Of a stretch of DNA of 64,000 nucleotides, positions 1 to 64,000 are shown piece after piece. The translations under genes were made by a program, and so were the position numbers. The notes below the pieces were generated by a model that did not search any database, was not told the origin of the DNA, and saw nothing but the letters and a program-made list of their open reading frames with translations. Where the stretch lies: the sequence record NC_070963.1. One strand, 5' to 3'. How positions within the stretch are numbered: position 1 is the stretch's first letter; each line of letters starts with the position of its first letter.

Positions 1-825
1 CCACCAATTCAAGCAGTAAATGTAAAGGATATTACTCCAAAACCAAAGGCACTTCCTGCTGGTAAACCACCTTCTGGTCCAAAACTAACAGGAGGAACGG
101 CAAAAGCAGCAAGCACGACATTAACTGCTGCAGGAAGTGCATCAAAATTAGGAAAAATTGCAAAATTTGCTGGACCAGCATCTGCTGCGCTTGATACAGC
201 ACTCTCTACTGCGGATGAAAGAGCAAAAGGATCTGGTTGGGCGAGATCACTCGCTAAAGGTGCTACAGTTGCTGCTGGAGGTCTTTTAGGAGGAACTGCT
301 GGAGCAATCGGTGGAGGTGGACTTCTAAGTGCTGCTACAGGAACTGCTGGCGCTATGGCAGGTGGTGCTGCTGCAGAAAAGGCATTTGATACTGTTGCTG
401 GAGCTAATGCAAAAGAAAGAAAAGCAATGGCAACAGCAAATCGTCAGCGTCAAGCAGGAACTGCTATCAAAGGTATTGGTGGAAAAACAACCTTTGATAC
501 TAAAAAGAATACTATGACAACTGGTACAGGTTCGCAAAGAAAAACAGTTGGACTTGCTAAAACAGGTGTAGTTCAGCGTGGAGGTCAATCTGTTGCTGGA
601 CATCTTGCATATAAAGATGGTAAAGCGGTTTATAAAGCAGGACCAAGTGCTCAATCACTTGCTAAAACTTCTTCCAATCCACTAGAAAGAATTGGTAGAT
701 CTTTATTTGCAGGAGCATATAAAAAGCATGATATTGCAAAATCTCAGCAGGCATTAACAAAAGCAAGACAATCTGATGCTGCTCGTAATAAAGCACTTGG
801 TGTTAAAATGAAGCCTGGTGGATGA
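1..825 (+). CDS. 5'-truncated Ala/Gly/Lys-rich protein, probable virion internal protein
   Basis: Frame 1 is open from base 1 (PPIQAVNVKD...) through the 355..825 ORF to TGA; phage-like codon use. Confidence 0.7.
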   Translation, partial: PPIQAVNVKDITPKPKALPAGKPPSGPKLTGGTAKAASTTLTAAGSASKLGKIAKFAGPASAALDTALSTADERAKGSGWARSLAKGATVAAGGLLGGTAGAIGGGGLLSAATGTAGAMAGGAAAEKAFDTVAGANAKERKAMATANRQRQAGTAIKGIGGKTTFDTKKNTMTTGTGSQRKTVGLAKTGVVQRGGQSVAGHLAYKDGKAVYKAGPSAQSLAKTSSNPLERIGRSLFAGAYKKHDIAKSQQALTKARQSDAARNKALGVKMKPGG

Positions 826-829
826 TTTT

Positions 830-837
830 TATAAATA
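830..837 (+). promoter_or_regulatory. T4-type late promoter TATAAATA
   Basis: Exact consensus 30 nt upstream of the 868 ATG. Confidence 0.7.
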
Positions 838-867
838 CCTTTATATAAAGGTATTAAATTTATAACC

Positions 868-2466
868 ATGTCTAGAATTTCGCAAGATTTCATCAACAGT
901 GTTGGATACTTGTATGAGGAAATCAACATTCAGCAGAATGACTTTCTGAATGAAGAATCTCAGTATTATGATGCCGAAGTATCAGAACTTGTAGAAGATA
1001 TTCTTGCTACTATCTCAACTTCAATGGTTTATGAGGGATATAGTGCAGAAGGTATTATTGGATTTCTTGCTGATTCTTCGGAGCAAGATATTGTTGAAAA
1101 GTATCTAAGTTTTGATGAGAACATTCTTACCGAAAGTGTAGTTTCTGAAGATTATATTACAGAACAACTAGAACTTTTTGATGTTGCAATTGATGAAGGT
1201 ATTGGATCATTAATTGGAAAAGTTGCTAAAGGTGCAATTGGACTTGCAGGAAGAGTAGCATCAAAACCTGCTAGAGCAGCAGTTGCTAAAAAAATGATGA
1301 CAAGTAAAAATCCTGCTAAAACAGCAGCAGCGGTTGATAGACTTGCAAGAATGAAATTAAACAAAGCAGGTGCTCCTTCTGATATAACTAAAAAACTTGT
1401 AGATGCTGCACCAGATGTTTCGACCAAAACAAGGATAGCAGCAACTGCTCCTGTTGTTGGTAAACTTGTTAAAGGTGCTCAAAAAGTAAAAGATATTGGT
1501 CAAGGTGCAAAAAAAGCACTTCCAGGAATCGCTAAAGGTGCTGGAATCTTTGGATTAGGTGCCGCTGGTGGTTATGTTGGGGCAAAAATGGCAGGTGCTG
1601 GGTCTGGAACAAAATCAACAGAATCTCAAAGACCACCTGCTTCAGCAGATGCTTCAGCAGATGCTCCATCAGCACCTTCTACACCAGGATCTAGAACATC
1701 TTCTACACCTGCACCTAAAGCACCTTCTACAAGATCTTCTGCATCAGGTTCTAAACCCAGATCAAAAGATGCTGCACGTCCAGGAGAAACTCCAATGCAA
1801 CAGTGGGCAAGACTACATCCAAATCTTGCTGCTAAGGTCAAACCGGGTCAGTCTGGATATGAAGAAATTTCACAAACAAGAGTGAAACCTGGTCCTTATG
1901 AGAAGCAAAATCAAACTCCCACTCAAGGACCATCAACTGCACAAATTGATACAAAGGACGTAGATGCTGCCATAAAAGCAGAACAAGAAAGACAAAAGAA
2001 GAGATTAGAGCAGCAAAAGAATACCTCTATGACTGCTAAAGAATCCTATGAACCTTATGATGTTGTTTTAAATTACTTGATGTCTGAGGGTCATGCAGAT
2101 ACCCTAGATGAAGCAAATTATATCATGTTAGAGATGGATGAAAAAGCAATTGGAACAATTATTGAAGAGTATGAAGATTATTTACTTGCTGAAGAGATTC
2201 AAGAATGGGTCAATAGTCTTTTAGATGAAGGATACGATCTTTCAGAATATTCTTGGGATGATGTTGTTGAGTATTATGTAACTGAAGCAAAGTATGGAAC
2301 TGCAAAAGGTCGTAAAAAACTTGCAAAGAAAGTTCGTGCAGGAAAAGATGTTGGTAAAAAAGGTGCTGGATTTGAGGCAATTGTAGACAAAGCATCAGGA
2401 AAATATGGCAAAAAAAGAGCAACTAAAATTGCCGCTGCAGCAATGTGGAAAAATCTTGGTAAGTGA
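868..2466 (+). CDS. Putative internal head protein with alternating acidic and basic domains (532 aa)
   Basis: Acidic blocks (YLMSEGHADTLDEA type) alternate with Lys/Ala/Pro-rich blocks; late promoter upstream. Confidence 0.6.
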   Translation: MSRISQDFINSVGYLYEEINIQQNDFLNEESQYYDAEVSELVEDILATISTSMVYEGYSAEGIIGFLADSSEQDIVEKYLSFDENILTESVVSEDYITEQLELFDVAIDEGIGSLIGKVAKGAIGLAGRVASKPARAAVAKKMMTSKNPAKTAAAVDRLARMKLNKAGAPSDITKKLVDAAPDVSTKTRIAATAPVVGKLVKGAQKVKDIGQGAKKALPGIAKGAGIFGLGAAGGYVGAKMAGAGSGTKSTESQRPPASADASADAPSAPSTPGSRTSSTPAPKAPSTRSSASGSKPRSKDAARPGETPMQQWARLHPNLAAKVKPGQSGYEEISQTRVKPGPYEKQNQTPTQGPSTAQIDTKDVDAAIKAEQERQKKRLEQQKNTSMTAKESYEPYDVVLNYLMSEGHADTLDEANYIMLEMDEKAIGTIIEEYEDYLLAEEIQEWVNSLLDEGYDLSEYSWDDVVEYYVTEAKYGTAKGRKKLAKKVRAGKDVGKKGAGFEAIVDKASGKYGKKRATKIAAAAMWKNLGK

Positions 2467-2484
2467 AGTTATTATAACATCTTC

Positions 2485-2512
2485 AAAGGGGGCTTGACAA
2501 GTCCCCTTTTTT
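2485..2512 (+). terminator. Intrinsic terminator, probably bidirectional, containing a TTGACA box
   Basis: aaagggggcttgacaagtcccctttttt hairpin plus T-tract between convergent genes. Confidence 0.7.
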
Positions 2513-2553
2513 ATTGCTAGACTAGGTTTGTCTCCGTTGAAGATAAATTATAT

Positions 2554-2985
2554 TTAATAATACTTAGAGCTCTTAAGGGCAGCACCATAAATTCTTTCAG
2601 ATTCACTCATATAAAAAGTTCCGCCAATATTTGTATTATAATACTCTTCACTCATTAATACATTGCGGTTGAACTGTTCATAAGTTTCATAATAACTCAT
2701 TGATTTCTTATGAGGACATAGGTAAAGAATTTCACGAAGAAAATGTTCTTTACCTAATTTTTTTACATCTTCATTAAGTTCATCACAAGATCCAAAGTAA
2801 TTTTTCCAATCACTTTCTAGTGTTTTTCTTCTTCCAGTTTTTCTATCCTTTTGCCTTGTCCAGAAATGTTTTTTACCAATGTATTTTTTATTATTCGTAA
2901 GATTCGTAATTATATAAACAAATCCCTCCATTCCTTTGGGAACATCGGTAAAGACCTCTCCATTATATTGCCAATTCATAAGCAT
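2554..2985 (-). CDS. denA: Endonuclease II (GIY-YIG family, T4 DenA-like)
   Basis: GFVYIITNLTNNKKYIGKK, ESDWKNYFGS, REILYLC, SYYE and YYNTNIGG motifs; 143 aa. Confidence 0.8.
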   Translation of the reverse strand: MLMNWQYNGEVFTDVPKGMEGFVYIITNLTNNKKYIGKKHFWTRQKDRKTGRRKTLESDWKNYFGSCDELNEDVKKLGKEHFLREILYLCPHKKSMSYYETYEQFNRNVLMSEEYYNTNIGGTFYMSESERIYGAALKSSKYY

Positions 2986-3063
2986 TCTTTATTTACCTAT
3001 TTAGATTTGTCATCGGAGGATAAAAATGCTAGACTTGAAGAAATCGATGATTTTCTAAATACT

Positions 3064-3240
3064 ATGACCACACTTGAAAAAACTCTTCGACAGTCTCATG
3101 ATTGGGCAATTGATCGTATTCATGAGTTGTCTGAGCATGATCTTGAATCCGCATATGCAATTCAATCCGAATTTAGTGAATGGTTAAATCCAGATATTCC
3201 GGAACATGATGTTTTTTCACTCGAATACATAGGAGATTAA
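3064..3240 (+). CDS. Small hypothetical protein (58 aa)
   Basis: ATG at 3064 just after TAAATA (3057-3062); the track's 2851 start overlaps denA. Confidence 0.6.
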   Translation: MTTLEKTLRQSHDWAIDRIHELSEHDLESAYAIQSEFSEWLNPDIPEHDVFSLEYIGD

Positions 3241-3241
3241 A

Positions 3242-3943
3242 ATGATAATCGATCTTCATAGTTTTTTTAAATTTTATGATGAGAAGAATCCAAAACATGT
3301 TGCAGCAGTAGAGCAATTTGAAAAAGATCTTCTTGCGAAAGCAGAAGAGTTGATGGATGATGATTCAAATTGGGTAAGAATTTTTAGATCCAAAGTTGAA
3401 GCACCAAAGACTCCCGGTGTTCTTAATGTTCCTTTTTATCCACAAACAGATAATTACAAAGATGCAAATAGAACTTGTAATTCATCTTCTTGTGCGATGG
3501 TATTAGAATACTTTAAACCAGGCACACTTCAAGGACCCAAAGGCGATGACGCATACATTCGCAAGGTTTTCGCAATTGGTGATACAACTGACCACGACGT
3601 TCAGACCAAAGTTCTTGCGTCTTATGGTATTAAGTCACAATTTAGGTACAATCTTTCTTTTGCTGACCTTGATAGGGAGCTTGCCGCTGGGAGACCTGTT
3701 TGTATCGGGATTCTTCATCGGGGTTCTCTATCTGCACCTACTGGTGGGCACATATGTGTAGTAATTGGTAAAAAAGGTGAAGATTATGTGATTAATGACC
3801 CATATGGTTCTTTGAATGATGGGTATACTGGTCCAGTCACAAATGGTAAAGGCGTCGTCTATAAGCGTTCAGATTTAGTTCGCCGTTGGTGTCCAAAGGG
3901 TAATGATGGTTGGGGAAGAGTCTTTGACGCAAAAAAGCAATGA
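3242..3943 (+). CDS. C39-like cysteine peptidase, putative cell-wall endopeptidase
   Basis: PFYPQTDN...CNSSSCAM, GHICVVIG and INDPYG give the Cys-His-Asp arrangement. Confidence 0.75.
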   Translation: MIIDLHSFFKFYDEKNPKHVAAVEQFEKDLLAKAEELMDDDSNWVRIFRSKVEAPKTPGVLNVPFYPQTDNYKDANRTCNSSSCAMVLEYFKPGTLQGPKGDDAYIRKVFAIGDTTDHDVQTKVLASYGIKSQFRYNLSFADLDRELAAGRPVCIGILHRGSLSAPTGGHICVVIGKKGEDYVINDPYGSLNDGYTGPVTNGKGVVYKRSDLVRRWCPKGNDGWGRVFDAKKQ

Positions 3944-4404
3944 AAATTCCAGAACCAGCAATTAAATTAATCAAAGAGTTTGAAGGATGTCATCTAAAAG
4001 CATATCCAGATCCTTTAACTGGAGGACTTCCAATTACAATCGGATGGGGAAGCACTCGGGATTTTGATTACACTCCTTTCAAAAGAGATCGAGTCATTAC
4101 ACAAGAGTATGCTGATCGTTTATTGGAGCATGATTTACTCAATCGTTTTCTTCCAAAATTATCTAAGATTCCTTATTGGAGTGAGATGAATGATAATCAA
4201 AAATCCGCATTGCTTTCTTTCAGTTATAATCTTGGGTCTGATTTTTATGGTGCTCCTGGATTCAATACGATCTCCAGAAAGTTAAAAGAAAGAGACTGGA
4301 AGGGTATTCCTGCGACTTTAGAAATGTACCGTAATCCTGGAACAAAAGTAGAAGCAGGACTACGTAGAAGAAGAATTGCAGAAGGAAAACTATGGATGAC
4401 TTAA
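3940..4404 (+). CDS. Phage lysozyme (GH24 endolysin)
   Basis: IKEFEGCHLKAYPDP...TIGWGST; SALLSFSYNLG; GLRRRRIAE. Confidence 0.9.
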   Translation: MKIPEPAIKLIKEFEGCHLKAYPDPLTGGLPITIGWGSTRDFDYTPFKRDRVITQEYADRLLEHDLLNRFLPKLSKIPYWSEMNDNQKSALLSFSYNLGSDFYGAPGFNTISRKLKERDWKGIPATLEMYRNPGTKVEAGLRRRRIAEGKLWMT

Positions 4405-4640
4405 TCTTCTACTTTAGTTCTTAATGCAATTACCGTAGTTAATATTGTTAAAAGTGTTTCATATCCTCTTCTTTCAGATTCTTTGCAATCTAAAGGAGGA
4501 GGATTTTTTAATCCACCTAGAACATTTGCACTGATAATTGATCCAGGAATCATAAAATTACAAGCAATAAAATTAACACCAACAAATCCAACTGCAGAAA
4601 AACAAACTATAAAAATTAGTTTGGTGAGATTGAGTTTCAT
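4401..4640 (-). CDS. Small membrane protein
   Basis: 79 aa with N- and C-terminal hydrophobic segments; 4-nt overlap with the upstream minus-strand ORF. Confidence 0.55.
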   Translation of the reverse strand: MKLNLTKLIFIVCFSAVGFVGVNFIACNFMIPGSIISANVLGGLKNPPPLDCKESERRGYETLLTILTTVIALRTKVED

Positions 4641-4828
4641 TTTCCTTCTTGCTGATGTATCCAGGTTTTTAATTCACTCACGTATTTTCTTAATATCTCT
4701 GCTTTTTCTAGATGCCACAAATTACCACTTTTGAAATACTCATAAGTGTGATTGTCAATTGCTTTTAGAATTTGATGGATGGGTGCATTCCAAGGTTTTC
4801 TTTCATCAGTATTCCACTCTCGTGGCAT
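4637..4828 (-). CDS. Hypothetical protein (63 aa)
   Basis: RBS GAGG upstream of MPREWN. Confidence 0.6.
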   Translation of the reverse strand: MPREWNTDERKPWNAPIHQILKAIDNHTYEYFKSGNLWHLEKAEILRKYVSELKTWIHQQEGK

Positions 4829-4834
4829 AATACC

Positions 4835-4939
4835 TCACTTTTTCTTGCCACCATTTTTTGCTTTTTTCGCAGTTGCATTACCTTGGTTTTGTTTGGATCC
4901 GTTTGACCCTTTCTTACCTTTATTTGCTGATTTTGCCAT
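4835..4939 (-). CDS. 34-aa Lys-rich peptide MAKSANKGKKGSNGSKQNQGNATAKKAKNGGKKK
   Basis: Hand-translated; minus-strand TAAATA at 4961-4966; stop overlaps the next RBS. Confidence 0.65.
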   Translation of the reverse strand: MAKSANKGKKGSNGSKQNQGNATAKKAKNGGKKK

Positions 4940-4993
4940 TGGTGCATCGGCATAACATATTATTTAGGTGTACCACTTTATAATCTGTAACAC

Positions 4994-5022
4994 TTGACAA
5001 CAAATAAATATTCACTTATTAT
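4994..5022 (+). promoter_or_regulatory. sigma70-type promoter
   Basis: TTGACA-17 nt-TATTAT. Confidence 0.65.
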
Positions 5023-5029
5023 GTAAAAT

Positions 5030-5165
5030 CCCATATGGGGTCCCTGTTATGAGCAGGGTTTTTTTACAATGAGTCTTTGACGTGACAATTAGAGCCGTGG
5101 GTACTGCCCCTTGAGAAAGGGGAACTTCTCCTTTACCTATACGGATGTAGAGTTCAATTAATTTA
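5030..5165 (+). ncRNA. Structured leader RNA upstream of the lysozyme-domain gene (family unknown)
   Basis: Hairpin plus T7 at 5042-5066, then nested stems ccgt/acgg, gggta/tacct and cccctt-GAGA-aagggg. Confidence 0.4.
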
Positions 5166-5166
5166 A

Positions 5167-5808
5167 ATGCAAAACATCTTTACAGTAACCCTGCCTCTTC
5201 TGGCAACGGTTACAACCACAACGGCATCACTGCCTTCAGTGTTTCCTCCTCCACCTGTGAGTGGTCCTCCACCGTTTTCAATAGTTCAAGAGGAGCCTAC
5301 ATCAAAGACAGCAATCCGCAAGGTTGCTCCCGAAAAACCTAAAGAGACGAGGTTAATTTGTAAAGGGTGTAATGAACATGAGAATGCTACTCTGGCATAC
5401 TTCCAGGAACGTGGTATTAAAGACAGAAACGCCCTTGCTACCATTATGGGCAATATTCGTCAGGAATCAACTTTTATTCCTAACATTTGTGAAGGTGGTA
5501 GCAGAACTGGATACCATAACTGCAATGGCGGTTTTGGAATTATCCAATGGACATCTGCCAACAGGTATTATGGATTGGGTGATTTTGCTAGGAAGTTTGG
5601 TGGGTCACCATCATCACTTCACACGCAACTTCGTTATCTGACCAATGAGGTTCAATGGCAAGAGATTGAGGAGAAGATGAAAACTCCTGGCAAATCAATC
5701 AATCGCTATATGGACTATGCGTACAGTTGGATTGGGTGGGGGCATCACGGTGCTCGTACCTCATATGCACGTGACTATGCTTCCCGTCTGATCAAGGTAG
5801 AAGTTTGA
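5167..5808 (+). CDS. Phage-tail-lysozyme-domain cell-wall hydrolase with N-terminal signal-like/Pro-rich region
   Basis: ATIMGNIRQES...GFGIIQWT...QLRYL motifs. Confidence 0.7.
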   Translation: MQNIFTVTLPLLATVTTTTASLPSVFPPPPVSGPPPFSIVQEEPTSKTAIRKVAPEKPKETRLICKGCNEHENATLAYFQERGIKDRNALATIMGNIRQESTFIPNICEGGSRTGYHNCNGGFGIIQWTSANRYYGLGDFARKFGGSPSSLHTQLRYLTNEVQWQEIEEKMKTPGKSINRYMDYAYSWIGWGHHGARTSYARDYASRLIKVEV

Positions 5809-5846
5809 CACAATAGAATAAATAGGGGAGAGTTTTCTCCCCTTCT

Positions 5847-6359
5847 ATGAAAAAAGCAATTTTAGAGTTAGGTGGAAATATAAATCGTTTGGATACTGTA
5901 TTAGAATTGGTAAAACAATATCCAGATGCTTTGATTATTATTTCATCGGAAGGTGATCCAAAAGGATGCCTTGCAAAACTTAAAGCCGCAGGTATTTCCA
6001 AAGATCGTTTCATTCTTGACTATCAGGCGTGGGATACGGTTACGAATTTTACGACAACTCTTCCTATTATTCGTGATCAAGAAATTGCTGATTTGTATGT
6101 TGTGACTGATTTATTTCATATTCCAAGAGCACAGGCAATTTGTGAGTCTGTATATCTTTTTAGAGGTGTTGTGAAGCATTATGTTGCTCACGGAACCGAT
6201 GATCATAAGGAAACAATTTGGTATGATACTTTCCGTGCTCTTCTTTGGAGGTTTACTGGATATCTTTTGTATGATAAATCAGTAAAAGACCAAAGAATGC
6301 CTGGTATTGAAGCAGACGCAAAGTTAGCGGAAGAACTTCTTAAATCTTATGAAGTTTGA
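5847..6359 (+). CDS. DUF218 (YdcF/ElyC-like) protein
   Basis: LGG...IIISSEG, AWDTVTNF and LYVVTDLFHIPRA motifs. Confidence 0.7.
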   Translation: MKKAILELGGNINRLDTVLELVKQYPDALIIISSEGDPKGCLAKLKAAGISKDRFILDYQAWDTVTNFTTTLPIIRDQEIADLYVVTDLFHIPRAQAICESVYLFRGVVKHYVAHGTDDHKETIWYDTFRALLWRFTGYLLYDKSVKDQRMPGIEADAKLAEELLKSYEV

Positions 6360-6762
6360 TTTTCAGTTTGGTAAAAAGAAACTAACAATAAAACAATATG
6401 TAATTGTAGGAATTGTATTATCTTCTATAATTGCAGCACTTTCACAATGTACAGGAGTATCGCAAAATGGACTTTGGGACTTATTGGATGAGATTCAAAG
6501 AAAGTATTTCCCACAAACTATCATTAATGAGTTTATACTTAAAGATCCTGAAAAATTAAAACGTAGAATTGTTAGAGATGTAGATAAGGCAATTCGTGAT
6601 GTAACTTCAGAATATGATCGCATTATTCAAAAGGCAGATCAAAAATATCAACCAAAGTATCTTGAAGAACCAAACGATGATACTTTATGCTATACTGATG
6701 AATGTAAATCACTTGCTCCACCAATGAGAAAATGTGCTTCTTGGGTGGAAGATTGTAATTAA
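6349..6762 (+). CDS. Hypothetical membrane-anchored protein
   Basis: One hydrophobic helix (YVIVGIVLSSIIAAL) and C-terminal cysteines. Confidence 0.6.
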   Translation: MKFDFQFGKKKLTIKQYVIVGIVLSSIIAALSQCTGVSQNGLWDLLDEIQRKYFPQTIINEFILKDPEKLKRRIVRDVDKAIRDVTSEYDRIIQKADQKYQPKYLEEPNDDTLCYTDECKSLAPPMRKCASWVEDCN

Positions 6763-6800
6763 ACGACTATATAAACATATCTTATTTTTTGGAGATTATT

Positions 6801-6989
6801 ATGTCTGTATCACAAGAACTACTGAATGCTGTTGAGGCGTGGAAAGTAGAAGATGAAAAGTTTGCTGCTGGGAATAATGCAGCAGGAACCCGTGCTCGTA
6901 AGGCACTGCAAGAAATTGCAAAACTGGTCAAGACTCGTAGGTCTGAAATTACTGAAGAAAAGAATGCTCGTAAGGAGGCAACCAAGTGA
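6801..6989 (+). CDS. Small helical protein resembling the histone-H1-like (Hc1) N-terminal family
   Basis: GNNAAGTRARKALQEIAKLVK motif; GGAG RBS before ATG 6801. Confidence 0.55.
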   Translation: MSVSQELLNAVEAWKVEDEKFAAGNNAAGTRARKALQEIAKLVKTRRSEITEEKNARKEATK

Positions 6990-7165
6990 CGGAACAACAA
7001 GAACATCTTAAAAATCTTCTAGAGCAAAGAAATAATCTAGAGCAACAAATGAATCAAAATAGAGAACTTTTTTGGAAAGTTCAAGGTGCTATTGAATACT
7101 TGACTCAAATCGGAGTCAGTCTTCCACAACCAGAAGCAGTAACTGAAGTTACAGAAGAGGCTTGA
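6986..7165 (+). CDS. Small coiled-coil protein (59 aa, GTG start)
   Basis: Hand-translated MTEQQEHLKNLLEQ...; RBS AAGGAGG; GTGA overlap. Confidence 0.65.
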   Translation: MTEQQEHLKNLLEQRNNLEQQMNQNRELFWKVQGAIEYLTQIGVSLPQPEAVTEVTEEA

Positions 7166-7190
7166 CGGGTTGCGTGAAAGGTTCTATAAT
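7162..7190 (+). promoter_or_regulatory. sigma70-type promoter for the tRNA cluster
   Basis: TTGACG-17 nt-TATAAT. Confidence 0.75.
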
Positions 7191-7198
7191 AGTCTCAT

Positions 7199-7272
7199 AG
7201 GCAGCGGAGGTCCAAACTTCGTTTAAGTCCTGCCCCTCCTATGCCTCTCAACGATGCACAAACCAGGAGGTC
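7199..7272 (+). ncRNA. Candidate two-hairpin RNA 5' of tRNA-Arg
   Basis: Stems ggcag/ctgcc (inner aaac/gttt) and cctcct/aggagg (inner tgc/gca); GC-rich against an AT-rich background. Confidence 0.4.
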
Positions 7273-7276
7273 TCTT

Positions 7277-7350
7277 GTCTTGGTAGCTCAGATGGATAGA
7301 GCCACTCACTTCTAATGAGTTGGTCGGGGGTTCGAGTCCCTCCCAAGACG
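7277..7350 (+). tRNA. trnR: tRNA-Arg(TCT)
   Basis: Acceptor gtcttgg/ccaagac; anticodon arm actca-cTTCTaa-tgagt; T loop ttcgagt. Confidence 0.95.
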
Positions 7351-7435
7351 CTTGGAGTATATGCTCCATATATAAAGAGATAGAGGGTAAGTCACTGTTA
7401 TATCCTTATGAGATATATTACACTTACTCCATCAT

Positions 7436-7508
7436 TGGGGTGTAGCTCAGCGGTAGTAGCGGGATGCTGTTAACATCTAGGTCGCAGGTTCGATCCCTGC
7501 CGCCCCAG
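7436..7508 (+). tRNA. trnN: tRNA-Asn(GTT)
   Basis: Acceptor tggggtg/cgcccca; anticodon loop ctGTTaa; ggttcgatcc. Confidence 0.95.
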
Positions 7509-7544
7509 TTAGAAGGTCTGGAAATGTCTGGGTCTTCTAAATTG

Positions 7545-7713
7545 AAAACGCTGGACAAACTTCGGAGGTAAATACTCTAGAGTCTCCCAACCCATTTGGT
7601 GCGTTCCTGAAGACAGGAAGAATAAGGTTTAGTGTTTTCTCTTATTCACTGCCCTCTAATGCAGTGAAACTTGCAGGAAGTGTCTCCTGCGGGTGACGGG
7701 CACTCGTCACCCA
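7545..7713 (+). ncRNA. manA-like structured RNA between tRNAs
   Basis: Hairpins ttcctg/caggaa, aataag/cttatt, cactgc/gcagtg, gcagg/cctgc, gggtgacg/cgtcaccc; size and tRNA adjacency match my recollection of manA. Confidence 0.55.
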
Positions 7714-7716
7714 TTT

Positions 7717-7789
7717 GCCCTTGTAGCTCAGCTGGTAGAGCGCGGCTTTTGTAAAGCCGATGTCGCAAGTTCAAGTCTTGTCGGGGGCT
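7717..7789 (+). tRNA. trnT: tRNA-Thr(TGT)
   Basis: Anticodon arm cggct-ttTGTaa-agccg; cloverleaf. Confidence 0.95.
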
Positions 7790-7817
7790 TGACATAATAC
7801 TCATTATGTCTTATAAT
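7789..7817 (+). promoter_or_regulatory. sigma70-type promoter
   Basis: TTGACA-17 nt-TATAAT. Confidence 0.8.
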
Positions 7818-7866
7818 CTTTCTGTCCGTGTGAAAGGAAGTGCTGGGAGAGAAATCTCCCACTCTT

Positions 7867-7938
7867 GCGGAGTTAATTCAGTGGTAGAATGGCTGCCTTC
7901 CAAGCAGTTCGTCGTCGGTTCGAATCCGATACTCCGCT
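7867..7938 (+). tRNA. trnG: tRNA-Gly(TCC)
   Basis: Acceptor gcggagt/actccgc; anticodon loop ctTCCaa. Confidence 0.95.
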
Positions 7939-8070
7939 TATAAGAGAGAAAAAACCGTAAAGGCTTGACTGATCCCAAAGAAAATGTTAAGATAAATACC
8001 GTGAAGTGACCGTGCCGCAACTATTTGCACGGTTCCTCATTATGTCGTTTAGTACTAAAAAACAAACTTT

Positions 8071-9549
8071 ATGAAACTCAATCAACTGATGCTTGCACCC
8101 GTTGCTCTGGGTATGGTTGCTCCTGTTGCTGCGAATGCCGCAGAACTGAACATTGCAGCAGTCAATCAATACTCTGAGAGTCAGGTTACCAGCATTAATC
8201 AATTCTCTGATGTTCGTCCTACAGATTGGGCGTATCAGGCACTCAGCAACCTTGTAGATCGTTATGGTTGTGTTGCTGGTTATCCTAACGGAACTTTTGG
8301 TGGTGGTCGTGCAATGACTCGTTTTGAGGCAGCAGCACTTCTGAATGCTTGTCTGGATCGTGTCTCCGAAACTACCGACGAACTTCGTCGTCTTCTTGCT
8401 GAATTCCAGGGAGAACTTGCTATTCTTCGTGGTCGTGTTGATGGTCTGGAAACCAAAGTTGGCATTCTGGAAGCACAACAATTCTCAACTACAACCAAAC
8501 TGCGTGGTGAAGCAAACTTCATTCTGGGTGGTGTCAATGGTGCTCAACTGACCAATGGCACTCAAGTTGGAAACACTGCTTTCAACTATGACCTCCGTCT
8601 GAACTTTGATACTTCATTCACTGGCAAAGACCTGCTTCGCACTCGTCTGCGTAGTGGTAACTTCAGTGCTCAACCTTTTGGTTCTTCTGGGTCTCTGTTC
8701 AAACTGGACAAAGCAGAAACCACTGCTGACGGTGTAATTATTGACCGTTTGTATTACAGTTTCCCTGCGATTACAAAGGGTATGACTTTGACTGCAGGTG
8801 CTCTGGTTCGTAACACTGAAATGGCGTGGATTCCTAGCGCATATAAGTCAGAGATTCTTGACTTTTTCCAAGTTGCAGGTGCTCCTGGTGTTTATAACAA
8901 GGCAACTGGTCAAGGTTTTGGTGTTCAGTATGTTCAACCTGGTAAGAAAGGTGGAATCGTTGCTGGCATCAACTATGTTGCTCAAGACGGTGATAACAGT
9001 TCAACTGGTGTATTCAACTCCACTGGTGGTCTGAATACTCTGGCACAACTTGGTTATCGTGCTCCTAACTGGGGTGTTGCTTTCGGTTATCGTTACGGCA
9101 CTCAAGGAACTCGTATTCGCACCTTTAATGGTCTGAATGGTGCTAATGGAACTCTTGCCGCAAATCAAGGTTCTAACGGTTATGCTATTAACGCATACTG
9201 GCAACCTCTTCAGTCTGGTTGGATTCCTTCTGTTTCTGCTGCTTATAGTTGGAACTATGTTGCTGGTCCTTCGACTCCTAACAATGCAACCAATTCACAG
9301 ACTTGGTTTGCAGGTCTTCAGTGGAGCGATGTATTTGCAAAGGGTAATGGTGCTGGTTTTGCTATCGGTCAACCTGGTAATGCCCAAGGACTCCCTGCAA
9401 ATGCAACGATGTGGGAAGTATTCTATAAGTATCGTGTGAGCGATAATATCAGCATTACTCCTGCTCTGTTCTATGTTTCTAACAACCAAGCATTCTCTGG
9501 TGCTTCCAGCAATGTTGGTGGTGTGATTCAGACCAAGTTCACGTTCTGA
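8071..9549 (+). CDS. Cyanobacterial outer-membrane porin (Som/OprB type with SLH domain)
   Basis: Signal peptide, FSDVRPTDWAYQAL SLH motif, coiled coil, beta-barrel ending in Phe; host-like codons. Confidence 0.92.
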   Translation: MKLNQLMLAPVALGMVAPVAANAAELNIAAVNQYSESQVTSINQFSDVRPTDWAYQALSNLVDRYGCVAGYPNGTFGGGRAMTRFEAAALLNACLDRVSETTDELRRLLAEFQGELAILRGRVDGLETKVGILEAQQFSTTTKLRGEANFILGGVNGAQLTNGTQVGNTAFNYDLRLNFDTSFTGKDLLRTRLRSGNFSAQPFGSSGSLFKLDKAETTADGVIIDRLYYSFPAITKGMTLTAGALVRNTEMAWIPSAYKSEILDFFQVAGAPGVYNKATGQGFGVQYVQPGKKGGIVAGINYVAQDGDNSSTGVFNSTGGLNTLAQLGYRAPNWGVAFGYRYGTQGTRIRTFNGLNGANGTLAANQGSNGYAINAYWQPLQSGWIPSVSAAYSWNYVAGPSTPNNATNSQTWFAGLQWSDVFAKGNGAGFAIGQPGNAQGLPANATMWEVFYKYRVSDNISITPALFYVSNNQAFSGASSNVGGVIQTKFTF

Positions 9550-9571
9550 TATCCTGATACGTAAAGTAATT

Positions 9572-9607
9572 GGGGGGGTTGACACTGACTCCCCTTTTTA
9601 CTATAAT
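9572..9607 (+). terminator. Intrinsic terminator overlapping a sigma70 promoter
   Basis: gggggg-ttgacactga-ctcccc-ttttt; TTGACA(9579)-17-TATAAT(9602). Confidence 0.75.
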
Positions 9608-9628
9608 ACGTATTGAGTTAGGAGGTTT

Positions 9629-9781
9629 ATGTCTCTAATTTCCCAACGTGACAGGCAACTTGTTATTGATGCTCTTGAATCTTATTTGCAAGAACCAGAG
9701 TTAATGACTAATTATTCTACATCTGAAGTTTATGCTCTGATCAATTGGATTAAACTGGAACATTATAAGAATGAAAATTAA
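9629..9781 (+). CDS. Small hypothetical protein (50 aa)
   Basis: Hand-translated MSLISQRDRQL...; RBS AGGAGG. Confidence 0.65.
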   Translation: MSLISQRDRQLVIDALESYLQEPELMTNYSTSEVYALINWIKLEHYKNEN

Positions 9782-9932
9782 TCTTTGGCAATGTAAAGAA
9801 ATGAATCAATGGAGATGGACTCTCTGTGAAGATTCTAGACCAATTGTTAAAATGGAATCGGGTCAAAGAGAAAATCTTCGTGATGCGATGAATGACATTG
9901 CAAATACTGTAGAATATCTTATAAGTCGATAA
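9771..9932 (+). CDS. Small hypothetical protein (53 aa)
   Basis: Hand-translated MKINLWQCKEMNQWRW...; overlaps the upstream ORF. Confidence 0.55.
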   Translation: MKINLWQCKEMNQWRWTLCEDSRPIVKMESGQRENLRDAMNDIANTVEYLISR

Positions 9933-9943
9933 CGACTTTTTAT

Positions 9944-10015
9944 GGGCGGTTGGCACAGTGGTAGCGCGTTTCGTTTACACCGAAAGGGACGGGGGTTCGA
10001 ATCCCTCACCGCCCA
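9944..10015 (+). tRNA. trnV: tRNA-Val(TAC)
   Basis: Acceptor gggcggt/accgccc; anticodon arm tttcg-ttTACac-cgaaa. Confidence 0.93.
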
Positions 10016-10046
10016 CTTTATAAATACTTGAAAAAAGTATGGTATA

Positions 10047-10481
10047 ATGGAAAAGTTATACAAGATTTTATCGGATACTCAAGCAAGTCTTTTTGTATTA
10101 TTTCAAAAAACTTGGGTATATCATTGGCATATTACTGGTCCTGATTTTTATCAAATCCATACTCTTTTTGGAGAGCAGTATAATGCACTTTTTGAAGAAG
10201 TAGATAGAATTTCTGAACACATTAGATTTCTTGGTGCAAAACCAATTAGTTCTCTTTCAAGAGTTGCTGAAGTATCAAGAGTATCAGAAGCAAAAAGTGG
10301 TCTTTCTGAAATGGCAATGATTAAAGATCTTCTAGAAGATCATAAAAAAGTCATTGAAATGTTTGGGGAAGCGGCAAAGATTTCTGAAGAACTTAATTCG
10401 AGAGGCACGACAAATCTACTTGATGATCTCAACGAAGCACACGGTAAGTTTGTTTGGTTCTTAAGATCATTTACTGAATAA
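10047..10481 (+). CDS. dps: Dps-family DNA protection/ferritin-like protein
   Basis: HWHITGPDFYQIHTLFGEQY...EVDRISEHIR motif; TATAAATA at 10019. Confidence 0.9.
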   Translation: MEKLYKILSDTQASLFVLFQKTWVYHWHITGPDFYQIHTLFGEQYNALFEEVDRISEHIRFLGAKPISSLSRVAEVSRVSEAKSGLSEMAMIKDLLEDHKKVIEMFGEAAKISEELNSRGTTNLLDDLNEAHGKFVWFLRSFTE

Positions 10482-10499
10482 GAATTACCTTATAATACA

Positions 10500-10757
10500 A
10501 TGGAAAACATTAAAATTAGATGCCGCTCCTGTGGTAAGGAGTTAGAAGGCATTTCTGGAAAATCAGTGTCTTGTGGTTGTCCAAATATGGCAACGATTCG
10601 TAATGGAGTTATATCAGCATTTGACTTGGGTCAAGTGGTGATGCTTAATTCTTATGGAAATCAAAAAAAATCTGGTGTTCTGTCAAATGAAGATCTTGCC
10701 TTTCAAGAAGAAAGGCGTCAGCGTAAAGTAAGAAGACTTGATTTTGAAGTCAGATAG
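10500..10757 (+). CDS. Zn-ribbon-like hypothetical protein
   Basis: CRSC...CGC motif. Confidence 0.6.
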   Translation: MENIKIRCRSCGKELEGISGKSVSCGCPNMATIRNGVISAFDLGQVVMLNSYGNQKKSGVLSNEDLAFQEERRQRKVRRLDFEVR

Positions 10758-11358
10758 GTTGTAAGACGCAGTTTTCATCATAACGAGCATATTGAAATCC
10801 ATCATCTTGTAGTTCTCCAAAACCAAATTTGCGAGCAACTAAAGACCTTTGATGCTTTCCAAGAACCAATGAGGATTCTGTAAAACCTTCATTGATTTTT
10901 GGTCCATAGGGTTTTGCTGCTAAAATATCCCCAGGTCTTGGAGTTAAGTTAACCATACCTTTTTCAAGATTTTTATAGGTGTATTTCATGAAGTGGTAAA
11001 AGATTTGCTTTCTTTCTTCGAGAGAAAATTCATCTGGTTGTTTGGTATATTTAACTTCCCAACCAACTTCGGCAAGTCGTGTCTTTTCATTAAAATGAAT
11101 ATTTTCAGCAAGTGTTGAAATACGTTCTTTTAACGATGGTGACTTGTAATGGTCTAAAAACTCAAGATACAAATAACTCTTCTTGGTCTGATACATTATA
11201 ATAAATGTATAGATTGCCATTGCACCATCAAGACATTTGAAATTGACTTGTTGATATCTTTTATTTTCTTTTGGATAGACTGGTAAGCGATCTTTATACC
11301 CAAGTTCTTTGAGAAGTCTTTCAAATTCAATTCTTTTTTGAGATGGTCTAATAAACAC
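10750..11358 (-). CDS. Hypothetical protein (202 aa)
   Basis: Long ORF with no competing plus-strand ORF. Confidence 0.65.
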   Translation of the reverse strand: MFIRPSQKRIEFERLLKELGYKDRLPVYPKENKRYQQVNFKCLDGAMAIYTFIIMYQTKKSYLYLEFLDHYKSPSLKERISTLAENIHFNEKTRLAEVGWEVKYTKQPDEFSLEERKQIFYHFMKYTYKNLEKGMVNLTPRPGDILAAKPYGPKINEGFTESSLVLGKHQRSLVARKFGFGELQDDGFQYARYDENCVLQPI

Positions 11359-11387
11359 TTGACAAACTTGAATAGATATAGTATATT
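11359..11387 (+). promoter_or_regulatory. sigma70-type promoter for tRNA-Ser
   Basis: TTGACA-17 nt-TATATT. Confidence 0.65.
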
Positions 11388-11397
11388 ATAACATATT

Positions 11398-11484
11398 GGA
11401 AGCGTGGCAGAGTCCGGTTTATTGCGCTTGTCTTGAAAACAAGTGAGGGTAAGACCTCCACTGGTTCGAATCCAGTCGCTTCCG
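11398..11484 (+). tRNA. trnS: tRNA-Ser(TGA), long variable arm
   Basis: Acceptor ggaagcg/cgcttcc; anticodon arm cttgt-ctTGAaa-acaag; variable arm gagg/cctc. Confidence 0.95.
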
Positions 11485-11518
11485 TTCCATATAAATACTC
11501 AAAAAGTCATTGTGACTA

Positions 11519-12727
11519 ATGGGTATTCAAATAAACGGGCAAACTGATATAGTTACTTCCACGACTGCTGGTGGGAAAGTTACTATACCCACTGCTACAT
11601 TTCCAAGTGTAACTGACTTGAATGCTACCGGTATTGTAACCGCTTCAAGTTTTAGAGGTAATATTACTGGCAATGTTAATTCTACTGGACTTTCCACGTT
11701 TTCTAGTGGTGTTATAGTTTCTGCCGGAACTACTAGTGCTCCATCCATAAGTCCAACAGGGGACAGTAACACTGGTATCTTCTTTCCATCACCTGATACT
11801 GTAGCGATTGGTGAGGGTGGTGTTGAGGTATTGAGGATTGATAGTAATTCAAATGTTGGTATAGGAACCATAAGTCCAGCAACTAAACTAGATGTTCGTC
11901 AACCTAGTAGTGATTCTGGAAATGCTTCAACTGCCATTTTATTTAATGGAGATGATTCTGCTACTATTTGGAGAGCAGCATTAAAACTTAGACACAATTC
12001 AAATACTACAATTGTAAGTGGTTCTTCTATTGGTATTAGTTTTGAACCTCTTTCTTCCACTGGAAGTAGTTTTTATGGAACAGCAGGTATTAAAGCAGTA
12101 AGAGAAAATGCAACTGCAAGTAATCAAGACACTGCTTTAGTATTTTTAACCAGAAGTGGATCTAGTAATAATACAACAGATACTGAAAAAGTTCGTATAG
12201 GTTCAACAGGATCTATTTTCATTGGGTCTTATGCAAACTCTTTTGATAATCCAGGTAGACTTAATGTATCCAATACCTCAAGAGTAACTACAACAAGTGG
12301 TTCTTATGTTCCATCAAATGGTGGTTTTGTAGATTATGCTCGAAATGAGATGATAAGCAATTGTATTACTTCATTCCCAGCAAATAATAATAAAATTATG
12401 GCGAGAAATGGAGCTCCACTAGTTATTGGTGATGCAAGGGCTGCTTGGTCTCATTATTCAAATTTACCAAATTATTTAATAGGTTCATTAACACATGACT
12501 GTATCAATAATACTAGTTTTACAGTTACTCTGGCATGTACGATGACTGTATTTTTGTTAAGGGATAATGGATGGAATGCTGTTGATTTAACAGGATGGAA
12601 TTTAATTGAAAGTGGGGGGCAAATAGGAGTAAATGCAATATCTAATGGTAGATTATATGTTAAAACTCTTTCTGCGGGAAGCAATGCACTTAACAATAAC
12701 TCTGCAATGTATTTCTTTGTAATTTAA
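11519..12727 (+). CDS. Tail-fibre-like virion protein
   Basis: GIVTASSF, APSISPTGDSNTGIFFP and NVGIGT fibre modules; TATAAATA at 11490. Confidence 0.75.
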   Translation: MGIQINGQTDIVTSTTAGGKVTIPTATFPSVTDLNATGIVTASSFRGNITGNVNSTGLSTFSSGVIVSAGTTSAPSISPTGDSNTGIFFPSPDTVAIGEGGVEVLRIDSNSNVGIGTISPATKLDVRQPSSDSGNASTAILFNGDDSATIWRAALKLRHNSNTTIVSGSSIGISFEPLSSTGSSFYGTAGIKAVRENATASNQDTALVFLTRSGSSNNTTDTEKVRIGSTGSIFIGSYANSFDNPGRLNVSNTSRVTTTSGSYVPSNGGFVDYARNEMISNCITSFPANNNKIMARNGAPLVIGDARAAWSHYSNLPNYLIGSLTHDCINNTSFTVTLACTMTVFLLRDNGWNAVDLTGWNLIESGGQIGVNAISNGRLYVKTLSAGSNALNNNSAMYFFVI

Positions 12728-12819
12728 TATTTCCTTAAACACTATCATCAAACCCTAACAAACTTGACACTCTTAAAATACTCACTAGCATAACTAGTAG
12801 TATTCTAAAAAGAATCCCA

Positions 12820-12969
12820 ATGGATGATCATACTTACCAAAATTGGGTGAAGATCAAAGCAACATTTGAATCTTCTGGCAATACAGATAACATGTTTTAC
12901 CGAAGAGCGTGTGAAATTGTTAAAACCAAACGAGACCCACTCGCAAAGATTCTTGGAGATGAAAAGTGA
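12820..12969 (+). CDS. Small hypothetical protein (49 aa)
   Basis: Hand-translated MDDHTYQNWVKIK...; stop overlaps the next start. Confidence 0.55.
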   Translation: MDDHTYQNWVKIKATFESSGNTDNMFYRRACEIVKTKRDPLAKILGDEK

Positions 12970-13169
12970 TGGAACCTCATGATGAATTGGTAAGTCGTAG
13001 TGAAGTTCAGGAGATGATCGATGCTGCTATCAGAAGACACAACCGCAATGCTTCTATCATTAGTATGTGCGTCGGTTGGGTGGTTCTTGCTTTATTTGCT
13101 GAGGGACTTTTAAGACTTGTAGGTGTTATTCCACCGTTACTTCCATTTCTTAAAATTACGTTAAATTAA
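12969..13169 (+). CDS. Small membrane protein
   Basis: ISMCVGWVVLALFAEGLL hydrophobic helix. Confidence 0.65.
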   Translation: MEPHDELVSRSEVQEMIDAAIRRHNRNASIISMCVGWVVLALFAEGLLRLVGVIPPLLPFLKITLN

Positions 13170-13282
13170 TGTCAATAATCACAGAAGAAGATATAAAAGA
13201 ACTCCAAAAAAGAGTTTTCAATCAAAAAATAGAAGAACTTTTTGAAGAACCTTCAACTTATGAGGACGAAGAGGATGACTAA
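13169..13282 (+). CDS. Small acidic protein (37 aa)
   Basis: Hand-translated MSIITEEDIKEL...; TAATG coupling. Confidence 0.5.
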   Translation: MSIITEEDIKELQKRVFNQKIEELFEEPSTYEDEEDD

Positions 13283-13361
13283 TACTTTAATATCAGCAGT
13301 TATACTTTTTTTGACAATCACTTTATTCATTCAATGGGGATTGACTCACGCATATGGATAA
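13275..13361 (+). CDS. 28-aa single-helix membrane peptide
   Basis: MTNTLISAVILFLTITLFIQWGLTHAYG; RBS GAGG. Confidence 0.45.
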   Translation: MTNTLISAVILFLTITLFIQWGLTHAYG

Positions 13362-13539
13362 AAAAAGATATAGTTTTGCTATGACCTGTTTTGTAAGGTC
13401 TTATGGTAGAAATGTATTAAATGATGAATATATCAAACAGTTTTGTAGAGAGTGGTCAGATTGGGATGTAACACCACCATTGGATAATACAGTAGACCAA
13501 TACTTTCATTATGAATATAAAAATTGGAGGGGAATATGA
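13354..13539 (+). CDS. Hypothetical protein (61 aa)
   Basis: ORF in a chain of overlapping small genes. Confidence 0.55.
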   Translation: MDKKRYSFAMTCFVRSYGRNVLNDEYIKQFCREWSDWDVTPPLDNTVDQYFHYEYKNWRGI

Positions 13540-13652
13540 TTTTTCATATTGTAGAAACTATATTGAACAGTCCGATAGGAATTTTTATTATTGGGATGTG
13601 CTTGACAGTTCCGCCCGTTATGGGTATAATGCTTATACACCGAACTAAATAA
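13536..13652 (+). CDS. 38-aa membrane peptide
   Basis: MIFHIVETILNSPIGIFIIGMCLTVPPVMGIMLIHRTK; RBS GGAGG. Confidence 0.5.
   Translation: MIFHIVETILNSPIGIFIIGMCLTVPPVMGIMLIHRTK
13602..13630 (+). promoter_or_regulatory. sigma70-type promoter for tRNA-Pro, inside a small ORF
   Basis: TTGACA-17 nt-TATAAT. Confidence 0.75.
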
Positions 13653-13660
13653 CGGTAAAA

Positions 13661-13736
13661 CGGAGTATCGCCTAACTTGGTCATGGCACCTGCTTTGGGA
13701 GCAGGAATAATTTCGGTTCAAATCCGAATACTCCGA
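13661..13736 (+). tRNA. trnP: tRNA-Pro(TGG)
   Basis: Acceptor cggagta/tactccg; anticodon arm cctgc-ttTGGga-gcagg. Confidence 0.95.
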
Positions 13737-13760
13737 TTGCCAGTTTCTTCACTGGCACAC

Positions 13761-13789
13761 TTGACACAAGTCTCTCAATCCTTTATAAT
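13761..13789 (+). promoter_or_regulatory. sigma70-type promoter
   Basis: TTGACA-17 nt-TATAAT. Confidence 0.8.
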
Positions 13790-13812
13790 ACTAGAGCAAA
13801 CAACACAAAACA

Positions 13813-14028
13813 ATGTCTCTGATCTCAAAATTCAAGAAAGATGTTAGCACTCTTCGTCTTGCTGCTAACGGGGAAATCTACCTTGATGTAAAGAATCCGA
13901 AACTTTATAAAAAGGTTCGCCGCTACTATGAAAATGTAGGGGTGGTATTTTCGGGTGACCCCCTTGACGACTACGAAATTCTTATGGAGTATGTCGCTCA
14001 AGATCTTGAAACCGTTGAGGTTGCTTAA
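13813..14028 (+). CDS. Cyanophage hypothetical protein
   Basis: 71 aa directly after a strong promoter. Confidence 0.7.
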   Translation: MSLISKFKKDVSTLRLAANGEIYLDVKNPKLYKKVRRYYENVGVVFSGDPLDDYEILMEYVAQDLETVEVA

Positions 14029-14273
14029 TGAAAGTCATTAGGAAACCCACTGTCCTTCTTGAGCGTTTTCCTTATCGTTACGTCCAAGTTGGCACTTTGG
14101 AAATCAACGGGAAACCTGATTATCGTATTCAGAAAGTAGATTCCTACACTGGTCGATATAGGGATATGTATCTTTTAGATAATGAGATGCAATTGATGAC
14201 GGCAATGGAAGATCATGAATACACTTGCTGGTTAGATCCAGATGGTGTTCCTTCCTATCGTCATTATACATAG
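14028..14273 (+). CDS. Cyanophage hypothetical protein
   Basis: 81 aa; TAATG coupling. Confidence 0.7.
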   Translation: MKVIRKPTVLLERFPYRYVQVGTLEINGKPDYRIQKVDSYTGRYRDMYLLDNEMQLMTAMEDHEYTCWLDPDGVPSYRHYT

Positions 14274-14305
14274 ACACGGATGGTCTTAAACAGTACTGGT
14301 CGGTG

Positions 14306-14560
14306 ATGAAAACCCCCCTTATAAAAAATACCGATGTGTTGCGATACATTGGTAATATTCTTCTTCTATCAGGATATTTTGTCCTTTTATGGGGAGATCC
14401 AAAGGTTGGATTACTTGTAAAGTGTATTGGTAATGGATTTGTGATTCCTTTCGCAATCAAGTATAAGTTCTGGGATATTTTGATACTGTGTGGTTTCTAT
14501 GCGGCAATTGAAGTTCCAAAACTCATTCAACTAACCTTTCCTAGTTTGTCTGTAAATTAG
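14306..14560 (+). CDS. Small multi-pass membrane protein
   Basis: Start moved to MKTPLIK; several hydrophobic segments. Confidence 0.55.
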   Translation: MKTPLIKNTDVLRYIGNILLLSGYFVLLWGDPKVGLLVKCIGNGFVIPFAIKYKFWDILILCGFYAAIEVPKLIQLTFPSLSVN

Positions 14561-14715
14561 GTGGTGGAGTCAAAATGACCCCTTATGAGTTTCCAATCTC
14601 TCTCAAGGATTGGTGGTGCGGATGGGACTCTCTCCCGCCTGGTTTCCAATTTCCAGTCAAAGAATTGGTGGCGTGCATGAAAGACCTAATGGGAGAGTTG
14701 CATAAACTCTCCTTT
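14535..14715 (+). ncRNA. wcaG-like cis-regulatory RNA (tandem units)
   Basis: Repeated TTT-ccaat...attgg-TGG(T/C)G units plus hairpins, upstream of the gmd/fcl operon. Confidence 0.6.
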
Positions 14716-14749
14716 TTTGCTATAATAACAAAATGGAAATTAGTCGTGT

Positions 14750-15574
14750 ATGAAATTACATTTAACTTACTTTGGAGATAATAATTTCTCTTTGGGTAAG
14801 AATCGGATTAGAAGACAAGCAGAAAACTTTGGAGTATTTGAATCTATTCTGGAGTTTGGAGAATCTGATTTAGAAGATAATCTTTTCTGGGAAACTTATG
14901 CGGAACCAATGATGGCACCTCGCACAGGAATGCCTGGACGTTATTATGGATATTATGCTTGTAAATCTTACTTTGTTTTAAAAGCACTTGAGAGTATTCC
15001 TGAAAATGAAGTGCTTCTTTACATTGATTCTGGATGTGAGTTGAATAAAAATGGTTTAGAGAAACTCCAACAGTATTATGAAGAGACTGTTGAAACTGAA
15101 GGAGTTTTCTTCACTCTTGATTTACCAGAAGCACAATGGACTAAAATGGATACTTATCGTCACATTATTGGTGATAATGATGACTATCTTATGACCAGAC
15201 AGATTATTTCTGGTATCTTCTTCTTGAAGAACACTTCTATGATTCGTGAGTTAGTTCAAAAATGGATTGATATTTGTGTTGAAGATAATGGAAAATATCT
15301 AGATGATAGTCCATCATCTTCACCAAATGATTCCATTTTTATAGAGAATCGTCATGACCAATCTATTTGGTCTTTACTTCTGAAGCAGAAAGCAGAAACT
15401 CATGACTTTACGTTTCATGAAGATGATACATATGAAACCATTTGGAACGCTGCTGGAATGTCTGGAGTTCCTGTGGGACATCAGCAAGCAAAAGTCTGGA
15501 ATACTTATGGTAGAGAATATCCAATCTGGGCAACTAGAAATGGTCAAATAGATTTTACGAATTGTGAGATTTAA
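14750..15574 (+). CDS. Glycosyltransferase-like protein (GT-A type)
   Basis: LLYIDSGCE DxD-like motif; ENRHDQSIWSLL. Confidence 0.6.
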   Translation: MKLHLTYFGDNNFSLGKNRIRRQAENFGVFESILEFGESDLEDNLFWETYAEPMMAPRTGMPGRYYGYYACKSYFVLKALESIPENEVLLYIDSGCELNKNGLEKLQQYYEETVETEGVFFTLDLPEAQWTKMDTYRHIIGDNDDYLMTRQIISGIFFLKNTSMIRELVQKWIDICVEDNGKYLDDSPSSSPNDSIFIENRHDQSIWSLLLKQKAETHDFTFHEDDTYETIWNAAGMSGVPVGHQQAKVWNTYGREYPIWATRNGQIDFTNCEI

Positions 15575-15592
15575 TGTAAATAAATAACAATA

Positions 15593-15669
15593 CCTGAATG
15601 GGTGGTTCTTTTCAGGAAGGAGGGTGAAAGTCCCTCCTTTTAATATAAATAATAATAACCACCCATTTA
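15593..15669 (+). promoter_or_regulatory. Inverted repeat enclosing a late promoter, upstream of a homing endonuclease
   Basis: aatgggtggtt(15597)/aaccacccatt(15657); inner aaggaggg/ccctcctt; TATAAATA at 15644. Confidence 0.65.
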
Positions 15670-15677
15670 GAGTAGAA

Positions 15678-16325
15678 ATGAATTATCTAAAGATTTATTG
15701 TAATCTTATCAGGAAAGCAGAGAACAGAATCCCTCCTGAAGGATATACAGAAAAACATCACACATTTCCTAAAAGTATTTTTGGAAAGAATAATAGAGTT
15801 GTTGTGCTTACAGGAAGAGAGCATTATATTACCCATTTACTTTTATGGAAAGGATGTAAAAAAAGATATGGTGAAAAAAATCAAAAAACCATAAAGATGT
15901 TTTATGCTTTATGGTCTATGATAAATGGAAATGGAAAAAATCCCAGAGTTACAAATAGTAGGTTTTATGCTAAAATAAGAATGGAAATATCAAAAAATCA
16001 AATAGAAAATATAGAATGGAGAAAAAAAGTAAAAGAAGGAGTTATTAAAAGTTATCAAAATTTAGAATATAAAAAAAGAAAAGCGGAAATTAATAAAAAT
16101 TGTCCAAATAATCCAAAGTGGATTAAATCTATGGAAAAAGTAAGAAATCTCAATAAAAAATCATATTTAATATATTTTGATTCTGGAGAAATAATTACTA
16201 TTTTTGGATTATCTGAATGGTGTAGAAATAATGGGTATAATCCATCTAGTGTAAAAAATGTTTTATCTGATAAGATAAAAACAAAAACACATAAAAACAT
16301 TATAAAAGTAGAAAGGATTAATTAA
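15678..16325 (+). CDS. Free-standing HNH homing endonuclease
   Basis: EKHHTFPK...LTGREHYITHLLL; very AT-rich; start moved to MNYLKIY after the late promoter. Confidence 0.8.
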   Translation: MNYLKIYCNLIRKAENRIPPEGYTEKHHTFPKSIFGKNNRVVVLTGREHYITHLLLWKGCKKRYGEKNQKTIKMFYALWSMINGNGKNPRVTNSRFYAKIRMEISKNQIENIEWRKKVKEGVIKSYQNLEYKKRKAEINKNCPNNPKWIKSMEKVRNLNKKSYLIYFDSGEIITIFGLSEWCRNNGYNPSSVKNVLSDKIKTKTHKNIIKVERIN

Positions 16326-16334
16326 TTTAATTTT

Positions 16335-17336
16335 ATGAAAAAAGCATACATTACTGGTATTACTGGTCAAACGGGTTCCTATTTAGCAGAACTTTTATTG
16401 GAAAAAGGATATGAAGTTCATGGTATGATGAGAAGGTCATCATCATTTAATACATCTAGAATAGATAATATTTTTAATCAGTTAAATCTTCATTATGGAG
16501 ATATGACTGATAGCATTTCTATTTTTAATCATATAAAAGAAATACAACCAGATGAGATATACAATCTTGCTGCACAATCTCATGTTAAGGTTTCTTTTGA
16601 AACACCTTTATATACTGCAGATGTTGATGCTTTGGGAACTCTTAGAATTATTGAATCTGTTAGAACACTTGGATTGGATAAAAAAACAAAAATATATCAA
16701 GCATCTACTTCTGAACTTTATGGTCTTGTTCAAGAAATTCCTCAAAAAGAAACCACTCCATTTTATCCCCGTTCTCCTTATGGGGTAGCAAAACTTTATG
16801 CTTATTGGATATCAAAAAATTATAAAGAATCTTATAATATGTGGATTTCTAATGGTATATTATTTAATCATGAATCACCTAGAAGAGGAGAAACATTTGT
16901 AACTAGAAAAATTGTTCGTGGCCTTTCAAGAATTTCTGTAGGGTTGCAAAATGTTTTAGAATTAGGAAATTTAAATTCCAAAAGAGATTGGACACATGCC
17001 AGAGACAGTGCAGAAGCAATGTGGTTGATGCTACAACAAGAAACTCCTGATGATTATGTGATTGCTACTGGAGAGCAATACTCTGTGCGTGAGTTTGTTG
17101 AAGAAGCGGCACCTTACTTTGGTATGAAGATTGTGTGGCAAGGTGAAGGTCTAGATGAGATTGGCATTGATAAAAACACAGGCAAAACGGTTATTAAAGT
17201 CAATCCTAAATATTTTCGACCTGCTGAAGTAGAGACTTTATTAGGTGATGCCACAAAGGCAAAAGAACAATTAGGTTGGGAACCTAAAACTTCTTTCAAA
17301 CAATTAGTTGAGGATATGTGCATTTATGGACAGTGA
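16335..17336 (+). CDS. gmd: GDP-mannose 4,6-dehydratase
   Basis: [46 protein letters not shown]. Confidence 0.97.
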
Positions 17337-18255
17337 TTCTAAAGTATTAGTTGCTGGTGCCAACGGAATGGTTGGTTCAGCAATTGTAAGAAATCTTGAG
17401 AGTAAAGGATATACAAATATAATCAGAGGAACACGTCAAGACGTTGACTTTACAAATCAAGAAGAAGTAGAAAAATATTTTGCCGCCGAAAATCCAGAAT
17501 ATGTTTTTCTTGCTGCTGCCAAAGTTGGTGGTATTATGGCAAATAACAACTATAAAGCAGACTTTTTAACTGAGAACTTACAAATACAAACCAATATTAT
17601 TCAACAGTCTTATAACTTTGGTGTTAAGAAACTGCTGTTTTTGGGTTCTTCTTGCATCTATCCTAAGTTTGCGACTCAACCAATTAAAGAAGAAGAGTTA
17701 ATGACTGGTCCTCTGGAACCAACCAATGATGCTTATGCGATTGCAAAAATTGCTGGTATTATGATGTGTCAGGCATATCGTCAACAGTATGGATTTAATG
17801 CTATTTCTCTGATGCCAACAAATCTTTATGGTCCTAATGATAATTTTGATTTGGAAACCTCACACGTCTTTCCAGCAATGATTGCTAAGTTTCATAATGC
17901 GATGAATCATAGTGAGCACTGGCAAGTTAAACTTTGGGGTGATGGGTCTGCAATGCGTGAGTTTCTACACGTTGATGACCTTGCTGAAGCGTGTTACGTA
18001 TGTATGAAAAAATATGAGGAAGCAGAACACATTAACGTGGGAACTGGTGAAGATGTGACGATTAAACAACTTGCAGAAATGATTGCTGATGTTGTTGGAT
18101 ATGACCGTCATATCAATTGGGATACAACCAAACCAAATGGCACTCCCCGTAAGGTTTTAAATGTAGATAAAATTAAGGCACTTGGATGGGAACCTAAAAT
18201 TAGTCTTCGTGAAGGTATTGAAAAAACCTATCAATGGTATAGAGAATGTCTGTAA
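17326..18255 (+). CDS. fcl: GDP-L-fucose synthase
   Basis: [43 protein letters not shown]. Confidence 0.96.
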
Positions 18256-18821
18256 GGGACTTTTACAAATCTCATATCGAAGCAATTCAAACTTCTTATG
18301 AGTATCTTGAAGATGATAAAGTTGAAGAATTTATAGACCTTATATTGAATTGTAAAGGTAAAATACTCTTTACTGGAATTGGTAAAAATGGTCACGTTGC
18401 TGCCAAAGCAACTTCTACAATGTCTTCAATTGGAGTTCCTTGTTTTTTCATTGATGCTGTTGACAGTGTTCACGGTGATATGGGAGTCATCAATGAAAAT
18501 GACATACTCATTGCCGTTTCAAAAAGTGGCAATACTGATGAGTTAATTAATTTTTTATATCACGTCAATCATAAGAATTGCAAGATTGTATCTATTCATT
18601 CGAATAATGGTAATCAATCTCAAAAACATTCTTTTCTTGATATTAATCTGCACGTTGATAAGGAAGCAGACCATTTAAATATTGTTCCGACTTCTTCCAT
18701 AGCAATTTTCACAATTTTTCTTCAGTCAGTTGCTTGTGAAATATCAAGAAGAAAAAATCTCACACTTCAAGAGTTTGTAAAAAATCATCCTGGTGGTAGT
18801 ATTGGAAAGACAGTTGTATGA
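18246..18821 (+). CDS. SIS-domain sugar-phosphate isomerase (KdsD/KpsF-like, no CBS domains)
   Basis: TGIGKNGHVA, HGDMG, SKSGNT, PTSS, NHPGG. Confidence 0.85.
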   Translation: MSVRDFYKSHIEAIQTSYEYLEDDKVEEFIDLILNCKGKILFTGIGKNGHVAAKATSTMSSIGVPCFFIDAVDSVHGDMGVINENDILIAVSKSGNTDELINFLYHVNHKNCKIVSIHSNNGNQSQKHSFLDINLHVDKEADHLNIVPTSSIAIFTIFLQSVACEISRRKNLTLQEFVKNHPGGSIGKTVV

Positions 18822-20344
18822 TTACTCATAAAGATGTTAAGTATGTAATTGTTCAGGCGGGTGGTAAAGGCACTCGTCTTGGAAAATATACTATGAACCG
18901 TCCAAAGTGTTTGGTTCCGGTTTATGGGAAACCAATGATTGAACAAACTCTGGAAGTGTATAAAGACAAAACTGTGATTATCATTGGAGATACTCACTTC
19001 AAAATGCTTCTTCATTATATCTGTGAGATTAGTAATAGTGATAATTACATTTTACTTCAAACGGATGAAGATGGCACTGCTGCTGGTATTAGGGCAGCAC
19101 TTCAAAATGTTCCGGATGGAGAACCATTTATCATAACCTGGTCTGATTTATTCTTTGAGAAACAGCAGGAGTTTGAGTTTGACAATGAAATGTTAGTTGG
19201 ACTTGCTGGAAATTTTGATTGTAGATGGTCTTTAGAAAATGGAGTATTCAAAAATATTCCTTCACAAGAAAAGGGAGTGTCTGGATTTTTTGCCTTTAAA
19301 AATAAGCAAAGATTTGAGAATCTAAAAACTGATAAGTCATTGGTAAGAGGATTTTTGTCAGATAATTATACACCCAAAGAAATATCTTCCTTTACGAATC
19401 ACGACTGCTTTGAAGTTGGAACAGTAGAAAAATACGAAGAGATACTGAGTAAGGAAGTCAATCACAGATTTTTTAATGAAGTTAAAGTTGAAGAAGATAA
19501 GGTCTATAAGAAATGTGTGGATTTGAAATATGATAAAGTTCATCAAGCAGAAAAAGATTGGTATGATTATGTGAAGGATTCTTTTACAAGAATACCAATC
19601 ATATATTCTACAGACCCACTAATAATGTCTAGAATAGAGGGTAAGCACGCTTGGGAAATTAAATCCAACAAAGATTGGATAATTGAAAATTACTGTGATG
19701 CTCTTCAACAACTTCACAGTATTAAAGGAAGTTGCGAACCACTCAGTGACTATGATTGTGCTGATACTTATATGTTTAAACCTTATCAAAGGGTAATGCA
19801 AGTCAGGCACATTATTGAGGATTTTTCTAAACCTGTGATTCAAATTAATCGCAAGTCGTGCCGAAATCCTTTTTGTGATATGAGAAGTTTTGAAGAGATT
19901 ATGGAAAAGAATCTTCTCAAGAATCTTCGTTATACTGTCATTCACGGCGATTGTACGTTCAGTAACACTCTAGTTGATGATAAGAATCAAGTTTGGTTCA
20001 TTGACCCAAGAGGAACTTTTGGAGGGTCTAAAATATATGGAGACCCCCGATATGATTGGGCAAAACTTTATTATTCTGCTGTGGGTAATTATGACAAAAT
20101 CAATTCTAAAAAGTTTAGTGTAGATAGAAGCAACGGTATTAAACTTGATATTGAGTCAAATGGATATGAGCATCTAGGTGAGTATATCATTCAACGGTCT
20201 AAAATGACTAAACTTGAAATGCTTTTACTTCACGCTGGTATTTGGTTCTCTCTGTCTGGTTATGTAAAAGAAGATATTGATGCTGTTTTGTATTCATTTT
20301 ATAAAGGATGTGAATTATGGTCGGAAGCAATTATTCTGATTTAA
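18818..20344 (+). CDS. Nucleotidyltransferase fused to an APH/choline-kinase-like domain
   Basis: N-terminal QAGGKGTRL...PKCL; C-terminal IHGDCTFSN...FIDPRG...YDWAK. Confidence 0.8.
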   Translation: MITHKDVKYVIVQAGGKGTRLGKYTMNRPKCLVPVYGKPMIEQTLEVYKDKTVIIIGDTHFKMLLHYICEISNSDNYILLQTDEDGTAAGIRAALQNVPDGEPFIITWSDLFFEKQQEFEFDNEMLVGLAGNFDCRWSLENGVFKNIPSQEKGVSGFFAFKNKQRFENLKTDKSLVRGFLSDNYTPKEISSFTNHDCFEVGTVEKYEEILSKEVNHRFFNEVKVEEDKVYKKCVDLKYDKVHQAEKDWYDYVKDSFTRIPIIYSTDPLIMSRIEGKHAWEIKSNKDWIIENYCDALQQLHSIKGSCEPLSDYDCADTYMFKPYQRVMQVRHIIEDFSKPVIQINRKSCRNPFCDMRSFEEIMEKNLLKNLRYTVIHGDCTFSNTLVDDKNQVWFIDPRGTFGGSKIYGDPRYDWAKLYYSAVGNYDKINSKKFSVDRSNGIKLDIESNGYEHLGEYIIQRSKMTKLEMLLLHAGIWFSLSGYVKEDIDAVLYSFYKGCELWSEAIILI

Positions 20345-20658
20345 ATAAGACGTGGATATTTGATTTGGATGGAACTCTACTCAAACACAATGGGTATAAG
20401 AATGGTGGGGAAGAATTGCTTCCTGGTGTAAAAGACTTCTTTTCAAAAATATCAAAGGATGATAGGATTGTTATTTTGACTGCCAGAGATACAAAATATC
20501 AACAAATTACTGAAAAGTTTCTTAACGATAACGGGATTAGGTTTGACCATATCATTTATGATTTACCCATAGGTGAAAGGATACTATTCAATGATAAAAA
20601 ACCAAGTGGTCTTAAAACCGCATATGCTTATAATTTAGATAGAGATTCTGGACTATGA
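20317..20658 (+). CDS. HAD-superfamily phosphatase
   Basis: IFDLDGTL, LTAR, NDKK motifs. Confidence 0.8.
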   Translation: MVGSNYSDLNKTWIFDLDGTLLKHNGYKNGGEELLPGVKDFFSKISKDDRIVILTARDTKYQQITEKFLNDNGIRFDHIIYDLPIGERILFNDKKPSGLKTAYAYNLDRDSGL

Positions 20659-21422
20659 ATGCTTTCATAACTCTTCAAGACCCTAGATTCAATTATTCTT
20701 ACAAAGGATTTTGTTCAATTGTTTGTGCCATTATTGATATCGCACTAGAGCATTATTCTGTTTATGATAATTTGAATTGTAATATTTTTGAACCACAAAC
20801 TCTTAAACTTTTTGATAATGTTTATGAGGATGGTGATGATGAGTATGATGCTGGGTCTTGGTGGTTAAATCGGTTTTTTCAAAATGAACTACATCATTCT
20901 GATTACAATGCTCATACAATTGCCAATCTTGAAAACTTAAAGTTAAAGAATGAAGTATTCAATACCATTCTCAAACTAAAGGAAGATAAGAAAAAAATCT
21001 TTGAGAAAAAATTTACTGATTTGGGAATTACTAATAAAACTCTTGGTGTTCAAATTAGGGGAACTGATAAGAAAGTTGAGGTTCCAGAACCAGATATAGA
21101 TAATATTATCAAAAAGATTGATGAATATTTTGAAGTGACAGATGTACAAAATATCTTTTTAGCAACGGATGATGTCAAATATCTAAATCCAATTAGAGAA
21201 AGGTATGGGAATTTAGTTTTGTATGATGAATCTATTCACATCAGCACAGACAACAATCCATTACATAATTTACCTAATAGAGATATAATTAATGAAGAAG
21301 TATTATCGAGCGTTTTTATTCTTTCAAGGTGTAGTCACTTTTTGTATAGTTTTTCAAATGTTAGTCTCCTTGCGTTAATTATGGGAGTGAATAATTATCA
21401 AACAATCGCAAATTTAAATTAA
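20655..21422 (+). CDS. NodZ/GT23-like fucosyltransferase-fold protein
   Basis: LGVQIRGTDK, IFLATDD, LSRC..F....SNVS. Confidence 0.7.
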   Translation: MNAFITLQDPRFNYSYKGFCSIVCAIIDIALEHYSVYDNLNCNIFEPQTLKLFDNVYEDGDDEYDAGSWWLNRFFQNELHHSDYNAHTIANLENLKLKNEVFNTILKLKEDKKKIFEKKFTDLGITNKTLGVQIRGTDKKVEVPEPDIDNIIKKIDEYFEVTDVQNIFLATDDVKYLNPIRERYGNLVLYDESIHISTDNNPLHNLPNRDIINEEVLSSVFILSRCSHFLYSFSNVSLLALIMGVNNYQTIANLN

Positions 21423-22099
21423 TGAAATATATCTATCATCATTTAGGATTAGGTGACCATATTATTAATAATGGTATGGTTAGGCATTTTTATAAAGAGT
21501 ATGGTGCTATTACGCTGTTCTCATACAAGCACAATGTTAAAAATGTTCAGTATATGTATCGTGACTTGGAAAAGTTTCAAGTCATTGGTATCGAAAGTGA
21601 TGCTCAAGCAGATTACTATATTTCAAATAATAATCTAGATTGTTTGAAGATTGGATTTAGTGACTTGTCTGGTGTAATGCCTAAACTTCCATTTGACAAG
21701 GCATTTTATAAACTTGCTGGATTAGATTTCTCAGTAAGATTTGATGAGTTTTACTTTAAAAGAGATTTGGAAAAAGAGAAAGAGGTTTTGGATAGTTTAA
21801 ATCCAACTGGAGAATCTTATATTTTTATACACGATGATGCCTCCCGTGGATTTTCAATTGATATGAATAGAATTGAAACCAAACATAAAGTGATTATGAA
21901 TGATAAGAGATTCAACGTCTTTGATTATATCTCTCTTATTGAAAACGCAGAGGAGATTCATTTTATGCAGTCGTCTTTCAAGGAACTAATGTGCTCTTAT
22001 AAGTTAGAAAAACCAACCCTGTATCAGCACAACTATGTCAGACAGTATGATGAGTCAATGAATTCTTCTGGTCTGAATCCATTTATTGAGATAAACTGA
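21422..22099 (+). CDS. Glycosyltransferase-like hypothetical protein
   Basis: HHLGLGDHII GT-B-like start; operon context. Confidence 0.55.
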   Translation: MKYIYHHLGLGDHIINNGMVRHFYKEYGAITLFSYKHNVKNVQYMYRDLEKFQVIGIESDAQADYYISNNNLDCLKIGFSDLSGVMPKLPFDKAFYKLAGLDFSVRFDEFYFKRDLEKEKEVLDSLNPTGESYIFIHDDASRGFSIDMNRIETKHKVIMNDKRFNVFDYISLIENAEEIHFMQSSFKELMCSYKLEKPTLYQHNYVRQYDESMNSSGLNPFIEIN

Positions 22100-22806
22100 T
22101 GATTAGTATTGTAACTGGTACACTCAATCGAGTGGGAATGCTTCCCAATTTAATTGCAAATACCGTTCTTGCTGATGAACGATTGGAATTGGTATTAGTT
22201 GATGGGGGAAGTAATGACGGGACAATTGACTATATTAAACAACTTAATCATCCACGGATTAAATTAATTGAAGTTGGTGGTAGAAGTTCATATCCACACT
22301 TTATGAATCTTGGTATTCAAGCAGCAACTCACGAAGTTGTTTGTCAGTGGAATGATGATGTAATCCTATGTAATGAGTGGAGTGAAGTTTTTTTAGAACT
22401 TCAATCAAATCACGATTTCTATCTCTTTAATTGGAAGTATGGAACTTATGAAGACGCAAAAAACCCAGAGTGGTTAAATGGGATGTATCATACAGAAGGA
22501 TGGTGTCTGTGTAATATTGCCGATTCTGGTGGAGAAATTGTAATGAATTATGGATTATATCGTAAGAAGATATTCAGAGAAATTGGAATGTATAATTTAG
22601 AATATCAATATTATTGTGCTGATGGAGATATGTCTTATCGCGCTTATAAGTTTGGATATAAAGTTAAAGATTTGAGACACATTAAAGTTTGCTCTCTTCC
22701 CGCAAGCAAGGTTGCTACTTCTCATCCCGAAGACCATCTAATTTATCATAAAAATATGGATATGTATCACCATAAGATTCTACCTGAAGGTCTTCAATAT
22801 CTCTGA
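22099..22806 (+). CDS. Family 2 glycosyltransferase
   Basis: ISIVTGTLNR, VDGGSNDGT, MNLGI, YCADGD. Confidence 0.85.
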   Translation: MISIVTGTLNRVGMLPNLIANTVLADERLELVLVDGGSNDGTIDYIKQLNHPRIKLIEVGGRSSYPHFMNLGIQAATHEVVCQWNDDVILCNEWSEVFLELQSNHDFYLFNWKYGTYEDAKNPEWLNGMYHTEGWCLCNIADSGGEIVMNYGLYRKKIFREIGMYNLEYQYYCADGDMSYRAYKFGYKVKDLRHIKVCSLPASKVATSHPEDHLIYHKNMDMYHHKILPEGLQYL

Positions 22807-23474
22807 ATAATCATATCACGATAATTTGATAATTGATTATCATTTTCATCAAATGGTTCTCCAATAAAAGCAAAGTCATCTAACTTGCGGTCTCTTTTGA
22901 TTGGAGTTCCAATGCCTTCATAATTGAAGTATTCATCGTGAAGAAACAAACTCTCAACTGCTCTGGGGTAAATAATTTCTTGTAAAAATCTTTGGTCTAC
23001 TGCTCTATCAGTCACCCAAGAACTTGTTTGAATATATTCATTCATTTTTTCTTGAATGTTTTCTACAAAGCAACCTCGTGCTCCCCACATTCCAGCACTG
23101 ATTTCCCAAGCGTGACCACCAGGATGGTCACGAATAATATGAAAACACTTTCCAGAATCTAACCATTCCTGTACAGCAACCGCATCACGTTCAAACAAAC
23201 GTGAGTCGCAATCTCTGGAAATGAAGCACTCTACTTTTTCTGATGCTGGAGCAAAACGCCACATTGCATTACATACTCCTTGTTCTACTCCAGTATTGAT
23301 TAGAACAACATTATTTGCTTCCAGTTGCTCTAATACATAATTAGGAACAGAGTCATTATGATAAACTCTCATTTCCCAACCAGGAAAAAAGGTTTCTTTC
23401 AATTCTGAATTTTTGATTGCCCCTATTGTATATTTGGGGTTATCGCCATATAATGAAAAGGAAATGACTTTCAT
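22794..23474 (-). CDS. GT-A-like hypothetical protein
   Basis: ISFSLYG...MWRF...FISRDCDSR...IRDHP. Confidence 0.65.
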   Translation of the reverse strand: MKVISFSLYGDNPKYTIGAIKNSELKETFFPGWEMRVYHNDSVPNYVLEQLEANNVVLINTGVEQGVCNAMWRFAPASEKVECFISRDCDSRLFERDAVAVQEWLDSGKCFHIIRDHPGGHAWEISAGMWGARGCFVENIQEKMNEYIQTSSWVTDRAVDQRFLQEIIYPRAVESLFLHDEYFNYEGIGTPIKRDRKLDDFAFIGEPFDENDNQLSNYRDMIIQRY

Positions 23475-23498
23475 AATAACATATAATCTTTATTATAT

Positions 23499-24320
23499 AT
23501 GAGTAAGAAAAAACAGTATAATTTAATTGGTGCTGGATTCAACAATTATGATAACGGAAATAAAGCATCTTCAATTCATAAACAAGAATCAAAGTTTATA
23601 GAGTGGGTCGATTCTGGAGCAGAAGAAACTTTTTACGTAGACCGATACATTGGTCTTGCTTTTGATGATGATTCTAGTAAGAAAAAGTATGCTTGGTTGC
23701 TAGAATCAGCAAACATTTGCCCAGATGTATTGGAAGATGTGAAGAGAAATTATCTTCATTATGTTCGTGTTTATGATGCCATTTTTACTCATCATCAAGA
23801 ACTAATTCAACTTCACTCAAAGTTTAAGTTTGCTCCTTTGTATGGAAGTTGGATTACTAAACCAGAACTTTATGAGAAAAGCAAATTAGTATCAATGATT
23901 TGCTCAAACAAAGTAATGTGTGAGGGGCATCAGTATCGTTTGTCTTGGGCACAAAAACTTCAGGGTCAAGTTGATTTTTATGGTAGAGGATTTAATGAGA
24001 TTCAATCAAAAGAAGAAGGTCTAGTTGATTATATGTTCTCTGTTGCAATTGAAAATGCCTCTTATGAATCTTACTTCACTGAAAAGATTCAAGATTGTTT
24101 TTCAACAGCAACGATTCCAGTTTATTATGGGTCTCCCGACATTGGAAAGTTTTTCAATCCAAAGGGAATTATTACACTCACCGATGATTTTGATATTTCT
24201 CAATTGACAGAAGAAGTATATTATGATAAACTGGAAGCGGTGAAAGAGAATCTAGAAATCGTTAAAGATTTTCTAATCAACGAAGATTACATTTATAAAA
24301 CTTACTTACAGGAACTATGA
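23499..24320 (+). CDS. GT10-like (alpha-1,3-fucosyltransferase family) protein
   Basis: YMFSVAIEN...YFTEKIQD...IPVYYG motif. Confidence 0.75.
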   Translation: MSKKKQYNLIGAGFNNYDNGNKASSIHKQESKFIEWVDSGAEETFYVDRYIGLAFDDDSSKKKYAWLLESANICPDVLEDVKRNYLHYVRVYDAIFTHHQELIQLHSKFKFAPLYGSWITKPELYEKSKLVSMICSNKVMCEGHQYRLSWAQKLQGQVDFYGRGFNEIQSKEEGLVDYMFSVAIENASYESYFTEKIQDCFSTATIPVYYGSPDIGKFFNPKGIITLTDDFDISQLTEEVYYDKLEAVKENLEIVKDFLINEDYIYKTYLQEL

Positions 24321-24934
24321 TTTTAAGTTTTACCACTATGGTGAAAAAATACAATATGGATATTAAAGGAATTATCCATATTGGTGCTCATCGAGGACAA
24401 GAAATTGAAGAATATGTAGATAATGGTATTCAGGATATTATTATGTTTGAACCTGTAAGTTTGAACTTTAATATTCTTGAAAAGAGAATGGCAGATGTAA
24501 ATGCTAATATTTCTGCCTATCAGGTTGCTCTAGGTAATGAAGAGAAAAATGTCACAATGTATTTGAGTGATAATGACCTGATTAGTAGTTCTGTTTTACG
24601 TCCAAAGGTTCATCTTCAACTTCATCCTGGTGTTGGATTTCCTGGAACTGAAGAAGTTGAAATGAAGAGGTTGGATAGTTTTGCTGAAGAAACACAGAAC
24701 TTTAATTTCATTAATATGGATGTTCAGGGATATGAACTTGAAGTTCTGAAGGGTGGTGCTGAAACTCTGAAGCACGTTGATTATGTGTATTGTGAAATTA
24801 ATCGTGATGAACTCTACGAAGGAAATGCTTTTGTAGAAGACCTTGATGAGTTTTTGTCTGGTTATAGTATGGAAAGAGTAGAAACGGATTGGGCAGGAAC
24901 TCTTTGGGGAGATGCTCTTTATGTGAGGAAGTGA
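24317..24934 (+). CDS. FkbM-family methyltransferase
   Basis: IHIGAHRG, FEP, NMDVQGYELEVLKG. Confidence 0.88.
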   Translation: MILSFTTMVKKYNMDIKGIIHIGAHRGQEIEEYVDNGIQDIIMFEPVSLNFNILEKRMADVNANISAYQVALGNEEKNVTMYLSDNDLISSSVLRPKVHLQLHPGVGFPGTEEVEMKRLDSFAEETQNFNFINMDVQGYELEVLKGGAETLKHVDYVYCEINRDELYEGNAFVEDLDEFLSGYSMERVETDWAGTLWGDALYVRK

Positions 24935-24935
24935 G

Positions 24936-25778
24936 ATGGCAATTAGTTATAACCGACTTGGTTCTAATGGTCGTCTAGGTAATCAGATGTTCCAGTATGC
25001 TGCTCTTCGTGGCATTGCTGCTCATCGTGGATTTGATTGGTTGATTCCAAAACCAGATAGTTATGGCGATTCAAACTATGGTCTTTTTGATTGCTTTCGA
25101 ATGGAATCTGTTCAAGAAAGTAATTTTGGGATTCTAAATGCTCAGAGTATTTCTACAGGAGAGTTTCACTTTATTCAAGAGTTTTTTAATACGTGTCCAG
25201 ATAATGTAAATCTTCACGACTACTTTACTTCTGAAAAATATTTTTTAAATGTGAGTAATATCATTCGTAAAGATTACACGTTTAAAGATGAGATTCTAGA
25301 ACCTTGTAAAGAAATTATTGATGGGATTGATAATCCAATCTTTCTTCACGTTCGTCGGGGAGATTATTTGGTAAAACCAGAGGCACATCCACCGTGCCCA
25401 ATTAGTTACTACAAAGAAGCATTGACTTATTTCAAAGATGATACACCAGTTCTTGTATTTTCTGATGATATTGAATGGTGTAAAGAACAAGAACTATTTT
25501 CAGACGACCGATTTATGCTTTCGGAATACACTGAAAAGTATCCTCAGACTTGTGACACTCTTCAAGGAAGGCAACAAGCACTCATTCCTTACTTTGATTT
25601 GTGTATGATGTCTCTGTGTAATGGGGGTATCATTGCTAACAGTACGATGAGTTGGTGGGGAGCGTGGTTAATTCGTACCCCATCTCAACCAATTATTGCT
25701 CCAAAGAATTGGTTTGGTTCAATGTACAGTCACTACAATATGAATGATTTGATTCCTTTGGGGTGGATTGAAGTATGA
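24936..25778 (+). CDS. GT11 alpha-1,2-fucosyltransferase
   Basis: GRLGNQMFQYA, LHVRRGDY, FSDD, IANSTMSWWGAW. Confidence 0.9.
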   Translation: MAISYNRLGSNGRLGNQMFQYAALRGIAAHRGFDWLIPKPDSYGDSNYGLFDCFRMESVQESNFGILNAQSISTGEFHFIQEFFNTCPDNVNLHDYFTSEKYFLNVSNIIRKDYTFKDEILEPCKEIIDGIDNPIFLHVRRGDYLVKPEAHPPCPISYYKEALTYFKDDTPVLVFSDDIEWCKEQELFSDDRFMLSEYTEKYPQTCDTLQGRQQALIPYFDLCMMSLCNGGIIANSTMSWWGAWLIRTPSQPIIAPKNWFGSMYSHYNMNDLIPLGWIEV

Positions 25779-26602
25779 ATAATCTTACATTCCTAATGCC
25801 TTGTCGGATTGAAAGTGAAGACCGACTTAAAAATGTAATTACCTCAATTAGTTACATTACTCATCATTTTCCACAGTCGCCAATTATTATCAAGGAAAAT
25901 GATACTCAATCTGTCTTTCAGGACAAGGTACTTCCAGTCATTGAAAGAATCTTTGGAGACATTCCAACCAATCTCTATCATATCTTCGAGCAATCTAACA
26001 ATCAATTCTTCTATAAGACACGTATTTTAAACGACCTTCTTCTTTCTTCAAGAACTGAAGTTGTTTATAATTATGATGTGGATGTTGTATATCCAGTATC
26101 AAGTTATGTGACTGCTTATAATATGATTACTCAAGGTGGATTTGATGCTGTCTATCCCTATGGGTGTGGTGTTTATCAATGGGCAGTTGATTATCCAATT
26201 CCTCTGTTTGATGCTTTTATTCAGTCGAAGTTTGATTTGAATGTTCTTCAACCGAACTGTAAATTACAACCCTCTGTAATGGGGTGGGGTCAGATGATTA
26301 AGCGTCAAGTTTATATTGACTCTTATATGTGGAATGAGAATTTTATTTCTTGGGGTGCCGAAGACTGTGAATATTATTATCGTCTTCAAGCACTAGGTTA
26401 TCGTGTGGGAAGAGTCAATGATATGGTCTATCACTTTGACCACGCTCGCACTTTTAATTCACATTATCACAATCCAAAGTTTATGGACAATCATAATCTT
26501 TGGCAAACAATAAGAAAATTAGACAAAGATGCTATAATAAGATATTATGAAGACCAAAATTATGTTAAGGAGAGAAGGAGACAACTAAATGCTGGCGTTT
26601 AA
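25775..26602 (+). CDS. GT2/GT7-like glycosyltransferase
   Basis: NYDVDV, WNENFISWGAED, VYHFDH. Confidence 0.75.
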   Translation: MNNLTFLMPCRIESEDRLKNVITSISYITHHFPQSPIIIKENDTQSVFQDKVLPVIERIFGDIPTNLYHIFEQSNNQFFYKTRILNDLLLSSRTEVVYNYDVDVVYPVSSYVTAYNMITQGGFDAVYPYGCGVYQWAVDYPIPLFDAFIQSKFDLNVLQPNCKLQPSVMGWGQMIKRQVYIDSYMWNENFISWGAEDCEYYYRLQALGYRVGRVNDMVYHFDHARTFNSHYHNPKFMDNHNLWQTIRKLDKDAIIRYYEDQNYVKERRRQLNAGV

Positions 26603-27395
26603 TTATCTTGGAAAACTAGGTCGTTTAGGAAACCAAATGTTTCAATACGCCTCTTTAAGGGGTATTGCTCGTAATCGTGGATATGATTTTTGTATTCCGA
26701 ATCACACTCAAGTTGTGAAAGACCCTTACGGGTTTGATATGAAGATTGAACTATTTTATCCTTTTGAGATGTTATATGTTCTTCCTCATAACATCAAACT
26801 TCTTGATAGAGGATATGCACCAGTTGCAGAAGAAAGGCATTTTCATTTTGATGAAACTCTTTTTAATATGTGTCCAGATGAGATTACTCTTGCTGGATTC
26901 TTTCAAAGTGAAAAATACTTTCAGCACATTGAAGAAGAGATTCGTGCAGACTTCACTTTTAAAAATGAAATTTTAGAACCTTGTAAGGAAATGATGGGTT
27001 CTATTGGTGAAGCGATTAGTTTGCATATTCGCCGCACAGATTATCTTCAAAATCCAAATCATACTGCTCTTGACTTGGAGTATTATCAAACAGCACTTCA
27101 GAAGTTTGATTCTAATCTTCCTGTCATTATTTTCTCCGATGACCCCGAATGGTGTAAGGAGCAAGAACTTTTTTCAGATGAACGTTTTATGGCTTCTGAA
27201 TCTGGAGACCAATATGTGGATATGTGTTTGATGAGTCTTTGTAGTCATCATATTATTGCCAACTCTTCGTTCTCTTGGTGGGGCGCCTGGTTGTCAAACA
27301 GTAATAATGTGATTGCTCCTACAAAATGGTTTGGTGAAGATAATCAAGATAAAGATACGAAAGATTTAATTCTTGAGCGTTGGACAAGAATCTGA
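26589..27395 (+). CDS. Second GT11 alpha-1,2-fucosyltransferase
   Basis: GRLGNQMFQYA, LHIRRTDY, IANSSFSWWGAW. Confidence 0.9.
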   Translation: MLAFNYLGKLGRLGNQMFQYASLRGIARNRGYDFCIPNHTQVVKDPYGFDMKIELFYPFEMLYVLPHNIKLLDRGYAPVAEERHFHFDETLFNMCPDEITLAGFFQSEKYFQHIEEEIRADFTFKNEILEPCKEMMGSIGEAISLHIRRTDYLQNPNHTALDLEYYQTALQKFDSNLPVIIFSDDPEWCKEQELFSDERFMASESGDQYVDMCLMSLCSHHIIANSSFSWWGAWLSNSNNVIAPTKWFGEDNQDKDTKDLILERWTRI

Positions 27396-28186
27396 TGGAC
27401 AAAAATAAATCGGCATATAAACTCAAAAATATTGCTCCTATTTACTATCTGAACCTTGATGGGCAACCAGAAAGAAAGAAGTATATGGAGGAACAATTTA
27501 AGTATTGGGAAATTGAGAACTACGAAAGAATCTCTGCTTATGATGGTCGGGATGATGACTTGAGTGATATTATTAAAGGTAGATATCCAGATACAATGAC
27601 CTCTGGTGAGATTGGTTGCACTACATCTCATCTAAAGGCAATTAAACACTGGATGGAAACTTCTGATAGTCCTTATGCGATTATTATGGAAGATGATGTG
27701 GATTTGCAACTTGCTCGATTCTGGGACTTTACTTGGGCAGATTTTGTCGCAAAGGTTCCTTATGATTGGGATGTTGTGCAACTTGCAATTATCTGCACAG
27801 GAGATTTGCACGTCAAACTTCATAAGAGATTTGTCAATGACTTTTCAACTGCTGCTTATATGATTACTCGTCATCACGCAGAAAAATTAATTAAGTTTCA
27901 CGTAAGAGATGATAAGTATAAACTTGATAATGGGGTAAAACCTAGAGCAGTTGCTGATGACTTGATTTATAACTCCGGAAACACTTACGCAATACCTCTT
28001 TTTCTTTATAGAATTGAATTGGGGTCTTCTATTCATCCAGAACATATCGATGTGTTTCATCGTGCAAGTCACGACGGTCTTCTTCAATTTTGGGAGAAGC
28101 AGGGGCACGATATGAAGATTGATGATTTGATGAATTATGATCCATTCTTGGGTCGCATAACTCAGCCATCCCAAACCCAAAGTTAA
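27395..28186 (+). CDS. GT25-family glycosyltransferase
   Basis: YYLNLD...RISAYDG...GEIGCTTSH...IMEDD; ATG from a TGATG overlap. Confidence 0.82.
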   Translation: MDKNKSAYKLKNIAPIYYLNLDGQPERKKYMEEQFKYWEIENYERISAYDGRDDDLSDIIKGRYPDTMTSGEIGCTTSHLKAIKHWMETSDSPYAIIMEDDVDLQLARFWDFTWADFVAKVPYDWDVVQLAIICTGDLHVKLHKRFVNDFSTAAYMITRHHAEKLIKFHVRDDKYKLDNGVKPRAVADDLIYNSGNTYAIPLFLYRIELGSSIHPEHIDVFHRASHDGLLQFWEKQGHDMKIDDLMNYDPFLGRITQPSQTQS

Positions 28187-28204
28187 AATATACTGACCAA
28201 ACCC

Positions 28205-28233
28205 TTGACAGGTCTTAAGATTTCCTATATAAT
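28205..28233 (+). promoter_or_regulatory. sigma70-type promoter
   Basis: TTGACA-17 nt-TATAAT. Confidence 0.8.
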
Positions 28234-28254
28234 TTTGTAATAATTCTTAACTAA

Positions 28255-28821
28255 ATGGAGAACACATGCAATAATTCAAACATTTTTTATACTTACGCTT
28301 ATTTAAGAGAAGATCTTACCCCTTATTACATAGGAAAAGGAAAATCTTATAGAGCGTATAGAAAAAATAAAAATGTTCATCCCCCAAAAGATAAATCAAG
28401 AATAATATTTCTCAAACAAAATTTAACCGAAGAAGAAGCATTTAAACACGAAAAGTACATGATTGCGGTCTTTGGAAGAAAAGATTTGGGAACTGGTATT
28501 CTCCACAATAGAACTGATGGTGGTGAAGGTACTTCTGGTAATGTTTTATCTCAAGATACTAAAGATAAAATAGGTAATTACTGGAGAGGAAAAAAACGTC
28601 CAGGACATGGTGAAAAAATTAGAAAGTCACAACTTGGAACAAAAAGAAACCCTTTATCTGATGAACATAAAAGCAAATTAAGAGGTAGAATTTCTCCCCA
28701 AAAAGGAAAACCTCTTTCCGATGAAACTAAACAAAAAATCAGTCAATCTAAAAAAGGAAAACCTTGGACTGAAGCAAGAAAAAATGCACAAATTAATAGG
28801 AGTAAAAATGATTACAACTAA
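28255..28821 (+). CDS. Free-standing GIY-YIG homing endonuclease with NUMOD3-like repeats
   Basis: YTYAYL...PYYIGKG...NRTDGGEG; LSDEHKSK and LSDETKQKIS repeats. Confidence 0.85.
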   Translation: MENTCNNSNIFYTYAYLREDLTPYYIGKGKSYRAYRKNKNVHPPKDKSRIIFLKQNLTEEEAFKHEKYMIAVFGRKDLGTGILHNRTDGGEGTSGNVLSQDTKDKIGNYWRGKKRPGHGEKIRKSQLGTKRNPLSDEHKSKLRGRISPQKGKPLSDETKQKISQSKKGKPWTEARKNAQINRSKNDYN

Positions 28822-28999
28822 TGAGCGTGGACAGCAAAATATGTTTGCTAAAGAACCCACTATGTACTATGAAAACTATGGTATGATGACTCCTAATGAA
28901 GTCAAAGAACGTACCAATGGACGCTGGGCAATGATGGGTTTTGTTGCAGGATTGATTTCTTATGCAGCAACTGGTAAGTTTTTCTTTGGCATTTTCTGA
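28808..28999 (+). CDS. hli: High-light-inducible protein
   Basis: ERTNGRWAMMGF chlorophyll-binding motif; start at MITTNERG. Confidence 0.9.
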   Translation: MITTNERGQQNMFAKEPTMYYENYGMMTPNEVKERTNGRWAMMGFVAGLISYAATGKFFFGIF

Positions 29000-29012
29000 C
29001 AATTGATTGACA

Positions 29013-29099
29013 ATGACCTCAATTATTTTTACAATTACAAGTGTTGCCTTTTTCGTATTATTGGCACACTCTGTAAATAAACTTTCCGAAACTTATTAA
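29013..29099 (+). CDS. 28-aa membrane peptide
   Basis: [28 protein letters not shown], between hli and petF. Confidence 0.45.
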
Positions 29100-29101
29100 A
29101 A

Positions 29102-29392
29102 ATGACTTTTAATATCACGCTCCAATCCCCCAATGGAACTGAAACCACTATTCAGTGCGCTTCAGATCAATACATTCTTGAAGCAGCAGAAGAAGCAGGT
29201 GTTGACCTTCCTTCTTCGTGCAAGGCAGGTGCTTGTAGTGCTTGTGCTGGCAAACTGATTAGTGGTACTGTAGATAATGAGGAGCAATCATTTCTTGATG
29301 ATGATCAAATTGCAGAAGGTTGGGTTCTAACTTGCGTGGCATACCCTACTAGTGACTGTGTAATTCTTACCGAACAAGAAGAAAATCTTTAA
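29102..29392 (+). CDS. petF: Plant-type [2Fe-2S] ferredoxin
   Basis: [13 protein letters not shown]...VLTCVAYP. Confidence 0.96.
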
Positions 29393-29408
29393 TTTTAGGA
29401 GAAAACAA

Positions 29409-29528
29409 ATGGACAAAATTTTTACTGAAGCAGCAGAACGCCTGAATGGTCGCGCTGCGATGATTGGATTCATCGTTGCTATTGGTACTTATCTGACCAC
29501 TGGTAAAATCATTCCTGGAGTATGGTGA
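29409..29528 (+). CDS. hli: High-light-inducible protein (39 aa, absent from the ORF track)
   Basis: MDKIFTEAAERLNGRAAMIGFIVAIGTYLTTGKIIPGVW; RBS AGGAG. Confidence 0.92.
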   Translation: MDKIFTEAAERLNGRAAMIGFIVAIGTYLTTGKIIPGVW

Positions 29529-29541
29529 AATGGAGGTCAAA

Positions 29542-30069
29542 ATGCGTAGAGAAGGTTATGAAGTTCCCCAAGTTGAATTTGTATTTCGTGAGTCTGGTGA
29601 GTTTGTAACTAAAACAACTACTGAACTTTTTAATGATAAGCGTATCATCATCTTTAGTTTGCCTGGTGCTTTCACTCCTACTTGCAGTGCCTATCAGTTG
29701 CCTGGATTCGAAGAAAAATATGATGACTTTTTGGGTCTCGGCATCGACGATATTTACTGCATCTCTGTTAATGATGGGTTTGTAATGAATGCCTGGGCAC
29801 AAGACCAAAATATCCAAAATGTTAAACTGATTCCAGACGGCAATGCATATTTCACACGTTCTATGGGTATGCTTGTAAGTAAATCAAATCTTGGATTTGG
29901 GTTGCGTAGTTGGAGGTATGCTGCAATCGTAGAGAATGGAATTGTTGAGAAAATGTTCGTTGAGGTGGGTATGCGCGATAATGCAGATTCCGATCCTTAT
30001 GAAGCATCTACTCCAGAAGTAGTTTATGAGTATGTAAAATCCACTGTTAGGGAAACCTCACAAGTTTGA
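29542..30069 (+). CDS. Peroxiredoxin (Prx5/redoxin type)
   Basis: SLPGAFTPTCS, SVNDGFVM, RSWRYA; GGAGG favours ATG 29542 (alternative 29530). Confidence 0.92.
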   Translation: MRREGYEVPQVEFVFRESGEFVTKTTTELFNDKRIIIFSLPGAFTPTCSAYQLPGFEEKYDDFLGLGIDDIYCISVNDGFVMNAWAQDQNIQNVKLIPDGNAYFTRSMGMLVSKSNLGFGLRSWRYAAIVENGIVEKMFVEVGMRDNADSDPYEASTPEVVYEYVKSTVRETSQV

Positions 30070-30089
30070 TATAACAGTTAATATTTTTT

Positions 30090-30123
30090 AAACTCTGCCT
30101 CTAAATAAGAGACAGAGTTTTTT
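30090..30123 (+). terminator. Intrinsic terminator with TAAATA across its loop
   Basis: aaactctgcctct-aaata-agagacagagttt plus T-tract. Confidence 0.65.
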
Positions 30124-30128
30124 AATGT

Positions 30129-30290
30129 ATGCCAAGAGGACAACTGACGAAGCAAGAAATCAAAAGAATCTTGTTAATGTATAAACACGAATTGTATGAA
30201 GAAAATATCGGTTATACTTCAGATCCAAAAGGACTTGCACATAAGTATTTAAACAAAATCTTGGATAAGATTGAAGAATATGCTCGTTGA
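30129..30290 (+). CDS. Small hypothetical protein (53 aa)
   Basis: Hand-translated MPRGQLTKQEIK... Confidence 0.55.
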   Translation: MPRGQLTKQEIKRILLMYKHELYEENIGYTSDPKGLAHKYLNKILDKIEEYAR

Positions 30291-30332
30291 GCGGACACTA
30301 TTTATACTGGCACACATAAGCAATAATACCTA

Positions 30333-30366
30333 TTGACAGGATTTCCTGACAGTGTTATGATAAATA
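30333..30366 (+). promoter_or_regulatory. psbA promoters: sigma70 overlapping late TAAATA
   Basis: TTGACA-17-TATGAT with extended TG; TAAATA at 30361. Confidence 0.75.
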
Positions 30367-30414
30367 CAACAACAAGTTAAGGAATGTAAACAAGTTCTTA
30401 ACAATGTTCCTCCT

Positions 30415-30520
30415 TCAACCGAGACCTATGGGGAGGTTAAAAAGAAGTCTCTCATCTTACCTTCACTTGAGGGTAGTGAAGGAAATCAGTAAACGAGTAA
30501 TCCCTATACTCATACTTATT
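30415..30520 (+). ncRNA. PhotoRC-II-like 5' leader of psbA
   Basis: accgagacc...gtctctcat, ccttcact/agtgaagg and gagta/tactc stems directly upstream of psbA. Confidence 0.65.
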
Positions 30521-30535
30521 TTCTTTTAAAGTAAA

Positions 30536-32941
<2,406 letters not shown>

Positions 32942-32950
32942 TATAATGTT

Positions 32951-32984
32951 AAGGAACTCTTCGGAGTTCCTTTTTTTATAAATA
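32951..32984 (+). terminator. psbA terminator abutting a late promoter
   Basis: aaggaactc-ttcg-gagttcctt plus T-tract, then TATAAATA (32977). Confidence 0.8.
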
Positions 32985-33007
32985 ATTATGCACGAAAGAA
33001 AACACGA

Positions 33008-33436
33008 ATGACTAAACTATACTCCGAACTTTATAGAACTTGTATGTCTTGTGGTAAAGAAAAACTTGCTACGGATTTTTATGTAAGAAATAAAACTACT
33101 ATGGTTCGTCACTCATCTTGTAAAGAATGTGATAAAGAAAGAGTTAAAAAAAGACATCAAGATAATCCAGAACGCACAAGAAATAATGACTTGAAAAGAA
33201 ACTATGGTATAACTCTTCAAGAACACCAAGAAATGTTTGATGAGCAAAAAGGAGTTTGTGCTATTTGTAAAGGTGAAGGTGATGGTAAATGGAAAAAACT
33301 TTGTGTAGACCACGACCATAATACTGGAAAAGTTCGTCAATTACTTTGTAGGAATTGTAATATGGTTTTGGGTCAAGTTAATGATAATGTTAATTTACTT
33401 TCTGAAATGATTAAATACTTACAAAAACACCAATGA
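33008..33436 (+). CDS. Endonuclease VII-family homing endonuclease (F-CphI-like)
   Basis: CAIC...LCVDHDHNTGKVRQLLCRNCN; located immediately after psbA. Confidence 0.85.
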   Translation: MTKLYSELYRTCMSCGKEKLATDFYVRNKTTMVRHSSCKECDKERVKKRHQDNPERTRNNDLKRNYGITLQEHQEMFDEQKGVCAICKGEGDGKWKKLCVDHDHNTGKVRQLLCRNCNMVLGQVNDNVNLLSEMIKYLQKHQ

Positions 33437-33529
33437 CCTTCCTCATCATTCTCCTCTTCTTTCAACTCTTCGGATTTTTCTTATTCTTAATGTCTCTACT
33501 TTAATACATAAAACAGTTACTTCATAACA

Positions 33530-33691
33530 ATGAAAACACTCTCACTTTCTGAAGACCAGATTAAACTTTTAGCAGACGCAGTGTGGATGAGACAAAGATG
33601 TTTCATCGCAGGAGACATAAGATTTAAAGAATATGGAGCAATGTTAGATGAACTTCTTAAAGATATGAATTATACTCCAAAGAGGTCTTGA
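33530..33691 (+). CDS. Small hypothetical protein (53 aa)
   Basis: Hand-translated MKTLSLSEDQIKLL... Confidence 0.5.
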   Translation: MKTLSLSEDQIKLLADAVWMRQRCFIAGDIRFKEYGAMLDELLKDMNYTPKRS

Positions 33692-33693
33692 AT

Positions 33694-34398
33694 ATGACTT
33701 ACGATACAGTCTTTATATCAGATGTGCATTTAGGCACTCCTCGTTGTAATACTCAAAAGTTCTTGAAGTTTCTCAAAGAACTTAAGACCAAAAAGTTAGT
33801 CTTGGTTGGTGATATAATCGACATACATTGTTTAGAAAAATATAATACCCGTTGGAAAAAAGAGCATACAGAATGTGTTCATCAGATTCTAAATCTTGCA
33901 AAGAAGGGAACTGAAATCGTTTATGTTCTTGGAAATCATGAAGCACAGATTCGTCGATATACGAACTTTGAGCACAAGAACTTTCAAATGGTAGATGAAT
34001 ATATTCACAAAGACTCAAACGGAAATAAGTTTCTTTGTGTTCATGGTGACAAGTATTCAGAGTATTCTTCTGGGTCTTGGAAGCAGTTGATGTTTAATAA
34101 AGGTTATGAGATTATCACTCCATTAAGTTTTTGGTTGGAACGATTCTTTCGGTTTTCTTTGGTCTATGCTCTGAAGAATACGGTGCGTGGAAAAAATTAT
34201 ATTAATCAATATGAGACTGATATTGCTTCATATTGTGCTCAAAGAGATAAGAAGTATGATGGTGTGATTTGTGGTCATATTCATCACGGGCACATTCGCA
34301 ACTTTGGTAAAATCACTTATATGTGTTGTGGAGATTGGTGTGATACTTGTTCTGCCATTGTAGAGAAGAATGGTATTTACTCACTTGAAAAATATTGA
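33694..34398 (+). CDS. LpxH-like metallophosphoesterase
   Basis: SDVHLG, LVGDIID, GNHE, HGD, CGHIH, GDW. Confidence 0.85.
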   Translation: MTYDTVFISDVHLGTPRCNTQKFLKFLKELKTKKLVLVGDIIDIHCLEKYNTRWKKEHTECVHQILNLAKKGTEIVYVLGNHEAQIRRYTNFEHKNFQMVDEYIHKDSNGNKFLCVHGDKYSEYSSGSWKQLMFNKGYEIITPLSFWLERFFRFSLVYALKNTVRGKNYINQYETDIASYCAQRDKKYDGVICGHIHHGHIRNFGKITYMCCGDWCDTCSAIVEKNGIYSLEKY

Positions 34399-34529
34399 TG
34401 ATTAGTTCAGAAACACCATACAAACTCGCAGAAATTTATAGAGACACTTGGCCTGGTCTTTACAATCCTCCAAAAAAGTCCTATAATACTTCTACTACAG
34501 ATAATCAAAATGATACAAGCAACAGGTGA
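34398..34529 (+). CDS. Small hypothetical protein (43 aa)
   Basis: Hand-translated MISSETPYKLAEI...; TGATG coupling. Confidence 0.45.
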   Translation: MISSETPYKLAEIYRDTWPGLYNPPKKSYNTSTTDNQNDTSNR

Positions 34530-34761
34530 TATGTTGGGGCAACTTGCAATTGCTCTTGAAAAACTTGGATGGGATAAGAATGATAAATTAGAAGTTCATA
34601 TTGGTGGAGTTGCTTTTAGTGGTATTACTCAAACTGAAGGAGTGAACCCAAAGTGGGCAAAACCTTATGGAACCACAACCTATCAGAACGATGCCTTTAT
34701 TGTGATTAAAAATGTGAATCGTAATCCTGTAGTTCCTTCGAAGGCACCTGAAAATGAATGA
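34510..34761 (+). CDS. Hypothetical protein (83 aa)
   Basis: ORF in a coupled chain. Confidence 0.65.
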   Translation: MIQATGDMLGQLAIALEKLGWDKNDKLEVHIGGVAFSGITQTEGVNPKWAKPYGTTTYQNDAFIVIKNVNRNPVVPSKAPENE

Positions 34762-35035
34762 ATACTGGATTGTAAAAGAACGTAGAACAGGAAGAGTCAT
34801 TTGTCATTGTGCTGATATCAATGATGCAATTATGATGGTTGCATTTGATTCTCAAAATAGAACTTATTGTCGGCATCGACTTTTAATGGATCAAGTAATT
34901 GATGTTTCTTCTAGTATAGATAAACAACTTCCTGGGCAAATTGGTCTTCCTGCTGCACAAGAAGAATTACCTTTTGTGGAATTGCAGCAACAGATTTGGT
35001 TACCTGAAGGAAAACAAGAACCTGTAAGAGTATGA
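34754..35035 (+). CDS. Hypothetical protein (93 aa)
   Basis: ORF in a coupled chain. Confidence 0.65.
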   Translation: MNEYWIVKERRTGRVICHCADINDAIMMVAFDSQNRTYCRHRLLMDQVIDVSSSIDKQLPGQIGLPAAQEELPFVELQQQIWLPEGKQEPVRV

Positions 35036-35143
35036 ATGATAAAACTACATTAAAAGAACAACTTCATTATATTTTAATTACACTCAAAGAATTGATTAAA
35101 GTAATACAAACTCAAAATAAATAAAAGAAAAGAAAAGGTTTTT

Positions 35144-35515
35144 ATGGTTCCTCTCCATTCGCCTCAAGAATATTTGTTTCATTTATATGCGACAAATAGT
35201 GGGGATGCGAAACGATTATGGAGACAAAACATAAAGGACAGTTGGGAAAATAAATGTGCTTATTGTGGTTCGGAAGAAAATTTAACAATTGATCATATCA
35301 TACCACAGTGTAAAGGGGGGGCAGACTTTACAAAAAATGTAGTGTGCTGTTGCCATTCCTGCAATCAGTCAAAAGGGCACGACCATTGGAAGTTGTGGTA
35401 TGTTCAACAAGACTTTTATTGTGAAGATAAATTCAATAAAATTGAAGAATGGATGAAACCAGAACCTCCTACAAATCTTTTTGCTTATCGCCCAAGACGC
35501 AATAATGCAACTTGA
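35144..35515 (+). CDS. HNH endonuclease (Zn-finger type)
   Basis: CAYCG...TIDHIIPQCKGG...NVVCCCHSCNQSKG. Confidence 0.88.
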   Translation: MVPLHSPQEYLFHLYATNSGDAKRLWRQNIKDSWENKCAYCGSEENLTIDHIIPQCKGGADFTKNVVCCCHSCNQSKGHDHWKLWYVQQDFYCEDKFNKIEEWMKPEPPTNLFAYRPRRNNAT

Positions 35516-35571
35516 ATAAATATATCAAAGGCAGTAAATACTGTCCTTATGGTAGATACCGCATATCATAA

Positions 35572-37431
35572 ATGGCAACTCCGATTAGAATTAAACGCTC
35601 TGCTGTGCCTGGAAAAATACCAGCACAAGGAGTATTACAATATGGCGAATTAGCTTATAATCTCAATGATGCTGAACTCTTTGCTGTCAGAAATAGAGTC
35701 GGTATTGGATCGGAAGTTGTTAGAGTTGCTGCGGGTGCAACAGTTACAAATATCATCTATGTCACAAAAGACGGAAGCGACACAAACACAGGACTCAAAC
35801 TCGGAGACGCAAAAGCAACCATTAAAGGAGCAGTCGCAATCTCAACAACAGGATCTGTTATTAAGATTTCTGCTGGAACTTATGTAGAAAATAATCCGAT
35901 TGTTCTTCCTCCTCAAGTCAGTGTTGTTGGAGACAGTTTAAGAGAAGTTACAGTCACTCCACAAAACACTGGAGATCTCTTTTACGTTTCAAATGGTAAC
36001 TACATTGCCGAAATGTCATTTGTTGGGGCGGCAAATACTGGAGCAATTTTTGCATTTAATCCGAATAAAGTAGAATACTTTAATCAATCTCCATACATTC
36101 AAAATTGTACTAATTTTATTCCAAATAGCATTGGAATGAAAATTGATGGAAATCACGCTCTTGGTTTAACTAAATCAATGGTGCTTGATTCATATACTCA
36201 ATATAATGCTGCTGGTGTAGGTGTATCAATTACAAATGAAGGATATGCTCAATTAGTTTCTCTCTTTACAATTTGTCCAAATATTGCAGTTTATTGTGCG
36301 AGTGGTGGTGCTTGCGATTTAACGAACTCAAACTCTTCATTTGGGAATTATGGATTAATTGCCGATGGAAGAGGTACTAAAAAATATAATGGTATTACCT
36401 CAAATAGTTATGATGTAAATGAAGATACATTTGAGATTGCTTTTAATACTCCAACATTTAATGTTACAAATGCTGTTTATGATAACACGACTGGAATCGT
36501 AACGATTACAACAAATCAAGAGAATGGATTTGAAGTTGGAATGGGAGTTTCAATTTCTGGATTGACATTTTCTTGTCCCTCTGGTCCAGGAATTGTTACA
36601 TATCCGAGTGGAAATAATGGATATGTTTTTAATGTAAAAACGACTCCAACTACTTATCAGTTTTCAGCATACGTTGGAACTTCTACATTACCTCACACTT
36701 ATAACTCTGGGGGAACTGTAAAATTAAATTTAATACGTCCATATGATGGGGAAGTCATATATTTTGATTTATTATATTATACCGTCGGAAAAGTTGTAGT
36801 TGGATCTGGTGGAACTGGATATACTACAACACCAACAATCACAATTAGCGATCCAAGCACTTCTGGAACTTGGGGTGTTCCTGCACAAGCAGTAGCAGAA
36901 ATACGAAATGGAACAATTACAAATATTGAATTGGTTTCAAGTGGAAGGGGATATACTTCAGTTCCTACAGTTACAATTAGTTCTCCTGATGTGGGAATAA
37001 ATACAGCAACTGCAACTGTACAATTAATACCAACATATTATACCATTCAAAGTTCGACTCCAATTTCTGCTGGTATTTGCACAATTACAATCAATGAAAA
37101 TGTTCCTTATGCTGTAGGTGCTGGTGCTTCAGTTCCATTCTTTAAACAAAGTAGAATTCTTGCATCTGGGCACGCTTTTGAATATATTGGTTCTGGAACT
37201 GATATTACAACTGCTCTTCCTTCTGCTGGTGGTGTGCCAATTCAAGATAATGAGGTTGATATGAGAAATGGTGGTCTTGTAGTTTATACAAGTACAGATC
37301 AAGCAGGCAATTTCCGAATTGGTGATGGAGTTGCCATTAATCAAACTACAGGAACAATTTCAGGAACATTTTACTCCAAGAGTTTGTTTTCAACTTTAAC
37401 CCCATTCATTCTAGCACTAGGAGGAGATTAA
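35572..37431 (+). CDS. Tail/baseplate-associated virion protein with a beta-helix-like domain
   Basis: IKRSAVPGK...GELAYN start; IYVTKDGSD; QSPYIQNCT; late promoter. Confidence 0.7.
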   Translation: MATPIRIKRSAVPGKIPAQGVLQYGELAYNLNDAELFAVRNRVGIGSEVVRVAAGATVTNIIYVTKDGSDTNTGLKLGDAKATIKGAVAISTTGSVIKISAGTYVENNPIVLPPQVSVVGDSLREVTVTPQNTGDLFYVSNGNYIAEMSFVGAANTGAIFAFNPNKVEYFNQSPYIQNCTNFIPNSIGMKIDGNHALGLTKSMVLDSYTQYNAAGVGVSITNEGYAQLVSLFTICPNIAVYCASGGACDLTNSNSSFGNYGLIADGRGTKKYNGITSNSYDVNEDTFEIAFNTPTFNVTNAVYDNTTGIVTITTNQENGFEVGMGVSISGLTFSCPSGPGIVTYPSGNNGYVFNVKTTPTTYQFSAYVGTSTLPHTYNSGGTVKLNLIRPYDGEVIYFDLLYYTVGKVVVGSGGTGYTTTPTITISDPSTSGTWGVPAQAVAEIRNGTITNIELVSSGRGYTSVPTVTISSPDVGINTATATVQLIPTYYTIQSSTPISAGICTITINENVPYAVGAGASVPFFKQSRILASGHAFEYIGSGTDITTALPSAGGVPIQDNEVDMRNGGLVVYTSTDQAGNFRIGDGVAINQTTGTISGTFYSKSLFSTLTPFILALGGD

Positions 37432-37434
37432 AGA

Positions 37435-37764
37435 ATGGCATTACCATTAAACGTATTTAAAACAGTTACAAGAATTGCAAGCACAAGTCCAGTTGGAATT
37501 TACACAGCACCCGTTGGATATTCGGGAGTTGTTCTACTTGCACAGGCAGCAAATATTAGTTCTGACACTAAAACAATTTCGTTTTCACATAAAAGATCTT
37601 CAACCACAACTGAAATTGTAAAAGACCTTGCAATTCAAGGAAATGATTCTACAAGTCTTCTATTTGGAAAATTAGTTCTTGAGTCTGGAGATTCTCTAGT
37701 ATTGTCTGCGAGTGATGCGACAAATATTAAGTTCATTGGTAGCGTTCTAGAAACACTTAACTAA
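37435..37764 (+). CDS. Small virion structural protein (paralogue of 59451..59777)
   Basis: NVFK...GIYTAP motif shared with the 59451 ORF. Confidence 0.7.
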   Translation: MALPLNVFKTVTRIASTSPVGIYTAPVGYSGVVLLAQAANISSDTKTISFSHKRSSTTTEIVKDLAIQGNDSTSLLFGKLVLESGDSLVLSASDATNIKFIGSVLETLN

Positions 37765-37765
37765 A

Positions 37766-38425
37766 ATGTCAAAGTTTCTTTCCGGCAGACAATCACAACT
37801 AAATGTAGGAGTAACCTCAAGTACTGAAAGTAAAACAGTATTGCAGGTTACTGGTAAAGTTGGTATTGGAACAACAAATGCTGGAAGTAGAAGTTTATAT
37901 GTAATTGGTGATACTCAAACTACAGGGGTTACAACTCTTTCTTCTTCTGGTGGCATTACAACCACTGGTGGAGATCTTTATGTTGGTGGTGATTTATATG
38001 TTCAAGATGATTTAGTATTTGATGAATTTACTGCTCGTAATGCAAACATAAGTGGTGTTGCTACAATTCGCAATGCTAATATTACTGGAATTGCAACGAT
38101 TACTAATATCGTTGGCACTGGAGCAACGATTGGTCGTATTGTTTCTGCAGGGACTTCATTCTCACAGTTACAAGTCAGTGGAATTTCTACATTTAATAAT
38201 GGTCCCGTATTCATTGGATCTGGTACAACTACAGGAACTGTATCTCAAAGACTTCAAGTTACTGGTGGTGCATATGTTTCTGGTGCGATTGGAGTGGGAA
38301 CTACAAATCCAAGAGAAACACTAGATGTAATTGGAACTGTTGGTGTCCAAGCAAGTGGTTCTGCAAATCGTTTTGAGATTCAACATAATGCTGCTCTTAA
38401 TTCTCTGGACTTTATCTTTATCTAA
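37766..38425 (+). CDS. Tail-fibre-like protein
   Basis: VGIGTT and LQVTGGAYVS modules. Confidence 0.7.
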   Translation: MSKFLSGRQSQLNVGVTSSTESKTVLQVTGKVGIGTTNAGSRSLYVIGDTQTTGVTTLSSSGGITTTGGDLYVGGDLYVQDDLVFDEFTARNANISGVATIRNANITGIATITNIVGTGATIGRIVSAGTSFSQLQVSGISTFNNGPVFIGSGTTTGTVSQRLQVTGGAYVSGAIGVGTTNPRETLDVIGTVGVQASGSANRFEIQHNAALNSLDFIFI

Positions 38426-39285
38426 TGAACACTGTAGCACGATTACGATCTGATGGAGTTCTCTTTGCAAATCTATTTGATGAATTTTCTTCTCCAAGTA
38501 GAAATGTAAGCGTAGATCAGTATGGAGTTTTTTACTCCAATACAATGAAAGAGGGTGTGTTTTCAGAGTTATCTTCCACAATTCCAATGAGAATTGTGAA
38601 TAATAAAGATTTGAGAGTTTATAATTACTTTGATGAATTGACTGGAGTGAGTGATGTAACACCACCTGCACCTTCAGGAACTTATAGTATTGTTTCTGGA
38701 ACTAAACTTCCTCTTTTTGGAACTGGTGGTGGTGCTTATCCTCCTACTGGAAGTTGGACTGGTATTCAAAATGCCTCAGTTGATGATGCATTCTTAACGA
38801 TTGCTCTTCCTTTTACGTTTTATCTTGCTGGAACTGGATACACAACAACTTATATGGGTTCTAATAGTTATCTTACTTTTAGTGCTGGTTCCACTATTTT
38901 TTCTGGATTGAGTGCTTCTGTTCCTGCATTACCAAAGTTTATGTTTGGTGCTGCAGACAACTCATATCAAAGAGTTTCGCGTTTTGCTTTTGGAACAGAT
39001 TATCAGAGGATTCGCTATGAAGGAACGGCAGCAACTTCAGGTGTTGTAGGTTCTCCAAACATTGTACTTGAGATTACTTTGTTTAATCCAAATGTTATGG
39101 GTGGTAAAAATGTATTAGAACTTTTGGTCGGAAATCATTCAAGATTAACTGGTGTGAGAAACGTAGCAAATGCTTCAACTGCATATGCTACTTATACATT
39201 AAGTCAAAATCAAAGTTATGTTTTTGAGGGTAATAGTGATGGTACAAGTTGGACCATTTACACTGGTTATAACGTAAATTATTAG
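38425..39285 (+). CDS. Virion-associated hypothetical protein, possible fibre tip
   Basis: 286 aa, beta-rich, translationally coupled within the tail locus. Confidence 0.6.
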   Translation: MNTVARLRSDGVLFANLFDEFSSPSRNVSVDQYGVFYSNTMKEGVFSELSSTIPMRIVNNKDLRVYNYFDELTGVSDVTPPAPSGTYSIVSGTKLPLFGTGGGAYPPTGSWTGIQNASVDDAFLTIALPFTFYLAGTGYTTTYMGSNSYLTFSAGSTIFSGLSASVPALPKFMFGAADNSYQRVSRFAFGTDYQRIRYEGTAATSGVVGSPNIVLEITLFNPNVMGGKNVLELLVGNHSRLTGVRNVANASTAYATYTLSQNQSYVFEGNSDGTSWTIYTGYNVNY

Positions 39286-39326
39286 TTGTAATGGGGCAAA
39301 TAAATAACCTTATATAAAGAACTAAG

Positions 39327-42300
39327 ATGGCACTACTTAAGACTAATACTGGTATAGGTACAACCAATCCAACGTCTGCCTTACACGTTATTGGAGATGT
39401 ATTAGTTACTGGTGTAGTTACATCTACGACATTTAACGGAAATATTAACTCTGGGGTTGGCACTATTGTCAATCTAACCAACACACGGTTGACAAGTGGT
39501 GTTGGAACTATTACAACTCTGAACAGTAATACTGCAACAATTCTTGATATTGATAATTTGAGAATGTTGAGTGGTATTGCCACCATCACTCAAATCAACG
39601 CTACAACAATTGTATCTACTAATAATGATTTTGACCATTTAAATGCTAATTTTGGAAATATTGATGTTGGTATTGTCACAGATATTTCTGGAACAAGACT
39701 CAATTATACTGGTGTTGGTACAATTACCACACTCAATAGCACTAATTCTACATTAACCAATCTCAATAATGAGAGATTAACGAGTGGTATTGCAACTGTA
39801 ACTGACCTTATTAATACCAGATTGACAAGTGGTATTGCCACAATTACTGATTTAAATGTAACTAACTCTACATTTAATAATCTTAATGTTATTAATTTAA
39901 ATGCAGTAACTGGTGTCGTTACTGATATATCTGGTTCAAGACTGAATTATACTGGTGTTGGAACAATCACAACACTGAATAGCACTCACACTAATTTAAC
40001 TAATATTAATTCTACTGGAATTAGCACTCTTGCTGATATTAGAGCAGAACGTGTTACTGTTACTGGAATTGTAACCGCAAACTCATTCCGCCCAACGAGT
40101 GGTTATATTCAAGCAGCAGATGGAACTAATTCATTTTACATCTACAACACCACTGGTAATGTAGCGTTCCAAGGAACTATTGGTGTTAATCAAATTAACA
40201 ATGCTGGTGGATACCAGGTTCTTACTTTCAATAATATTGATACAAGACTTACTGGCAATTTAGATATTGCTGGAGTTACAACTTCTTCGGTATTTAATGG
40301 TAATATCTATTCTCTTGGTGTTTCTACTTTTAGAAATGGTCCAGTATTAATTGGAACTGGAACTTCTACAGGGACTGCATTCCAACCACTCCAAGTTACT
40401 GGTGGTGCTTATGTTTCGGATAATCTTGGATTGGGACTTATTTCCCCAACATCAAAACTGGATGTTGTTGGTGATGGTAGATTCACTGGCGTAGTTACTG
40501 CCACTACCTTTAATGGAGATATTAATGCAGGTGTCTCTACACTTGGTGTTGCAACAGCAATCAATCTAACTTCCCAACAACTGATTGTATCTGGACTATC
40601 TACATTTGTTGGAGTCACAACATTCCAAAATGATGTTTATGTTAGTGGAGACCTTTATGTTACTAATGATTTAAAATTAGATGAAATTACTGCTCGTAAT
40701 GTCAATGTAACTGGTGTTGCTACAATCTTTAATCTTGTAGGCACTGCGGCAACAATTACAACTTTTAATAATACAACTTCTACGATTACTGATTTAAGCA
40801 ACACCAGATTAACTTCTGGTATCGCTACAATTACAGATTTAAATGTAACAAACTCCACATTTAATAATCTCAATACAACTAATTTAAATGCAGTAACTGG
40901 AGTTGTTACTACACTTTCAGGTACAAATGTAACTTATACAAACTCAGACTTTATTAATCTAAATGCCAATAATGCGTTTGTTGATGTTGGTATTGTTACT
41001 GATATCTCAGGAACCAGATTAAATTATACTGGTGTTGGCACAATCACCACATTAGATACTGACACTGCAACAATTAATAATCTTTCAAGTGATTACATCA
41101 ATGTTGGTGTTGCTACTGCTACGATTCTGAATAGTGGTATTGGTACGATTACTGATTTAAACAACACAAGACTTGTAAGTGGTATCGCTACAATTACTAC
41201 ACTCAATGCGACGAATGTAGTTTCAACTAATTCTAACTTTACCAATCTAAATGCAAATAATGCTTATATCAATGTTGGTGTTGTTACGGATATTTCAGGA
41301 ACAAGATTAAATTATACTGGTGTTGGCACAATCGCAACATTAGACACTACAAATGCTACGATTGATGATATTTCTAATACCAATATAACTGTAAGTGGTA
41401 TTGCAACAATTCAAAATCTTAGTGTTTTGGGTGACTTTGATGTTTATGATACGACAGCAACTTTCCATAATAATGTCTTTATTTCCGGAAACTTAAGTAT
41501 TGGTGGTACATCATCAATAATTACTGCACAAGACTTAAATATCTTAGACAAAGAAATTACTCTCGGTGTTACAACAAACGCTTTTAATCAAGACGTTTCA
41601 AATGATATCACTGCAAATCACGGTGGTATTTCAATTGCTTCTACTCAAGGTTATCCATTAGTAGACCTTGCCCTTGCTGGATTTAGTTCTTTACCAGCAA
41701 CTTATAAGCAGTTGATGTGGGTTGCTGCCAATTCTTATGGAGTTGGAACCACTGATGCTTGGATGTTTAACTATGCAGTCGGCATTGGTTCTACACAAGT
41801 CCCCAATGATGTAAGACTTGCTGTTGGTGAAGTTCAGATTACTGACCATCAGATTAATGCAATAACTGGAGATTTTGATAGATTAATCAGTGGAATTGCT
41901 ACATTCACTGGTGCTGATATTAGTAATCTTCACTCCAATAATTTATTTGCACAATCTGGAATTATTACAGATTTAAGTGGCACCAGATTAAACTATACTG
42001 GATTTGGAACAATCGCCAATCTTTATAGTACTGATGCTTATATTGATGACATTGCTTCAAATGTTGGATTCGCAACTGCCTTTACTGCCGAAAGATTAAA
42101 TGTATCTGGTGTTGGTACAATTGCCACACTTGATAGCACGACTTCTACGATTACGAATCTGAATGTAACTAACTCAACATTCACAAATGTAAATGTAAAT
42201 AATCTTTATGCTGTTAGTGGTATTGTTACAACACTTACTAGCACTCATTCAACTCTAGAAAATATTAATTCTGCTGGAATCAGCACTCTTAATATTGTAA

Positions 42301-43949
42301 GAACGAATACTATTAATTCTAGTGGTGTTGTAACTGCTCCTACATTTGTTGGAGATTTATTAGGTGTAGCAAATTATGCTCACGTATCTGGTTATTCTAC
42401 CTTTTCTGGATACTCAAACACTTCTGGATTCTCCACATTCTCAGGATACGCAAATGCTGCTGGAGTATCTACCTTCGCAGACTATGCTAACAATGCTGGT
42501 ATAGCAACTTATGCTTGGACTGCAGGCGTCTCCACTTACTCTGGTGTTGCTGGATATTCAACGTTCTCTGGATATTCAGATACCACTGGTTTCTCAACGT
42601 TCTCTGGTTATTCTAACACATCAGGATTCTCAACTTTCTCTGGTTACTCGAACACATCTGGATTCTCAACATTCTCTAATTATTCGGATACTTCAGGGTT
42701 CTCAACCTTCTCTGGTTACGCTAACAATGCTGGCATAGCGACTTATGCCTGGACTGCTGGAGTTAGCACTTATTCTGGTGTTGCTGGAGTATCTACAAGT
42801 GTAGTTGGTGGAAATGTAGACGTATCTCAACTGAATGTAACTGGAATTACAACTCTTGGATTTGCAACAGTTTCTTCATTATATGTCACTGGATTTACTA
42901 CGATTGGTCAAGTTCAAATCAATCCATCAGGAATTATCACTTCTGCAAGTCCAGGTATTGCAACAGTTGTTTATTATGGTGATGGTTCAAATCTGATTGG
43001 TGTTAATGCATTTAATGTTATTAATCAACCATTAACATCAAATACTGTTTATCCAACATTTGCAACAAATGCTGGTGTGGCATCTGTTGGCATTTCTTCC
43101 ACACAAGTTGCTTATATCCCATCATCCAATCGTCTTGGTATTGGAACAACTAATCCAAATTATACTTTAGAAATTGTTGGTAATACTAAAGTTTCTGGTC
43201 TGACTTCTGTTACCAATCTTGAGATTTATGGAACTGTAGGTGCTGGAAATACTCTTGGAAATGATGGGCAATACTTAAAATCAACTGGTATTGGAGTCAC
43301 TTGGTCTTCTTTCCCAACCTTAAGAACGACTGGAATTACCACTGCAATTTATGGTCAGACCTCATTTAGTTTTGCTTATAATGTTGGATTCCTTGATGTT
43401 TATGTAAATGGTGTTAAATTAGCGGGAAGTGAATATACTGCTGTTAATGGTTCAACTGTAACATTACTTTCGCCAACATTTAGTGGAGATGTTGTTGAAT
43501 TTGTTTCTTATAACACATTGAGCACTGGGTCTGGTGGCGGAGGAGGAGGGTCAATATCACTTGATAATCTAACTGATGTTGAAATTACAAATCCTCAAGT
43601 TGGAGAATTACTTGGATTTAATGGAACATATTGGGTTAATGATTATACATTTACAACTACTACTGCAACAGTATCGCAAGTTCCTATTCATACAATTTCT
43701 TCAAATGATTATCGTTCCATTGAGTATATAATTCAAGTTACAAACGGAACTAACTATCATTTGACAAAATTATTAGTTCTTCACGATGGAACCACTGCAT
43801 ATAATACTGAATATGGGACACTTTCAACAGGACCAATATTGGCAACATTTGATACTGATATTAGTGGAGGAGCAATAAGACTTCTTGCAACTCCTTATAG
43901 TTCTTCAACAATAACTTACAAGATTAAGTTTACCGCAATTAAGTCCTGA
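39327..43949 (+). CDS. Long tail fibre protein (1540 aa)
   Basis: Repeated GIVTDISGTRLNYTGVGTI blocks, STFSGYS repeats, DVYVNGVKL module; TAAATA at 39301. Confidence 0.82.
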   Translation: MALLKTNTGIGTTNPTSALHVIGDVLVTGVVTSTTFNGNINSGVGTIVNLTNTRLTSGVGTITTLNSNTATILDIDNLRMLSGIATITQINATTIVSTNNDFDHLNANFGNIDVGIVTDISGTRLNYTGVGTITTLNSTNSTLTNLNNERLTSGIATVTDLINTRLTSGIATITDLNVTNSTFNNLNVINLNAVTGVVTDISGSRLNYTGVGTITTLNSTHTNLTNINSTGISTLADIRAERVTVTGIVTANSFRPTSGYIQAADGTNSFYIYNTTGNVAFQGTIGVNQINNAGGYQVLTFNNIDTRLTGNLDIAGVTTSSVFNGNIYSLGVSTFRNGPVLIGTGTSTGTAFQPLQVTGGAYVSDNLGLGLISPTSKLDVVGDGRFTGVVTATTFNGDINAGVSTLGVATAINLTSQQLIVSGLSTFVGVTTFQNDVYVSGDLYVTNDLKLDEITARNVNVTGVATIFNLVGTAATITTFNNTTSTITDLSNTRLTSGIATITDLNVTNSTFNNLNTTNLNAVTGVVTTLSGTNVTYTNSDFINLNANNAFVDVGIVTDISGTRLNYTGVGTITTLDTDTATINNLSSDYINVGVATATILNSGIGTITDLNNTRLVSGIATITTLNATNVVSTNSNFTNLNANNAYINVGVVTDISGTRLNYTGVGTIATLDTTNATIDDISNTNITVSGIATIQNLSVLGDFDVYDTTATFHNNVFISGNLSIGGTSSIITAQDLNILDKEITLGVTTNAFNQDVSNDITANHGGISIASTQGYPLVDLALAGFSSLPATYKQLMWVAANSYGVGTTDAWMFNYAVGIGSTQVPNDVRLAVGEVQITDHQINAITGDFDRLISGIATFTGADISNLHSNNLFAQSGIITDLSGTRLNYTGFGTIANLYSTDAYIDDIASNVGFATAFTAERLNVSGVGTIATLDSTTSTITNLNVTNSTFTNVNVNNLYAVSGIVTTLTSTHSTLENINSAGISTLNIVRTNTINSSGVVTAPTFVGDLLGVANYAHVSGYSTFSGYSNTSGFSTFSGYANAAGVSTFADYANNAGIATYAWTAGVSTYSGVAGYSTFSGYSDTTGFSTFSGYSNTSGFSTFSGYSNTSGFSTFSNYSDTSGFSTFSGYANNAGIATYAWTAGVSTYSGVAGVSTSVVGGNVDVSQLNVTGITTLGFATVSSLYVTGFTTIGQVQINPSGIITSASPGIATVVYYGDGSNLIGVNAFNVINQPLTSNTVYPTFATNAGVASVGISSTQVAYIPSSNRLGIGTTNPNYTLEIVGNTKVSGLTSVTNLEIYGTVGAGNTLGNDGQYLKSTGIGVTWSSFPTLRTTGITTAIYGQTSFSFAYNVGFLDVYVNGVKLAGSEYTAVNGSTVTLLSPTFSGDVVEFVSYNTLSTGSGGGGGGSISLDNLTDVEITNPQVGELLGFNGTYWVNDYTFTTTTATVSQVPIHTISSNDYRSIEYIIQVTNGTNYHLTKLLVLHDGTTAYNTEYGTLSTGPILATFDTDISGGAIRLLATPYSSSTITYKIKFTAIKS
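42370..42800 (+). repeat. In-frame 36-nt/12-aa degenerate repeats (SGYSxxxGxSTF)
   Basis: Recurrent ttctcaac(g/a/t)ttctctgg(a/t)ta units. Confidence 0.85.
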
Positions 43950-43984
43950 TAAATATTTAAAAACCAACGGGGGAAAGTGAACCT

Positions 43985-45493
43985 GTGGCAAATCAAAATT
44001 TCAAAGTCAAAAACGGACTTGAAGTAGGAACTGGTGTAACTATAAGTGCTGGTATTGTAACTGCTTCTACTTTTAGTGGAAATGCTACCAGTGCAACTTA
44101 CGCTATAACAGCAGGAGTATCAACATATTCTGGAGTATCTGGATTCTCTACGTTCTCTGGATATTCTAATGCTTCTGGAGTATCTACTTTCTCTGGATAC
44201 TCCAATGCTTCTGGAGTCTCAACGTTCTCTGGATATTCTAATGCTTCTGGAGTATCTACTTTCTCTGGATACTCTGATACCACTGGATTCTCTACATTCT
44301 CCGGATATGCAAATGCTTCTGGAGTCTCAACGTTCTCTGGATATTCTGATACTACAGGTTTCTCAACGTTCTCTGGATATTCTAATGCTTCTGGAGTATC
44401 AACTTATTCTGGAGTATCTGGATTCTCTACGTTCTCTGGATACTCTAATACCACTGGATTCTCTACGTTCTCTGGATACTCTGATACTACTGGATTTTCT
44501 ACGTTTTCTGGATACTCTAATCTTTCAGGAATATCGACTTATGCTTCTAATGCTGGAATTGCAACTACAACAACAAATATACCAAACTTAACTGGTGATA
44601 TTACTTCTAACGGAACAGCAACTTCAATTGCTTCTGGAGTTATTGTCGATGATGATATTAATGCTTCTGCCGCTATAGCAGTATCTAAACTAGCAGCATC
44701 AACAATTTCTGGAGTTACTTTAGGAAATAATTTAAGCACTCTTACTTTAAATACATCAGGAACTGGTTTATCAGGTTCCACGACTTATAATGGATCGGGT
44801 TCTGCAACATTTACTGTTGCATCAAACGCTACAAGTTCTAACACTAATTCCACAATTGTTGCAAGGGATGCTTCCGGAAACTTTAGTGCTGGAACTATAA
44901 CTGCAACGACCTTTAGTGGTTCTGGTGCATCTTTAACTTCATTAAATGCTTCTAATCTTTCTTCAGGAACAGTTCCAACAGCAACACTTGCATCCGGAAC
45001 TGCAAACTCGACAACGTATCTAAGAGGAGATCAAACTTGGGCATCCATTAGTGGTGGTGCTACATTATCAAATGACACCACAACAAACGCAACTTACTAT
45101 CCAACATTTAGTTCAACAACTTCGGGGACATATTCAACTGCATATGTTTCAAATACTAAATGCACTTTTAACCCATCAACAGGAACTTTATCAGCAACGG
45201 TATTCACGTCACTTTCTGATAGAACACAAAAAACTGATATAACTCCAATTACAGATGCGATTAAAACTGTAAAACAACTTCAAGGTGTTAAGTATAAGTG
45301 GATAGATAATCATAATAAAGAATCAATCGGTGTGATTGCTCAAGACATTGAAAAGGTATTACCGGAAGTTGTAAATCAAAATCCAGATGGACTTAAGTCA
45401 GTGTCTTATGGAAACATTGTTGGATTATTAATTGAAGCAATTAAAGAACAACAAGTTCGTATTGAAGAATTGGAGAGAAAATTAAATGCCTAA
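43985..45493 (+). CDS. Tail fibre with C-terminal intramolecular chaperone (peptidase S74)
   Basis: SDRTQK...IGVIAQD...YGNIVGLLIEAIKEQQ; GTG start. Confidence 0.88.
   Translation: MANQNFKVKNGLEVGTGVTISAGIVTASTFSGNATSATYAITAGVSTYSGVSGFSTFSGYSNASGVSTFSGYSNASGVSTFSGYSNASGVSTFSGYSDTTGFSTFSGYANASGVSTFSGYSDTTGFSTFSGYSNASGVSTYSGVSGFSTFSGYSNTTGFSTFSGYSDTTGFSTFSGYSNLSGISTYASNAGIATTTTNIPNLTGDITSNGTATSIASGVIVDDDINASAAIAVSKLAASTISGVTLGNNLSTLTLNTSGTGLSGSTTYNGSGSATFTVASNATSSNTNSTIVARDASGNFSAGTITATTFSGSGASLTSLNASNLSSGTVPTATLASGTANSTTYLRGDQTWASISGGATLSNDTTTNATYYPTFSSTTSGTYSTAYVSNTKCTFNPSTGTLSATVFTSLSDRTQKTDITPITDAIKTVKQLQGVKYKWIDNHNKESIGVIAQDIEKVLPEVVNQNPDGLKSVSYGNIVGLLIEAIKEQQVRIEELERKLNA
44085..44565 (+). 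repeat. In-frame 36-nt/12-aa tandem repeats (SGYSNASGVSTF and variants)
   Basis: About a dozen near-identical units. Confidence 0.9.
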
Positions 45494-46520
45494 TCAGTTT
45501 TTATCACCAGAGGGAGATTTAGAAACATTTAATTATTTTGTAACTGAATATTGGTTAATTGACCAGTGGGTTGGTGATACTTTGTGGACTTGGGGTGCTA
45601 ATAGTAGTGGACAACTAGGAAACAATACAACAACTATTAGATCTACTCCAGTCACAACATTCGCTGGTGGAACCAACTGGAAACAAGTTTTTTCTGGACC
45701 TGATCACACAGCAGCAATCAAAACTGATGGAACCTTATGGACTTGGGGTGGTAATTCTTTTGGACAACTAGGAAACAATACGACAACTAATAGTCCTACT
45801 CCAATTACAACATTCTCTGGTGGAACCAACTGGAAACAAGTTTCTTGTGGATTTTATCATACAGCAGCAATCAAAACTGATGGAACCTTATGGACTTGGG
45901 GTTTTAATTCTTATGGACAACTAGGAAACAATACAATAATCAATAGAACCACTCCAGTCACCACATTCGCAGGAGGATTCGACTGGAAACAAGTTTCTTG
46001 TAAAGGTTATACTGTGGCAGCAATTAAAACCGATGGAACCTTATGGACTTGGGGTTGGAATATTTATGGACAAATAGGAGATAATACATCAACCCAAAGA
46101 AATACTCCAGTCACAACACTTGCGGGAGGAACCAACTGGAAACAAGTTTTTTGTGGAGAATTTTATAATCAAGCAATCAAAACTGATGGAACCTTATGGG
46201 GATGGGGTTTTAATGTTTTTGGACAACTAGGAAACAATACAACAACCGATAGATCTACTCCAGTCACGACATTTGCTGGTGGAAACAACTGGAAACAAGT
46301 TTCTGCTGCAGCGTTTCATACAGCAGCAATCAAAACTGATGGAACCCTATGGATTTGGGGTAATAATAATAATGGAAACTTAGGAAACAATACATCAACC
46401 GATAGAATAACTCCAGTCACAACATTTGCAGGAGGAACCAACTGGAAACAAGTTTGTAGCGCCGGTAATAATACAACAGTAGTTACATCAGGAACTGATC
46501 CTACATTCTTCATCTCATAA
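45486..46520 (+). CDS. RCC1/BLIP-II repeat beta-propeller A (6 repeats)
   Basis: 51-aa units LWTWGxNxxGQLG...TNWKQV...[10 protein letters not shown]. Confidence 0.9.
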   Translation: MPNQFLSPEGDLETFNYFVTEYWLIDQWVGDTLWTWGANSSGQLGNNTTTIRSTPVTTFAGGTNWKQVFSGPDHTAAIKTDGTLWTWGGNSFGQLGNNTTTNSPTPITTFSGGTNWKQVSCGFYHTAAIKTDGTLWTWGFNSYGQLGNNTIINRTTPVTTFAGGFDWKQVSCKGYTVAAIKTDGTLWTWGWNIYGQIGDNTSTQRNTPVTTLAGGTNWKQVFCGEFYNQAIKTDGTLWGWGFNVFGQLGNNTTTDRSTPVTTFAGGNNWKQVSAAAFHTAAIKTDGTLWIWGNNNNGNLGNNTSTDRITPVTTFAGGTNWKQVCSAGNNTTVVTSGTDPTFFIS

Positions 46521-46537
46521 ATATTTCAAAAAGTCAT

Positions 46538-47182
46538 ATGTACGCACTTGTTAATGGTCAAGAATTAAGATTAGGACCAATCGCATTCAACTATAGAATG
46601 ATTAATGATGAACTAGAAGAACTTGAAGTTGATTTCAGAGTGACTTCGCAAAGTTATCAATCAGTACCTATTTCAATTACTGAAGACATTAAGATTCTTC
46701 CAGCAAGATATGATAATCCAGAACACGATTCAAAATTTGAATATCTTTCAAATGTCACTCACGAAATTACAGAGACTGAAGTTATTTTTAGACACGATAA
46801 AGTTTCAAAGTCACTTTATCAAATCAAGGACGAATATAAAGCAGGAGTAAAACCAGAGAGACAAAGAAGAGAAAATACTACAATTACCGTAACAATACAA
46901 GATACAGAACTTACTGTATCAACAAGTAGAGAAAGTAGATTAGAATTCATTTCTAAACTATTTGGAAATGATGGACCTTACAACTTTAAGTTTGATAGTG
47001 GTGTTTGGTTAGAAATTACTAAAGTAGATTTAGAATACATAATTTCTCAAATTGATGCAAAAGTTCAGGAAGCATTTGATTGGGAACTTGCAAAACTTGC
47101 AGAGATTGATGCTTGTGTAGATGGTGAAGCAGTTTATGCAGTTGAAATTACTCCACCTCCAGTAGAAAGACCTGTAATTTAA
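46538..47182 (+). CDS. DUF4376-like tail-fibre-assembly protein
   Basis: VKPERQRRE...STSRESR...VQEAFDWE pattern; position among fibre genes. Confidence 0.6.
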
Positions 47183-47183
47183 A

Positions 47184-48401
47184 ATGCCCTATCAACCAAC
47201 TCTTAATTTTAAAACTTCTAGTGGAACTGATTTAGGTAATCTAGGATGGATTACCAAAGAATACTTGATGAGTGTTTATCCACAAATTGCTGGTCAATTA
47301 ATTACTCCGGAATTATGGACTTGGGGTCGTAATTCTTTTGGAGCACTAGGAAACAATACAACCACCAATAGTAACACTCCAATCACTACATTCTCTGGAG
47401 GAGCAAACTGGAAACAAGTTGCTTCTGGAGGTTATTATGTAGCAGCAATCAAAACCGATGGAACCCTATGGACTTGGGGTCGTAATCAATATGCACAACT
47501 AGGAGACAATACAACAACCAATAGATCCACTCCAGTCACAACATTCGCAGGAGGAACTAACTGGAAACAAGTTGCTTGTGGTGCTAATCATACAGTAGCA
47601 ATCAAAACTGATGGAACCTTATGGATTTGGGGTCAAAATACTATTGGACAACTCGGAGACAATACAATAGTCAATAGATCCACTCCAGTCACAACATTCG
47701 CAGGAGGAACCAACTGGAAACAAGTTGCTAGTGGATTACATACAGCAGCAATTAAAACTGATGGTACTTTATGGGTTTGGGGTGACGGTGCTAATGGACA
47801 ATTGGGAAATACTCTTAATAGACCTGTAAGTACTCCAATCACAACATTTGCTGGAGGAACTAATTGGAAACAGATAAGTTGTGGTTATCAACATACAGCA
47901 GCAATCAAGACTGATGGAACTTTATGGACTTGGGGTCAAAATATTTTTAGTTTTTTTCAATTAGGAATCAATGATTCCGTATCTAGAAATACTCCAGTCA
48001 CAACATTTGCGGGAGGAACCAACTGGAAACAAATTGGTTGTGGACGCCAATATACAGCAGCAATCAAGACTGATGGAACCTTATGGACTTGGGGTCAAAA
48101 TAGCAATGGACAACTAGGAGACAATACAACAACTGCAAGATGCACTCCAGTCACAACATTCGCAGGAGGAACCAACTGGAAACAAGTTTCTGGTGGAGGT
48201 TTTCATACAGCAGCAATCAAAACTGATGGAACTTTATGGACTTGGGGTAGTAATGCTTATGGACAATTAGGAAACAATACAACAACCCAAAGAAACGCCC
48301 CAGTCACAACATTTGTAGGAGGAACCAACTGGAAACAAGTTTCTGGTGGAAGTTCTCACACAACAGCAATAAGAACTTCGGACGATTTACAAGGTATCTA
48401 A
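47184..48401 (+). CDS. RCC1/BLIP-II repeat beta-propeller B (7 repeats)
   Basis: Same 51-aa unit. Confidence 0.9.
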
Positions 48402-48437
48402 TATCTGATATAATACTTCTATATCATACTCAAAAAT

Positions 48438-49787
48438 ATGAACCCACTTGAACTCGTTGCAAAGACACTATATTCATTTAAAGAACAGCAATTAACTTTT
48501 GAACTGCTTGATGCTTTTGGAAAACAAGCACAAGTATTTTCACAATATGATGAGATTGCAAAGATTTTTTTTGAACTTCGTAATTTTTCTAAAGCAATTG
48601 AGTATGGTGAAAAGTCTCTTAAATTAGCACAGACAAAAGAAGAAAAATATGTAACAGCAAAGAACCTAATTAATGCTTATAATCAATCAAACTATCCAGA
48701 AAAATCCATAACACAGATTGAAAAACTAAAGAAACAAAATCCTCAAGATACTGAACTTCTTCTAGAAGAAACCTTTGCGTATTCTGCTATTAATCAAAAG
48801 GAAAAGTCGGAGAAACTGCTATTCAATCTTCTTCAACGAAAACTACCAGAAGAGATTGAAAGAAAGGCATATCATAATCTATCAGGTCATTATTTTCGTA
48901 AAGATGACCTTCATACAGGACTTCAACACTTTCTCAAAGCAGGAGAAGTAGAGGCATATAAGAATCAAAAACATCCTGATTTTGAAAAGTGGGATGGAAC
49001 TGTAACTCAAGGAAGAACTATTATTGTAGATAATCAATGTGGTGCTGGTGATGAGGTGATTCACGTTCGGTTTATGAAGAACCTCAAAGACTTGGGAATG
49101 AAACCAATCTGGAGTTCCACTCGTAGAGAACTTGTAGAACTCTTCAAACATAATGGTTATGATGCCGTTTGTATTTGGGACAAACCAGAGTTTCCAAAAG
49201 ATGCCTGTTGGGTTTATGGTCTTGCACTTCCTTATTATCTTAATTTGGAACTCAAAGATATGGGAAGAGAACCTTATCTTTCAACACTTCCAGAGTTTGA
49301 TAAGAAATGGGAATGGATGAAAGAAGATACTGGGTATAAGGTTGGTATGTTCTGGGCGTCTAGTTCTGGATTTGAACAGAACTCTTTCAGGTCAGTAGAA
49401 CTTAAAGATTATATGAGTGTTCTGGGAAACAAAGGATACTCATTGTATTCACTTCAAACTTATACTGACAATAAGGATGCAAATGAGTATCCAGAAATCA
49501 AACAGTCACTGTCAGTCAAGGGTAGAGAGTTTGCTGACACATTCTCTATAATTAAGAACCTTGATTTAGTTGTGACTTCTTGTAGTTTTGTTGCTCACGT
49601 TGCAGCATCTATGGGTAAAGAAGTTTGTGTTTTTGTTCCAATTATGGAATATTATGTTTGGACTTCTTCTACAGGAAAATGTATGTGGTATGGAGATAAC
49701 GTTCATCTCTTCCGTCAAAAGAAACCAAGAACTTGGGATGCACCCATTAAAGAGTTTTGGGAGTTTATGAATGATAGAAGAGTATAA
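48438..49787 (+). CDS. TPR-repeat protein fused to a GT9-like glycosyltransferase domain
   Basis: Helical TPR-like N-terminus; QCGAGDEVIHVRF; DLVVTSCSFVAHVAASMGK. Confidence 0.78.
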   Translation: MNPLELVAKTLYSFKEQQLTFELLDAFGKQAQVFSQYDEIAKIFFELRNFSKAIEYGEKSLKLAQTKEEKYVTAKNLINAYNQSNYPEKSITQIEKLKKQNPQDTELLLEETFAYSAINQKEKSEKLLFNLLQRKLPEEIERKAYHNLSGHYFRKDDLHTGLQHFLKAGEVEAYKNQKHPDFEKWDGTVTQGRTIIVDNQCGAGDEVIHVRFMKNLKDLGMKPIWSSTRRELVELFKHNGYDAVCIWDKPEFPKDACWVYGLALPYYLNLELKDMGREPYLSTLPEFDKKWEWMKEDTGYKVGMFWASSSGFEQNSFRSVELKDYMSVLGNKGYSLYSLQTYTDNKDANEYPEIKQSLSVKGREFADTFSIIKNLDLVVTSCSFVAHVAASMGKEVCVFVPIMEYYVWTSSTGKCMWYGDNVHLFRQKKPRTWDAPIKEFWEFMNDRRV

Positions 49788-50229
49788 TTTATCCTTCCTC
49801 AACCTCAATTCCATCAAGAACAAACTTTTACAAATACAGACCGCTTCTCACGGTCTTGTGACAAAAGGTGTTTCTACTTATAATCACGGAATGCCTGTTC
49901 TAATGTATCCAGAACTGATAGGATTAAAAACGATTATCAAAGAATATATTATAATCTATTGTGAGAAGTATAATATTCCACCACTGGAGTTTATCAATAG
50001 TTGGTTTAATATTTCACAATCAGGAAATAAACTCAAAGCACATAAGCACGAAGAGAGTATTGTTAGTGGAGCATTTTATATTTCTGGAAGAACACCTTTG
50101 ATTTTTCCAGATGTATCAATTCAACCTTATCCGGGTTTATTAGTTATTTTCTCAAGCGATTTGGTTCATTATACAGAAGAAGAAACAGAAGAAAGAATTG
50201 TGATTAGTTTTAATACAGATTACCTATGA
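49771..50229 (+). CDS. 2OG-Fe(II) oxygenase-like protein
   Basis: WFN...HKH...SGAFY...LVIFSSDLVH...RIVISFN. Confidence 0.75.
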   Translation: MIEEYNLSFLNLNSIKNKLLQIQTASHGLVTKGVSTYNHGMPVLMYPELIGLKTIIKEYIIIYCEKYNIPPLEFINSWFNISQSGNKLKAHKHEESIVSGAFYISGRTPLIFPDVSIQPYPGLLVIFSSDLVHYTEEETEERIVISFNTDYL

Positions 50230-50909
50230 GATTTCATACCTTTTATACGAAAAACCTTCCAGAACAATTAATTACAGACCACAAAAGAGTTTGTGATTGT
50301 ATTGGCATTGATGTGACTTATCATATTCAAGATGCAATAGATGATTATGATACTCTTTATACTGCTCACGGAAAGTTTATGACTTCTGTGATGGAGCAAG
50401 AAGAAGTTGCTTGCTTCTTAGATATTGATTGTCTCCCACATAGTAAAGAACTCCTAGAAAAAGCATACAACTGGGCAGTAGAAAATAAATCTTTTGTTGG
50501 CAATGCTCAAAACATTTCTCATACGCAAATGAGAAATCATATCTATGCTGCTGCTTCTTGTTTGATTATCACTAAAGATGCTTGGAATAATTTGGGAAAT
50601 CCAGATTTTACTTGGTTTATGCAAAATGAAATTCAAATAGATACAGCACAAATTCTAACTTTAAGAGCAGACCAGATTGGAATGCCTTATCAATTAATGT
50701 ATCCAGTTGGTTATGATGGTCCAGAAGAATACAAACTTTCTGGATATGGAATGTATGGAACAGGAACTTTATATCCAGCAACTTGGCATTATTTTAGAAT
50801 CAGTAAGTTCAAAAATCAAATACCAGACCTTTGGACAACACGAGTAAATAATATATTAGAAAATCAAAAAATCATTTCAAATCATTCTTCGTGTTTTTAT
50901 GAATTATAA
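50226..50909 (+). CDS. GT-A-like hypothetical protein
   Basis: FLDIDCLP DxD motif. Confidence 0.55.
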   Translation: MRFHTFYTKNLPEQLITDHKRVCDCIGIDVTYHIQDAIDDYDTLYTAHGKFMTSVMEQEEVACFLDIDCLPHSKELLEKAYNWAVENKSFVGNAQNISHTQMRNHIYAAASCLIITKDAWNNLGNPDFTWFMQNEIQIDTAQILTLRADQIGMPYQLMYPVGYDGPEEYKLSGYGMYGTGTLYPATWHYFRISKFKNQIPDLWTTRVNNILENQKIISNHSSCFYEL

Positions 50910-51666
50910 ATTTTTGTTTTTAGTTGGGTCTGCAATTAATCATTTTAAAGAAGAAGACTTGAGTGCTTTTAAGGCAGAAGAGAGATTCCAACAAACACTG
51001 GATACAATTAAATCAATTAAAGATAAAGTTCCTGATGCTTATGTTTTAATCTATGAAGGGTCTGAAACTTCTATCAAACAAGAATACAAAGATAAGTTTA
51101 TAGAACAATCTGATTTATTTCTTGAGTTTGGAAATGACCCCTATATGAAATCTTTGTATGAAAATCTTCATAGAGACCCAGATAAATTTACATTTGTGAA
51201 ATCTATGTTGGAATGTAGATGTTTGCAATTAGTTCTAAATCATATGATGGAGCATAATATCTTTAATGATGCAATAAGAGTATTCAAATTAAGTGGTAGA
51301 TATAAACTGAATGAATACTTTGATATTAATGATTACAAAACTAGGTTCTTGATGAATAAGTATGTAATGAAATATTATGACTATGAAGAAAGATTTGAAG
51401 ATATTGAAAACATCTATGCAACTCTTTATGGATGTAAAGGAAGTATTGTGACTGGTTTGTGGTCATTTGATAGGTTTTTGTTCAATGATATTTTCAATGT
51501 TCTTCAAAGAAGTTTTGAATATATGGAAAGAGCAATTCAATTAACTGCTGGAATTGATATTGAACACTCTTTTTATCATTTTATAGACAGAGATAAGATT
51601 TTAAATGTTCCAGTTCTTGGATTTGATTTAATTAAAGGTATGAATGGAGATAGATATTCATTATGA
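50899..51666 (+). CDS. Hypothetical protein (glycan-island type)
   Basis: ERFQQTLDTIKSI and FKLSGRY motifs; coupled in the operon. Confidence 0.55.
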   Translation: MNYKFLFLVGSAINHFKEEDLSAFKAEERFQQTLDTIKSIKDKVPDAYVLIYEGSETSIKQEYKDKFIEQSDLFLEFGNDPYMKSLYENLHRDPDKFTFVKSMLECRCLQLVLNHMMEHNIFNDAIRVFKLSGRYKLNEYFDINDYKTRFLMNKYVMKYYDYEERFEDIENIYATLYGCKGSIVTGLWSFDRFLFNDIFNVLQRSFEYMERAIQLTAGIDIEHSFYHFIDRDKILNVPVLGFDLIKGMNGDRYSL

Positions 51667-52367
51667 AAATTGCAATCTTTTATCATACCTTTCAGTCAGG
51701 TATGGGTGCTTTTGTCTATCAATCTCAAATTCATAGGTTGTATTGTTCTGGATTAATTGATGCTGCTGATTACATTCATATTGGTGTGAATGGTGATCAA
51801 GAGATGTTTAATGTTCCAGAAAAAGCAAAAGTATCTTACAATACTAACTGGAAAGAAGAAACAGAAACTCTCATAGCACTCAAAAACTTTGCCTATGAAA
51901 ATCCAGATTATAAGATTTTGTATTTTCATATGAAAGGTGCAAGCAAAGAAACTCTTGTTGCAAACTCTTGGAGATTGATGATGGAATATTTTGTGATTGA
52001 CCGGTGGAAAGAGTGTGTAGAACATTTGAATGATTATGACTGCGTAGGGCAGACCTATAAACCTCTTGGACCAACTTTATGGGGTGATGGGACTATGACC
52101 AGTAACGAAGGTATTGGATGCTATTGTGGGAACTTCTGGTGGGCAAATGCGTCTTATATTCAAACACTAGACCATAACTATTTGAATACTAATTATCGTT
52201 TTGATAGAGAGTTCTGGATTGGAACCAATAAGAATGTAAAGGCAAAGTCATTTATGGAATATGCTGATAGTGATTACATTGCCGATAATCATCCCATCCC
52301 ATTAAAGAAAGGTATGAGTGACTATGAACCTTATACACATTACTTCCGTGAGGTAGAATACTTATGA
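51663..52367 (+). CDS. Hypothetical protein, possibly glycosyltransferase-like
   Basis: ILYFHMKG, GNFWWANASYI, REFWIG. Confidence 0.55.
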   Translation: MKIAIFYHTFQSGMGAFVYQSQIHRLYCSGLIDAADYIHIGVNGDQEMFNVPEKAKVSYNTNWKEETETLIALKNFAYENPDYKILYFHMKGASKETLVANSWRLMMEYFVIDRWKECVEHLNDYDCVGQTYKPLGPTLWGDGTMTSNEGIGCYCGNFWWANASYIQTLDHNYLNTNYRFDREFWIGTNKNVKAKSFMEYADSDYIADNHPIPLKKGMSDYEPYTHYFREVEYL

Positions 52368-52732
52368 GAGAGTGTAGAGAATGTACTGCTTGCTGTACTT
52401 GGTTACAAGGGTCTGCTTATGGATATGAGTTTGGTGGTGGAAAGTCTTGTAAGTTCTTATGTGAGAATGGGTGTAGTGTTCATAAGGTACGACCAAAAGT
52501 ATGTGAAGGATATTTCTGTGCTTGGGCACAAGAACTTTTAGCGGAAGAAATGAGACCTGATAAGTGTGGTGTTCTTGCTTCTGTGGAAAATAATGAAAGA
52601 GGACAATATATTAAATTAGTTTCAATTCAAGAAGAAATAAATACAGATATATTAGAATATTTTAAAAATTGGAGTAGAATGATGAATACTCCTGTGATTT
52701 ATTCAAACAATAATTCTTGGGAAGTTCTCTAA
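52364..52732 (+). CDS. Cys-cluster (YkgJ/CxxCxxCC-like) protein
   Basis: CRECTACC...CKFL...CSVH..RP..CEGYFC. Confidence 0.7.
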   Translation: MRECRECTACCTWLQGSAYGYEFGGGKSCKFLCENGCSVHKVRPKVCEGYFCAWAQELLAEEMRPDKCGVLASVENNERGQYIKLVSIQEEINTDILEYFKNWSRMMNTPVIYSNNNSWEVL

Positions 52733-53913
52733 TGCCTACTTTTTACAATTACACCGAGAATGGAGTAGTATATTCTTTTGATGATGTCTTTGTGCCTGCA
52801 GATGCTTTTAGGCAGGGAAACTTATGGGTTTGGGGTCGCAATAATTTTGGACAACTGGGAGACAATACAACAACCAATAGATCCACTCCAGTCACAACAC
52901 TTGCTGGTGGGGCAAACTGGAAACAAGTTGCTTGTGGAGGTAGTCATACTGCAGCAATTAAGACTGATGGAACCATATGGACTTGGGGTCTTAATAGTCA
53001 GGGACAACTAGGAGACAATACAACAACCTGGAGATCAACTCCAGTCACTACATTTGCCGGAGGAACCAACTGGAAACAAGTTGCTTGTGGAAATAATTAT
53101 ACCGCAGCAATCAAAACTGATGGAACCTTATGGACTTGGGGTGTTAATTTTAATGGACAACTAGGAGACAATACAGCAACCCTAAGAAACATTCCAGTCA
53201 CTACATTCGCAGGAGGAACCAACTGGAAACAAGTTGCTTGTGGGCAATTTCAAACATCAGCAATCAAAACTGATGGAACCTTATGGACTTGGGGTCGTAA
53301 TAATTATGGACAACTAGGAGACAATACATCAGGAACCGATAAATTCACTCCAGTCACAACATTCGCCGGAGGAACCAATTGGAAACAACTTGCTAGTGGA
53401 AGTGTTCATATAGCAGCAATTAAAACAGATGGAACCTTATGGATTTGGGGTCGTAATAATTTTGGGCAACTAGGAGACAATACAAAAACAGATAGATCCA
53501 CTCCAGTCACTACATTTGCAGGAGAAGCAAACTGGAAACAAGTTGCTTGTGGAGGTCTTCATACAGCAGCAATCAAAACAGATGGAACTTTATGGGATTG
53601 GGGTTATAATAATCCTGGACAACTAGGAGATAATACAACAACTAGTAGATGCACTCCAGTCACAACATTCGCCGGAGGAACCAACTGGAAACAAGTTGCT
53701 AATGGTAATGGAGTTGGTTTTAACGCAGCAATCAAAACAGATGGAACCTTATGGATTTGGGGTAGTAATGCTTATGGACAAATAGGAGACAACACTTCGG
53801 GGAGCAATAGACTTACACCAGTCACTACATTCGCAGGAGGAACTAATTGGAAACAAGTTGCTGGTGGATATGATCATACACTAGCATTCACATACATAGA
53901 CGATTATCAGTAA
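52732..53913 (+). CDS. RCC1/BLIP-II repeat beta-propeller C (7 repeats)
   Basis: Same 51-aa unit; ATG at 52732 from a TAATG overlap. Confidence 0.9.
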   Translation: MPTFYNYTENGVVYSFDDVFVPADAFRQGNLWVWGRNNFGQLGDNTTTNRSTPVTTLAGGANWKQVACGGSHTAAIKTDGTIWTWGLNSQGQLGDNTTTWRSTPVTTFAGGTNWKQVACGNNYTAAIKTDGTLWTWGVNFNGQLGDNTATLRNIPVTTFAGGTNWKQVACGQFQTSAIKTDGTLWTWGRNNYGQLGDNTSGTDKFTPVTTFAGGTNWKQLASGSVHIAAIKTDGTLWIWGRNNFGQLGDNTKTDRSTPVTTFAGEANWKQVACGGLHTAAIKTDGTLWDWGYNNPGQLGDNTTTSRCTPVTTFAGGTNWKQVANGNGVGFNAAIKTDGTLWIWGSNAYGQIGDNTSGSNRLTPVTTFAGGTNWKQVAGGYDHTLAFTYIDDYQ

Positions 53914-53931
53914 AAACATTATTTCTTAATT

Positions 53932-54714
53932 ATGAAAACATTATTCTTTCTTTCTGGTCTTCCAAGGTCAGGTTCTACTTTACTTGGGTCAATTCTTTCA
54001 CAACATCCAAAACTTCAGGCAACTCCAACATCTCCACTTGCAGATTTGCTCTGTTGGATTGATGAAGGATTCTCTAAAATAGATCTTCAATATACCTATG
54101 ATAAACCACAAGTAGTGTATAATACTTATAATGCAATACTTGAAAACTTCTATAATCACATAGAGAAACCTTGCGTTCTTGATAAACATCGTGGTTGGTG
54201 TAAGAATGTTTCTTCAATTGAAAAGTTTCTTCATCAAAAACCAAAAATCGTAGCAACCAACAGAAGAATTAGTGAAGTTCTTTCTTCTTATATCTTACTC
54301 ATTCAAAGAAACAATGAAGCAGATAATTTTGTAGATGCTCATTTAAGAAGAGAAGGAAAGGAAATCAATACTGACAATCGTATTGAATGTCTTTGGAAGA
54401 ATTATGTTTGCGATCCTTATGAAAGTTTAGTTTATGGTTTGACTAATTACAGAGACAATATTCATCTTGTAGATTATAATGATCTTACACAAAATCCAGA
54501 AAGAGAACTGAAAAAGATTTATGAGTTTCTAGAAATAGAAAATCATTCACACGATTTCTCAAGTATCTTTAATACTTGTGCAGAAGAAAAAGATCACGAA
54601 TGGGGGATTGATAATCTTCATCAAATTCGTCCCAAACTTCAAAGAACTTCACCACCTCCAGAAGAAGTGATTGGTGAAGAAAACACTCAACTTTATGATA
54701 AATTTAATATATGA
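53932..54714 (+). CDS. Sulfotransferase family protein
   Basis: FLSGLPRSGSTLL PAPS-binding motif; LDK; VDYNDL. Confidence 0.85.
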   Translation: MKTLFFLSGLPRSGSTLLGSILSQHPKLQATPTSPLADLLCWIDEGFSKIDLQYTYDKPQVVYNTYNAILENFYNHIEKPCVLDKHRGWCKNVSSIEKFLHQKPKIVATNRRISEVLSSYILLIQRNNEADNFVDAHLRREGKEINTDNRIECLWKNYVCDPYESLVYGLTNYRDNIHLVDYNDLTQNPERELKKIYEFLEIENHSHDFSSIFNTCAEEKDHEWGIDNLHQIRPKLQRTSPPPEEVIGEENTQLYDKFNI

Positions 54715-55397
54715 TTGAAGTATTTTTAAGACATTGCTATACATCCAAAGTTAATCTTTCAGGTGCAAATCGTCCAGACTGGTGGGATAAAGAAAAGGTA
54801 TTTGAAAACTTCAAGAATACACTCAATTCAGAAACTACAAATTACACAATCATCTTTGATGAGTGTTATGGCAAACAAGAAGACACTTTTCTCAAAGATG
54901 AAAATGCAGTAACGATTAACTGTGGTAAAGAGAGTGAAAGTTTCTGTAAGACATTAGATCATATTCTTTCACAAGACTTTGATGATGATACGATCATTTA
55001 CTTTCTTGAAGATGATTATGTACATCGTCCAGAATGGGATAAAGTTCTTATGGATGGATTTACTCTTCCCGTTCAGTATGTAACTTTGTACGATCACGGA
55101 GATAAGTATCAGGAGATGTATAAGGACTTTATGACTAAAGTTCTTGCCACTAAGTATTCTCATTGGATGCCTACTCCTTCCACGACTAATACTTTTGCAG
55201 TGAAGTTTAAAACACTCAAGGAAGATAAAGAAGTTCATAAACATTTCTCAACTGGATATGAACCTTCCGCAGATCACGGTAAATTTTTAGAACTACATAA
55301 GAGAGGAAGAAATTTAATTTCAAGTATTCCCGGTTATTCTACACATTGTCATTCTCAATTTTTATCGCCTTGTATTGATTGGAGCAAATATTTATGA
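54711..55397 (+). CDS. GT-A-like glycosyltransferase
   Basis: IYFLEDDYVH motif. Confidence 0.65.
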   Translation: MIEVFLRHCYTSKVNLSGANRPDWWDKEKVFENFKNTLNSETTNYTIIFDECYGKQEDTFLKDENAVTINCGKESESFCKTLDHILSQDFDDDTIIYFLEDDYVHRPEWDKVLMDGFTLPVQYVTLYDHGDKYQEMYKDFMTKVLATKYSHWMPTPSTTNTFAVKFKTLKEDKEVHKHFSTGYEPSADHGKFLELHKRGRNLISSIPGYSTHCHSQFLSPCIDWSKYL

Positions 55398-56929
55398 AGG
55401 TTACACTATACGCAATTGCAAAGAACGAAGAAAAAAATATTGAAAAGTTTCTCAAGAACGCAGAGAAATTTAATGATGTCGTTGTAGTTGATACTGGAAG
55501 CACTGATGATACAGTTCAACTACTTAAAGATGCTGGTATAAAAGTTTATGAGCATCCACAGACTCGTGCAGAGTTTGATTTTTCAGTCGCAAGAAATCAG
55601 GCACTGTCTTATGTTGAAACTGACTGGGCATTTGCACTTGACTTTAATGAAGATGTAGATGAGTTTCATCCAGAAGGATTTGGGGTAATTGCTGGCGAAT
55701 TCACTACCTTTAATCATTTGAGATTTGATGATAATGGAAAAGATGAACCTGTTCAATCTAATGAAGTTCATCCTCGTTTTCATAGAACTAAGAATTATAC
55801 TTGGGTCAATGCTGTTCATGAAGTTCCAAACTTTATTCCAACAGAAGATTACTCAAATCCAGTCAGCGTAGATACGACAATTAAGATTACTAAAAAAATT
55901 CATAAGTCTGTAGATAAAGAACTCTTTTACTTTTCAATTTGTGAAAGAGAACATAAGAAAGACCCTACCAACTGGTATTGGATTTGGTTCATTTTCAATC
56001 ACTACTTCAATGTTCAGAATACAGAAAAAGCACTTGAGTATGGTCAAGAATTTTTGAATGTATCCAAACCATACTTCGACAGTTTTAGAATACTTACTTT
56101 CATTCGTTGTAGTCAAATACTTTTAAGTATTGGTGATATGCAAAGAGGTATGAATTATGCCTTTCATGCAGTCAGTGAAGGAATGAATATGGGTGGAGTT
56201 CATCTATCACAAGCATTTGGATATTTGTTTGAACTTTCCAAGAGATTGAATAATCCTAATCTTACAATTTTTGCAACTGGTTTTAATCCAGATATGTTGT
56301 CCGCACCAGAAAGAATTGATGCCATTGATAAATTATTCTTGACTAATCTTGAAGACGTTCCTTCCTGTTGGAGAGGGCATCGTAAGTTTGCCGAATGGTT
56401 AGTCACTCAAGTCAAACCAGAAGTCACTGTAGATCTTGGTGTTGATTGGGGATTCTCTACCTTCTGTTTTGGTATGCCTCGCATTGGTCACGTTTATGGT
56501 ATTGATACTTTTGAAGGAGATCAATTCACTGGCGGAAATCACGGTTCTTATGAGTATGTTCTGAACAAACAAGAAAAACTCTTTATGAAAGATAATGTAA
56601 CTTTCATTAAAGGTCTCTTTGATGATGTTGCAAAGACTTGGGATAAGCAGATTGATATCCTTCATATTGATGGAGATCATGCTTATGAATCTGTCAAGCA
56701 TGATTATGAAACTTGGTTTCCATTTTTAAAAGAAAATGGTATAATACTCTTTCACGATACTTGCATTGAGGAACTGAATGGAAATCAATATGGTGTGAAG
56801 AAATTTTTTGAAGAACTTGATTTACCAAAAGTAACATTTACTCATACTTTTGGACTTGGTATTGCTTCTAAAAACAAAGAATTGATTGAGTTCATTAAGA
56901 CTAATTTTGATTTGGATAAACCTTTATGA
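55394..56929 (+). CDS. GT2 - TPR-like - class I SAM methyltransferase fusion
   Basis: AIAKNEE, VDTGSTD, DFSVARN; helical middle; VDLGVDWG...LHIDGDH...LFHD. Confidence 0.85.
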   Translation: MKVTLYAIAKNEEKNIEKFLKNAEKFNDVVVVDTGSTDDTVQLLKDAGIKVYEHPQTRAEFDFSVARNQALSYVETDWAFALDFNEDVDEFHPEGFGVIAGEFTTFNHLRFDDNGKDEPVQSNEVHPRFHRTKNYTWVNAVHEVPNFIPTEDYSNPVSVDTTIKITKKIHKSVDKELFYFSICEREHKKDPTNWYWIWFIFNHYFNVQNTEKALEYGQEFLNVSKPYFDSFRILTFIRCSQILLSIGDMQRGMNYAFHAVSEGMNMGGVHLSQAFGYLFELSKRLNNPNLTIFATGFNPDMLSAPERIDAIDKLFLTNLEDVPSCWRGHRKFAEWLVTQVKPEVTVDLGVDWGFSTFCFGMPRIGHVYGIDTFEGDQFTGGNHGSYEYVLNKQEKLFMKDNVTFIKGLFDDVAKTWDKQIDILHIDGDHAYESVKHDYETWFPFLKENGIILFHDTCIEELNGNQYGVKKFFEELDLPKVTFTHTFGLGIASKNKELIEFIKTNFDLDKPL

Positions 56930-57282
56930 AAGTTGCAATTCCAATATCAGTAGGAGAGTTAATTGATAAGATTACAATTCTTCAAATCAAATCTCAATAT
57001 ACTGATAATGAATATGTTCTTAAAGAACTACAAGATTTAATTCAAATTGCAAAAGATCTTGGTGTTTATAATGAGACTTACCTGCATTTACTTTTTGCTG
57101 TAAATAGTGTATTATGGGATGTGGAAGATAAATTAAGAGAACTTGAAAAATTAGAAGATTTTGGTTTAGATTTTGTAGAACTTGCTCGTTCTGTTTATAT
57201 TACTAATGACAAACGATCAAAAATAAAACGACAAATTAACGAAGAAACTGGTTCTCATTACAAAGAAGTTAAACTGTATTAA
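56926..57282 (+). CDS. DUF6165-like coiled-coil protein
   Basis: SVGELIDKITIL...LWDVED...ARSVY..ND.R...K..IN. Confidence 0.7.
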   Translation: MKVAIPISVGELIDKITILQIKSQYTDNEYVLKELQDLIQIAKDLGVYNETYLHLLFAVNSVLWDVEDKLRELEKLEDFGLDFVELARSVYITNDKRSKIKRQINEETGSHYKEVKLY

Positions 57283-57284
57283 TT

Positions 57285-58316
57285 ATGAAACGTGCTCTTA
57301 TTACTGGTGGTGCTGGGTTTATTGCCCATCATTTAATTGGACAAATTTTAAAAACAACTGATTGGGAAATTATTACTCTTGACCGTTTAGATTATAGTGG
57401 CAATCTCAATCGTCTTCATGACTTGATGCTTTCTTTTGACCCCAAAGTTCGTAAGAGAGTTAAAGTAGTTCATCATGATCTTAAGGCAGAACTTAATCCA
57501 CTTGTTCGTTATGAAATTGGTCAGGTTGATTATATTCTCCATCTTGCTGCTGGTTCTCATGTTGACCGTAGTATTCAGTATCCTATGGAATTTGTACTTG
57601 ATAATGTAGTTGGAACCTGCAACATTCTTGAGTTTTCTAGATTGCAAAATAATCTAGAAAGATTTATTTACTTCAGTACTGATGAAGTATTTGGTCCGGC
57701 ACCAGATGGGATTAAGTATAAGGAAAATGATAGGTATAATTCAACTAATCCTTATAGTGCAACTAAAGCAGGTGGTGAAGAACTTGCTGTTGCTTATGAG
57801 AATACTTATGGATTGCCAATTTATATCACTCACACGATGAATGTGTTTGGAGAGCGTCAGCACCCTGAAAAATATATTCCAATGTGTATTCGTAGAATTC
57901 GTGATGGTGAAACTGTAACGATTCATAGTGATTCTACCAAGACTATTCCAGGATCAAGACATTATATTCACGCCGAAGACGTTGCATCTGCAGTTTTATT
58001 TCTTTTAAACTATCAAGGATCTTTTGAACCAACTTGGGGAAATGCAAAATGTCCAAAGTTTAATATTGTTGGTTCTGAAGAATTGAATAATCTTGAACTT
58101 GCTCAAATTATTGCTGAAGCACAAGATAAAGAATTGAAGTATGAATTGGTTGATTTTCATTCTTCAAGACCCGGACACGACTTACGTTATGCTTTAAGTG
58201 GGGATAAAATGAAGCAACTAGGATGGGTTCCTTCTAAATCAGTTAAAGAACGCATCGTAGAAGTAGTTAAATGGACTCTTGAAAACAAAAGGTGGATTAA
58301 AAAGTTAAATAAATAA
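57285..58316 (+). CDS. NAD-dependent NDP-sugar dehydratase (RfbB-like)
   Basis: TGGAGFI, HLAAGSHVDRSI, STDEVFG, PYSATK, RPGHD.RY. Confidence 0.9.
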   Translation: MKRALITGGAGFIAHHLIGQILKTTDWEIITLDRLDYSGNLNRLHDLMLSFDPKVRKRVKVVHHDLKAELNPLVRYEIGQVDYILHLAAGSHVDRSIQYPMEFVLDNVVGTCNILEFSRLQNNLERFIYFSTDEVFGPAPDGIKYKENDRYNSTNPYSATKAGGEELAVAYENTYGLPIYITHTMNVFGERQHPEKYIPMCIRRIRDGETVTIHSDSTKTIPGSRHYIHAEDVASAVLFLLNYQGSFEPTWGNAKCPKFNIVGSEELNNLELAQIIAEAQDKELKYELVDFHSSRPGHDLRYALSGDKMKQLGWVPSKSVKERIVEVVKWTLENKRWIKKLNK

Positions 58317-58335
58317 CTACAAACTATAATGTCTG

Positions 58336-59445
58336 ATGGCAAATAATAGGGAGTTATCGCAACTAGGGTCTTTTACAATAGTTAATGATATCAATGGAAA
58401 CATTGGTATTGCGACCACAGCAACTCCCTATGTCGGCATTGGAACCACAAATCCACAAGCAAAGTTACACGTAGTTTCTGATGCGATTGTTGGTGAATTA
58501 AAGATTACAAGTGCTGGGATTGTAACTTCAAATAATCCTGGTGTTACAACTGTAAAGTATTATGGTGATGGTTCAAATCTAATTGGTGTAAATGCCTTTA
58601 ATGTTGTTGGACAACCATTAAATTCAAATCCAGTTTATCCAACCTTTGCTTCAAACATTGGTGTAACCTCTGTAGGAATTGCAAGCACTCAAGTTGCTTA
58701 TATTCCAAACTTTGGATTCTTGGGTATTGGAACCACCGGACCAACTCAAAGATTAGATGTCTTTGGTAACTTAAGAGTTCGTGGTGGAATTTATGATTCC
58801 ACCAATAGTCCTGGAAACTCTGGATACGTTTTAACCTCAAACGGTGCTGACATTGTTTGGTCTAGTGCAGGTGGAATTGGAATTGTAACCAACGCTGCTG
58901 GACTTAATGGTCAGTTACAGTTTAATAGCGTTGGTGTATTTTCTGGAACCAATCAAGTTTATTATGATGTAACAAGTGGAAATCTTGGTATTAACACTGC
59001 AATACCAAGATCTGATTTTGATGTTGTTGGTGACACAGAACTTGAAAGAGTTAGAATCACTGGTGTTACAACCATCGGTCAGATTCAGATTACAACATCT
59101 GGTATTATAACTTCCACAAATCCAGGTGTCACAACAGTTGTTTATTATGGAGATGGTTCAAATCTATTTGGTGTAAGTGCATTTTCTGTTATTAATCAAC
59201 CGATTGCACCTGCTACAGTATTCCCAACGTTTGCAAACAACATTGGAGTCAGTTCAGTTGGTATTGCAACTACTGGGTCTACAAGTTTTGTTTTTATACC
59301 TTCAACTGGAAATGTTGGACTTGGAAGCACGCAACCTTCTTATAAAGTAGATGCTGTTGGAGATATAAATATCACAGGAGCGTATAGGGTTGATGGTCGT
59401 AGTGTTCTTGATGATGCCCTCATTTACTCAATTGTATTCGGATAG
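58336..59445 (+). CDS. Tail-fibre-like protein
   Basis: Two YYGDGSNL...VYPTFA modules shared with the 39327 fibre; late promoter. Confidence 0.75.
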   Translation: MANNRELSQLGSFTIVNDINGNIGIATTATPYVGIGTTNPQAKLHVVSDAIVGELKITSAGIVTSNNPGVTTVKYYGDGSNLIGVNAFNVVGQPLNSNPVYPTFASNIGVTSVGIASTQVAYIPNFGFLGIGTTGPTQRLDVFGNLRVRGGIYDSTNSPGNSGYVLTSNGADIVWSSAGGIGIVTNAAGLNGQLQFNSVGVFSGTNQVYYDVTSGNLGINTAIPRSDFDVVGDTELERVRITGVTTIGQIQITTSGIITSTNPGVTTVVYYGDGSNLFGVSAFSVINQPIAPATVFPTFANNIGVSSVGIATTGSTSFVFIPSTGNVGLGSTQPSYKVDAVGDINITGAYRVDGRSVLDDALIYSIVFG

Positions 59446-59450
59446 TATAA

Positions 59451-59777
59451 ATGGCGAACGTATTTAAGTTAGCAACTAAAGCAAACGTTGGAGTCACAAC
59501 GGTTGGCATTTATACTGCACCATTGGCAACAACGACAACAATCATTGGGATTACACTCGCAAACATTTCTGGAAGTGGAATTAATGTTGCAGTAGGAATC
59601 ACAAGAGCAACTGCAGATGATGTAAGCATTCTGAAAAACGTGCCTATTCCTCAAGGTTCTAGTTTGGAGTTTATGAATGGAAATAAATTGGTTTTAGAAG
59701 CAACCGATACATTGACCGCAACGAGTGATGTAAGTGCAAGTCTTGATGTTTCGGTCACACTACTAGAGATGACCTGA
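59451..59777 (+). CDS. Small virion structural protein (paralogue of 37435..37764)
   Basis: MANVFK...GIYTAP...KLVLE. Confidence 0.7.
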   Translation: MANVFKLATKANVGVTTVGIYTAPLATTTTIIGITLANISGSGINVAVGITRATADDVSILKNVPIPQGSSLEFMNGNKLVLEATDTLTATSDVSASLDVSVTLLEMT

Positions 59778-59778
59778 T

Positions 59779-60597
59779 ATGGCACTTACAAAGATTAGTG
59801 GTGACGTAATTCAAAGCGGAATTGATATTAATATTGGTATTGTCACTGCGACAAGAATTGATGGTGATATAAACGGTAATGTAAATTCAACTGGTGTTTC
59901 TACATTCTCTACAATTAGAGTAGGAACCGCTATTACTATTAGTAGTGGTGTTGTGACTGCTACAAGTTTTGTAGGTAATGTTACAGGGAATGCAACTGGT
60001 CTTTCTGGAACCCCAAACATTACTGTAGGAACCATTGGAGCAACAAGTCTTAATGCTTCTGGTATTGTAACCGCTACAACTTTTTCAGGAAACCTGACAG
60101 GCAACGTCACTGGAAATGCAACTGGTCTTTCTGGAACTCCAAATATTACCGTTGGTTCTATTACGGCAGCAAGTGCTACAATAACTGGTAATGTAAGTGT
60201 TGCTGGAACAGTCACATACGAAGACACAACAAACGTAGATTCTATTGGAGTTGTTACCGCAAGAAGTGGTCTTCAAGTAACTGGTGGGTCTGTTGGAGTT
60301 CTTACATCAAACCCAAGAGCAACTGTTCAGGTCGGAACAACAGTTTTACAGTCAGTCTTTATTACCTCAACAGGTCTTGTTGGTCTTGGTTCAACGGCAC
60401 CAAGAGTATCTCTGGACGCATCACAAGAGACTGATGCTATTGCACTTCCACAAGGCACCACAGCACAACGTCCAGCAGGAAACTCACCATACATAAGATA
60501 CAACACTACCAACAGTGCTTTAGAGTTTTATAACGGCACTGACTGGGTAGAGATTATCAGCGATTATTTTCCAACTGGTTCCACTATATTAGGTTGA
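59779..60597 (+). CDS. Tail-fibre-like protein
   Basis: GNATGLSGTPNITV repeats; LPQGTTAQRP...IRYNTT...EFYNG. Confidence 0.75.
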   Translation: MALTKISGDVIQSGIDINIGIVTATRIDGDINGNVNSTGVSTFSTIRVGTAITISSGVVTATSFVGNVTGNATGLSGTPNITVGTIGATSLNASGIVTATTFSGNLTGNVTGNATGLSGTPNITVGSITAASATITGNVSVAGTVTYEDTTNVDSIGVVTARSGLQVTGGSVGVLTSNPRATVQVGTTVLQSVFITSTGLVGLGSTAPRVSLDASQETDAIALPQGTTAQRPAGNSPYIRYNTTNSALEFYNGTDWVEIISDYFPTGSTILG

Positions 60598-60608
60598 GGT
60601 AAGATATA

Positions 60609-63600
60609 ATGGCAAGCGAAATTTTAAGAAGAAATCCAACTTCAACAGGCAATCGTAGAGTTTTTACTTGGGCGGGATGGGTAAAAATTAATAAACTATC
60701 CACATTAGCAAATTGTATTTGGTATGCGGCAAGTTCTGGAAGTAGTGAATTTCAAATCAGTCTTGTATCATCCACAGGTGCTTTAAATGTTTATGATTAT
60801 GCACCATCTGCATATCAATATCAATATATAACATCAAGATTATTAAGAGATTTTTCTAACTGGTTTCATTTGGTAGTTGCAGTTGATACAACACAATTTA
60901 GGGAAGATGATAGATTTAAAATTTATATAAATGGTGCTCTTTATAATGGAACTTATTCTACTGAAACCACTATAGGTGGTATAAATCACCAAACCAGAAT
61001 GAATACTCCTGGTGAAATCAATTATATTGGGCAAAATGTTGCAGGTGGTTCAAACTATGATGGAAACTGCGAACTATCAGATATGTTTATGGTAGACGGT
61101 CAAGCACTCACACCAGATGTGTTTGGTTTCTATAAGCAAGGAAAAGGTTATATCTCTGTTGGTTCTACACAAGCAACTGATTTCCGTCCAGGTCAGTGGG
61201 TTCCAAAAACACCAAGAGTCATTAAGACTGAAATCAACCGCAGAGGTGGTTTTGGTGTGAATGGTTTCTATCTACCGATGAATGATAGTAGAAACTTTGG
61301 TGCTGACTTCCACGGAGACCCTAACAGCATTATCACACTTAACGAAAAACTACCACAACCCAGAGTTGGTGTTGCGACCACTGCGTCTGTTGGTTTAGGA
61401 TACACTGACGCATTAAGAGCAGACCCTTATGCAGCAAACTTGGTTCTTGCTCTGCCTTTTGTGTCTGGTGGTTTGAGTAGTGGGTTTGGTGATTATGCTC
61501 CAAGTATTAAAGGTAGTGGAAGTGCTAAAACAATTACCAATACTAATGCAAGTATTGCAAGCACTGCGAGTTATTATGGAAGTGCTGCTTCTTTTAATGG
61601 AACTAGTAGTATATTAACTATACCCAATAATTCAGATTTCTATTTTAATGGACAATTTACTATTGAATGTTGGGTAAATTGGAATGGAACGTCTACATAC
61701 TATCAAAATTTTATAGGATGTAATAAACAATCCTTACCATTTAATAATAATGCTGCATTTTTTAGAGTTTGGGGAACGAGTGCTCCAGATTCTACTATTA
61801 GGTCTAGAATTGGAATTGGAAACCCAACTTATGATGGAAGTGGTTCTACTTTCAGTGGTGTAGCACTTCCAACAAATCAACTAATACATGTTTCAGCAAC
61901 AAGAGATTTTAGTAATACTACTAGAGTTTTTATGAATGGTGTTTGTGTTGGAATAAAAACTAATGATACTTCGATTTATGATTTCAGTCTAGAAGGAACT
62001 GCAATTGGTCAAGGTCCTTGGGATGGGGCACAGGGATATTATTCTGGTTACCTACAAGACCTCCGTGTCTACAAAGGTGTCGCAAAATACACAGGTGGTT
62101 TTGATGTGCCGAGACCTTATACACCCGTAGGTATTGCGACTTGGAGAGCAGTTCCTGATACGAATGCTAATAACTTTGCGACATTAAATCCTTTATATCC
62201 CGTTATTTCTGGTTCAAATTCTACATATACCAATGGAAATTTAACTGTTTCTGATGCTACATCAAATGGTTCTCAAGTATCTGCAACAATTGGTGTCTCG
62301 ACTGGTAAATGGTATTATGAAGCATTGGCAGGAAATGTATCTGGTGGCAGTCATCTAATTGGTATTAGACCAGCAGAATGGTTTACATTTAATCCACAGA
62401 ATAGAACATCATACAGAAGTGATGGTTCTGTTTATAATGATGCAGGTGGCACAGCACAATCAGGAACATCATATTCTTCAAGTGATATTATTGGTGTGGC
62501 AATTGATATGAATACTAGAAAACTTTGGTTTTCTAAAAATGGTTCTTTTGTTTATAGTGGCAATCCTAGTGCTGGAACAAACGAAGCGGTAAGTTTTGCT
62601 TCTACTTACATACATTATGCTCCAGCAGCAATGTTTGATAATGTTGCTGGAACTCAAACTTGGGATACAAACTTTGGTCAAAACCCAACATTCTCTGGAA
62701 ACACAACTGCAGGAACCTTCACAGATAGTAATGGTAAGGGACTGTTTAAGTATCAACCTCCAAGTGGTTTCCTAGCATTATGTGAGGACAACCTACCGAC
62801 TCCTGCGATTTCTGATCCTGGTAAGCACTTTAAGACGGTGCTTTATACTGGTGATGGTAATAGTGGTAGAAGTATTGTAGGTGTTGGATTTACTCCTGAC
62901 TTGGTTTGGATTAAAAATAGAAATTCTACTACTTGGCATATTATAAATGATTCAGTTAGAGGTCCAAATAGAGCATTATATTCAAATCAAACATACTCAG
63001 AAAATCAAACAGGATCTAATCCAGTATTAGGTTCAGTCTTATCTTTTAATTCTGATGGATTTTCACTTGCTGTTGATCCTGATAGTAATGCAAATAATGG
63101 TTGGAATAATAATGGAAGTCCTATTGTTGCCTGGTGTTGGAGAGCAGGAGCAGGCACCACATCAACAAACACAAATGGTTCAGTAACCTCTGTGGTGAGT
63201 GTGAATCAAGATGCTGGGTTTAGTATTGTTTCTTATACTGGTAATGGAGTTTCTAATGCGACGGTCGGGCACGGACTTACTAAAACTCCAAAAATGATTA
63301 TTTTAAAATCAAGAACTAATGGGTTTTACTATTGGAGAGTATATCATTCAAGTTTAACATCTGGTTATAGTTTATTTTTGAATGCAACTGATGCACAAAC
63401 ACAATTTGCAACAAATGCAGGTTACATAAGTTCTGTTTCTAATACTTTTACACTTACACAATCTGGAGCAAATGTTCTTGATGCTGTAAATAAATTAAAT
63501 GATTTATATATCGCTTACTGTTGGGCAGAAATTGAAGGTTTCAGTAAGTTTGGAAGTTATAGTGCAAATTTTTCTGCGGATGGTCCATTTTGTTATTGCG

Positions 63601-63863
63601 GTTTTCGCCCTGCTTTTGTAATAATTAAAAGAACTGATAGCACTGGAAGTTGGGTATTAAAAGACAGTTCTAGAAATAGTGCTAATCCAGCAGATTTATC
63701 TATTTTAGCACAAACAAGTGATACTGAATTTTCTAATAATTCTCCTATTGATTTTCTATCCAATGGATTCAAATTGAGGTCAACTAGTTTAAATGATAGT
63801 GGCGCAACTTTTATTTTCGCCGCTTGGGCAGAATCTCCATTTCAAACCACTAATAGTAAATAA
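60609..63863 (+). CDS. Large virion protein with LamG/ConA-like and SPRY-like domains
   Basis: FTIECWV...GYLQDLRVYKG; GKWYYE...IGVAID; GVGFTPDLVWIKNR repeats. Confidence 0.78.
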   Translation: MASEILRRNPTSTGNRRVFTWAGWVKINKLSTLANCIWYAASSGSSEFQISLVSSTGALNVYDYAPSAYQYQYITSRLLRDFSNWFHLVVAVDTTQFREDDRFKIYINGALYNGTYSTETTIGGINHQTRMNTPGEINYIGQNVAGGSNYDGNCELSDMFMVDGQALTPDVFGFYKQGKGYISVGSTQATDFRPGQWVPKTPRVIKTEINRRGGFGVNGFYLPMNDSRNFGADFHGDPNSIITLNEKLPQPRVGVATTASVGLGYTDALRADPYAANLVLALPFVSGGLSSGFGDYAPSIKGSGSAKTITNTNASIASTASYYGSAASFNGTSSILTIPNNSDFYFNGQFTIECWVNWNGTSTYYQNFIGCNKQSLPFNNNAAFFRVWGTSAPDSTIRSRIGIGNPTYDGSGSTFSGVALPTNQLIHVSATRDFSNTTRVFMNGVCVGIKTNDTSIYDFSLEGTAIGQGPWDGAQGYYSGYLQDLRVYKGVAKYTGGFDVPRPYTPVGIATWRAVPDTNANNFATLNPLYPVISGSNSTYTNGNLTVSDATSNGSQVSATIGVSTGKWYYEALAGNVSGGSHLIGIRPAEWFTFNPQNRTSYRSDGSVYNDAGGTAQSGTSYSSSDIIGVAIDMNTRKLWFSKNGSFVYSGNPSAGTNEAVSFASTYIHYAPAAMFDNVAGTQTWDTNFGQNPTFSGNTTAGTFTDSNGKGLFKYQPPSGFLALCEDNLPTPAISDPGKHFKTVLYTGDGNSGRSIVGVGFTPDLVWIKNRNSTTWHIINDSVRGPNRALYSNQTYSENQTGSNPVLGSVLSFNSDGFSLAVDPDSNANNGWNNNGSPIVAWCWRAGAGTTSTNTNGSVTSVVSVNQDAGFSIVSYTGNGVSNATVGHGLTKTPKMIILKSRTNGFYYWRVYHSSLTSGYSLFLNATDAQTQFATNAGYISSVSNTFTLTQSGANVLDAVNKLNDLYIAYCWAEIEGFSKFGSYSANFSADGPFCYCGFRPAFVIIKRTDSTGSWVLKDSSRNSANPADLSILAQTSDTEFSNNSPIDFLSNGFKLRSTSLNDSGATFIFAAWAESPFQTTNSK

Positions 63864-63880
63864 ATAACTAAAAAACCGCA

Positions 63881-64000
63881 ATGTATATCGGAAACTCTCC
63901 GACAGATGGAGAAAACAACAGTTTTAAACTTATAGACTCATTAGCATCAGTCACAAAGACTTTTGATGGGTCATCAGCATCTGTTGTTTCTACAATAGAT
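63881..64000 (+). CDS. 3'-truncated virion protein (MYIGNSP...)
   Basis: ATG after TAAATA (63861); open to the window end. Confidence 0.6.
   Translation, partial: MYIGNSPTDGENNSFKLIDSLASVTKTFDGSSASVVSTID

Follow-up and report, generated by a model that had tools for sequence, protein, structure and literature searches.

The window, the 64-kb stretch of DNA analysed here, is the final part of the genome of the freshwater Synechococcus phage S-SRM01 (240.8 kb; NC_070963.1). It harbors three RCC1 genes, none of which is mentioned in the S-SRM01 genome paper. They are located among baseplate and fibre genes, to which they are translationally coupled, and are interleaved with genes for glycan enzymes:

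39327..43949, + strand: gp333, a baseplate-wedge-like structural protein of 1540 aa heading the co-directional block (phrog_1469 baseplate wedge subunit, E 6e-12; RefSeq)
43985..45493, + strand: gp334, a fibre protein of 502 aa with a C-terminal self-cleaving chaperone domain (Peptidase_S74 at residues 411-463, E 6e-16)
45486..46520, + strand: RCC1 gene 1 (gp335), 344 aa, a 33-aa leader and six blades
45585..46502, + strand: blade array of gene 1, six 153-nt units
46538..47182, + strand: gp336, 214 aa, with a DUF4376 domain (Pfam E 1.6e-5, 25.7 bits against a cut-off of 25)
47184..48401, + strand: RCC1 gene 2 (gp337), 405 aa, a 44-aa leader and seven blades
47316..48389, + strand: blade array of gene 2, seven units of 150-159 nt each
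48438..52732, + strand: six intervening genes, encoding a TPR protein, a 2OG-Fe(II) oxygenase, three hypothetical proteins and the Cys-rich gp343
52732..53913, + strand: RCC1 gene 3 (gp344), 393 aa counted from the ATG, a 31-aa leader and seven blades
52825..53904, + strand: blade array of gene 3, seven units of 153-159 nt each
53932..54714, + strand: sulfotransferase gene, the first in the downstream glycan-enzyme block (RefSeq; phrog_27463)

The ATG of gene 1 lies in an 8-nt overlap with the end of the fibre gene gp334, a single base separates the stop codon of gp336 from the ATG of gene 2, and the ATG of gene 3 overlaps the stop codon of gp343 by one base. The open frame of gene 3 opens at TTG 52717 (398 aa), while the RefSeq start, ATG 52732 (393 aa), is the likely one. 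The earlier note had placed the propellers after a chaperoned fibre and around a DUF4376 gene. The Peptidase_S74 domain of gp334 agrees with the former, as do the 36-nt (12-aa) tandem repeats in its shaft (44138-44540) and its matches to many tail-fibre PHROGs. The DUF4376 gene was found between propellers 1 and 2 with a match barely above the Pfam threshold. Its product gp336, which is syntenic in related phages (66-80% identity) and weakly matches a tail-fibre PHROG (E 2.6e-4), is possibly linked to fibre assembly. Synteny of the six-gene block between genes 2 and 3 is kept in the relatives as well, and the sulfotransferase is 88-96% identical among close relatives.

All three gene products match the Pfam RCC1 and RCC1-like domain models (E 1e-64 to 1e-96) and phrog_4219 (E 1e-48 or better). 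Motif counting and a blade HMM gave 6 + 7 + 7 units of approximately 153 nt, so that the three propellers and 20 repeats read from the sequence earlier are borne out. Tandem Repeats Finder returned period-153 arrays with 76-81% matches; no additional blades were found in the rest of the window or of the S-SRM01 genome. The AlphaFold model of gene 3 (pLDDT 91.2, pTM 0.88) was matched by Foldseek to the RCC1-like domains of UVR8, HERC2, RPGR and RCC1 (TM 0.79-0.85). Among solved structures, UVR8 is the top match (E 4e-51). For gene 1, a model with 24 strands was obtained at lower confidence (pLDDT 78). Compared to seven blades in the orthologues of relatives, this gene has six, which could reflect either an impaired gene or the collapse of a repeat in the assembly. 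The N-terminal leaders differ between the three genes, as had been noted before (8-11 identical residues of 31-33). Each is gene-specific and conserved across phages, the gene 1 leader to 94% compared to about 70% for the propellers. A recognised fibre or baseplate attachment domain was not found in the leaders, nor was a match to them elsewhere in the S-SRM01 genome.

The names attached to these proteins in the databases would suggest chromosome or DNA condensation, guanine-nucleotide exchange as in RCC1, or UV-B sensing as in UVR8. RefSeq and PHROG both carry the label 'regulator of chromosome condensation', UVR8 is the best structural match and the host is a phototroph. A role of RCC1 proteins in DNA ordering was also put forward as a speculation by the authors of the phAPEC6 study (PMC7247149). 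The labels are inherited from the repeat family, with no tested function behind them, and a hypervariable surface is unexpected for a housekeeping function on DNA or nucleotides. Ran, the partner of RCC1, is eukaryotic, which also counts against such functions. UVR8, HERC2, RPGR and RCC1 share the seven-bladed fold with the S-SRM01 propellers, but they are single-copy proteins of eukaryotes, their interaction residues are conserved and their repeats are not homogenised at the DNA level. The tryptophan chromophore motif of UVR8 is absent from the S-SRM01 propellers: its W and R (G-W-R-H-T) correspond in the alignment to two highly variable columns, among the most variable of all, and are not conserved. 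We regard the database-name functions as very improbable.

The similarity of the blades extends to the DNA and exceeds what codon bias accounts for. The chance that two blades have the identical synonymous codon in one column was 0.70 for Thr, compared to 0.34 after shuffling among Thr columns; the corresponding values were 0.86 and 0.59 for Gly and 1.00 and 0.49 for Val (p < 0.0002). The nearly identical DNA framework described within and between the genes was thereby confirmed, with column-specific codon identity far above the shuffled expectation. Nucleotide identity of the blades was 77.2% within and 77.0% between genes (permutation p 0.25): in this comparison, chosen beforehand as a possible refutation, the blades mixed across genes and did not cluster by gene or position. 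The framework pS among the S-SRM01 blades is 0.29. For single-copy flanking orthologues of phages with the three-gene layout, pS was 0.3-0.55 in close relatives and 0.6-0.8 in two others (L008 and L013). The blade columns are capable of diverging, since a pS of up to 0.71 is reached against L013. In the comparison with more distant phages, pS was 0.29 and 0.36 within lineages versus 0.47 between lineages. The S-SRM01 blades resemble those of the nearest relatives as closely as they resemble one another, and judged from these values the homogenised unit appears to be the phage clade rather than the single genome. The low synonymous divergence could be due in part to exchange between phages or to codon selection; the commonest framework codons are read by phage-encoded tRNAs. 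Overall, the sequences are best described as a pattern of concerted evolution.

The earlier note had pointed to a 42-nt tract identical at 47502 and 52858 and had proposed blade shuffling or gene conversion. The tract exists and is exactly identical, but it is not evidence by itself, as its length is within expectation for the overall similarity (permutation of polymorphic-site order, global p ~0.2). A 46-nt identical tract is located within gene 2, and the max-run tests inside S-SRM01 revealed no statistically significant conversion tract. In related metagenomic phages, which retain the same gene layout, significant runs were obtained for L020 (p 0.003, different-gene pairs included), L008 (none of 400 permutations matched the observed run, p < 0.0025) and L005 (p 0.04), with exact tracts of up to 94-105 nt. 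As the sequences of these relatives were assembled from short reads across a repeat family, chimeric assembly could account for some of the mosaics. Identical 7-residue A-B loops are paired with different C-D loops in different genes, and blade and propeller numbers vary, ORFs of relatives carrying 14, 21 and 27 blades. The cross-gene tracts in relatives, the recombined A-B and C-D loops and the changes in number support the proposed shuffling or conversion. A T4-type recombination set (UvsX, UvsY, UvsW and gp46/47-like genes) is present.

Variation is located in the three loop clusters recognised earlier, namely codons 5, 7 and 8 (G-x-N-x-x-G), codons 16, 18 and 20 (around the Arg preceding T-P) and codons 36-43 (after K-Q-V). 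Of the residues said to be enriched there, S, N, F and Y are indeed frequent, whereas G and R do not stand out; the proportions in the seven most variable columns were N 19%, S 17%, F 11%, Y 9%, Q 7%, G 6% and R 4%. The dN/dS at the variable columns is 2.8, and 2.0 (bootstrap 1.67-2.33) when the columns were picked on relatives alone. Positional orthologues are 0.15-0.33 identical at these columns, with a background of 0.24, compared to 85-95% identity for the flanking proteins. According to the strand map of the gene 3 model, the variable columns are located in the A-B and C-D loops. The positions probably share one face, since the columns align with residues of the UVR8 interaction face (D96, D107 and the W-R of G-W-R-H-T); this placement is based on propeller topology and alignment.

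Localised hypervariability on a conserved scaffold is also the general picture expected of a programmed mutator, be it a diversity-generating retroelement or another form of targeted hypermutation. It is seen in Mtd of the Bordetella phage, a retroelement target near tail-fibre genes. No reverse transcriptase is annotated in the 240.8-kb genome of S-SRM01, adenine makes up 33% at variable codons versus 36% elsewhere, and the changes affect each of the three codon positions. The variation involves the 20 blades of the three genes instead of one template-variable pair, and contigs of 99.8-100% identity from different samples carry identical RCC1 genes. Such near-identical contigs show 33 differences in 16 kb, none of them in the RCC1 genes, which make up 30% of the sequence. 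In contrast to the Mtd system, S-SRM01 has no annotated reverse transcriptase, no template repeat, no adenine-specific pattern and no strain-level variation, and the fold is different. Programmed hypermutation is largely refuted by the lack of an annotated reverse transcriptase, of an adenine bias and of strain-level RCC1 variation, and retains hardly any probability. The diversity stems from selection plus recombination.

With regard to the function of the propellers, the virion-borne role as interchangeable adhesin heads that the earlier note had proposed is suggested by the fibre-gene context, the conserved gene-specific leaders and precedents in other phages. Three phrog_4219 members (gp237-239) were detected by mass spectrometry in purified virions of E. 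coli phage W70 (PMC11370258), and the RCC1 protein gp1 of GAP32 was likewise found in purified virions (PMC5259590). In the large myoviruses W70 and the Rak2-like jumbo phages, among them GAP32 and the phages 121Q, PBECO4 and phAPEC6 with RCC1 in multiple copies, the proteins are also stand-alone propellers of approximately 40 kDa, often encoded by several tandem paralogous genes. Although the W70 proteins share the PHROG with those of S-SRM01, the enterobacterial-phage proteins are distant (18-20% identity in the structure search, none among the tblastn hits), and neither a homogenised DNA framework nor a hypervariable face or concerted evolution is described in the publications consulted on them. 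In Pseudomonas phage PollyC (gp38) and in the Littlefix tail fibre, an RCC1-like propeller forms the distal part of the host-recognition fibre. The PollyC gene occupies a T7-like tail-fibre gene position, with a T7-tail domain match of 23.1 bits that is below the Pfam threshold of 25.2. In both, one polypeptide combines a fibre N-terminal domain with the propeller, and identity to the S-SRM01 proteins is about 29% or less; the latter are small proteins separate from the fibre and have only a leader of 31-44 aa. In cyanophage BUCT-ZZ01, the gene order is fibre, chaperone-like gene and double RCC1 gene.

The propellers might instead act inside the cell as non-virion proteins, with the variable face binding a fast-evolving host protein such as a defence or regulatory factor and the hypervariability reflecting an intracellular arms race. 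A dN/dS above 1 on one face with full turnover between orthologues is compatible with any protein-protein interface under antagonism, most of the solved RCC1-like domains serve as platforms for protein binding (UVR8-COP1, HERC2, RPGR), and the leaders are without a known structural attachment domain. The interleaving of the three genes with those for glycan enzymes would likewise be consistent with a non-structural role. Against this stand the position of the genes within the baseplate/fibre block and their coupling to the fibre and DUF4376 genes, the conservation of this layout in related phages, the occurrence of same-PHROG proteins as virion components and the propeller in the PollyC tail-fibre gene. 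An intracellular role is considered unlikely, though it keeps an appreciable chance.

A lower probability is given to a role as carbohydrate-binding or scaffolding partners of the glycan enzymes (TPR protein, 2OG-Fe(II) oxygenase, sulfotransferase, glycosyltransferase and epimerase), which would remodel the host envelope or decorate phage proteins. Gene 3 is embedded amid these enzyme genes and synteny of the entire block is kept in relatives, the abundance of N, S, F and Y in the loops resembles that of sugar-binding sites, and one metagenomic homologue (P0092) is fused to a concanavalin-like lectin domain. Genes 1 and 2, however, are attached to the block on its fibre side and not to the enzymes, and the enzymes are 85-96% identical while the variable sites of the propellers turn over completely, which would not be anticipated if the propellers had fixed enzymes as partners. 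The propellers show no clear enrichment of N-x-S/T sequons, the enzyme proteins have no informative family matches tying them to the propellers, and BUCT-ZZ01 already possesses propeller genes without the enzyme block.

The working principle of putative virion-borne propellers is shared by the T-even gp38/gp37 adhesins. There, hypervariable segments bounded by conserved glycine-rich motifs set receptor specificity; the motifs serve as framework and as recombination sites, and related phages shuffle the segments by homologous recombination. A sequence or fold relationship of gp38 to the S-SRM01 propellers does not exist, and no Pfam or PDB match points to gp38. The S-SRM01 framework is a propeller of 7 x 51 residues present in three genes; therefore, donors and acceptors are found in the same genome. 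Silent donor cassettes outside the three RCC1 genes were found neither in the window nor in the rest of the genome. Near-consensus repeats with a few randomised positions each, which together form one binding face, make up the variable lymphocyte receptors of lampreys and designed consensus repeat proteins, and gene conversion between repeat units reshuffles the diversity of such repeat-scaffold binders. These binders are a conceptual analogy; S-SRM01 is without somatic or programmed assembly and diversifies on evolutionary time scales.

In the explanation preferred here, the product of each gene consists of an RCC1-like beta-propeller preceded by a short N-terminal leader specific to the gene. 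Each blade has about 13 hypervariable positions out of 51, located in the A-B loop and at the two ends of the C-D loop, which probably make up one large variable binding face on an otherwise near-uniform scaffold. Homologous recombination and gene conversion would keep the scaffold DNA alike in all blades of the three genes and in the nearest related phages; the same recombination would move sub-blade segments across genes and alter the number of blades and propellers, while diversifying selection would swap loop residues far faster than neutral sites change. As a whole, this account of recombination-homogenised and selection-diversified propellers, most likely accessory binding modules borne on the virion, is held to be probable by a modest measure. 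Docking of the propeller to the apparatus of fibre or baseplate would then be the task of the conserved leader, while a variable structure on the Synechococcus surface may be recognised by the variable face.

The sequence shows 100% identity to Synechococcus phage S-SRM01 (NC_070963 / MW015081; Kyanoviridae, Serangoonvirus), a T4-like cyanomyovirus of fresh water with a genome of 240,842 bp that originates from a reservoir in Singapore. Base 1 of the window is base 176,843 of the record, and the end of the window is the end of the circular record. Three co-directional ORFs matched the Pfam RCC1 and RCC1-like domain models with E-values of 1e-64 to 1e-96; RCC1 genes are not mentioned in the S-SRM01 genome paper. 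The three genes are as follows:

45486-46520, RCC1 gene 1 (gp335), six blades
47184-48401, RCC1 gene 2 (gp337), seven blades
52717-53913, RCC1 gene 3 (gp344), likely start ATG at 52732, seven blades

All three proteins were hit by PF00415 (RCC1; E-values 5e-64 to 2e-77, six to seven stretches each) and by WD40_RLD (PF25390; 226 to 322 bits, cut-off 150), and all contain tandem units of approximately 51 residues above the curated threshold. The count of 20 repeats in three propellers given in an earlier note on this DNA was reproduced by motif counting and a blade HMM (6, 7 and 7 units), and Tandem Repeats Finder reported arrays of period 153 in the RCC1 genes. Outside the three genes, no RCC1 blades were detected in either the window or the remaining genome. 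The surroundings are also as first described: gp334, a fibre gene with a Peptidase_S74 chaperone domain, lies upstream, a DUF4376 gene (gp336, marginal Pfam match) is located between genes 1 and 2, and the leaders, i.e. the short N-terminal parts in front of the blades, are unlike each other across the three genes.

Thirty related loci were found in IMG/VR, among which L002, L003, L004, L005 and L020 are the nearest relatives and L008, L012 and L013 are more distant. The gene order in most of them is fibre, RCC1, DUF4376, RCC1, TPR, 2OG oxygenase, hypothetical proteins, RCC1 and sulfotransferase; it is only partly kept in L003, L012 and L013. Gene 1 has six blades in S-SRM01, whereas its orthologue on every related contig has seven. 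The six-blade state could be due to the loss of a blade by unequal recombination or to a repeat collapsed during assembly. In the second or third slot of some relatives, fused ORFs with 14, 21 or 27 blades encode two to four propellers per protein, and in other cases two adjacent propeller genes fill the third slot, so that the number of propellers per locus is fluid.

L002:5695-6882, gene 1 orthologue, seven blades
L005:2878-4083, gene 1 orthologue, seven blades
L020:4106-5311, gene 1 orthologue, seven blades
L008:9965-11143, gene 1 orthologue, seven blades
L002:13045-16509, fused or doubled propeller ORF
L007:1647-5945, fused or doubled propeller ORF
L008:11819-14212, fused or doubled propeller ORF
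L005:10267-12634, fused or doubled propeller ORF

The family is large, since a search of 5.8 billion proteins returned at least 7,970 homologues with E-values of 1e-20 or lower among the best 8,000 scored. The best protein identity among the matches listed was approximately 75%, which is the level between paralogues inside S-SRM01. Identity to proteins of cellular genomes reached 53% at best and no cyanobacterium was present among these matches, so that a recent capture from the host is not supported.

Amino acid variation, mapped per column on 20 codon-aligned blade units, lies where it had been placed by eye, namely after strand C, around the arginine preceding T-P, and after K-Q-V. Asn, Ser, Phe and Tyr account for 56% of the residues in the seven columns that vary most. 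Nei-Gojobori estimates of dN and dS are approximately 0.86 and 0.31 at the variable columns, compared to 0.08 and approximately 0.37 in the framework, and the estimates are equal for blade pairs within and between genes. With the variable columns picked from the relatives only, to avoid circularity, dN at variable columns relative to dS at all columns is 2.0 in S-SRM01 blades (bootstrap 1.67–2.33) and 0.32 in the rest of the blade; column entropies of S-SRM01 and its relatives are correlated with r = 0.91. Positional orthologues share 0.15 to 0.33 of the residues in variable columns, around the background of 0.24, while the flanking proteins are 90–95% identical. Between related phages, the propeller loops have been replaced entirely.

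The DNA of the framework is more alike than codon bias would explain, in agreement with the earlier note. At a given column, two blades share their synonymous codon with frequencies of 0.70 for Thr, 0.86 for Gly and 1.00 for Val, compared to 0.34, 0.59 and 0.49, respectively, after permutation of codons among columns of the same amino acid (p < 0.0002); window-wide codon usage would give approximately 0.4. Because this identity is column-specific and the same columns saturate against distant relatives, codon bias is ruled out as the cause of the likeness. It may still contribute, since phage tRNAs match framework codons. Seven tRNA genes lie at 7277-13736 (Arg-TCT, Asn-GTT, Thr-TGT, Gly-TCC, Val-TAC, Ser-TGA and Pro-TGG); the codons used most often in the blade framework (AGA, ACA, GGA and CCA) are read by four of them, and the uniformity of codons may be partly due to translational selection.

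Blades group by neither gene nor position, the kind of mixing that had been expected of conversion. Mean nucleotide identity is 77.2% within and 77.0% between genes (label permutation, p 0.25), and blades with the same index in genes 2 and 3 do not resemble each other more than other pairs do, except for a weak signal in the closing blade. Synonymous divergence at framework columns (pS) is 0.29 among the 20 S-SRM01 blades and 0.29 to 0.33 against those of L020, L002 and L005; it is 0.47 against L008 (0.36 within L008) and 0.71 against L013. Flanking single-copy orthologues show 85–95% protein identity and a pS of 0.3 to 0.55 between S-SRM01 and close relatives, and a pS of 0.6 to 0.8 against L008 and L013. 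The three-gene layout is older than all these phage splits, and the paralogous blades have diverged less at neutral sites than duplications of that age would permit, as in concerted evolution. The value of 0.71 against L013 next to 0.29 within S-SRM01 indicates that the columns can diverge freely, yet paralogous blades of the S-SRM01 clade stayed alike. The blade pool is common to the nearest genomes rather than private to one. Recombination proteins encoded by the phage are UvsX, UvsY, UvsW and gp46/47-like proteins.

Evidence for individual conversion tracts differs between genomes. The 42-nt tract at 47502 and 52858 is indeed identical, as had been pointed out, but it does not serve as proof of conversion on its own (permutation p ~0.2). 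Run-length permutation tests in S-SRM01 were not significant (p 0.17–0.21), and a sum-of-squares run statistic (p 0.003) was set aside, as it is confounded by the clustering of variable sites. In the relatives, which are short-read metagenome assemblies of a repeat family, the same run-length test gave p 0.003 for L020, including blade pairs from different genes, p < 0.0025 for L008 (observed run reached in none of 400 permutations) and p 0.04 for L005. In these short-read assemblies, exact tracts of 94–105 nt connect blades that otherwise differ, and identical seven-residue A-B loops are paired with different C-D loops in different genes. Between L015 and L018, contigs with 99.9% identity, four third-position changes are clustered within approximately 70 nt of one blade (L015:2574-2643); this pattern would be expected of a short conversion tract but could also be an assembly chimera.

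The propellers might alternatively be the targets of a programmed mutator, acting on the variable columns as a DGR or by hypermutation. At these columns all codon positions vary, without adenine bias (A share 0.33 at variable codons vs 0.36 elsewhere). The annotation of the whole genome includes no reverse transcriptase, and no RCC1-like sequence that could be a template repeat was found beyond the three genes in the window and the rest of the genome. Contigs of 99.8–100% identity from different samples show no difference in their RCC1 genes. A DGR (diversity-generating retroelement) or hypermutation was rejected on the basis of the lack of an annotated reverse transcriptase, the lack of adenine bias and the identical RCC1 genes.

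The AlphaFold model of the gene 3 protein (pLDDT 91.2, pTM 0.88) is a closed seven-bladed propeller with 28 blade strands, in which the first C and D and the last A and B strands remain for the closing blade. Superposition on UVR8, HERC2, RPGR and RCC1 gave TM scores of 0.79 to 0.85. The gene 1 product, with six repeats, falls short of seven blades; its less confident model (pLDDT 78) overlays six of the seven blades of UVR8. The order of strands within each sequence repeat is C, D, A, B. In the gene 3 model, variable columns occupy the two ends of the long C-D loop as well as the A-B loop and its flanking residues; loops B-C and D-A are conserved. In a propeller, loops A-B and C-D lie on one face. 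Moreover, in a phmmer alignment the variable columns coincide with D96, D107 and the W-R of the G-W-R-H-T motif of UVR8, which are residues of its interaction face. Topology and alignment together would place the variable columns on a single propeller face.

The same comparison bears on functions derived from the names of homologues. UVR8-like photoreception was rejected: the conserved G-W-R-H-T tryptophans of the UVR8 dimer face are absent from S-SRM01 blades, and the positions aligned to W-R of this chromophore motif are the two A-B loop columns that vary most (9–10 different residues among 20 blades). As to guanine-nucleotide exchange or chromatin binding of the RCC1 type, Ran is eukaryotic. 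RCC1-like genes are frequently found in large phages; their annotation as 'chromosome condensation' factors follows the family name and, to our knowledge, does not stem from characterised proteins.

The RCC1 genes belong to a fibre and baseplate block, following baseplate-wedge genes and the S74-chaperoned fibre, and each is closely coupled to its upstream neighbour. The overlap between the fibre gene and gene 1 is 8 nt long, the start of gene 2 lies one base past the DUF4376 stop codon, and gene 3 shares one base with gp343, which encodes a Cys-rich protein. All three proteins begin with Met-Pro and combine a conserved N-terminal part with a variable distal part: identity of the gene 1 leader is 94% among close relatives and 81% for L008, which is further removed, compared to approximately 70% for the propellers, and identity of the gene 3 leader across phages reaches 97%. 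The leader may be the attachment part; the leaders matched none of the other ORFs of the genome. It is known that RCC1-like proteins occur in phages and that some are virion-associated. The S-SRM01 proteins match phrog_4219; purified virions of the E. coli phage W70 contained three consecutive members of this PHROG (PMC11370258), and the RCC1 protein gp1 of GAP32 was detected by mass spectrometry (PMC5259590). Phage PollyC has an RCC1 propeller within its T7-type tail-fibre gene, and in cyanophage BUCT-ZZ01 a fibre gene and a chaperone-like gene are directly followed by a double RCC1 gene. Gene coupling, conserved leaders and these precedents make a putative role as virion-borne binding modules the best reading of the S-SRM01 propellers, close to the adhesin heads first proposed. 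Its rivals are a role of the propellers inside the cell as arms-race effectors, a partnership with the glycan-enzyme block, a mutator target and the functions derived from names. NCBIfam and PDB searches with the neighbouring proteins, among them those with TPR and DUF4376 domains, were uninformative, and scans for promoters and terminators were not above shuffled expectation.

Genes for a TPR protein, a 2OG-Fe(II) oxygenase, a sulfotransferase, a glycosyltransferase and an epimerase are located at 48438-59445, flanked on both sides by fibre genes. The propellers might be partners of this glycan-enzyme block. N-glycosylation sequons as targets of the neighbouring transferases were dropped from consideration, since their counts are near shuffled expectation in two of the three proteins. 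The shaft of the fibre gp334 contains approximately 11 tandem repeats of 36 nt (12 amino acids; 76–79% matches), rich in Ser, Gly, Thr, Phe and Tyr, upstream of the S74 chaperone domain. Across the record origin, another dozen genes have tail-fibre or endosialidase-chaperone annotations, and the fibre set of S-SRM01 seems unusually large. Outside this block, Rfam matches were obtained beside the tRNA cluster and in the psbA region, where a homing-endonuclease gene lies between two annotated D1 fragments; psbA seems to contain more than one interruption and is only partly covered by the RefSeq annotation.

44138-44540, repeats of the gp334 shaft
L032:22-10584, further fibre and chaperone genes across the record origin
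14585-14682, wcaG RNA motif (101 bits)
7235-7271, abiF RNA
30399-32851, psbA region
30399-30496, PhotoRC-II RNA motif
32144-32397, group I intron (Rfam)
32607-32851, group I intron (Rfam)

Host recognition of cyanophages is poorly understood, and host range shapes the mortality of cyanobacteria in lakes and oceans. Hypervariable host-recognition parts that are reshuffled at conserved motifs are known, e.g. gp38 of T-even phages. New in S-SRM01 would be the combination of a propeller scaffold homogenised at the DNA level over 20 blades, three genes and several genomes with approximately 13 fast-evolving positions per blade, probably on one face; it was not found described for cyanophages in the literature, where searches for phage RCC1 proteins were swamped by 'RCC' strain numbers of a culture collection. 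The locus provides a testable picture of a recombination-homogenised propeller scaffold with fast-evolving positions, presumably on one face, beside fibre genes, a clean case of concerted evolution and diversifying selection on one 153-nt unit, and thousands of natural variants of the family are available in freshwater metagenomes. If located on the virion, the proteins would represent a new kind of modular recognition part for cyanophages and show how a consensus repeat framework carries variable binding positions in nature.

A possible, as a whole rather doubtful, extension is that freshwater cyanophages of the S-SRM01 type maintain a natural 'repeat-scaffold binder library'. It would consist of a pool of near-uniform RCC1 blade DNA across genes and co-circulating phage genomes, in which recombination at framework homology would shift loop-bearing segments, whole blades and whole propellers among one to four or more propeller slots per locus, and the virion would show several different, rapidly re-assortable binding faces. 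If true, phages would have an equivalent of cassette-based receptor diversification, and host recognition would evolve in a way so far undescribed for cyanophages.

Follow-up and report, generated by a model that had tools for sequence, protein, structure and literature searches.

T-ending codons in the variable loops of RCC1-like propellers of Synechococcus phage S-SRM01: most probably ancestry, residue preference, codon usage and selection without templated mutagenesis

The variable regions of DGRs, for example that of mtd in Bordetella phage BPP-1, each comprise one C-terminal region of C-type-lectin or Ig fold, and Avd is common in these systems, though not universal. TAL effector repeats and variable LRR or ankyrin arrays are concertedly evolving repeats with few specificity residues. 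In antibody CDRs, codon bias steers the mutator AID to hotspots, and a serine AGY codon bias was reportedly described in these regions by Wagner, Milstein and Neuberger in 1995.

Three RCC1 beta-propeller genes of Synechococcus phage S-SRM01 (6, 7 and 7 blades, 20 in all, of approximately 51 codons each) adjoin a tail-fibre gene in the terminal 64 kb of the complete phage genome of 240,842 bp; this stretch of 64,000 nucleotides is the whole of the DNA under study and is termed the window. Like mtd of BPP-1, they are phage genes of a tail-fibre region in which a conserved scaffold holds a few codons varying at positions 1 and 2, with position 3 mostly a pyrimidine and Asn codons prominent; unlike DGR targets, they have their variable sites distributed among 20 repeat units of three genes. 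With TAL effector, LRR and ankyrin arrays they share near-identical repeat frameworks and diversity at fixed positions, while fold and biology are different. Seven blades and the same repeat motif are found in RCC1-like domain propellers (UVR8, HERC2 RLD, RCC1 and BLIP-II), from which the phage proteins differ in being bare, with only ~30-45 extra N-terminal residues, in occurring as two to three paralogues per phage within a tail-fibre module, and in having blades unusually alike in DNA (73-87% identity). The features concerned are as follows (window positions).

43985 to 45493, plus strand: tail-fibre gene gp334, directly upstream of propeller gene 1, with a C-terminal Peptidase_S74 chaperone domain (PF13884, 6.2e-16)
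45486 to 46520, plus strand: RCC1 propeller gene 1 (gp335, 344 aa; Pfam RCC1 4.7e-64, WD40_RLD 9.3e-67)
45573, 45726, 45879, 46032, 46185 and 46338, plus strand: starts of the six recognisable blades of gene 1
46362 to 46373, plus strand: AAT AAT AAT AAT run (G-N-N-N-N-G) in the last blade of gene 1, read directly
46538 to 47182, plus strand: DUF4376 protein gene gp336, between propeller genes 1 and 2 (PF14301, 1.6e-5)
47184 to 48401, plus strand: RCC1 propeller gene 2 (gp337, 405 aa; Pfam RCC1 2.1e-77, WD40_RLD 8.8e-90)
47304, 47457, 47610, 47760, 47913, 48072 and 48225, plus strand: starts of the seven blades of gene 2
52717 to 53913, plus strand: RCC1 propeller gene 3 (gp344; Pfam RCC1 1.6e-74, WD40_RLD 8.1e-96; the RefSeq start is the ATG at 52732)
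52813, 52966, 53119, 53272, 53428, 53581 and 53740, plus strand: starts of the seven blades of gene 3

The ATG of gene 1, which is annotated in RefSeq as 'regulator of chromosome condensation', overlaps the stop codon of the tail-fibre gene. The product of the latter also matches PHROG tail-fibre families, and its position next door places the RCC1 genes in a tail-fibre module. Among 69 related loci, linkage of the RCC1 genes with tail-fibre, DUF4376, TPR and Cys-rich genes is conserved: a gp334 homologue lies within 6 kb of an RCC1 gene in 39, and a DUF4376 gene of the gp336 type, itself with a weak match to a PHROG tail-fibre family, is present in 54 as a conserved partner. S-SRM01 is a freshwater cyanomyovirus, and a widespread family of such phages has two to three RCC1 propellers in the tail-fibre module, sometimes fused and with up to 27 blades. 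The RCC1 genes are not mentioned in the S-SRM01 genome paper (PMC8557907), and literature searches on phage or cyanophage RCC1 and hypervariability returned only strain numbers of culture collections or unrelated work.

Each of the three genes encodes a stand-alone RCC1-like beta-propeller of seven blades. The Pfam RCC1 profile (PF00415) matched six to seven repeats per protein above its curated cut-off (E 4.7e-64 to 1.6e-74), and WD40_RLD (PF25390) matched all three with 226-322 bits against a cut-off of 150. The AlphaFold model of the gene 3 product (pLDDT 87.9, pTM 0.86) is a seven-bladed propeller with four strands per blade, and Foldseek analysis of this model against the PDB gave UVR8, HERC2, RPGR and RCC1 as top matches (E ~1e-33), those to UVR8 and the HERC2 RLD being the best (TM 0.81-0.84, 25-30% identity). 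Approximately six to seven codons per blade vary freely, namely the x positions of G-x-N-x-x-G, the two codons before T-P-V and two to three in the K-Q-V...H-T hairpin, while the blade strands are conserved, as are two of the four types of loop. Judged by blade topology, the variable codons are located in two loop types facing the same side of the propeller. That side is the likely ligand-binding face, and the proteins are plausible host-recognition or glycan-binding proteins, for which variation of the host surface may be the selective agent.

An earlier, sequence-only reading had drawn attention to the third bases of these loop codons, and its observations were reproduced. At the x positions (alignment columns 8, 12 and 13) 51 of 60 codons end in T and 54 in T or C, exactly as counted by hand, against 34.5 and 42.6 expected if the amino acids found there were encoded with the codon usage of 47 other ORFs of the window. 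Background usage alone therefore falls short (naive P of 2e-8 for T and 1e-7 for T/C). The 25 codons at the x positions that encode G, A, T, P, V, S, R or L all have T or C as third base, where 13.9 would be expected, and the loop after K-Q-V shares the bias, with T at 15/19 codons in column 45 and 17/20 in column 48. Framework codons, as had also been remarked, favour A and are poor in T (189 ending in T versus 336 expected). The naive P values are too strong because all 20 blades were copied from one unit; a test by column, which allows for this non-independence, found a pyrimidine majority in 11 of 12 variable columns and in 15 of the 36 columns of the framework (Fisher P = 0.003), so the contrast is real but far weaker than the codon count implies. 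Next-base context was considered as a cause and set aside, since the background share of T at four-fold sites is only 0.36-0.51 by next base, which is too little. The excess of T-ending codons in the variable loops is genuine.

Such a pattern could arise if a DGR, carried by the phage or, acting in trans, by its host Synechococcus sp. KCZYC6, rewrote the loop codons from an AAT-rich template, in which case only adenines would change and position 3 would stay T. The sequence-only reading had proposed AAT-templated, DGR-like or other site-directed mutagenesis, and the NNT count, the four consecutive AAT codons in one blade and a ~4-5-fold depletion of Lys and Glu at hypervariable columns, with no such depletion of Asp and Arg, agree with a DGR. 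The parts of one were sought in the complete phage genome. No match to a reverse transcriptase (PF00078, RVT_1) was obtained at E<=10 nor to Avd (PF05635) at E<=1, which extends to all 240,842 bp the absence of a reverse transcriptase already noted for the window, and no reverse transcriptase passed the family cut-off in a set of 50 related viral contigs that includes three with 99-100% completeness. The sole weak match, of 14.7 bits in a related contig, proved to be to an SMC/Rad50-type ATPase and was discarded. A DNA search of the genome with one blade returned only the 20 coding blades (73-87% identity), all else having E>0.3, and the RCC1 HMM likewise found 20 repeats, all inside the three genes, with no 21st copy; a template repeat, AAT-rich or other, was thus not found in this genome. 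When each blade was tried as the template, 20-42% of mismatches fell at its adenines, in line with an A content of 32-40%, and the best single pair of blades reached 50%. The blade with the AAT run was rejected as a template, as 42% of mismatches lay at adenines where adenine makes up 40% of its bases.

Framework adenines are conserved, as the sequence-only reading had itself pointed out against a DGR, with 28 of 55 majority-A columns being at least 95% A across blades, and synonymous changes other than at A occur, framework synonymous differences being common between blades (nucleotide diversity of 0.24 at framework four-fold sites). Nor do the loops keep to NNT: in the window, 34 of the 139 hypervariable codons (24%) depart from it, including CAA nine times and TGG twice, as do 26-42% of codons at the six columns that are hypervariable across the family. 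High-GC bacterial homologues carry NNC at the same columns. The DGR reading is contradicted on every defining feature that could be tested and is extremely improbable.

The third base at hypervariable columns behaves much as it does elsewhere. Hypervariable columns retain their majority third base in 78% of blades and framework four-fold sites in 88%, the corresponding values for the purine/pyrimidine class being 86% and 92%; between blades, nucleotide diversity at hypervariable codons is 0.35 at position 3 and 0.68 and 0.67 at positions 1 and 2. Three pairs of orthologs from related viral contigs were compared: they differed at 1.3, 2.4 and 13.6% of sites at hypervariable position 3 and at 1.0, 2.9 and 14.3%, respectively, at the other third positions of the blades, while hypervariable positions 1 and 2 changed 2.5-4 times faster. 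A third base that changes at the ordinary rate is an ordinary inherited site, which is not protected as the templated model would have it.

These rates also bear on a second possibility, that some other, RT-free local hypermutation raises the mutation rate of the loop codons and selection sorts the products. In its favour, divergence in close pairs is 2.5-6 times higher at positions 1 and 2 than at synonymous sites, and most of the loop codons altered in the closest ortholog pair differ at two to three bases together. Such a process should, however, raise third-position change as well, and in all three pairs hypervariable position 3 equals the other third positions. The multi-base codon changes lie in tracts that contain synonymous changes too and match a neighbouring blade, which identifies them as gene conversion. 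In blade 6 of the relative L064, columns 9-30 are separated from blade 5 of the same gene by only 2 differences in 66 bases but from the orthologous blade in L002 by many, and four of the six synonymous differences of the L064 gene lie inside this tract. Conversion between neighbouring blades, a likeness to TAL effector, LRR and ankyrin arrays, is therefore one demonstrated source of change in this relative. Among the 20 blades of S-SRM01 itself no conversion tract was detected, in which it differs from these arrays (permutation test; 2 of 190 pairs with P<=0.01, as by chance). Among loci taken from differently numbered metagenome records of IMG/VR, many pairs show 100% identity over as much as 13 kb, every loop codon included; leaving aside overlapping loci of one record, these amount to roughly a dozen independent pairs or groups. 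One of eight SNPs in near-identical pairs falls in a hypervariable codon, and both results concern consensus assemblies. Independent assemblies identical through the loops speak against local hypermutation, which is considered very improbable; at this consensus level there is no excess variation of the kind that a DGR would produce.

The NNT bias is, with high probability, the combined result of the common ancestry of the repeats, loop residue preference, AT-rich codon usage and diversifying selection, without templated mutagenesis. The 20 blades descend from one 153-bp unit, and their variable loop positions favour Tyr, Asn, Ser, Phe, Asp and Gly, as they do throughout the RCC1 family. Because most of these residues can be written only as NNY, the ancestral blade was very probably NNY at every variable column, which in an AT-rich phage would mean NNT. 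The blades are young on the synonymous clock, so the third base would be largely inherited, whereas amino-acid-changing substitutions at positions 1 and 2 were fixed ~2.5-6 times faster, which points to diversifying selection. Gene conversion may in addition copy whole loop cassettes between blades, moving NNT codons as units. As in antibody CDRs, codon choice differs between the variable loops and the framework of one gene; unlike in CDRs, the bias of S-SRM01 would follow from residue preference and ancestry, and no mutator is present or, whether templated or site-directed, needed. 'Selection plus codon bias', the other option left by the sequence-only reading, was thus essentially correct but needs the common ancestry of the blades to be added. 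A false lead is thereby removed: an NNT signature at the variable codons of a repeat protein can mimic DGR output if the repeats descend from a recent common ancestor and have loops that favour NNY-only residues. In scans for such systems, the third base of variable codons should be compared with framework synonymous sites, and homologues from genomes of different GC content checked, before a mutator is invoked. The biology that remains, cyanomyovirus RCC1 loops under diversifying selection with gene conversion from blade to blade, is of moderate interest.

Both the phage family and bacterial homologues favour NNY codons at these columns. Across 991 blades of 126 related phage genes, Tyr (17%), Asn (15%) and Ser (14.5%) are prominent at the hypervariable columns, and 72-87% of codons there are NNY. 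From frequencies of 0.71-0.87, the chance that an ancestral blade was NNY at all seven hypervariable columns is ~0.16, which is unremarkable. In 978 blades of 101 bacterial RCC1 genes from many phyla, the most variable columns are the same as in the phages and NNY accounts for 64-86% of codons, the third base being T where the genome is low in GC and C where it is high.

A modest, family-wide excess of T is only partly accounted for by these preferences. Given the amino acid, the T-ending share at hypervariable columns of the family is 0.58-0.74 versus 0.48-0.59 expected; in four-fold boxes T reaches 0.54-0.62 (Pro 0.40) against a background of 0.27-0.48, and the four-fold T share is higher at hypervariable than at framework codons in 86 of 115 genes. 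In bacteria, low-GC and high-GC alike, a similar but smaller excess is seen (Y 0.61 versus 0.52 and 0.71 versus 0.57). Second-order selection at the codon level, holding loop codons as NNY in addition to ancestry and residue preference, would fit these figures, as NNY cannot mutate to a stop at positions 1 and 2 and reaches 15 amino acids. The excess is small, though, and second-order selection of this kind is generally weak, so that such a contribution is unlikely. That the pyrimidine excess of phage and bacterial RCC1 loops is a general codon-level adaptation, avoiding stops and giving the widest useful set of residues, is quite unlikely; if true, NNY loop codons would be a non-enzymatic counterpart to the AAY rule of DGR templates. 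The residual excess is instead tentatively attributed to incomplete equilibration. Framework columns, to which no such rationale applies, show column-specific codon departures that are equally large; in one of them GTC reaches 36%, where the background is ~10%.

The window was found to be 100% identical to the final 64 kb of the record of Synechococcus phage S-SRM01 (NC_070963.1), a member of the Kyanoviridae from a Singapore reservoir with a genome of 240,842 bp (record position minus 176,842 gives the window position). Three of its genes, gp335, gp337 and gp344, encode RCC1 proteins of six, seven and seven blades, respectively (20 blades, ~51 residues each), with pairwise DNA identity among the blades of 73-87%. 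A scan of IMG/VR identified 69 related loci whose genes share 54-77% identity with gp344, giving 126 unique genes and 991 blades, those of the window excluded.

Features of the RCC1 region (fractions: related loci with a homologue within 6 kb of an RCC1 gene)
43985-45493, + strand: tail fibre gp334, C-terminal end a Peptidase_S74 intramolecular chaperone domain; 39/69
45486-46520: gp335, Pfam RCC1 and RCC1-like-domain models
46538-47182, + strand: DUF4376 protein; 54/69
47184-48401: gp337, same models
48438-49787, + strand: TPR protein; 58/69
52364-52732, + strand: small Cys-rich protein; 44/69
52717/52732-53913: gp344, same models

E values of the three RCC1 genes against these models range from 1e-64 to 1e-96. 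The start of gp335 sits within the stop region of gp334, the DUF4376 protein lies between gp335 and gp337, and a glycan-enzyme island separates gp337 from gp344. The recurrence of the DUF4376, TPR and Cys-rich proteins beside RCC1 genes suggests a conserved module. The longest ORF of gp344 begins with TTG at 52717, overlapping the upstream gene, while the RefSeq start is the ATG at 52732; this choice leaves the repeats unaffected. Roughly twelve nearly perfect copies of a 12-residue repeat (S-T-F-S-G-Y-S-N/D-A/T-S/T-G-V/F) make up the N-terminal half of gp334.

When the 20 blades were aligned by codon, variability was greatest at the three x positions of G-x-N-x-x-G, at two positions directly preceding T-P-V and at two in the hairpin following K-Q-V. 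The count made in the sequence-only reading at the three x positions was reproduced, with 51 of 60 codons ending in T (34.5 expected) and 54 in T or C (42.6 expected); among multi-box amino acids, all 25 codons end in T or C (13.9 expected). Expectations combined the amino acids present at these positions with codon frequencies from 47 other ORFs in the window (third base T 0.48, A 0.30, C 0.11, G 0.11), and codon usage alone is therefore insufficient to explain the count. Framework codons favour A, as had been noted, and are poor in T (189 T-ending, 336 expected), and the run of four AAT codons is located at 46362-46373. As the 20 blades are not independent, columns were also taken as the unit: pyrimidine is the majority in 11/12 variable and 15/36 framework columns (P = 0.003).

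This pattern had been likened to AAT-templated mutagenesis by a diversity-generating retroelement, a reading that the tests do not support. Neither a reverse transcriptase (even at E = 10) nor Avd was detected in the complete S-SRM01 genome, extending the absence of the former beyond the window, and blade copies there are limited to the 20 coding ones, leaving no template repeat. Among 50 related viral contigs, of which three are 99-100% complete, no reverse transcriptase exceeded the threshold; their sole weak match is an SMC/Rad50-type ATPase. When each blade was treated as a putative template, 20-42% of mismatches fell at its own adenines, as many as its share of adenine (32-40%) predicts; the blade with the AAT run was rejected as a template on the same grounds (42% of mismatches, 40% adenine). 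Adenine mutagenesis of a blade-length cDNA would be expected to scramble the framework too, whereas its adenines are conserved as first described, 28 of 55 majority-A columns being A in 95% or more of the blades. Furthermore, of the 139 hypervariable codons of S-SRM01, 34 depart from NNT and 19 from NNY, the exceptions to NNT including CAA (nine times) and TGG (twice).

Across the phage family, hypervariable columns are rich in Tyr (17%), Asn (15%), Ser (14.5%), Phe (5%) and Asp (5%), and NNY makes up 72-87% of their codons. The probability of an ancestral blade being NNY at all seven columns is ~0.16, from seven measured column frequencies of 0.71-0.87. The same propeller turned up in many phyla when 185,579 species genomes were scanned. 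In 101 bacterial RCC1 genes (978 blades) variability is greatest at the same columns, with the same residues and with NNY in 64-86%, codons ending in T where genome GC is low and in C where it is high. The pyrimidine ending thus stems from the composition of RCC1 loops, and the T simply mirrors the AT-richness of the phage. At least 596 bacterial genome stretches from many phyla (including Chryseobacterium, Flavobacterium, Acidimicrobiia, Nitrospirota and Saccharibacteria) contain the blade motif K-T-D-G-T-L-W-x-W, with 42-51% identity to the phage protein; no cyanobacteria are among the best 80 of these.

A residual T excess was observed in the phage family: with amino-acid identity taken into account, the share of codons ending in T at the hypervariable columns is 0.58-0.74 (0.48-0.59 expected), and that of T in four-fold boxes there is 0.54-0.62 (Pro 0.40) against a background of 0.27-0.48. 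Neighbouring-base context accounts for little of this excess. Bacterial RCC1 genes show a smaller excess of the same kind. Framework columns depart from expectation by equally large, column-specific amounts (one Val column is 36% GTC, background ~10%), and the residual is therefore taken to reflect ancestral NNY codons that have not fully equilibrated, with weak codon-level selection favouring NNY as an unlikely further contributor.

In S-SRM01, the majority third base is kept in 88% of blades at framework four-fold sites (purine/pyrimidine class 92%, nucleotide diversity 0.24) and in 78% at hypervariable position 3 (86%, 0.35), the T of loop codons therefore being slightly less conserved than synonymous framework bases; diversity at hypervariable positions 1 and 2 is 0.68 and 0.67. 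The third base behaves as an ordinary inherited site, and the only unusual feature of these codons is rapid change at positions 1-2.

Differences (%) between related viral contigs, as pairwise counts from aligned contig pairs rather than a fitted codon model (hypervariable position 3; other blade position 3; hypervariable positions 1/2; flanking DNA)
L010/L050: 1.3; 1.0; 3.7/2.5; 1.8
L002/L064: 2.4; 2.9; 11.9/7.1; 8.7
L032/L034: 13.6; 14.3; 39.2/35.2; 2.7

Third positions of loop codons show neither protection nor hypermutation. Positions 1-2 change ~2.5-4 times faster, and up to ~6 times relative to four-fold sites, an acceleration typical of diversifying selection on binding loops and far below retroelement-type turnover. 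The earlier alternative, selection plus codon bias, largely holds when the shared descent of the blades is added to it.

Complete identity over as much as 13 kb, all loop codons included, links many pairs of loci whose metagenome records carry different numbers; these represent about a dozen independent pairs or groups once overlapping loci of one record are excluded. Eight SNPs in near-identical pairs comprise one in a hypervariable codon, two at framework third positions and five outside blades. In the closest ortholog pair, L002/L064, changed loop codons mostly differ at two or three bases simultaneously and cluster in two blades. In L064 blade 6, the altered stretch (columns 9-30, 66 bases) is only two bases away from blade 5 of the same gene and accounts for four of the six synonymous differences in that gene. 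This is a case of gene conversion between neighbouring blades, one source of new loop sequences. No significant conversion tracts were detected among the 20 blades of S-SRM01 (permutation test), so conversion is documented for the family rather than for S-SRM01 itself. L032 and L034 have flanks 2.7% apart; every codon position of their RCC1 blades diverges by 10-14%, and positions 1-2 of the loop codons by 35-39%. The RCC1 genes thus resemble a cassette that was exchanged or converted within an otherwise conserved neighbourhood.

AlphaFold, given 33 family members as input, models gp344 as a seven-bladed propeller (pLDDT 87.9, pTM 0.86), with UVR8 and the RCC1-like domains of HERC2 as top PDB matches (TM 0.81-0.84). 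By topology, from strand order in this model, the loop following the L-W-x-W-G strand and the hairpin joining the K-Q-V and H-T-A-A strands would share one blade face, with the conserved A-G-G-T-N-W and T-D-G-T turns on the opposite one; the propellers would thus display ~45 variable residues on a single face. This variable face, together with linkage to the TPR, DUF4376, Cys-rich and tail-fibre genes, suggests a role in recognising host surfaces or glycans in the course of an arms race. Related viral RCC1 genes encode seven blades in 145 of 177 ORFs, with 11, 14, 19, 21, 24 and 27 also occurring (loci L012, L037, L044, L055 and L065 are examples with 11-27); these longer proteins are presumably two to four propellers fused.

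Follow-up and report, generated by a model that had tools for sequence, protein, structure and literature searches.

The window analysed here is the last 64 kb of the genome of the freshwater cyanophage Synechococcus phage S-SRM01 (NC_070963.1), to which it is identical in sequence (record position minus 176842 gives the window position). At 48438–58316 it contains an operon-like island of 12 genes, gp338–gp349, all on the plus strand and most overlapping by 1–17 nt, whose products belong largely to families that lack a curated model. An initial annotation had described this island as lying between RCC1 and fibre genes, which is imprecise because one RCC1 gene, gp344, lies within it. The island, its structural neighbours and the associated promoter-type motifs are as follows.

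43985–45493, plus strand: gp334, tail fibre protein with a C-terminal Peptidase_S74 chaperone domain (Pfam PF13884, 6e-16), upstream structural neighbour
45486–46520, plus strand: gp335, RCC1 beta-propeller protein, paralogue a (PF25390/PF00415)
46516–46523, plus strand: late-promoter-type motif NATAAATA, 22 nt 5′ of the start at 46538
46538–47182, plus strand: gp336, DUF4376 protein (PF14301, 1.6e-5)
47184–48401, plus strand: gp337, RCC1 beta-propeller protein, paralogue b, directly 5′ of the TPR-GT9 gene
48386–48414, plus strand: sigma-70-like promoter match (TTTACA, 17 nt, TG-n-TATAAT; 11/12), just 5′ of the island
48438–49787, plus strand: gp338, TPR (residues ~3–167) and GT9-like GT-B glycosyltransferase (~190–446)
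49771–50229, plus strand: gp339, 2OG-Fe(II) oxygenase of the PF13759 type (9e-13)
50226–50909, plus strand: gp340, 227-aa protein with a fully conserved D66-x-D68 hydrophobic-strand motif
50899–51666, plus strand: gp341, 255-aa core protein without a conserved DxD
51663–52367, plus strand: gp342, DUF8361 protein with a nucleotide-diphospho-sugar-transferase/nucleotidyltransferase-like fold (precomputed PF27674 on relatives)
52364–52732, plus strand: gp343, metal-binding protein of the CxxCxxCC (YkgJ/FliB) type, in which 8 Cys are invariant
52732–53913, plus strand: gp344, RCC1 beta-propeller protein, paralogue c, within the island
53932–54714, plus strand: gp345, PAPS-type sulfotransferase (PF13469/PF00685)
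54711–55397, plus strand: gp346, 228-aa core protein with an invariant E100-D101-D102 after a hydrophobic strand
55394–56929, plus strand: gp347, fusion of a GT2 (SunS/GmaR-like) domain and a class I O-methyltransferase (Methyltransf_24)
56926–57282, plus strand: gp348, DUF6165 protein, always 3′ of the GT2-methyltransferase gene
57285–58316, plus strand: gp349, RmlB-like NDP-hexose 4,6-dehydratase (TIGR01181, 257.6 bits)
58308–58315, plus strand: late-promoter-type motif NATAAATA, 28 nt 5′ of the next fibre-like gene
58336–59445, plus strand: gp350, fibre-like protein, downstream structural neighbour

The proposed TPR–GT9-like fusion was borne out for gp338. Specifically, the TPR is recognized by Pfam and by PDB profile, the GT9-like assignment follows from transitive homology, and the AF2 model (pLDDT 92.1, pTM 0.90) displays a TPR and a GT-B part. 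Although gp338 itself falls below the PF01075 threshold, its relatives score up to 74.6 and 58 bits, 13 of 53 single-module relatives match this family, and GT9 is the sole catalytic Pfam family found among them. The GT-B half retains G202, G204, D205, R318, C382 and H387 as invariant positions across relatives at 26–37% identity, which argues for a working enzyme. In terms of whole-chain structure, Foldseek ranks protein glycosyltransferases highest, namely SPINDLY (3e-8) and the OGTs of bacteria and human, which share the TPR plus GT-B architecture but have a GT41 rather than a GT9-like catalytic domain and reach a TM score of only ~0.3. The best TM score for the catalytic half is with the GT9 enzyme 3tov (TMq 0.41/TMt 0.51), and matches in BFVD include phage proteins named GT9, RfaF and Aah/TibC. 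This closeness to 3tov, together with the PF01075 matches of relatives, also aligns gp338 with the GT9 heptosyltransferases WaaC/WaaF and with TibC/AAH. The latter are GT9-like autotransporter heptosyltransferases that modify adhesin proteins in the cytoplasm; unlike them, gp338 has no iron-finger, and a metal-binding Cys protein (gp343) is encoded separately. An NDP-heptose pathway was not found, and the SIS protein of a second gene cluster (14750–28186) was rejected as a GmhA candidate, being KpsF/GutQ-like. FlmG, the flagellin O-glycosyltransferase of Caulobacter crescentus (PMC7591256), likewise joins an N-terminal TPR to a C-terminal GT-B domain in one soluble cytoplasmic protein, captures its substrate through the TPR and is encoded beside genes for surface-structure proteins, whereas the presumed substrate of gp338 would be an RCC1 propeller and not flagellin.

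With respect to the supposed GT2-TPR-methyltransferase fusion, the two outer domains of gp347 were recovered (GT2, residues 13–91; Methyltransf_24, 351–461), while the intervening TPR was not detected by any search. The best solved relatives of the GT2 domain are the flagellin O-GlcNAc transferase GmaR (3.9e-9) and the peptide S-glycosyltransferases SunS and ThuS, from which gp347 differs in its C-terminal methyltransferase, itself sugar O-methyltransferase-like (6g7d, TylF), and in scoring 33 bits against the cutoff of 350 for the SunS equivalog, its top NCBIfam match. The sulfotransferase, 2OG oxygenase, Cys-cluster protein and RfbB-like dehydratase named in the initial annotation are all present, the last with TDE and YxxxK motifs. 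In the PDB, the profile of gp345 best matches the protein-tyrosine sulfotransferases TPST1 (2e-6) and TPST2, with E-values that rest chiefly on the PAPS loop, and its likeness to NoeE is confined to the P-loop. The closest solved relatives of three island enzymes (gp338, gp347 and gp345) are thus protein- or peptide-directed (SPINDLY/OGT, GmaR/SunS and tyrosine sulfotransferase), a similarity at the fold or weak-sequence level. The several DxD proteins that had been noted were reduced to two of the four proteins without an assigned family, as the motif is fully conserved in gp340 and gp346 and the corresponding strings of gp341 and gp342 are not conserved. A PDB sequence search with gp340 gave no match, and the gene is accessory within the 65–69% clade, with a 32% homologue in the marine virus AG-345-E08. 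The model of gp342 (AF2 pLDDT 84.5) resembles IspD/TarI/GlmU and GT-A enzymes by Foldseek (TM 0.45–0.48).

Among the structural neighbours, gp334 matches PHROG tail fibre families, gp336 has a weak PHROG tail fibre match, and gp350 has repeats in common with a 1540-aa baseplate wedge protein. The RCC1 protein gp335 is 68–70% identical to paralogues b and c, and gp344 shares ~70% identity with both copies upstream of it, with versions of 345–1551 aa in relatives. The Ser/Thr richness attributed to these neighbours was confirmed, with Ser+Thr contents of 20–34% in the structural proteins (34% in gp334) versus 9–16% in the island enzymes. High Ser+Thr content is commonplace among phage fibres.

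The island block is syntenic in ~50 viral contigs; synteny is seen in 47 IMG/VR loci and is kept in JGI/ENA contigs down to 65% identity. The conserved order runs RCC1, DUF4376, RCC1, TPR-GT9, 2OG, ..., CxxCxxCC, RCC1, sulfotransferase, ..., GT2-methyltransferase, DUF6165, with the position of the DUF4376 gene between two RCC1 genes kept in relatives and a gp337-type RCC1 gene adjoining the TPR-GT9 gene in every locus whose sequence extends upstream of the latter. Within the close clade the enzymes are 84–97% identical, versus 38–81% for RCC1 and fibre genes. Between the sulfotransferase gene and gp346 lies a variable slot where genes for a weak-GT2 protein and for an FkbM methyltransferase come and go. 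RCC1 and TPR-GT9, usually with the CxxCxxCC protein, recur at 24–50% identity in three further lineages, one of which is a 48-kb phage. Distant lineages in which the RCC1 gene adjoins the TPR-GT9 gene or sits a few genes away are BUCT-ZZ01 (40% and 26% identity), AG-345-E08 (24–43%, with shuffled gene order and the CxxCxxCC protein encoded elsewhere), and the IMG/VR lineages L060–L068, where a gp343-type protein adjoins or is near the pair. A further case is the 48-kb phage, a 47.8-kb Pam3-like contig that carries tail genes, RCC1, a 180-aa protein, TPR-GT9, holin and endolysin in that order, and no further recognised sugar enzyme was found in the 21 kb examined.

In terms of timing, the island is flanked by genes that carry NATAAATA, a late-promoter motif of the type described for cyanomyoviruses (PMC2984593), at the usual spacing of 22–38 nt, and of the 21 such motifs in the window, 13 are found in the 60 nt preceding a gene start. 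Where S-SRM01 has the sigma-70-like match, most relatives carry TAATAAATAC or TCTAAATAC, ~30 nt 5′ of the TPR-GT9 start. This putative promoter, standing before gp338 in place of a NATAAATA-type motif, could mean early expression, which would count against a late-expressed system.

The earlier claim that export machinery is absent was upheld. None of the 12 island products has a membrane segment (no hydrophobic 19-mer above 1.45), no real gene across the 64-kb window encodes a multi-pass membrane protein, and no candidate initiating phosphoglycosyl transferase, flippase, polymerase, ligase or transporter was found there. A conserved set of soluble enzymes for the transfer of sugar, sulfate and methyl groups that always travels with RCC1 genes of the tail module suggests chemical decoration, by the phage, of the proteins with which it binds its host. 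We give roughly even odds (about 0.5) to the island being a late-expressed, cytoplasmic, phage-specific module that modifies tail-module proteins, most likely the RCC1 proteins, or else fibres. The initial annotation had proposed decoration of fibres or adhesins; self-decoration gains comparative support from solubility, RCC1 linkage and protein-directed relatives, with the RCC1 propellers as a more specific candidate substrate than fibres in general. The linkage might, on the other hand, stem from co-regulation or from a common part in adsorption and not from an enzyme–substrate relation.

Gene content, folds, solubility, operon structure, synteny and linkage are observed; a protein target for the enzymes, the choice of RCC1 as that target, its place in the virion and the following order of steps are inferred. 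By analogy with the TPR plus GT-B enzymes FlmG, OGT and SPINDLY, the TPR of gp338 would capture the substrate protein and its GT-B domain would attach the first sugar. The gp347 fusion, gp342 and two proteins of the DxD type (gp340, gp346) might then extend or supply the glycan, with O-methylation in the same step, after which gp345 would place sulfate on the glycan or on tyrosine. Accessory roles may fall to gp339 and gp343, and gp349, where encoded, would provide a 6-deoxyhexose precursor. A phage precedent is mycobacteriophage virion glycosylation, reported by Freeman et al. 2023 (cited in PMC12801897), in which phage glycosyltransferases encoded among structural genes target virion proteins. 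The S-SRM01 system, a genomic prediction, has other enzyme families, another type of host and a different presumed substrate, and gp345, gp339 and gp343 bring in sulfotransferase, 2OG oxygenase and CxxCxxCC functions as additions. Phage-encoded methyltransferases are reportedly also involved in the mycobacteriophage case. The comparison with giant viruses is an analogy only.

The main alternative is that the enzymes add sugars, methyl groups and sulfate to the LPS O-antigen, core or exopolysaccharide of the host, which would supply the lipid carrier and export machinery, with the outcome that superinfection is blocked or progeny do not become stuck on debris and infected cells. LPS cores are the classical targets of GT9, the family of the LPS heptosyltransferases, and O-antigen clusters regularly contain RmlB, GT2, O-methyltransferases and sulfotransferases too. 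Domains like those of the island (6g7d/TylF-like methyltransferase, NoeE-type loop) typify glycan clusters, the gain and loss of weak-GT2 and FkbM genes resembles O-antigen loci, and the sigma-70-like promoter fits as well. We nonetheless consider this less likely than self-decoration for the island, which lacks any membrane-linked step, has a conserved rather than sporadic core, and is tightly linked to RCC1 in distant lineages, among them the small 48-kb phage in which TPR-GT9 stands alone, flanked by tail and lysis genes; moreover, substrate capture through a TPR typifies enzymes that act on proteins (PMC7591256). Where cyanophages carry clusters of glycosyltransferase genes, modification of host glycans is the standard interpretation (PMC7824862 section 3.4.10; PMC2984593; PMC3037559; PMC12801897), and the 'LPS' clusters of P-SSM2, S-SM2, S-SSM7, S-SCSM1 and S-SCSM2R resemble the island in that a large cyanomyovirus genome combines several glycosyltransferases with enzymes for NDP-sugars. 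Those clusters are sporadic, polymorphic, composed of bacterial-type enzymes and located near hli/phoH and tRNA genes (PMC3037559, PMC12801897, PMC7824862), whereas the island is situated in the tail-fibre module, where it is interspersed with RCC1 genes, and is conserved. Published clusters lie in the hli/psbA region (PMC3037559), and near that region, at 14750–28186 of the window, S-SRM01 possesses its own cluster of the classical kind, apart from the island. That cluster includes bacterial-type Gmd, which exceeds its cutoff at 541 bits, and Fcl, and host-glycan remodelling suits it better than it does the island.

The RCC1 proteins could also be partners and not substrates, either binding an enzyme-built glycoconjugate, soluble or surface-exposed, in a lectin-like manner, or being assisted in assembly by a TPR protein that is mainly a chaperone or adaptor, its GT domain secondary. 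The RCC1/TPR-GT9/CxxCxxCC linkage alone is silent on which acts on which, the TPR is a general protein-binding module, and the protein encoded between two RCC1 genes has its weak tail-fibre match; given the invariant GT-B residues, which favour a working enzyme, we judge this improbable. We know of no lectin activity in these RCC1 proteins. We attach still less weight to a pathway for a sugar-derived, methylated, sulfated and hydroxylated small molecule, or to phage DNA modification. In its favour, the second of the cyanophage cluster types described by Iyer and colleagues, which combines sugar enzymes with 2OG oxygenases and methyltransferases, is predicted to yield a metabolite (PMC7824862), and the island does encode enzymes of the 2OG oxygenase, methyltransferase and sulfotransferase classes along with gp342, whose fold is nucleotidyltransferase-like. 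Nevertheless, a core enzyme such as a carbamoyltransferase, halogenase or NRPS/PKS is missing, gp339 is of the PF13759 and not the TET/JBP type, cyanomyoviruses reportedly leave their DNA unglycosylated (PMC2984593), and both the location and the RCC1 linkage would be left without explanation.

RmlB-type genes are common to the S-SRM01 island and marine relatives, and gp349 itself is accessory, being found among close relatives only in S-SRM01 and L018, with an 88% identical copy in AG-345-E08.

The stretch 48438-58316 coincides exactly with gp338-gp349 of Synechococcus phage S-SRM01, a freshwater myovirus of the Kyanoviridae with a genome of 240,842 bp (NC_070963.1), whose final 64 kb form the window (window position equals record position minus 176842). 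All 12 genes lie on the + strand; most run into the next by 1-17 nt, and just three are set apart, by 2-19 nt. GenBank gives names to 6 of the 12 (TPR protein, 2OG oxygenase, regulator of chromosome condensation, sulfotransferase, beta-1,4-glycosyltransferase and nucleotide-sugar epimerase), and the paper describing S-SRM01 contains no discussion of the island, no virion proteomics and no glycan data.

Genes of the island, with window positions where these were recorded
gp338, 48438-49787, + strand: TPR plus GT9-like GT-B glycosyltransferase
gp339, + strand: 2OG-Fe(II) oxygenase (PF13759)
gp340, + strand: no family; invariant D66-x-D68 after a hydrophobic strand
gp341, + strand: no family; DxD not conserved
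gp342, + strand: DUF8361 (precomputed Pfam tables); DxD not conserved
gp343, 52364-52732, + strand: CxxCxxCC-type Cys protein with sub-threshold PF03692 (YkgJ, FliB) matches
gp344, 52732-53913, + strand: third RCC1 beta-propeller, mid-island
gp345, + strand: PAPS-type sulfotransferase (PF13469 and PF00685, scores about equal)
gp346, + strand: no family; invariant E100-D-D102 after a hydrophobic strand
gp347, annotated start 55394, + strand: GT2 plus Methyltransf_24 fusion
gp348, + strand: DUF6165
gp349, 57285-58316, + strand: predicted NDP-hexose 4,6-dehydratase, RmlB-like

The island is bordered by PHROG tail-fibre and virion-structural families, which places its glycosyltransferase genes within the structural module. 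Specifically, it is preceded by genes for a baseplate wedge protein of 1,540 aa, a fibre bearing a Peptidase_S74 chaperone domain, an RCC1 protein (gp335), a DUF4376 protein and a further RCC1 protein (gp337); the genes after it encode fibre-like proteins and a virion structural protein of 1,084 aa. The mid-island gp344, which the initial annotation had omitted from its inventory, is about 70% identical to both gp335 and gp337. Ser and Thr together make up 20-34% of residues in the structural proteins versus 9-16% in the island enzymes. The wedge protein (39327-43949) also shares segments of 48-63% identity with a 502-aa fibre (43985-45493) and a 369-aa protein (58336-59445), with weaker matches (30-36%) to a 272-aa protein (59779-60597); segments common to wedge and fibre genes on both sides of the island indicate a probable mosaic exchange of fibre modules across it.

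The proposal that gp338 is a TPR-GT9-like fusion proved right, as judged from TPR profiles, its structural model, the Foldseek and BFVD matches and the GT9 scores of its relatives. The AlphaFold2 model, built from a 53-sequence alignment (pLDDT 92.1, pTM 0.90), combines a helical repeat array (residues 3-167) with a two-lobed Rossmann-type domain (190-446), and agrees with the BFVD entry of the S-SRM01 protein at TM 0.98. Foldseek against the PDB ranked SPINDLY at the top (3e-8), followed by bacterial and human O-GlcNAc transferases, and the best superposition for the catalytic half was the GT9 enzyme 3tov (TMq 0.41, TMt 0.51, 344 columns). The BFVD matches were phage proteins named GT9, RfaF and Aah/TibC, the GT9-named models giving TMt 0.70-0.79. 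At the sequence level, TPR matches of gp338 on its own were weak, the repeats being found by PDB profile as well; PDB sequence matches to OGT covered the TPR part only, and the C-terminal domain alone returned nothing significant against PDB sequences. A full scan of 1.84 billion representatives yielded 21,841 relatives of gp338; bacterial relatives at E<=1e-10 number roughly 9,800. Among 53 single-module relatives, 13 matched PF01075 (Glyco_transf_9), the one catalytic family to recur. Two relatives that are TPR giants, P0246 and P0260, scored 74.6 and 58 bits against the PF01075 cutoff of 22 bits; gp338 itself had no PF01075 match at E<=0.1 and so falls under the Pfam gathering threshold. 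Glyco_transf_41 was absent from gp338 and from the 53 relatives. The region corresponding to residues ~180-440 is repeated 3-7 times within TPR giants of 1,300-3,100 aa, and P0246, a bacterial giant of this kind, has housekeeping genes as neighbours; the distant relatives P0250 and P0255 lie on contigs too short to be informative.

With respect to the remaining enzymes, gp347 had been described as a GT2-TPR-methyltransferase; both the GT2 and Methyltransf_24 domains were found, and no TPR was detected between them. The best solved relatives of its GT2 domain were GmaR (3.9e-9) and SunS (8.5e-9), along with ThuS, although gp347 scored 33.4 bits against the SunS equivalog TIGR04195, under the cutoff of 350. 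Its methyltransferase domain resembles TylF and 6g7d, a mycobacterial sugar O-methyltransferase. For gp345, the best solved relatives of the profile were the protein-tyrosine sulfotransferases TPST1 (2.1e-6) and TPST2 (1e-4), mainly over residues 4-69 containing the PAPS loop; the CurM sulfotransferase also matched at 1e-4, and the sugar sulfotransferase NoeE at 2e-6 over the same loop. The Cys protein gp343 has eight cysteines that do not vary among 18 orthologues (C4, C7, C10, C11, C29, C37, C47 and C52), the first of them forming the CxxCxxCC motif; 17 of the 18 match the zinc/iron-chelating domain PF03692 below threshold (best E 0.0017; 16.1 bits for the window protein versus a cutoff of 23). 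The predicted dehydratase gp349 carries the catalytic T-D-E and YxxxK motifs (YFSTDEVFG, YSATK) and a Rossmann GGAGFIA; it scores 257.6 bits against TIGR01181 (dTDP-glucose 4,6-dehydratase), under the cutoff of 365.1, and dTDP would be a candidate nucleotide only.

The several DxD proteins noted previously were borne out in part, in that gp340 and gp346 have a conserved acidic motif of this kind and gp341 and gp342 do not. The gp342 model (pLDDT 84.5) adopts a nucleotide-diphospho-sugar-transferase fold, nearest to the cytidylyltransferases IspD and TarI, GlmU and GT-A enzymes. Profiles of gp340, gp341, gp342 and gp346 gave no significant match to PDB sequences, and hhalign across all island families and the known GT families of the window reached a best probability of 7%. 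When orthologues of gp340, gp341 and gp346 were pooled, 6 of 38 gave sub-threshold GT2 matches in Pfam (best E 0.018), the source family not being separable.

The island is not peculiar to S-SRM01. Metagenome relatives at 57-94% identity form 291, 386 and 728 clusters (90% clusters) for gp338, gp342 and gp346, respectively, and the gene order is shared by 47 IMG/VR loci and by contigs from JGI and ENA that reach 262 kb. This order runs fibre, RCC1, DUF4376, RCC1, TPR-GT9, 2OG oxygenase, (gp340), gp341, gp342 and CxxCxxCC protein, and continues with RCC1, sulfotransferase, a variable slot, gp346, GT2-methyltransferase and DUF6165. The variable slot holds a weak GT2, an FkbM methyltransferase or genes of no named family. 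The RmlB-like gene is an accessory, present among close relatives only in the window and one other locus (L018), and a reduced locus (L029) keeps only TPR-GT9, CxxCxxCC, RCC1, sulfotransferase and DUF6165. Identity among close-clade members is 84-97% for the enzymes and 38-81% for RCC1 and fibre proteins.

The RCC1 protein at the position of gp344 ranges from 345 to 1,551 aa across close relatives and consists of RCC1 repeats only. RCC1 genes grow to 1,146-2,291 aa in some relatives (L040, 3095-9967; L041, 14308-18960; L017, 13072-16509), with several tandem propellers, and the enzymes beside them are unchanged in size. A fusion of RCC1 to fibre domains in relatives was ruled out, as the long variants are RCC1 repeats end to end.

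More distant lineages retain the association in altered form. Four consecutive genes of the freshwater phage BUCT-ZZ01 encode a tail fibre, a 166-aa product, an RCC1 protein of 700 aa (40% identity) and a GT9-like protein of 574 aa (26%). In the Pacific single-cell virus AG-345-E08, three RCC1 genes are accompanied by homologues of TPR-GT9 (24%), gp340 (32%), the sulfotransferase (21%), the CxxCxxCC protein (43%), gp342 (42%) and RmlB (88%) together with a 2OG oxygenase, in shuffled order and placed after fibre-like genes. The IMG/VR lineages L060-L068 carry one or more RCC1 genes, at times a sulfotransferase and a 920-aa GT2-methyltransferase, and then CxxCxxCC, a 180-aa protein and TPR-GT9. 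In a 47.8-kb Pam3-like contig (L059), tail genes are followed by RCC1 (50% identity), the 180-aa protein and TPR-GT9 (32%), and then directly by holin and CHAP endolysin genes; the 21 kb that was read encodes no further recognised sugar enzyme. Because this linkage recurs in BUCT-ZZ01, AG-345-E08, L060-L068 and L059, the recurrent pair is RCC1 plus TPR-GT9, usually with CxxCxxCC and often with sulfotransferase and GT2-methyltransferase. Glycosyltransferase genes also lie within the structural module in BUCT-ZZ01, AG-345-E08 and L059.

In BUCT-ZZ01 (L055, 6131-9993), the RCC1 homologue is annotated as a 'BNR repeat domain protein', and the 574-aa hypothetical protein joins the GT9-like domain to one found elsewhere as the separate 180-aa gene (L059, 9462-10004), so that the two appear tied by gene fusion. 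The gp349 protein is 88% identical to a Pacific marine virus copy (L056, 20714-21736), and its DNA is 81.5% identical to a second marine copy (hit H3, Marine virus AG-345-L05). The other island genes shared with the marine virus are only 21-43% identical, which suggests a recent horizontal transfer of the RmlB-like gene alone between freshwater and marine phages.

The late-promoter motif of cyanomyoviruses, NATAAATA (PMC2984593), occurs 21 times in the window. For 13 of the 21, a + strand gene starts no more than 60 nt downstream, most often at a distance of 22-38 nt, versus an estimated ~1 expected from the fraction of sequence involved. Sites at, for example, 830, 5817, 10019, 11490, 32977, 35116, 39299, 43948, 46516 and 58308 can serve to map the putative late promoters of S-SRM01. 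The motif precedes the genes at 39327, 43985, 46538 and 58336 and is absent inside the island. The exact T4 late promoter TATAAATA was not enriched (8 found versus 5.6 expected), and terminator and sigma-70 scans overall performed no better than shuffles. In the 36-nt gap before gp338 there is one strong sigma-70-like match (48386-48414; 11/12, extended -10), where most relatives instead have TAATAAATAC or TCTAAATAC ~30 nt before the TPR-GT9 start. A near-consensus sigma-70 promoter also precedes this gene in 3 close relatives (L007, L012 and L016, among L002-L043). The S-SRM01 promoter thus looks like a swap of a NATAAATA-type for a sigma-70 element, which could alter the timing of island expression. 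Late expression of the island by read-through is thus probable, if less firmly so for S-SRM01 itself.

Taken together, these observations lead us to regard the island, with a probability of about 0.5, as a putative module that modifies proteins in the cytoplasm and is directed at those of the tail module, the RCC1 propellers being the leading candidate substrate. We favor this reading because the enzymes are soluble, the first of them has a TPR capture domain, three have protein-directed enzymes as their nearest solved relatives, the core is conserved and the RCC1 genes remain linked to it. That linkage has outlasted both reshuffling of the genes and their passage into a small phage without other recognised sugar genes. 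The likeness of the island enzymes to protein-directed enzymes is itself weak or at the level of the fold. On this reading the acceptor of gp338 would be a protein, its genomic linkage to RCC1 genes being the ground, and the RCC1 proteins would be modified parts of the virion. The main rival, which we consider unlikely, is that the enzymes remodel host LPS or exopolysaccharide. Cyanophage sugar genes are usually read in this way (PMC7824862, PMC2984593, PMC3037559, PMC12801897), and the chemistry of GT9, RmlB, O-methyltransferase and sulfotransferase agrees with it, as do the variable slot and the sigma-70-like promoter; it leaves the RCC1 linkage and the TPR domain unexplained. None of the 12 island proteins has a membrane segment (no 19-residue hydrophobic window >1.45), and the 64-kb window contains no real gene for a multi-pass membrane protein. 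The components of an O-antigen, LPS or capsule locus (initiating phosphoglycosyl transferase, flippase, ABC transporter, polymerase and ligase) are likewise absent within the 64-kb window, although host enzymes could substitute. Lesser alternatives are that RCC1 is a lectin or assembly partner and not a substrate, and that the island serves a small-molecule pathway or DNA modification.

With respect to known systems, gp338 resembles FlmG, OGT and SPINDLY in pairing TPR with a GT-B domain; those enzymes act on proteins, and in FlmG the TPR domain binds the flagellin substrates (PMC7591256). The likeness of gp338 is drawn from sequence and model, and unlike OGT and SPINDLY it is not GT41 by sequence. 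It also resembles the GT9-like adhesin heptosyltransferases, from which it differs in its sub-threshold PF01075 score and in the lack of a detectable heptose pathway among the upstream sugar genes of the window; NDP-heptose would be a candidate donor only. A supply of NDP-heptose from the upstream SIS, kinase/nucleotidyltransferase and HAD genes was considered and rejected, the SIS protein being KpsF/GutQ-like (112 bits, versus 25 for GmhA) and HddC scoring 22 bits.

As in mycobacteriophage virion glycosylation, the glycosyltransferase genes sit in a structural module, the S-SRM01 island being known from its genes alone. Such glycosylation was reportedly established for mycobacteriophages by Freeman and co-workers in 2023, and capsid glycosylation is established for giant viruses. 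We know of no multi-step protein glycosylation-sulfation system yet described for tailed phages of Gram-negative-type hosts. In the literature searched, nothing pertinent came up on RCC1 proteins of phage tails or on tail fibres that carry glycans, and neither did the combination of RCC1, TPR-GT9 and CxxCxxCC with sulfotransferase and GT2-methyltransferase in cyanophage tail modules. A more specific scenario, possible if doubtful, is that a conserved pathway in several cyanophage lineages matures RCC1 receptor-binding proteins into methylated, sulfated glycoproteins; TPR-GT9 would act as the initiating transferase, together with the CxxCxxCC metalloprotein, the GT2-methyltransferase, the sulfotransferase and the 2OG oxygenase. 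Tail-linked modification is a well supported and easily testable hypothesis and not a demonstrated system.

Cyanophage adsorption proteins help to set which picocyanobacteria die, and their chemistry is almost unknown. If such a maturation pathway operates, it would be, as far as we know, the first glycosylation-sulfation system of this kind for tailed phages of Gram-negative-type hosts and a hidden layer in cyanophage host recognition; host-range predictions from sequence only would miss a layer if phages glycosylate and sulfate their own receptor-binding propellers. There would then be two classes of cyanophage sugar genes that differ in role, one the classical host-type cluster and the other a protein-directed module linked to the tail, and the long-standing default reading as host 'LPS' modification would need splitting. 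The question of RCC1 modification is directly testable by virion mass spectrometry, and the association of RCC1, TPR-GT9 and CxxCxxCC offers a simple genomic marker that is abundant in freshwater metagenomes (hundreds of 90% clusters).

A second, larger sugar cluster occupies 14750-28186, with no membrane segment in its products. It encodes Gmd (541 bits, above the equivalog cutoff), an Fcl-like GDP-fucose synthase, a KpsF/GutQ-like SIS isomerase, a 508-aa nucleotidyltransferase and APH-like kinase fusion, a small HAD phosphatase, an FkbM methyltransferase and glycosyltransferases of FUT8/NodZ-like, GT2, GT10, GT11 (two), GT7-like and GT25 types. The cluster adjoins the hli/psbA region (ORF316-321 in the S-SRM01 paper), the site of published cyanophage 'LPS clusters', which it appears to resemble as one of the classical type; it could also be a source of fucose or other sugars for the enzymes of the tail locus. 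Directly after it lies a 188-aa ORF (28255-28821) with a NUMOD3 motif of the homing-endonuclease type, near the region of the split psbA reported in the S-SRM01 paper.
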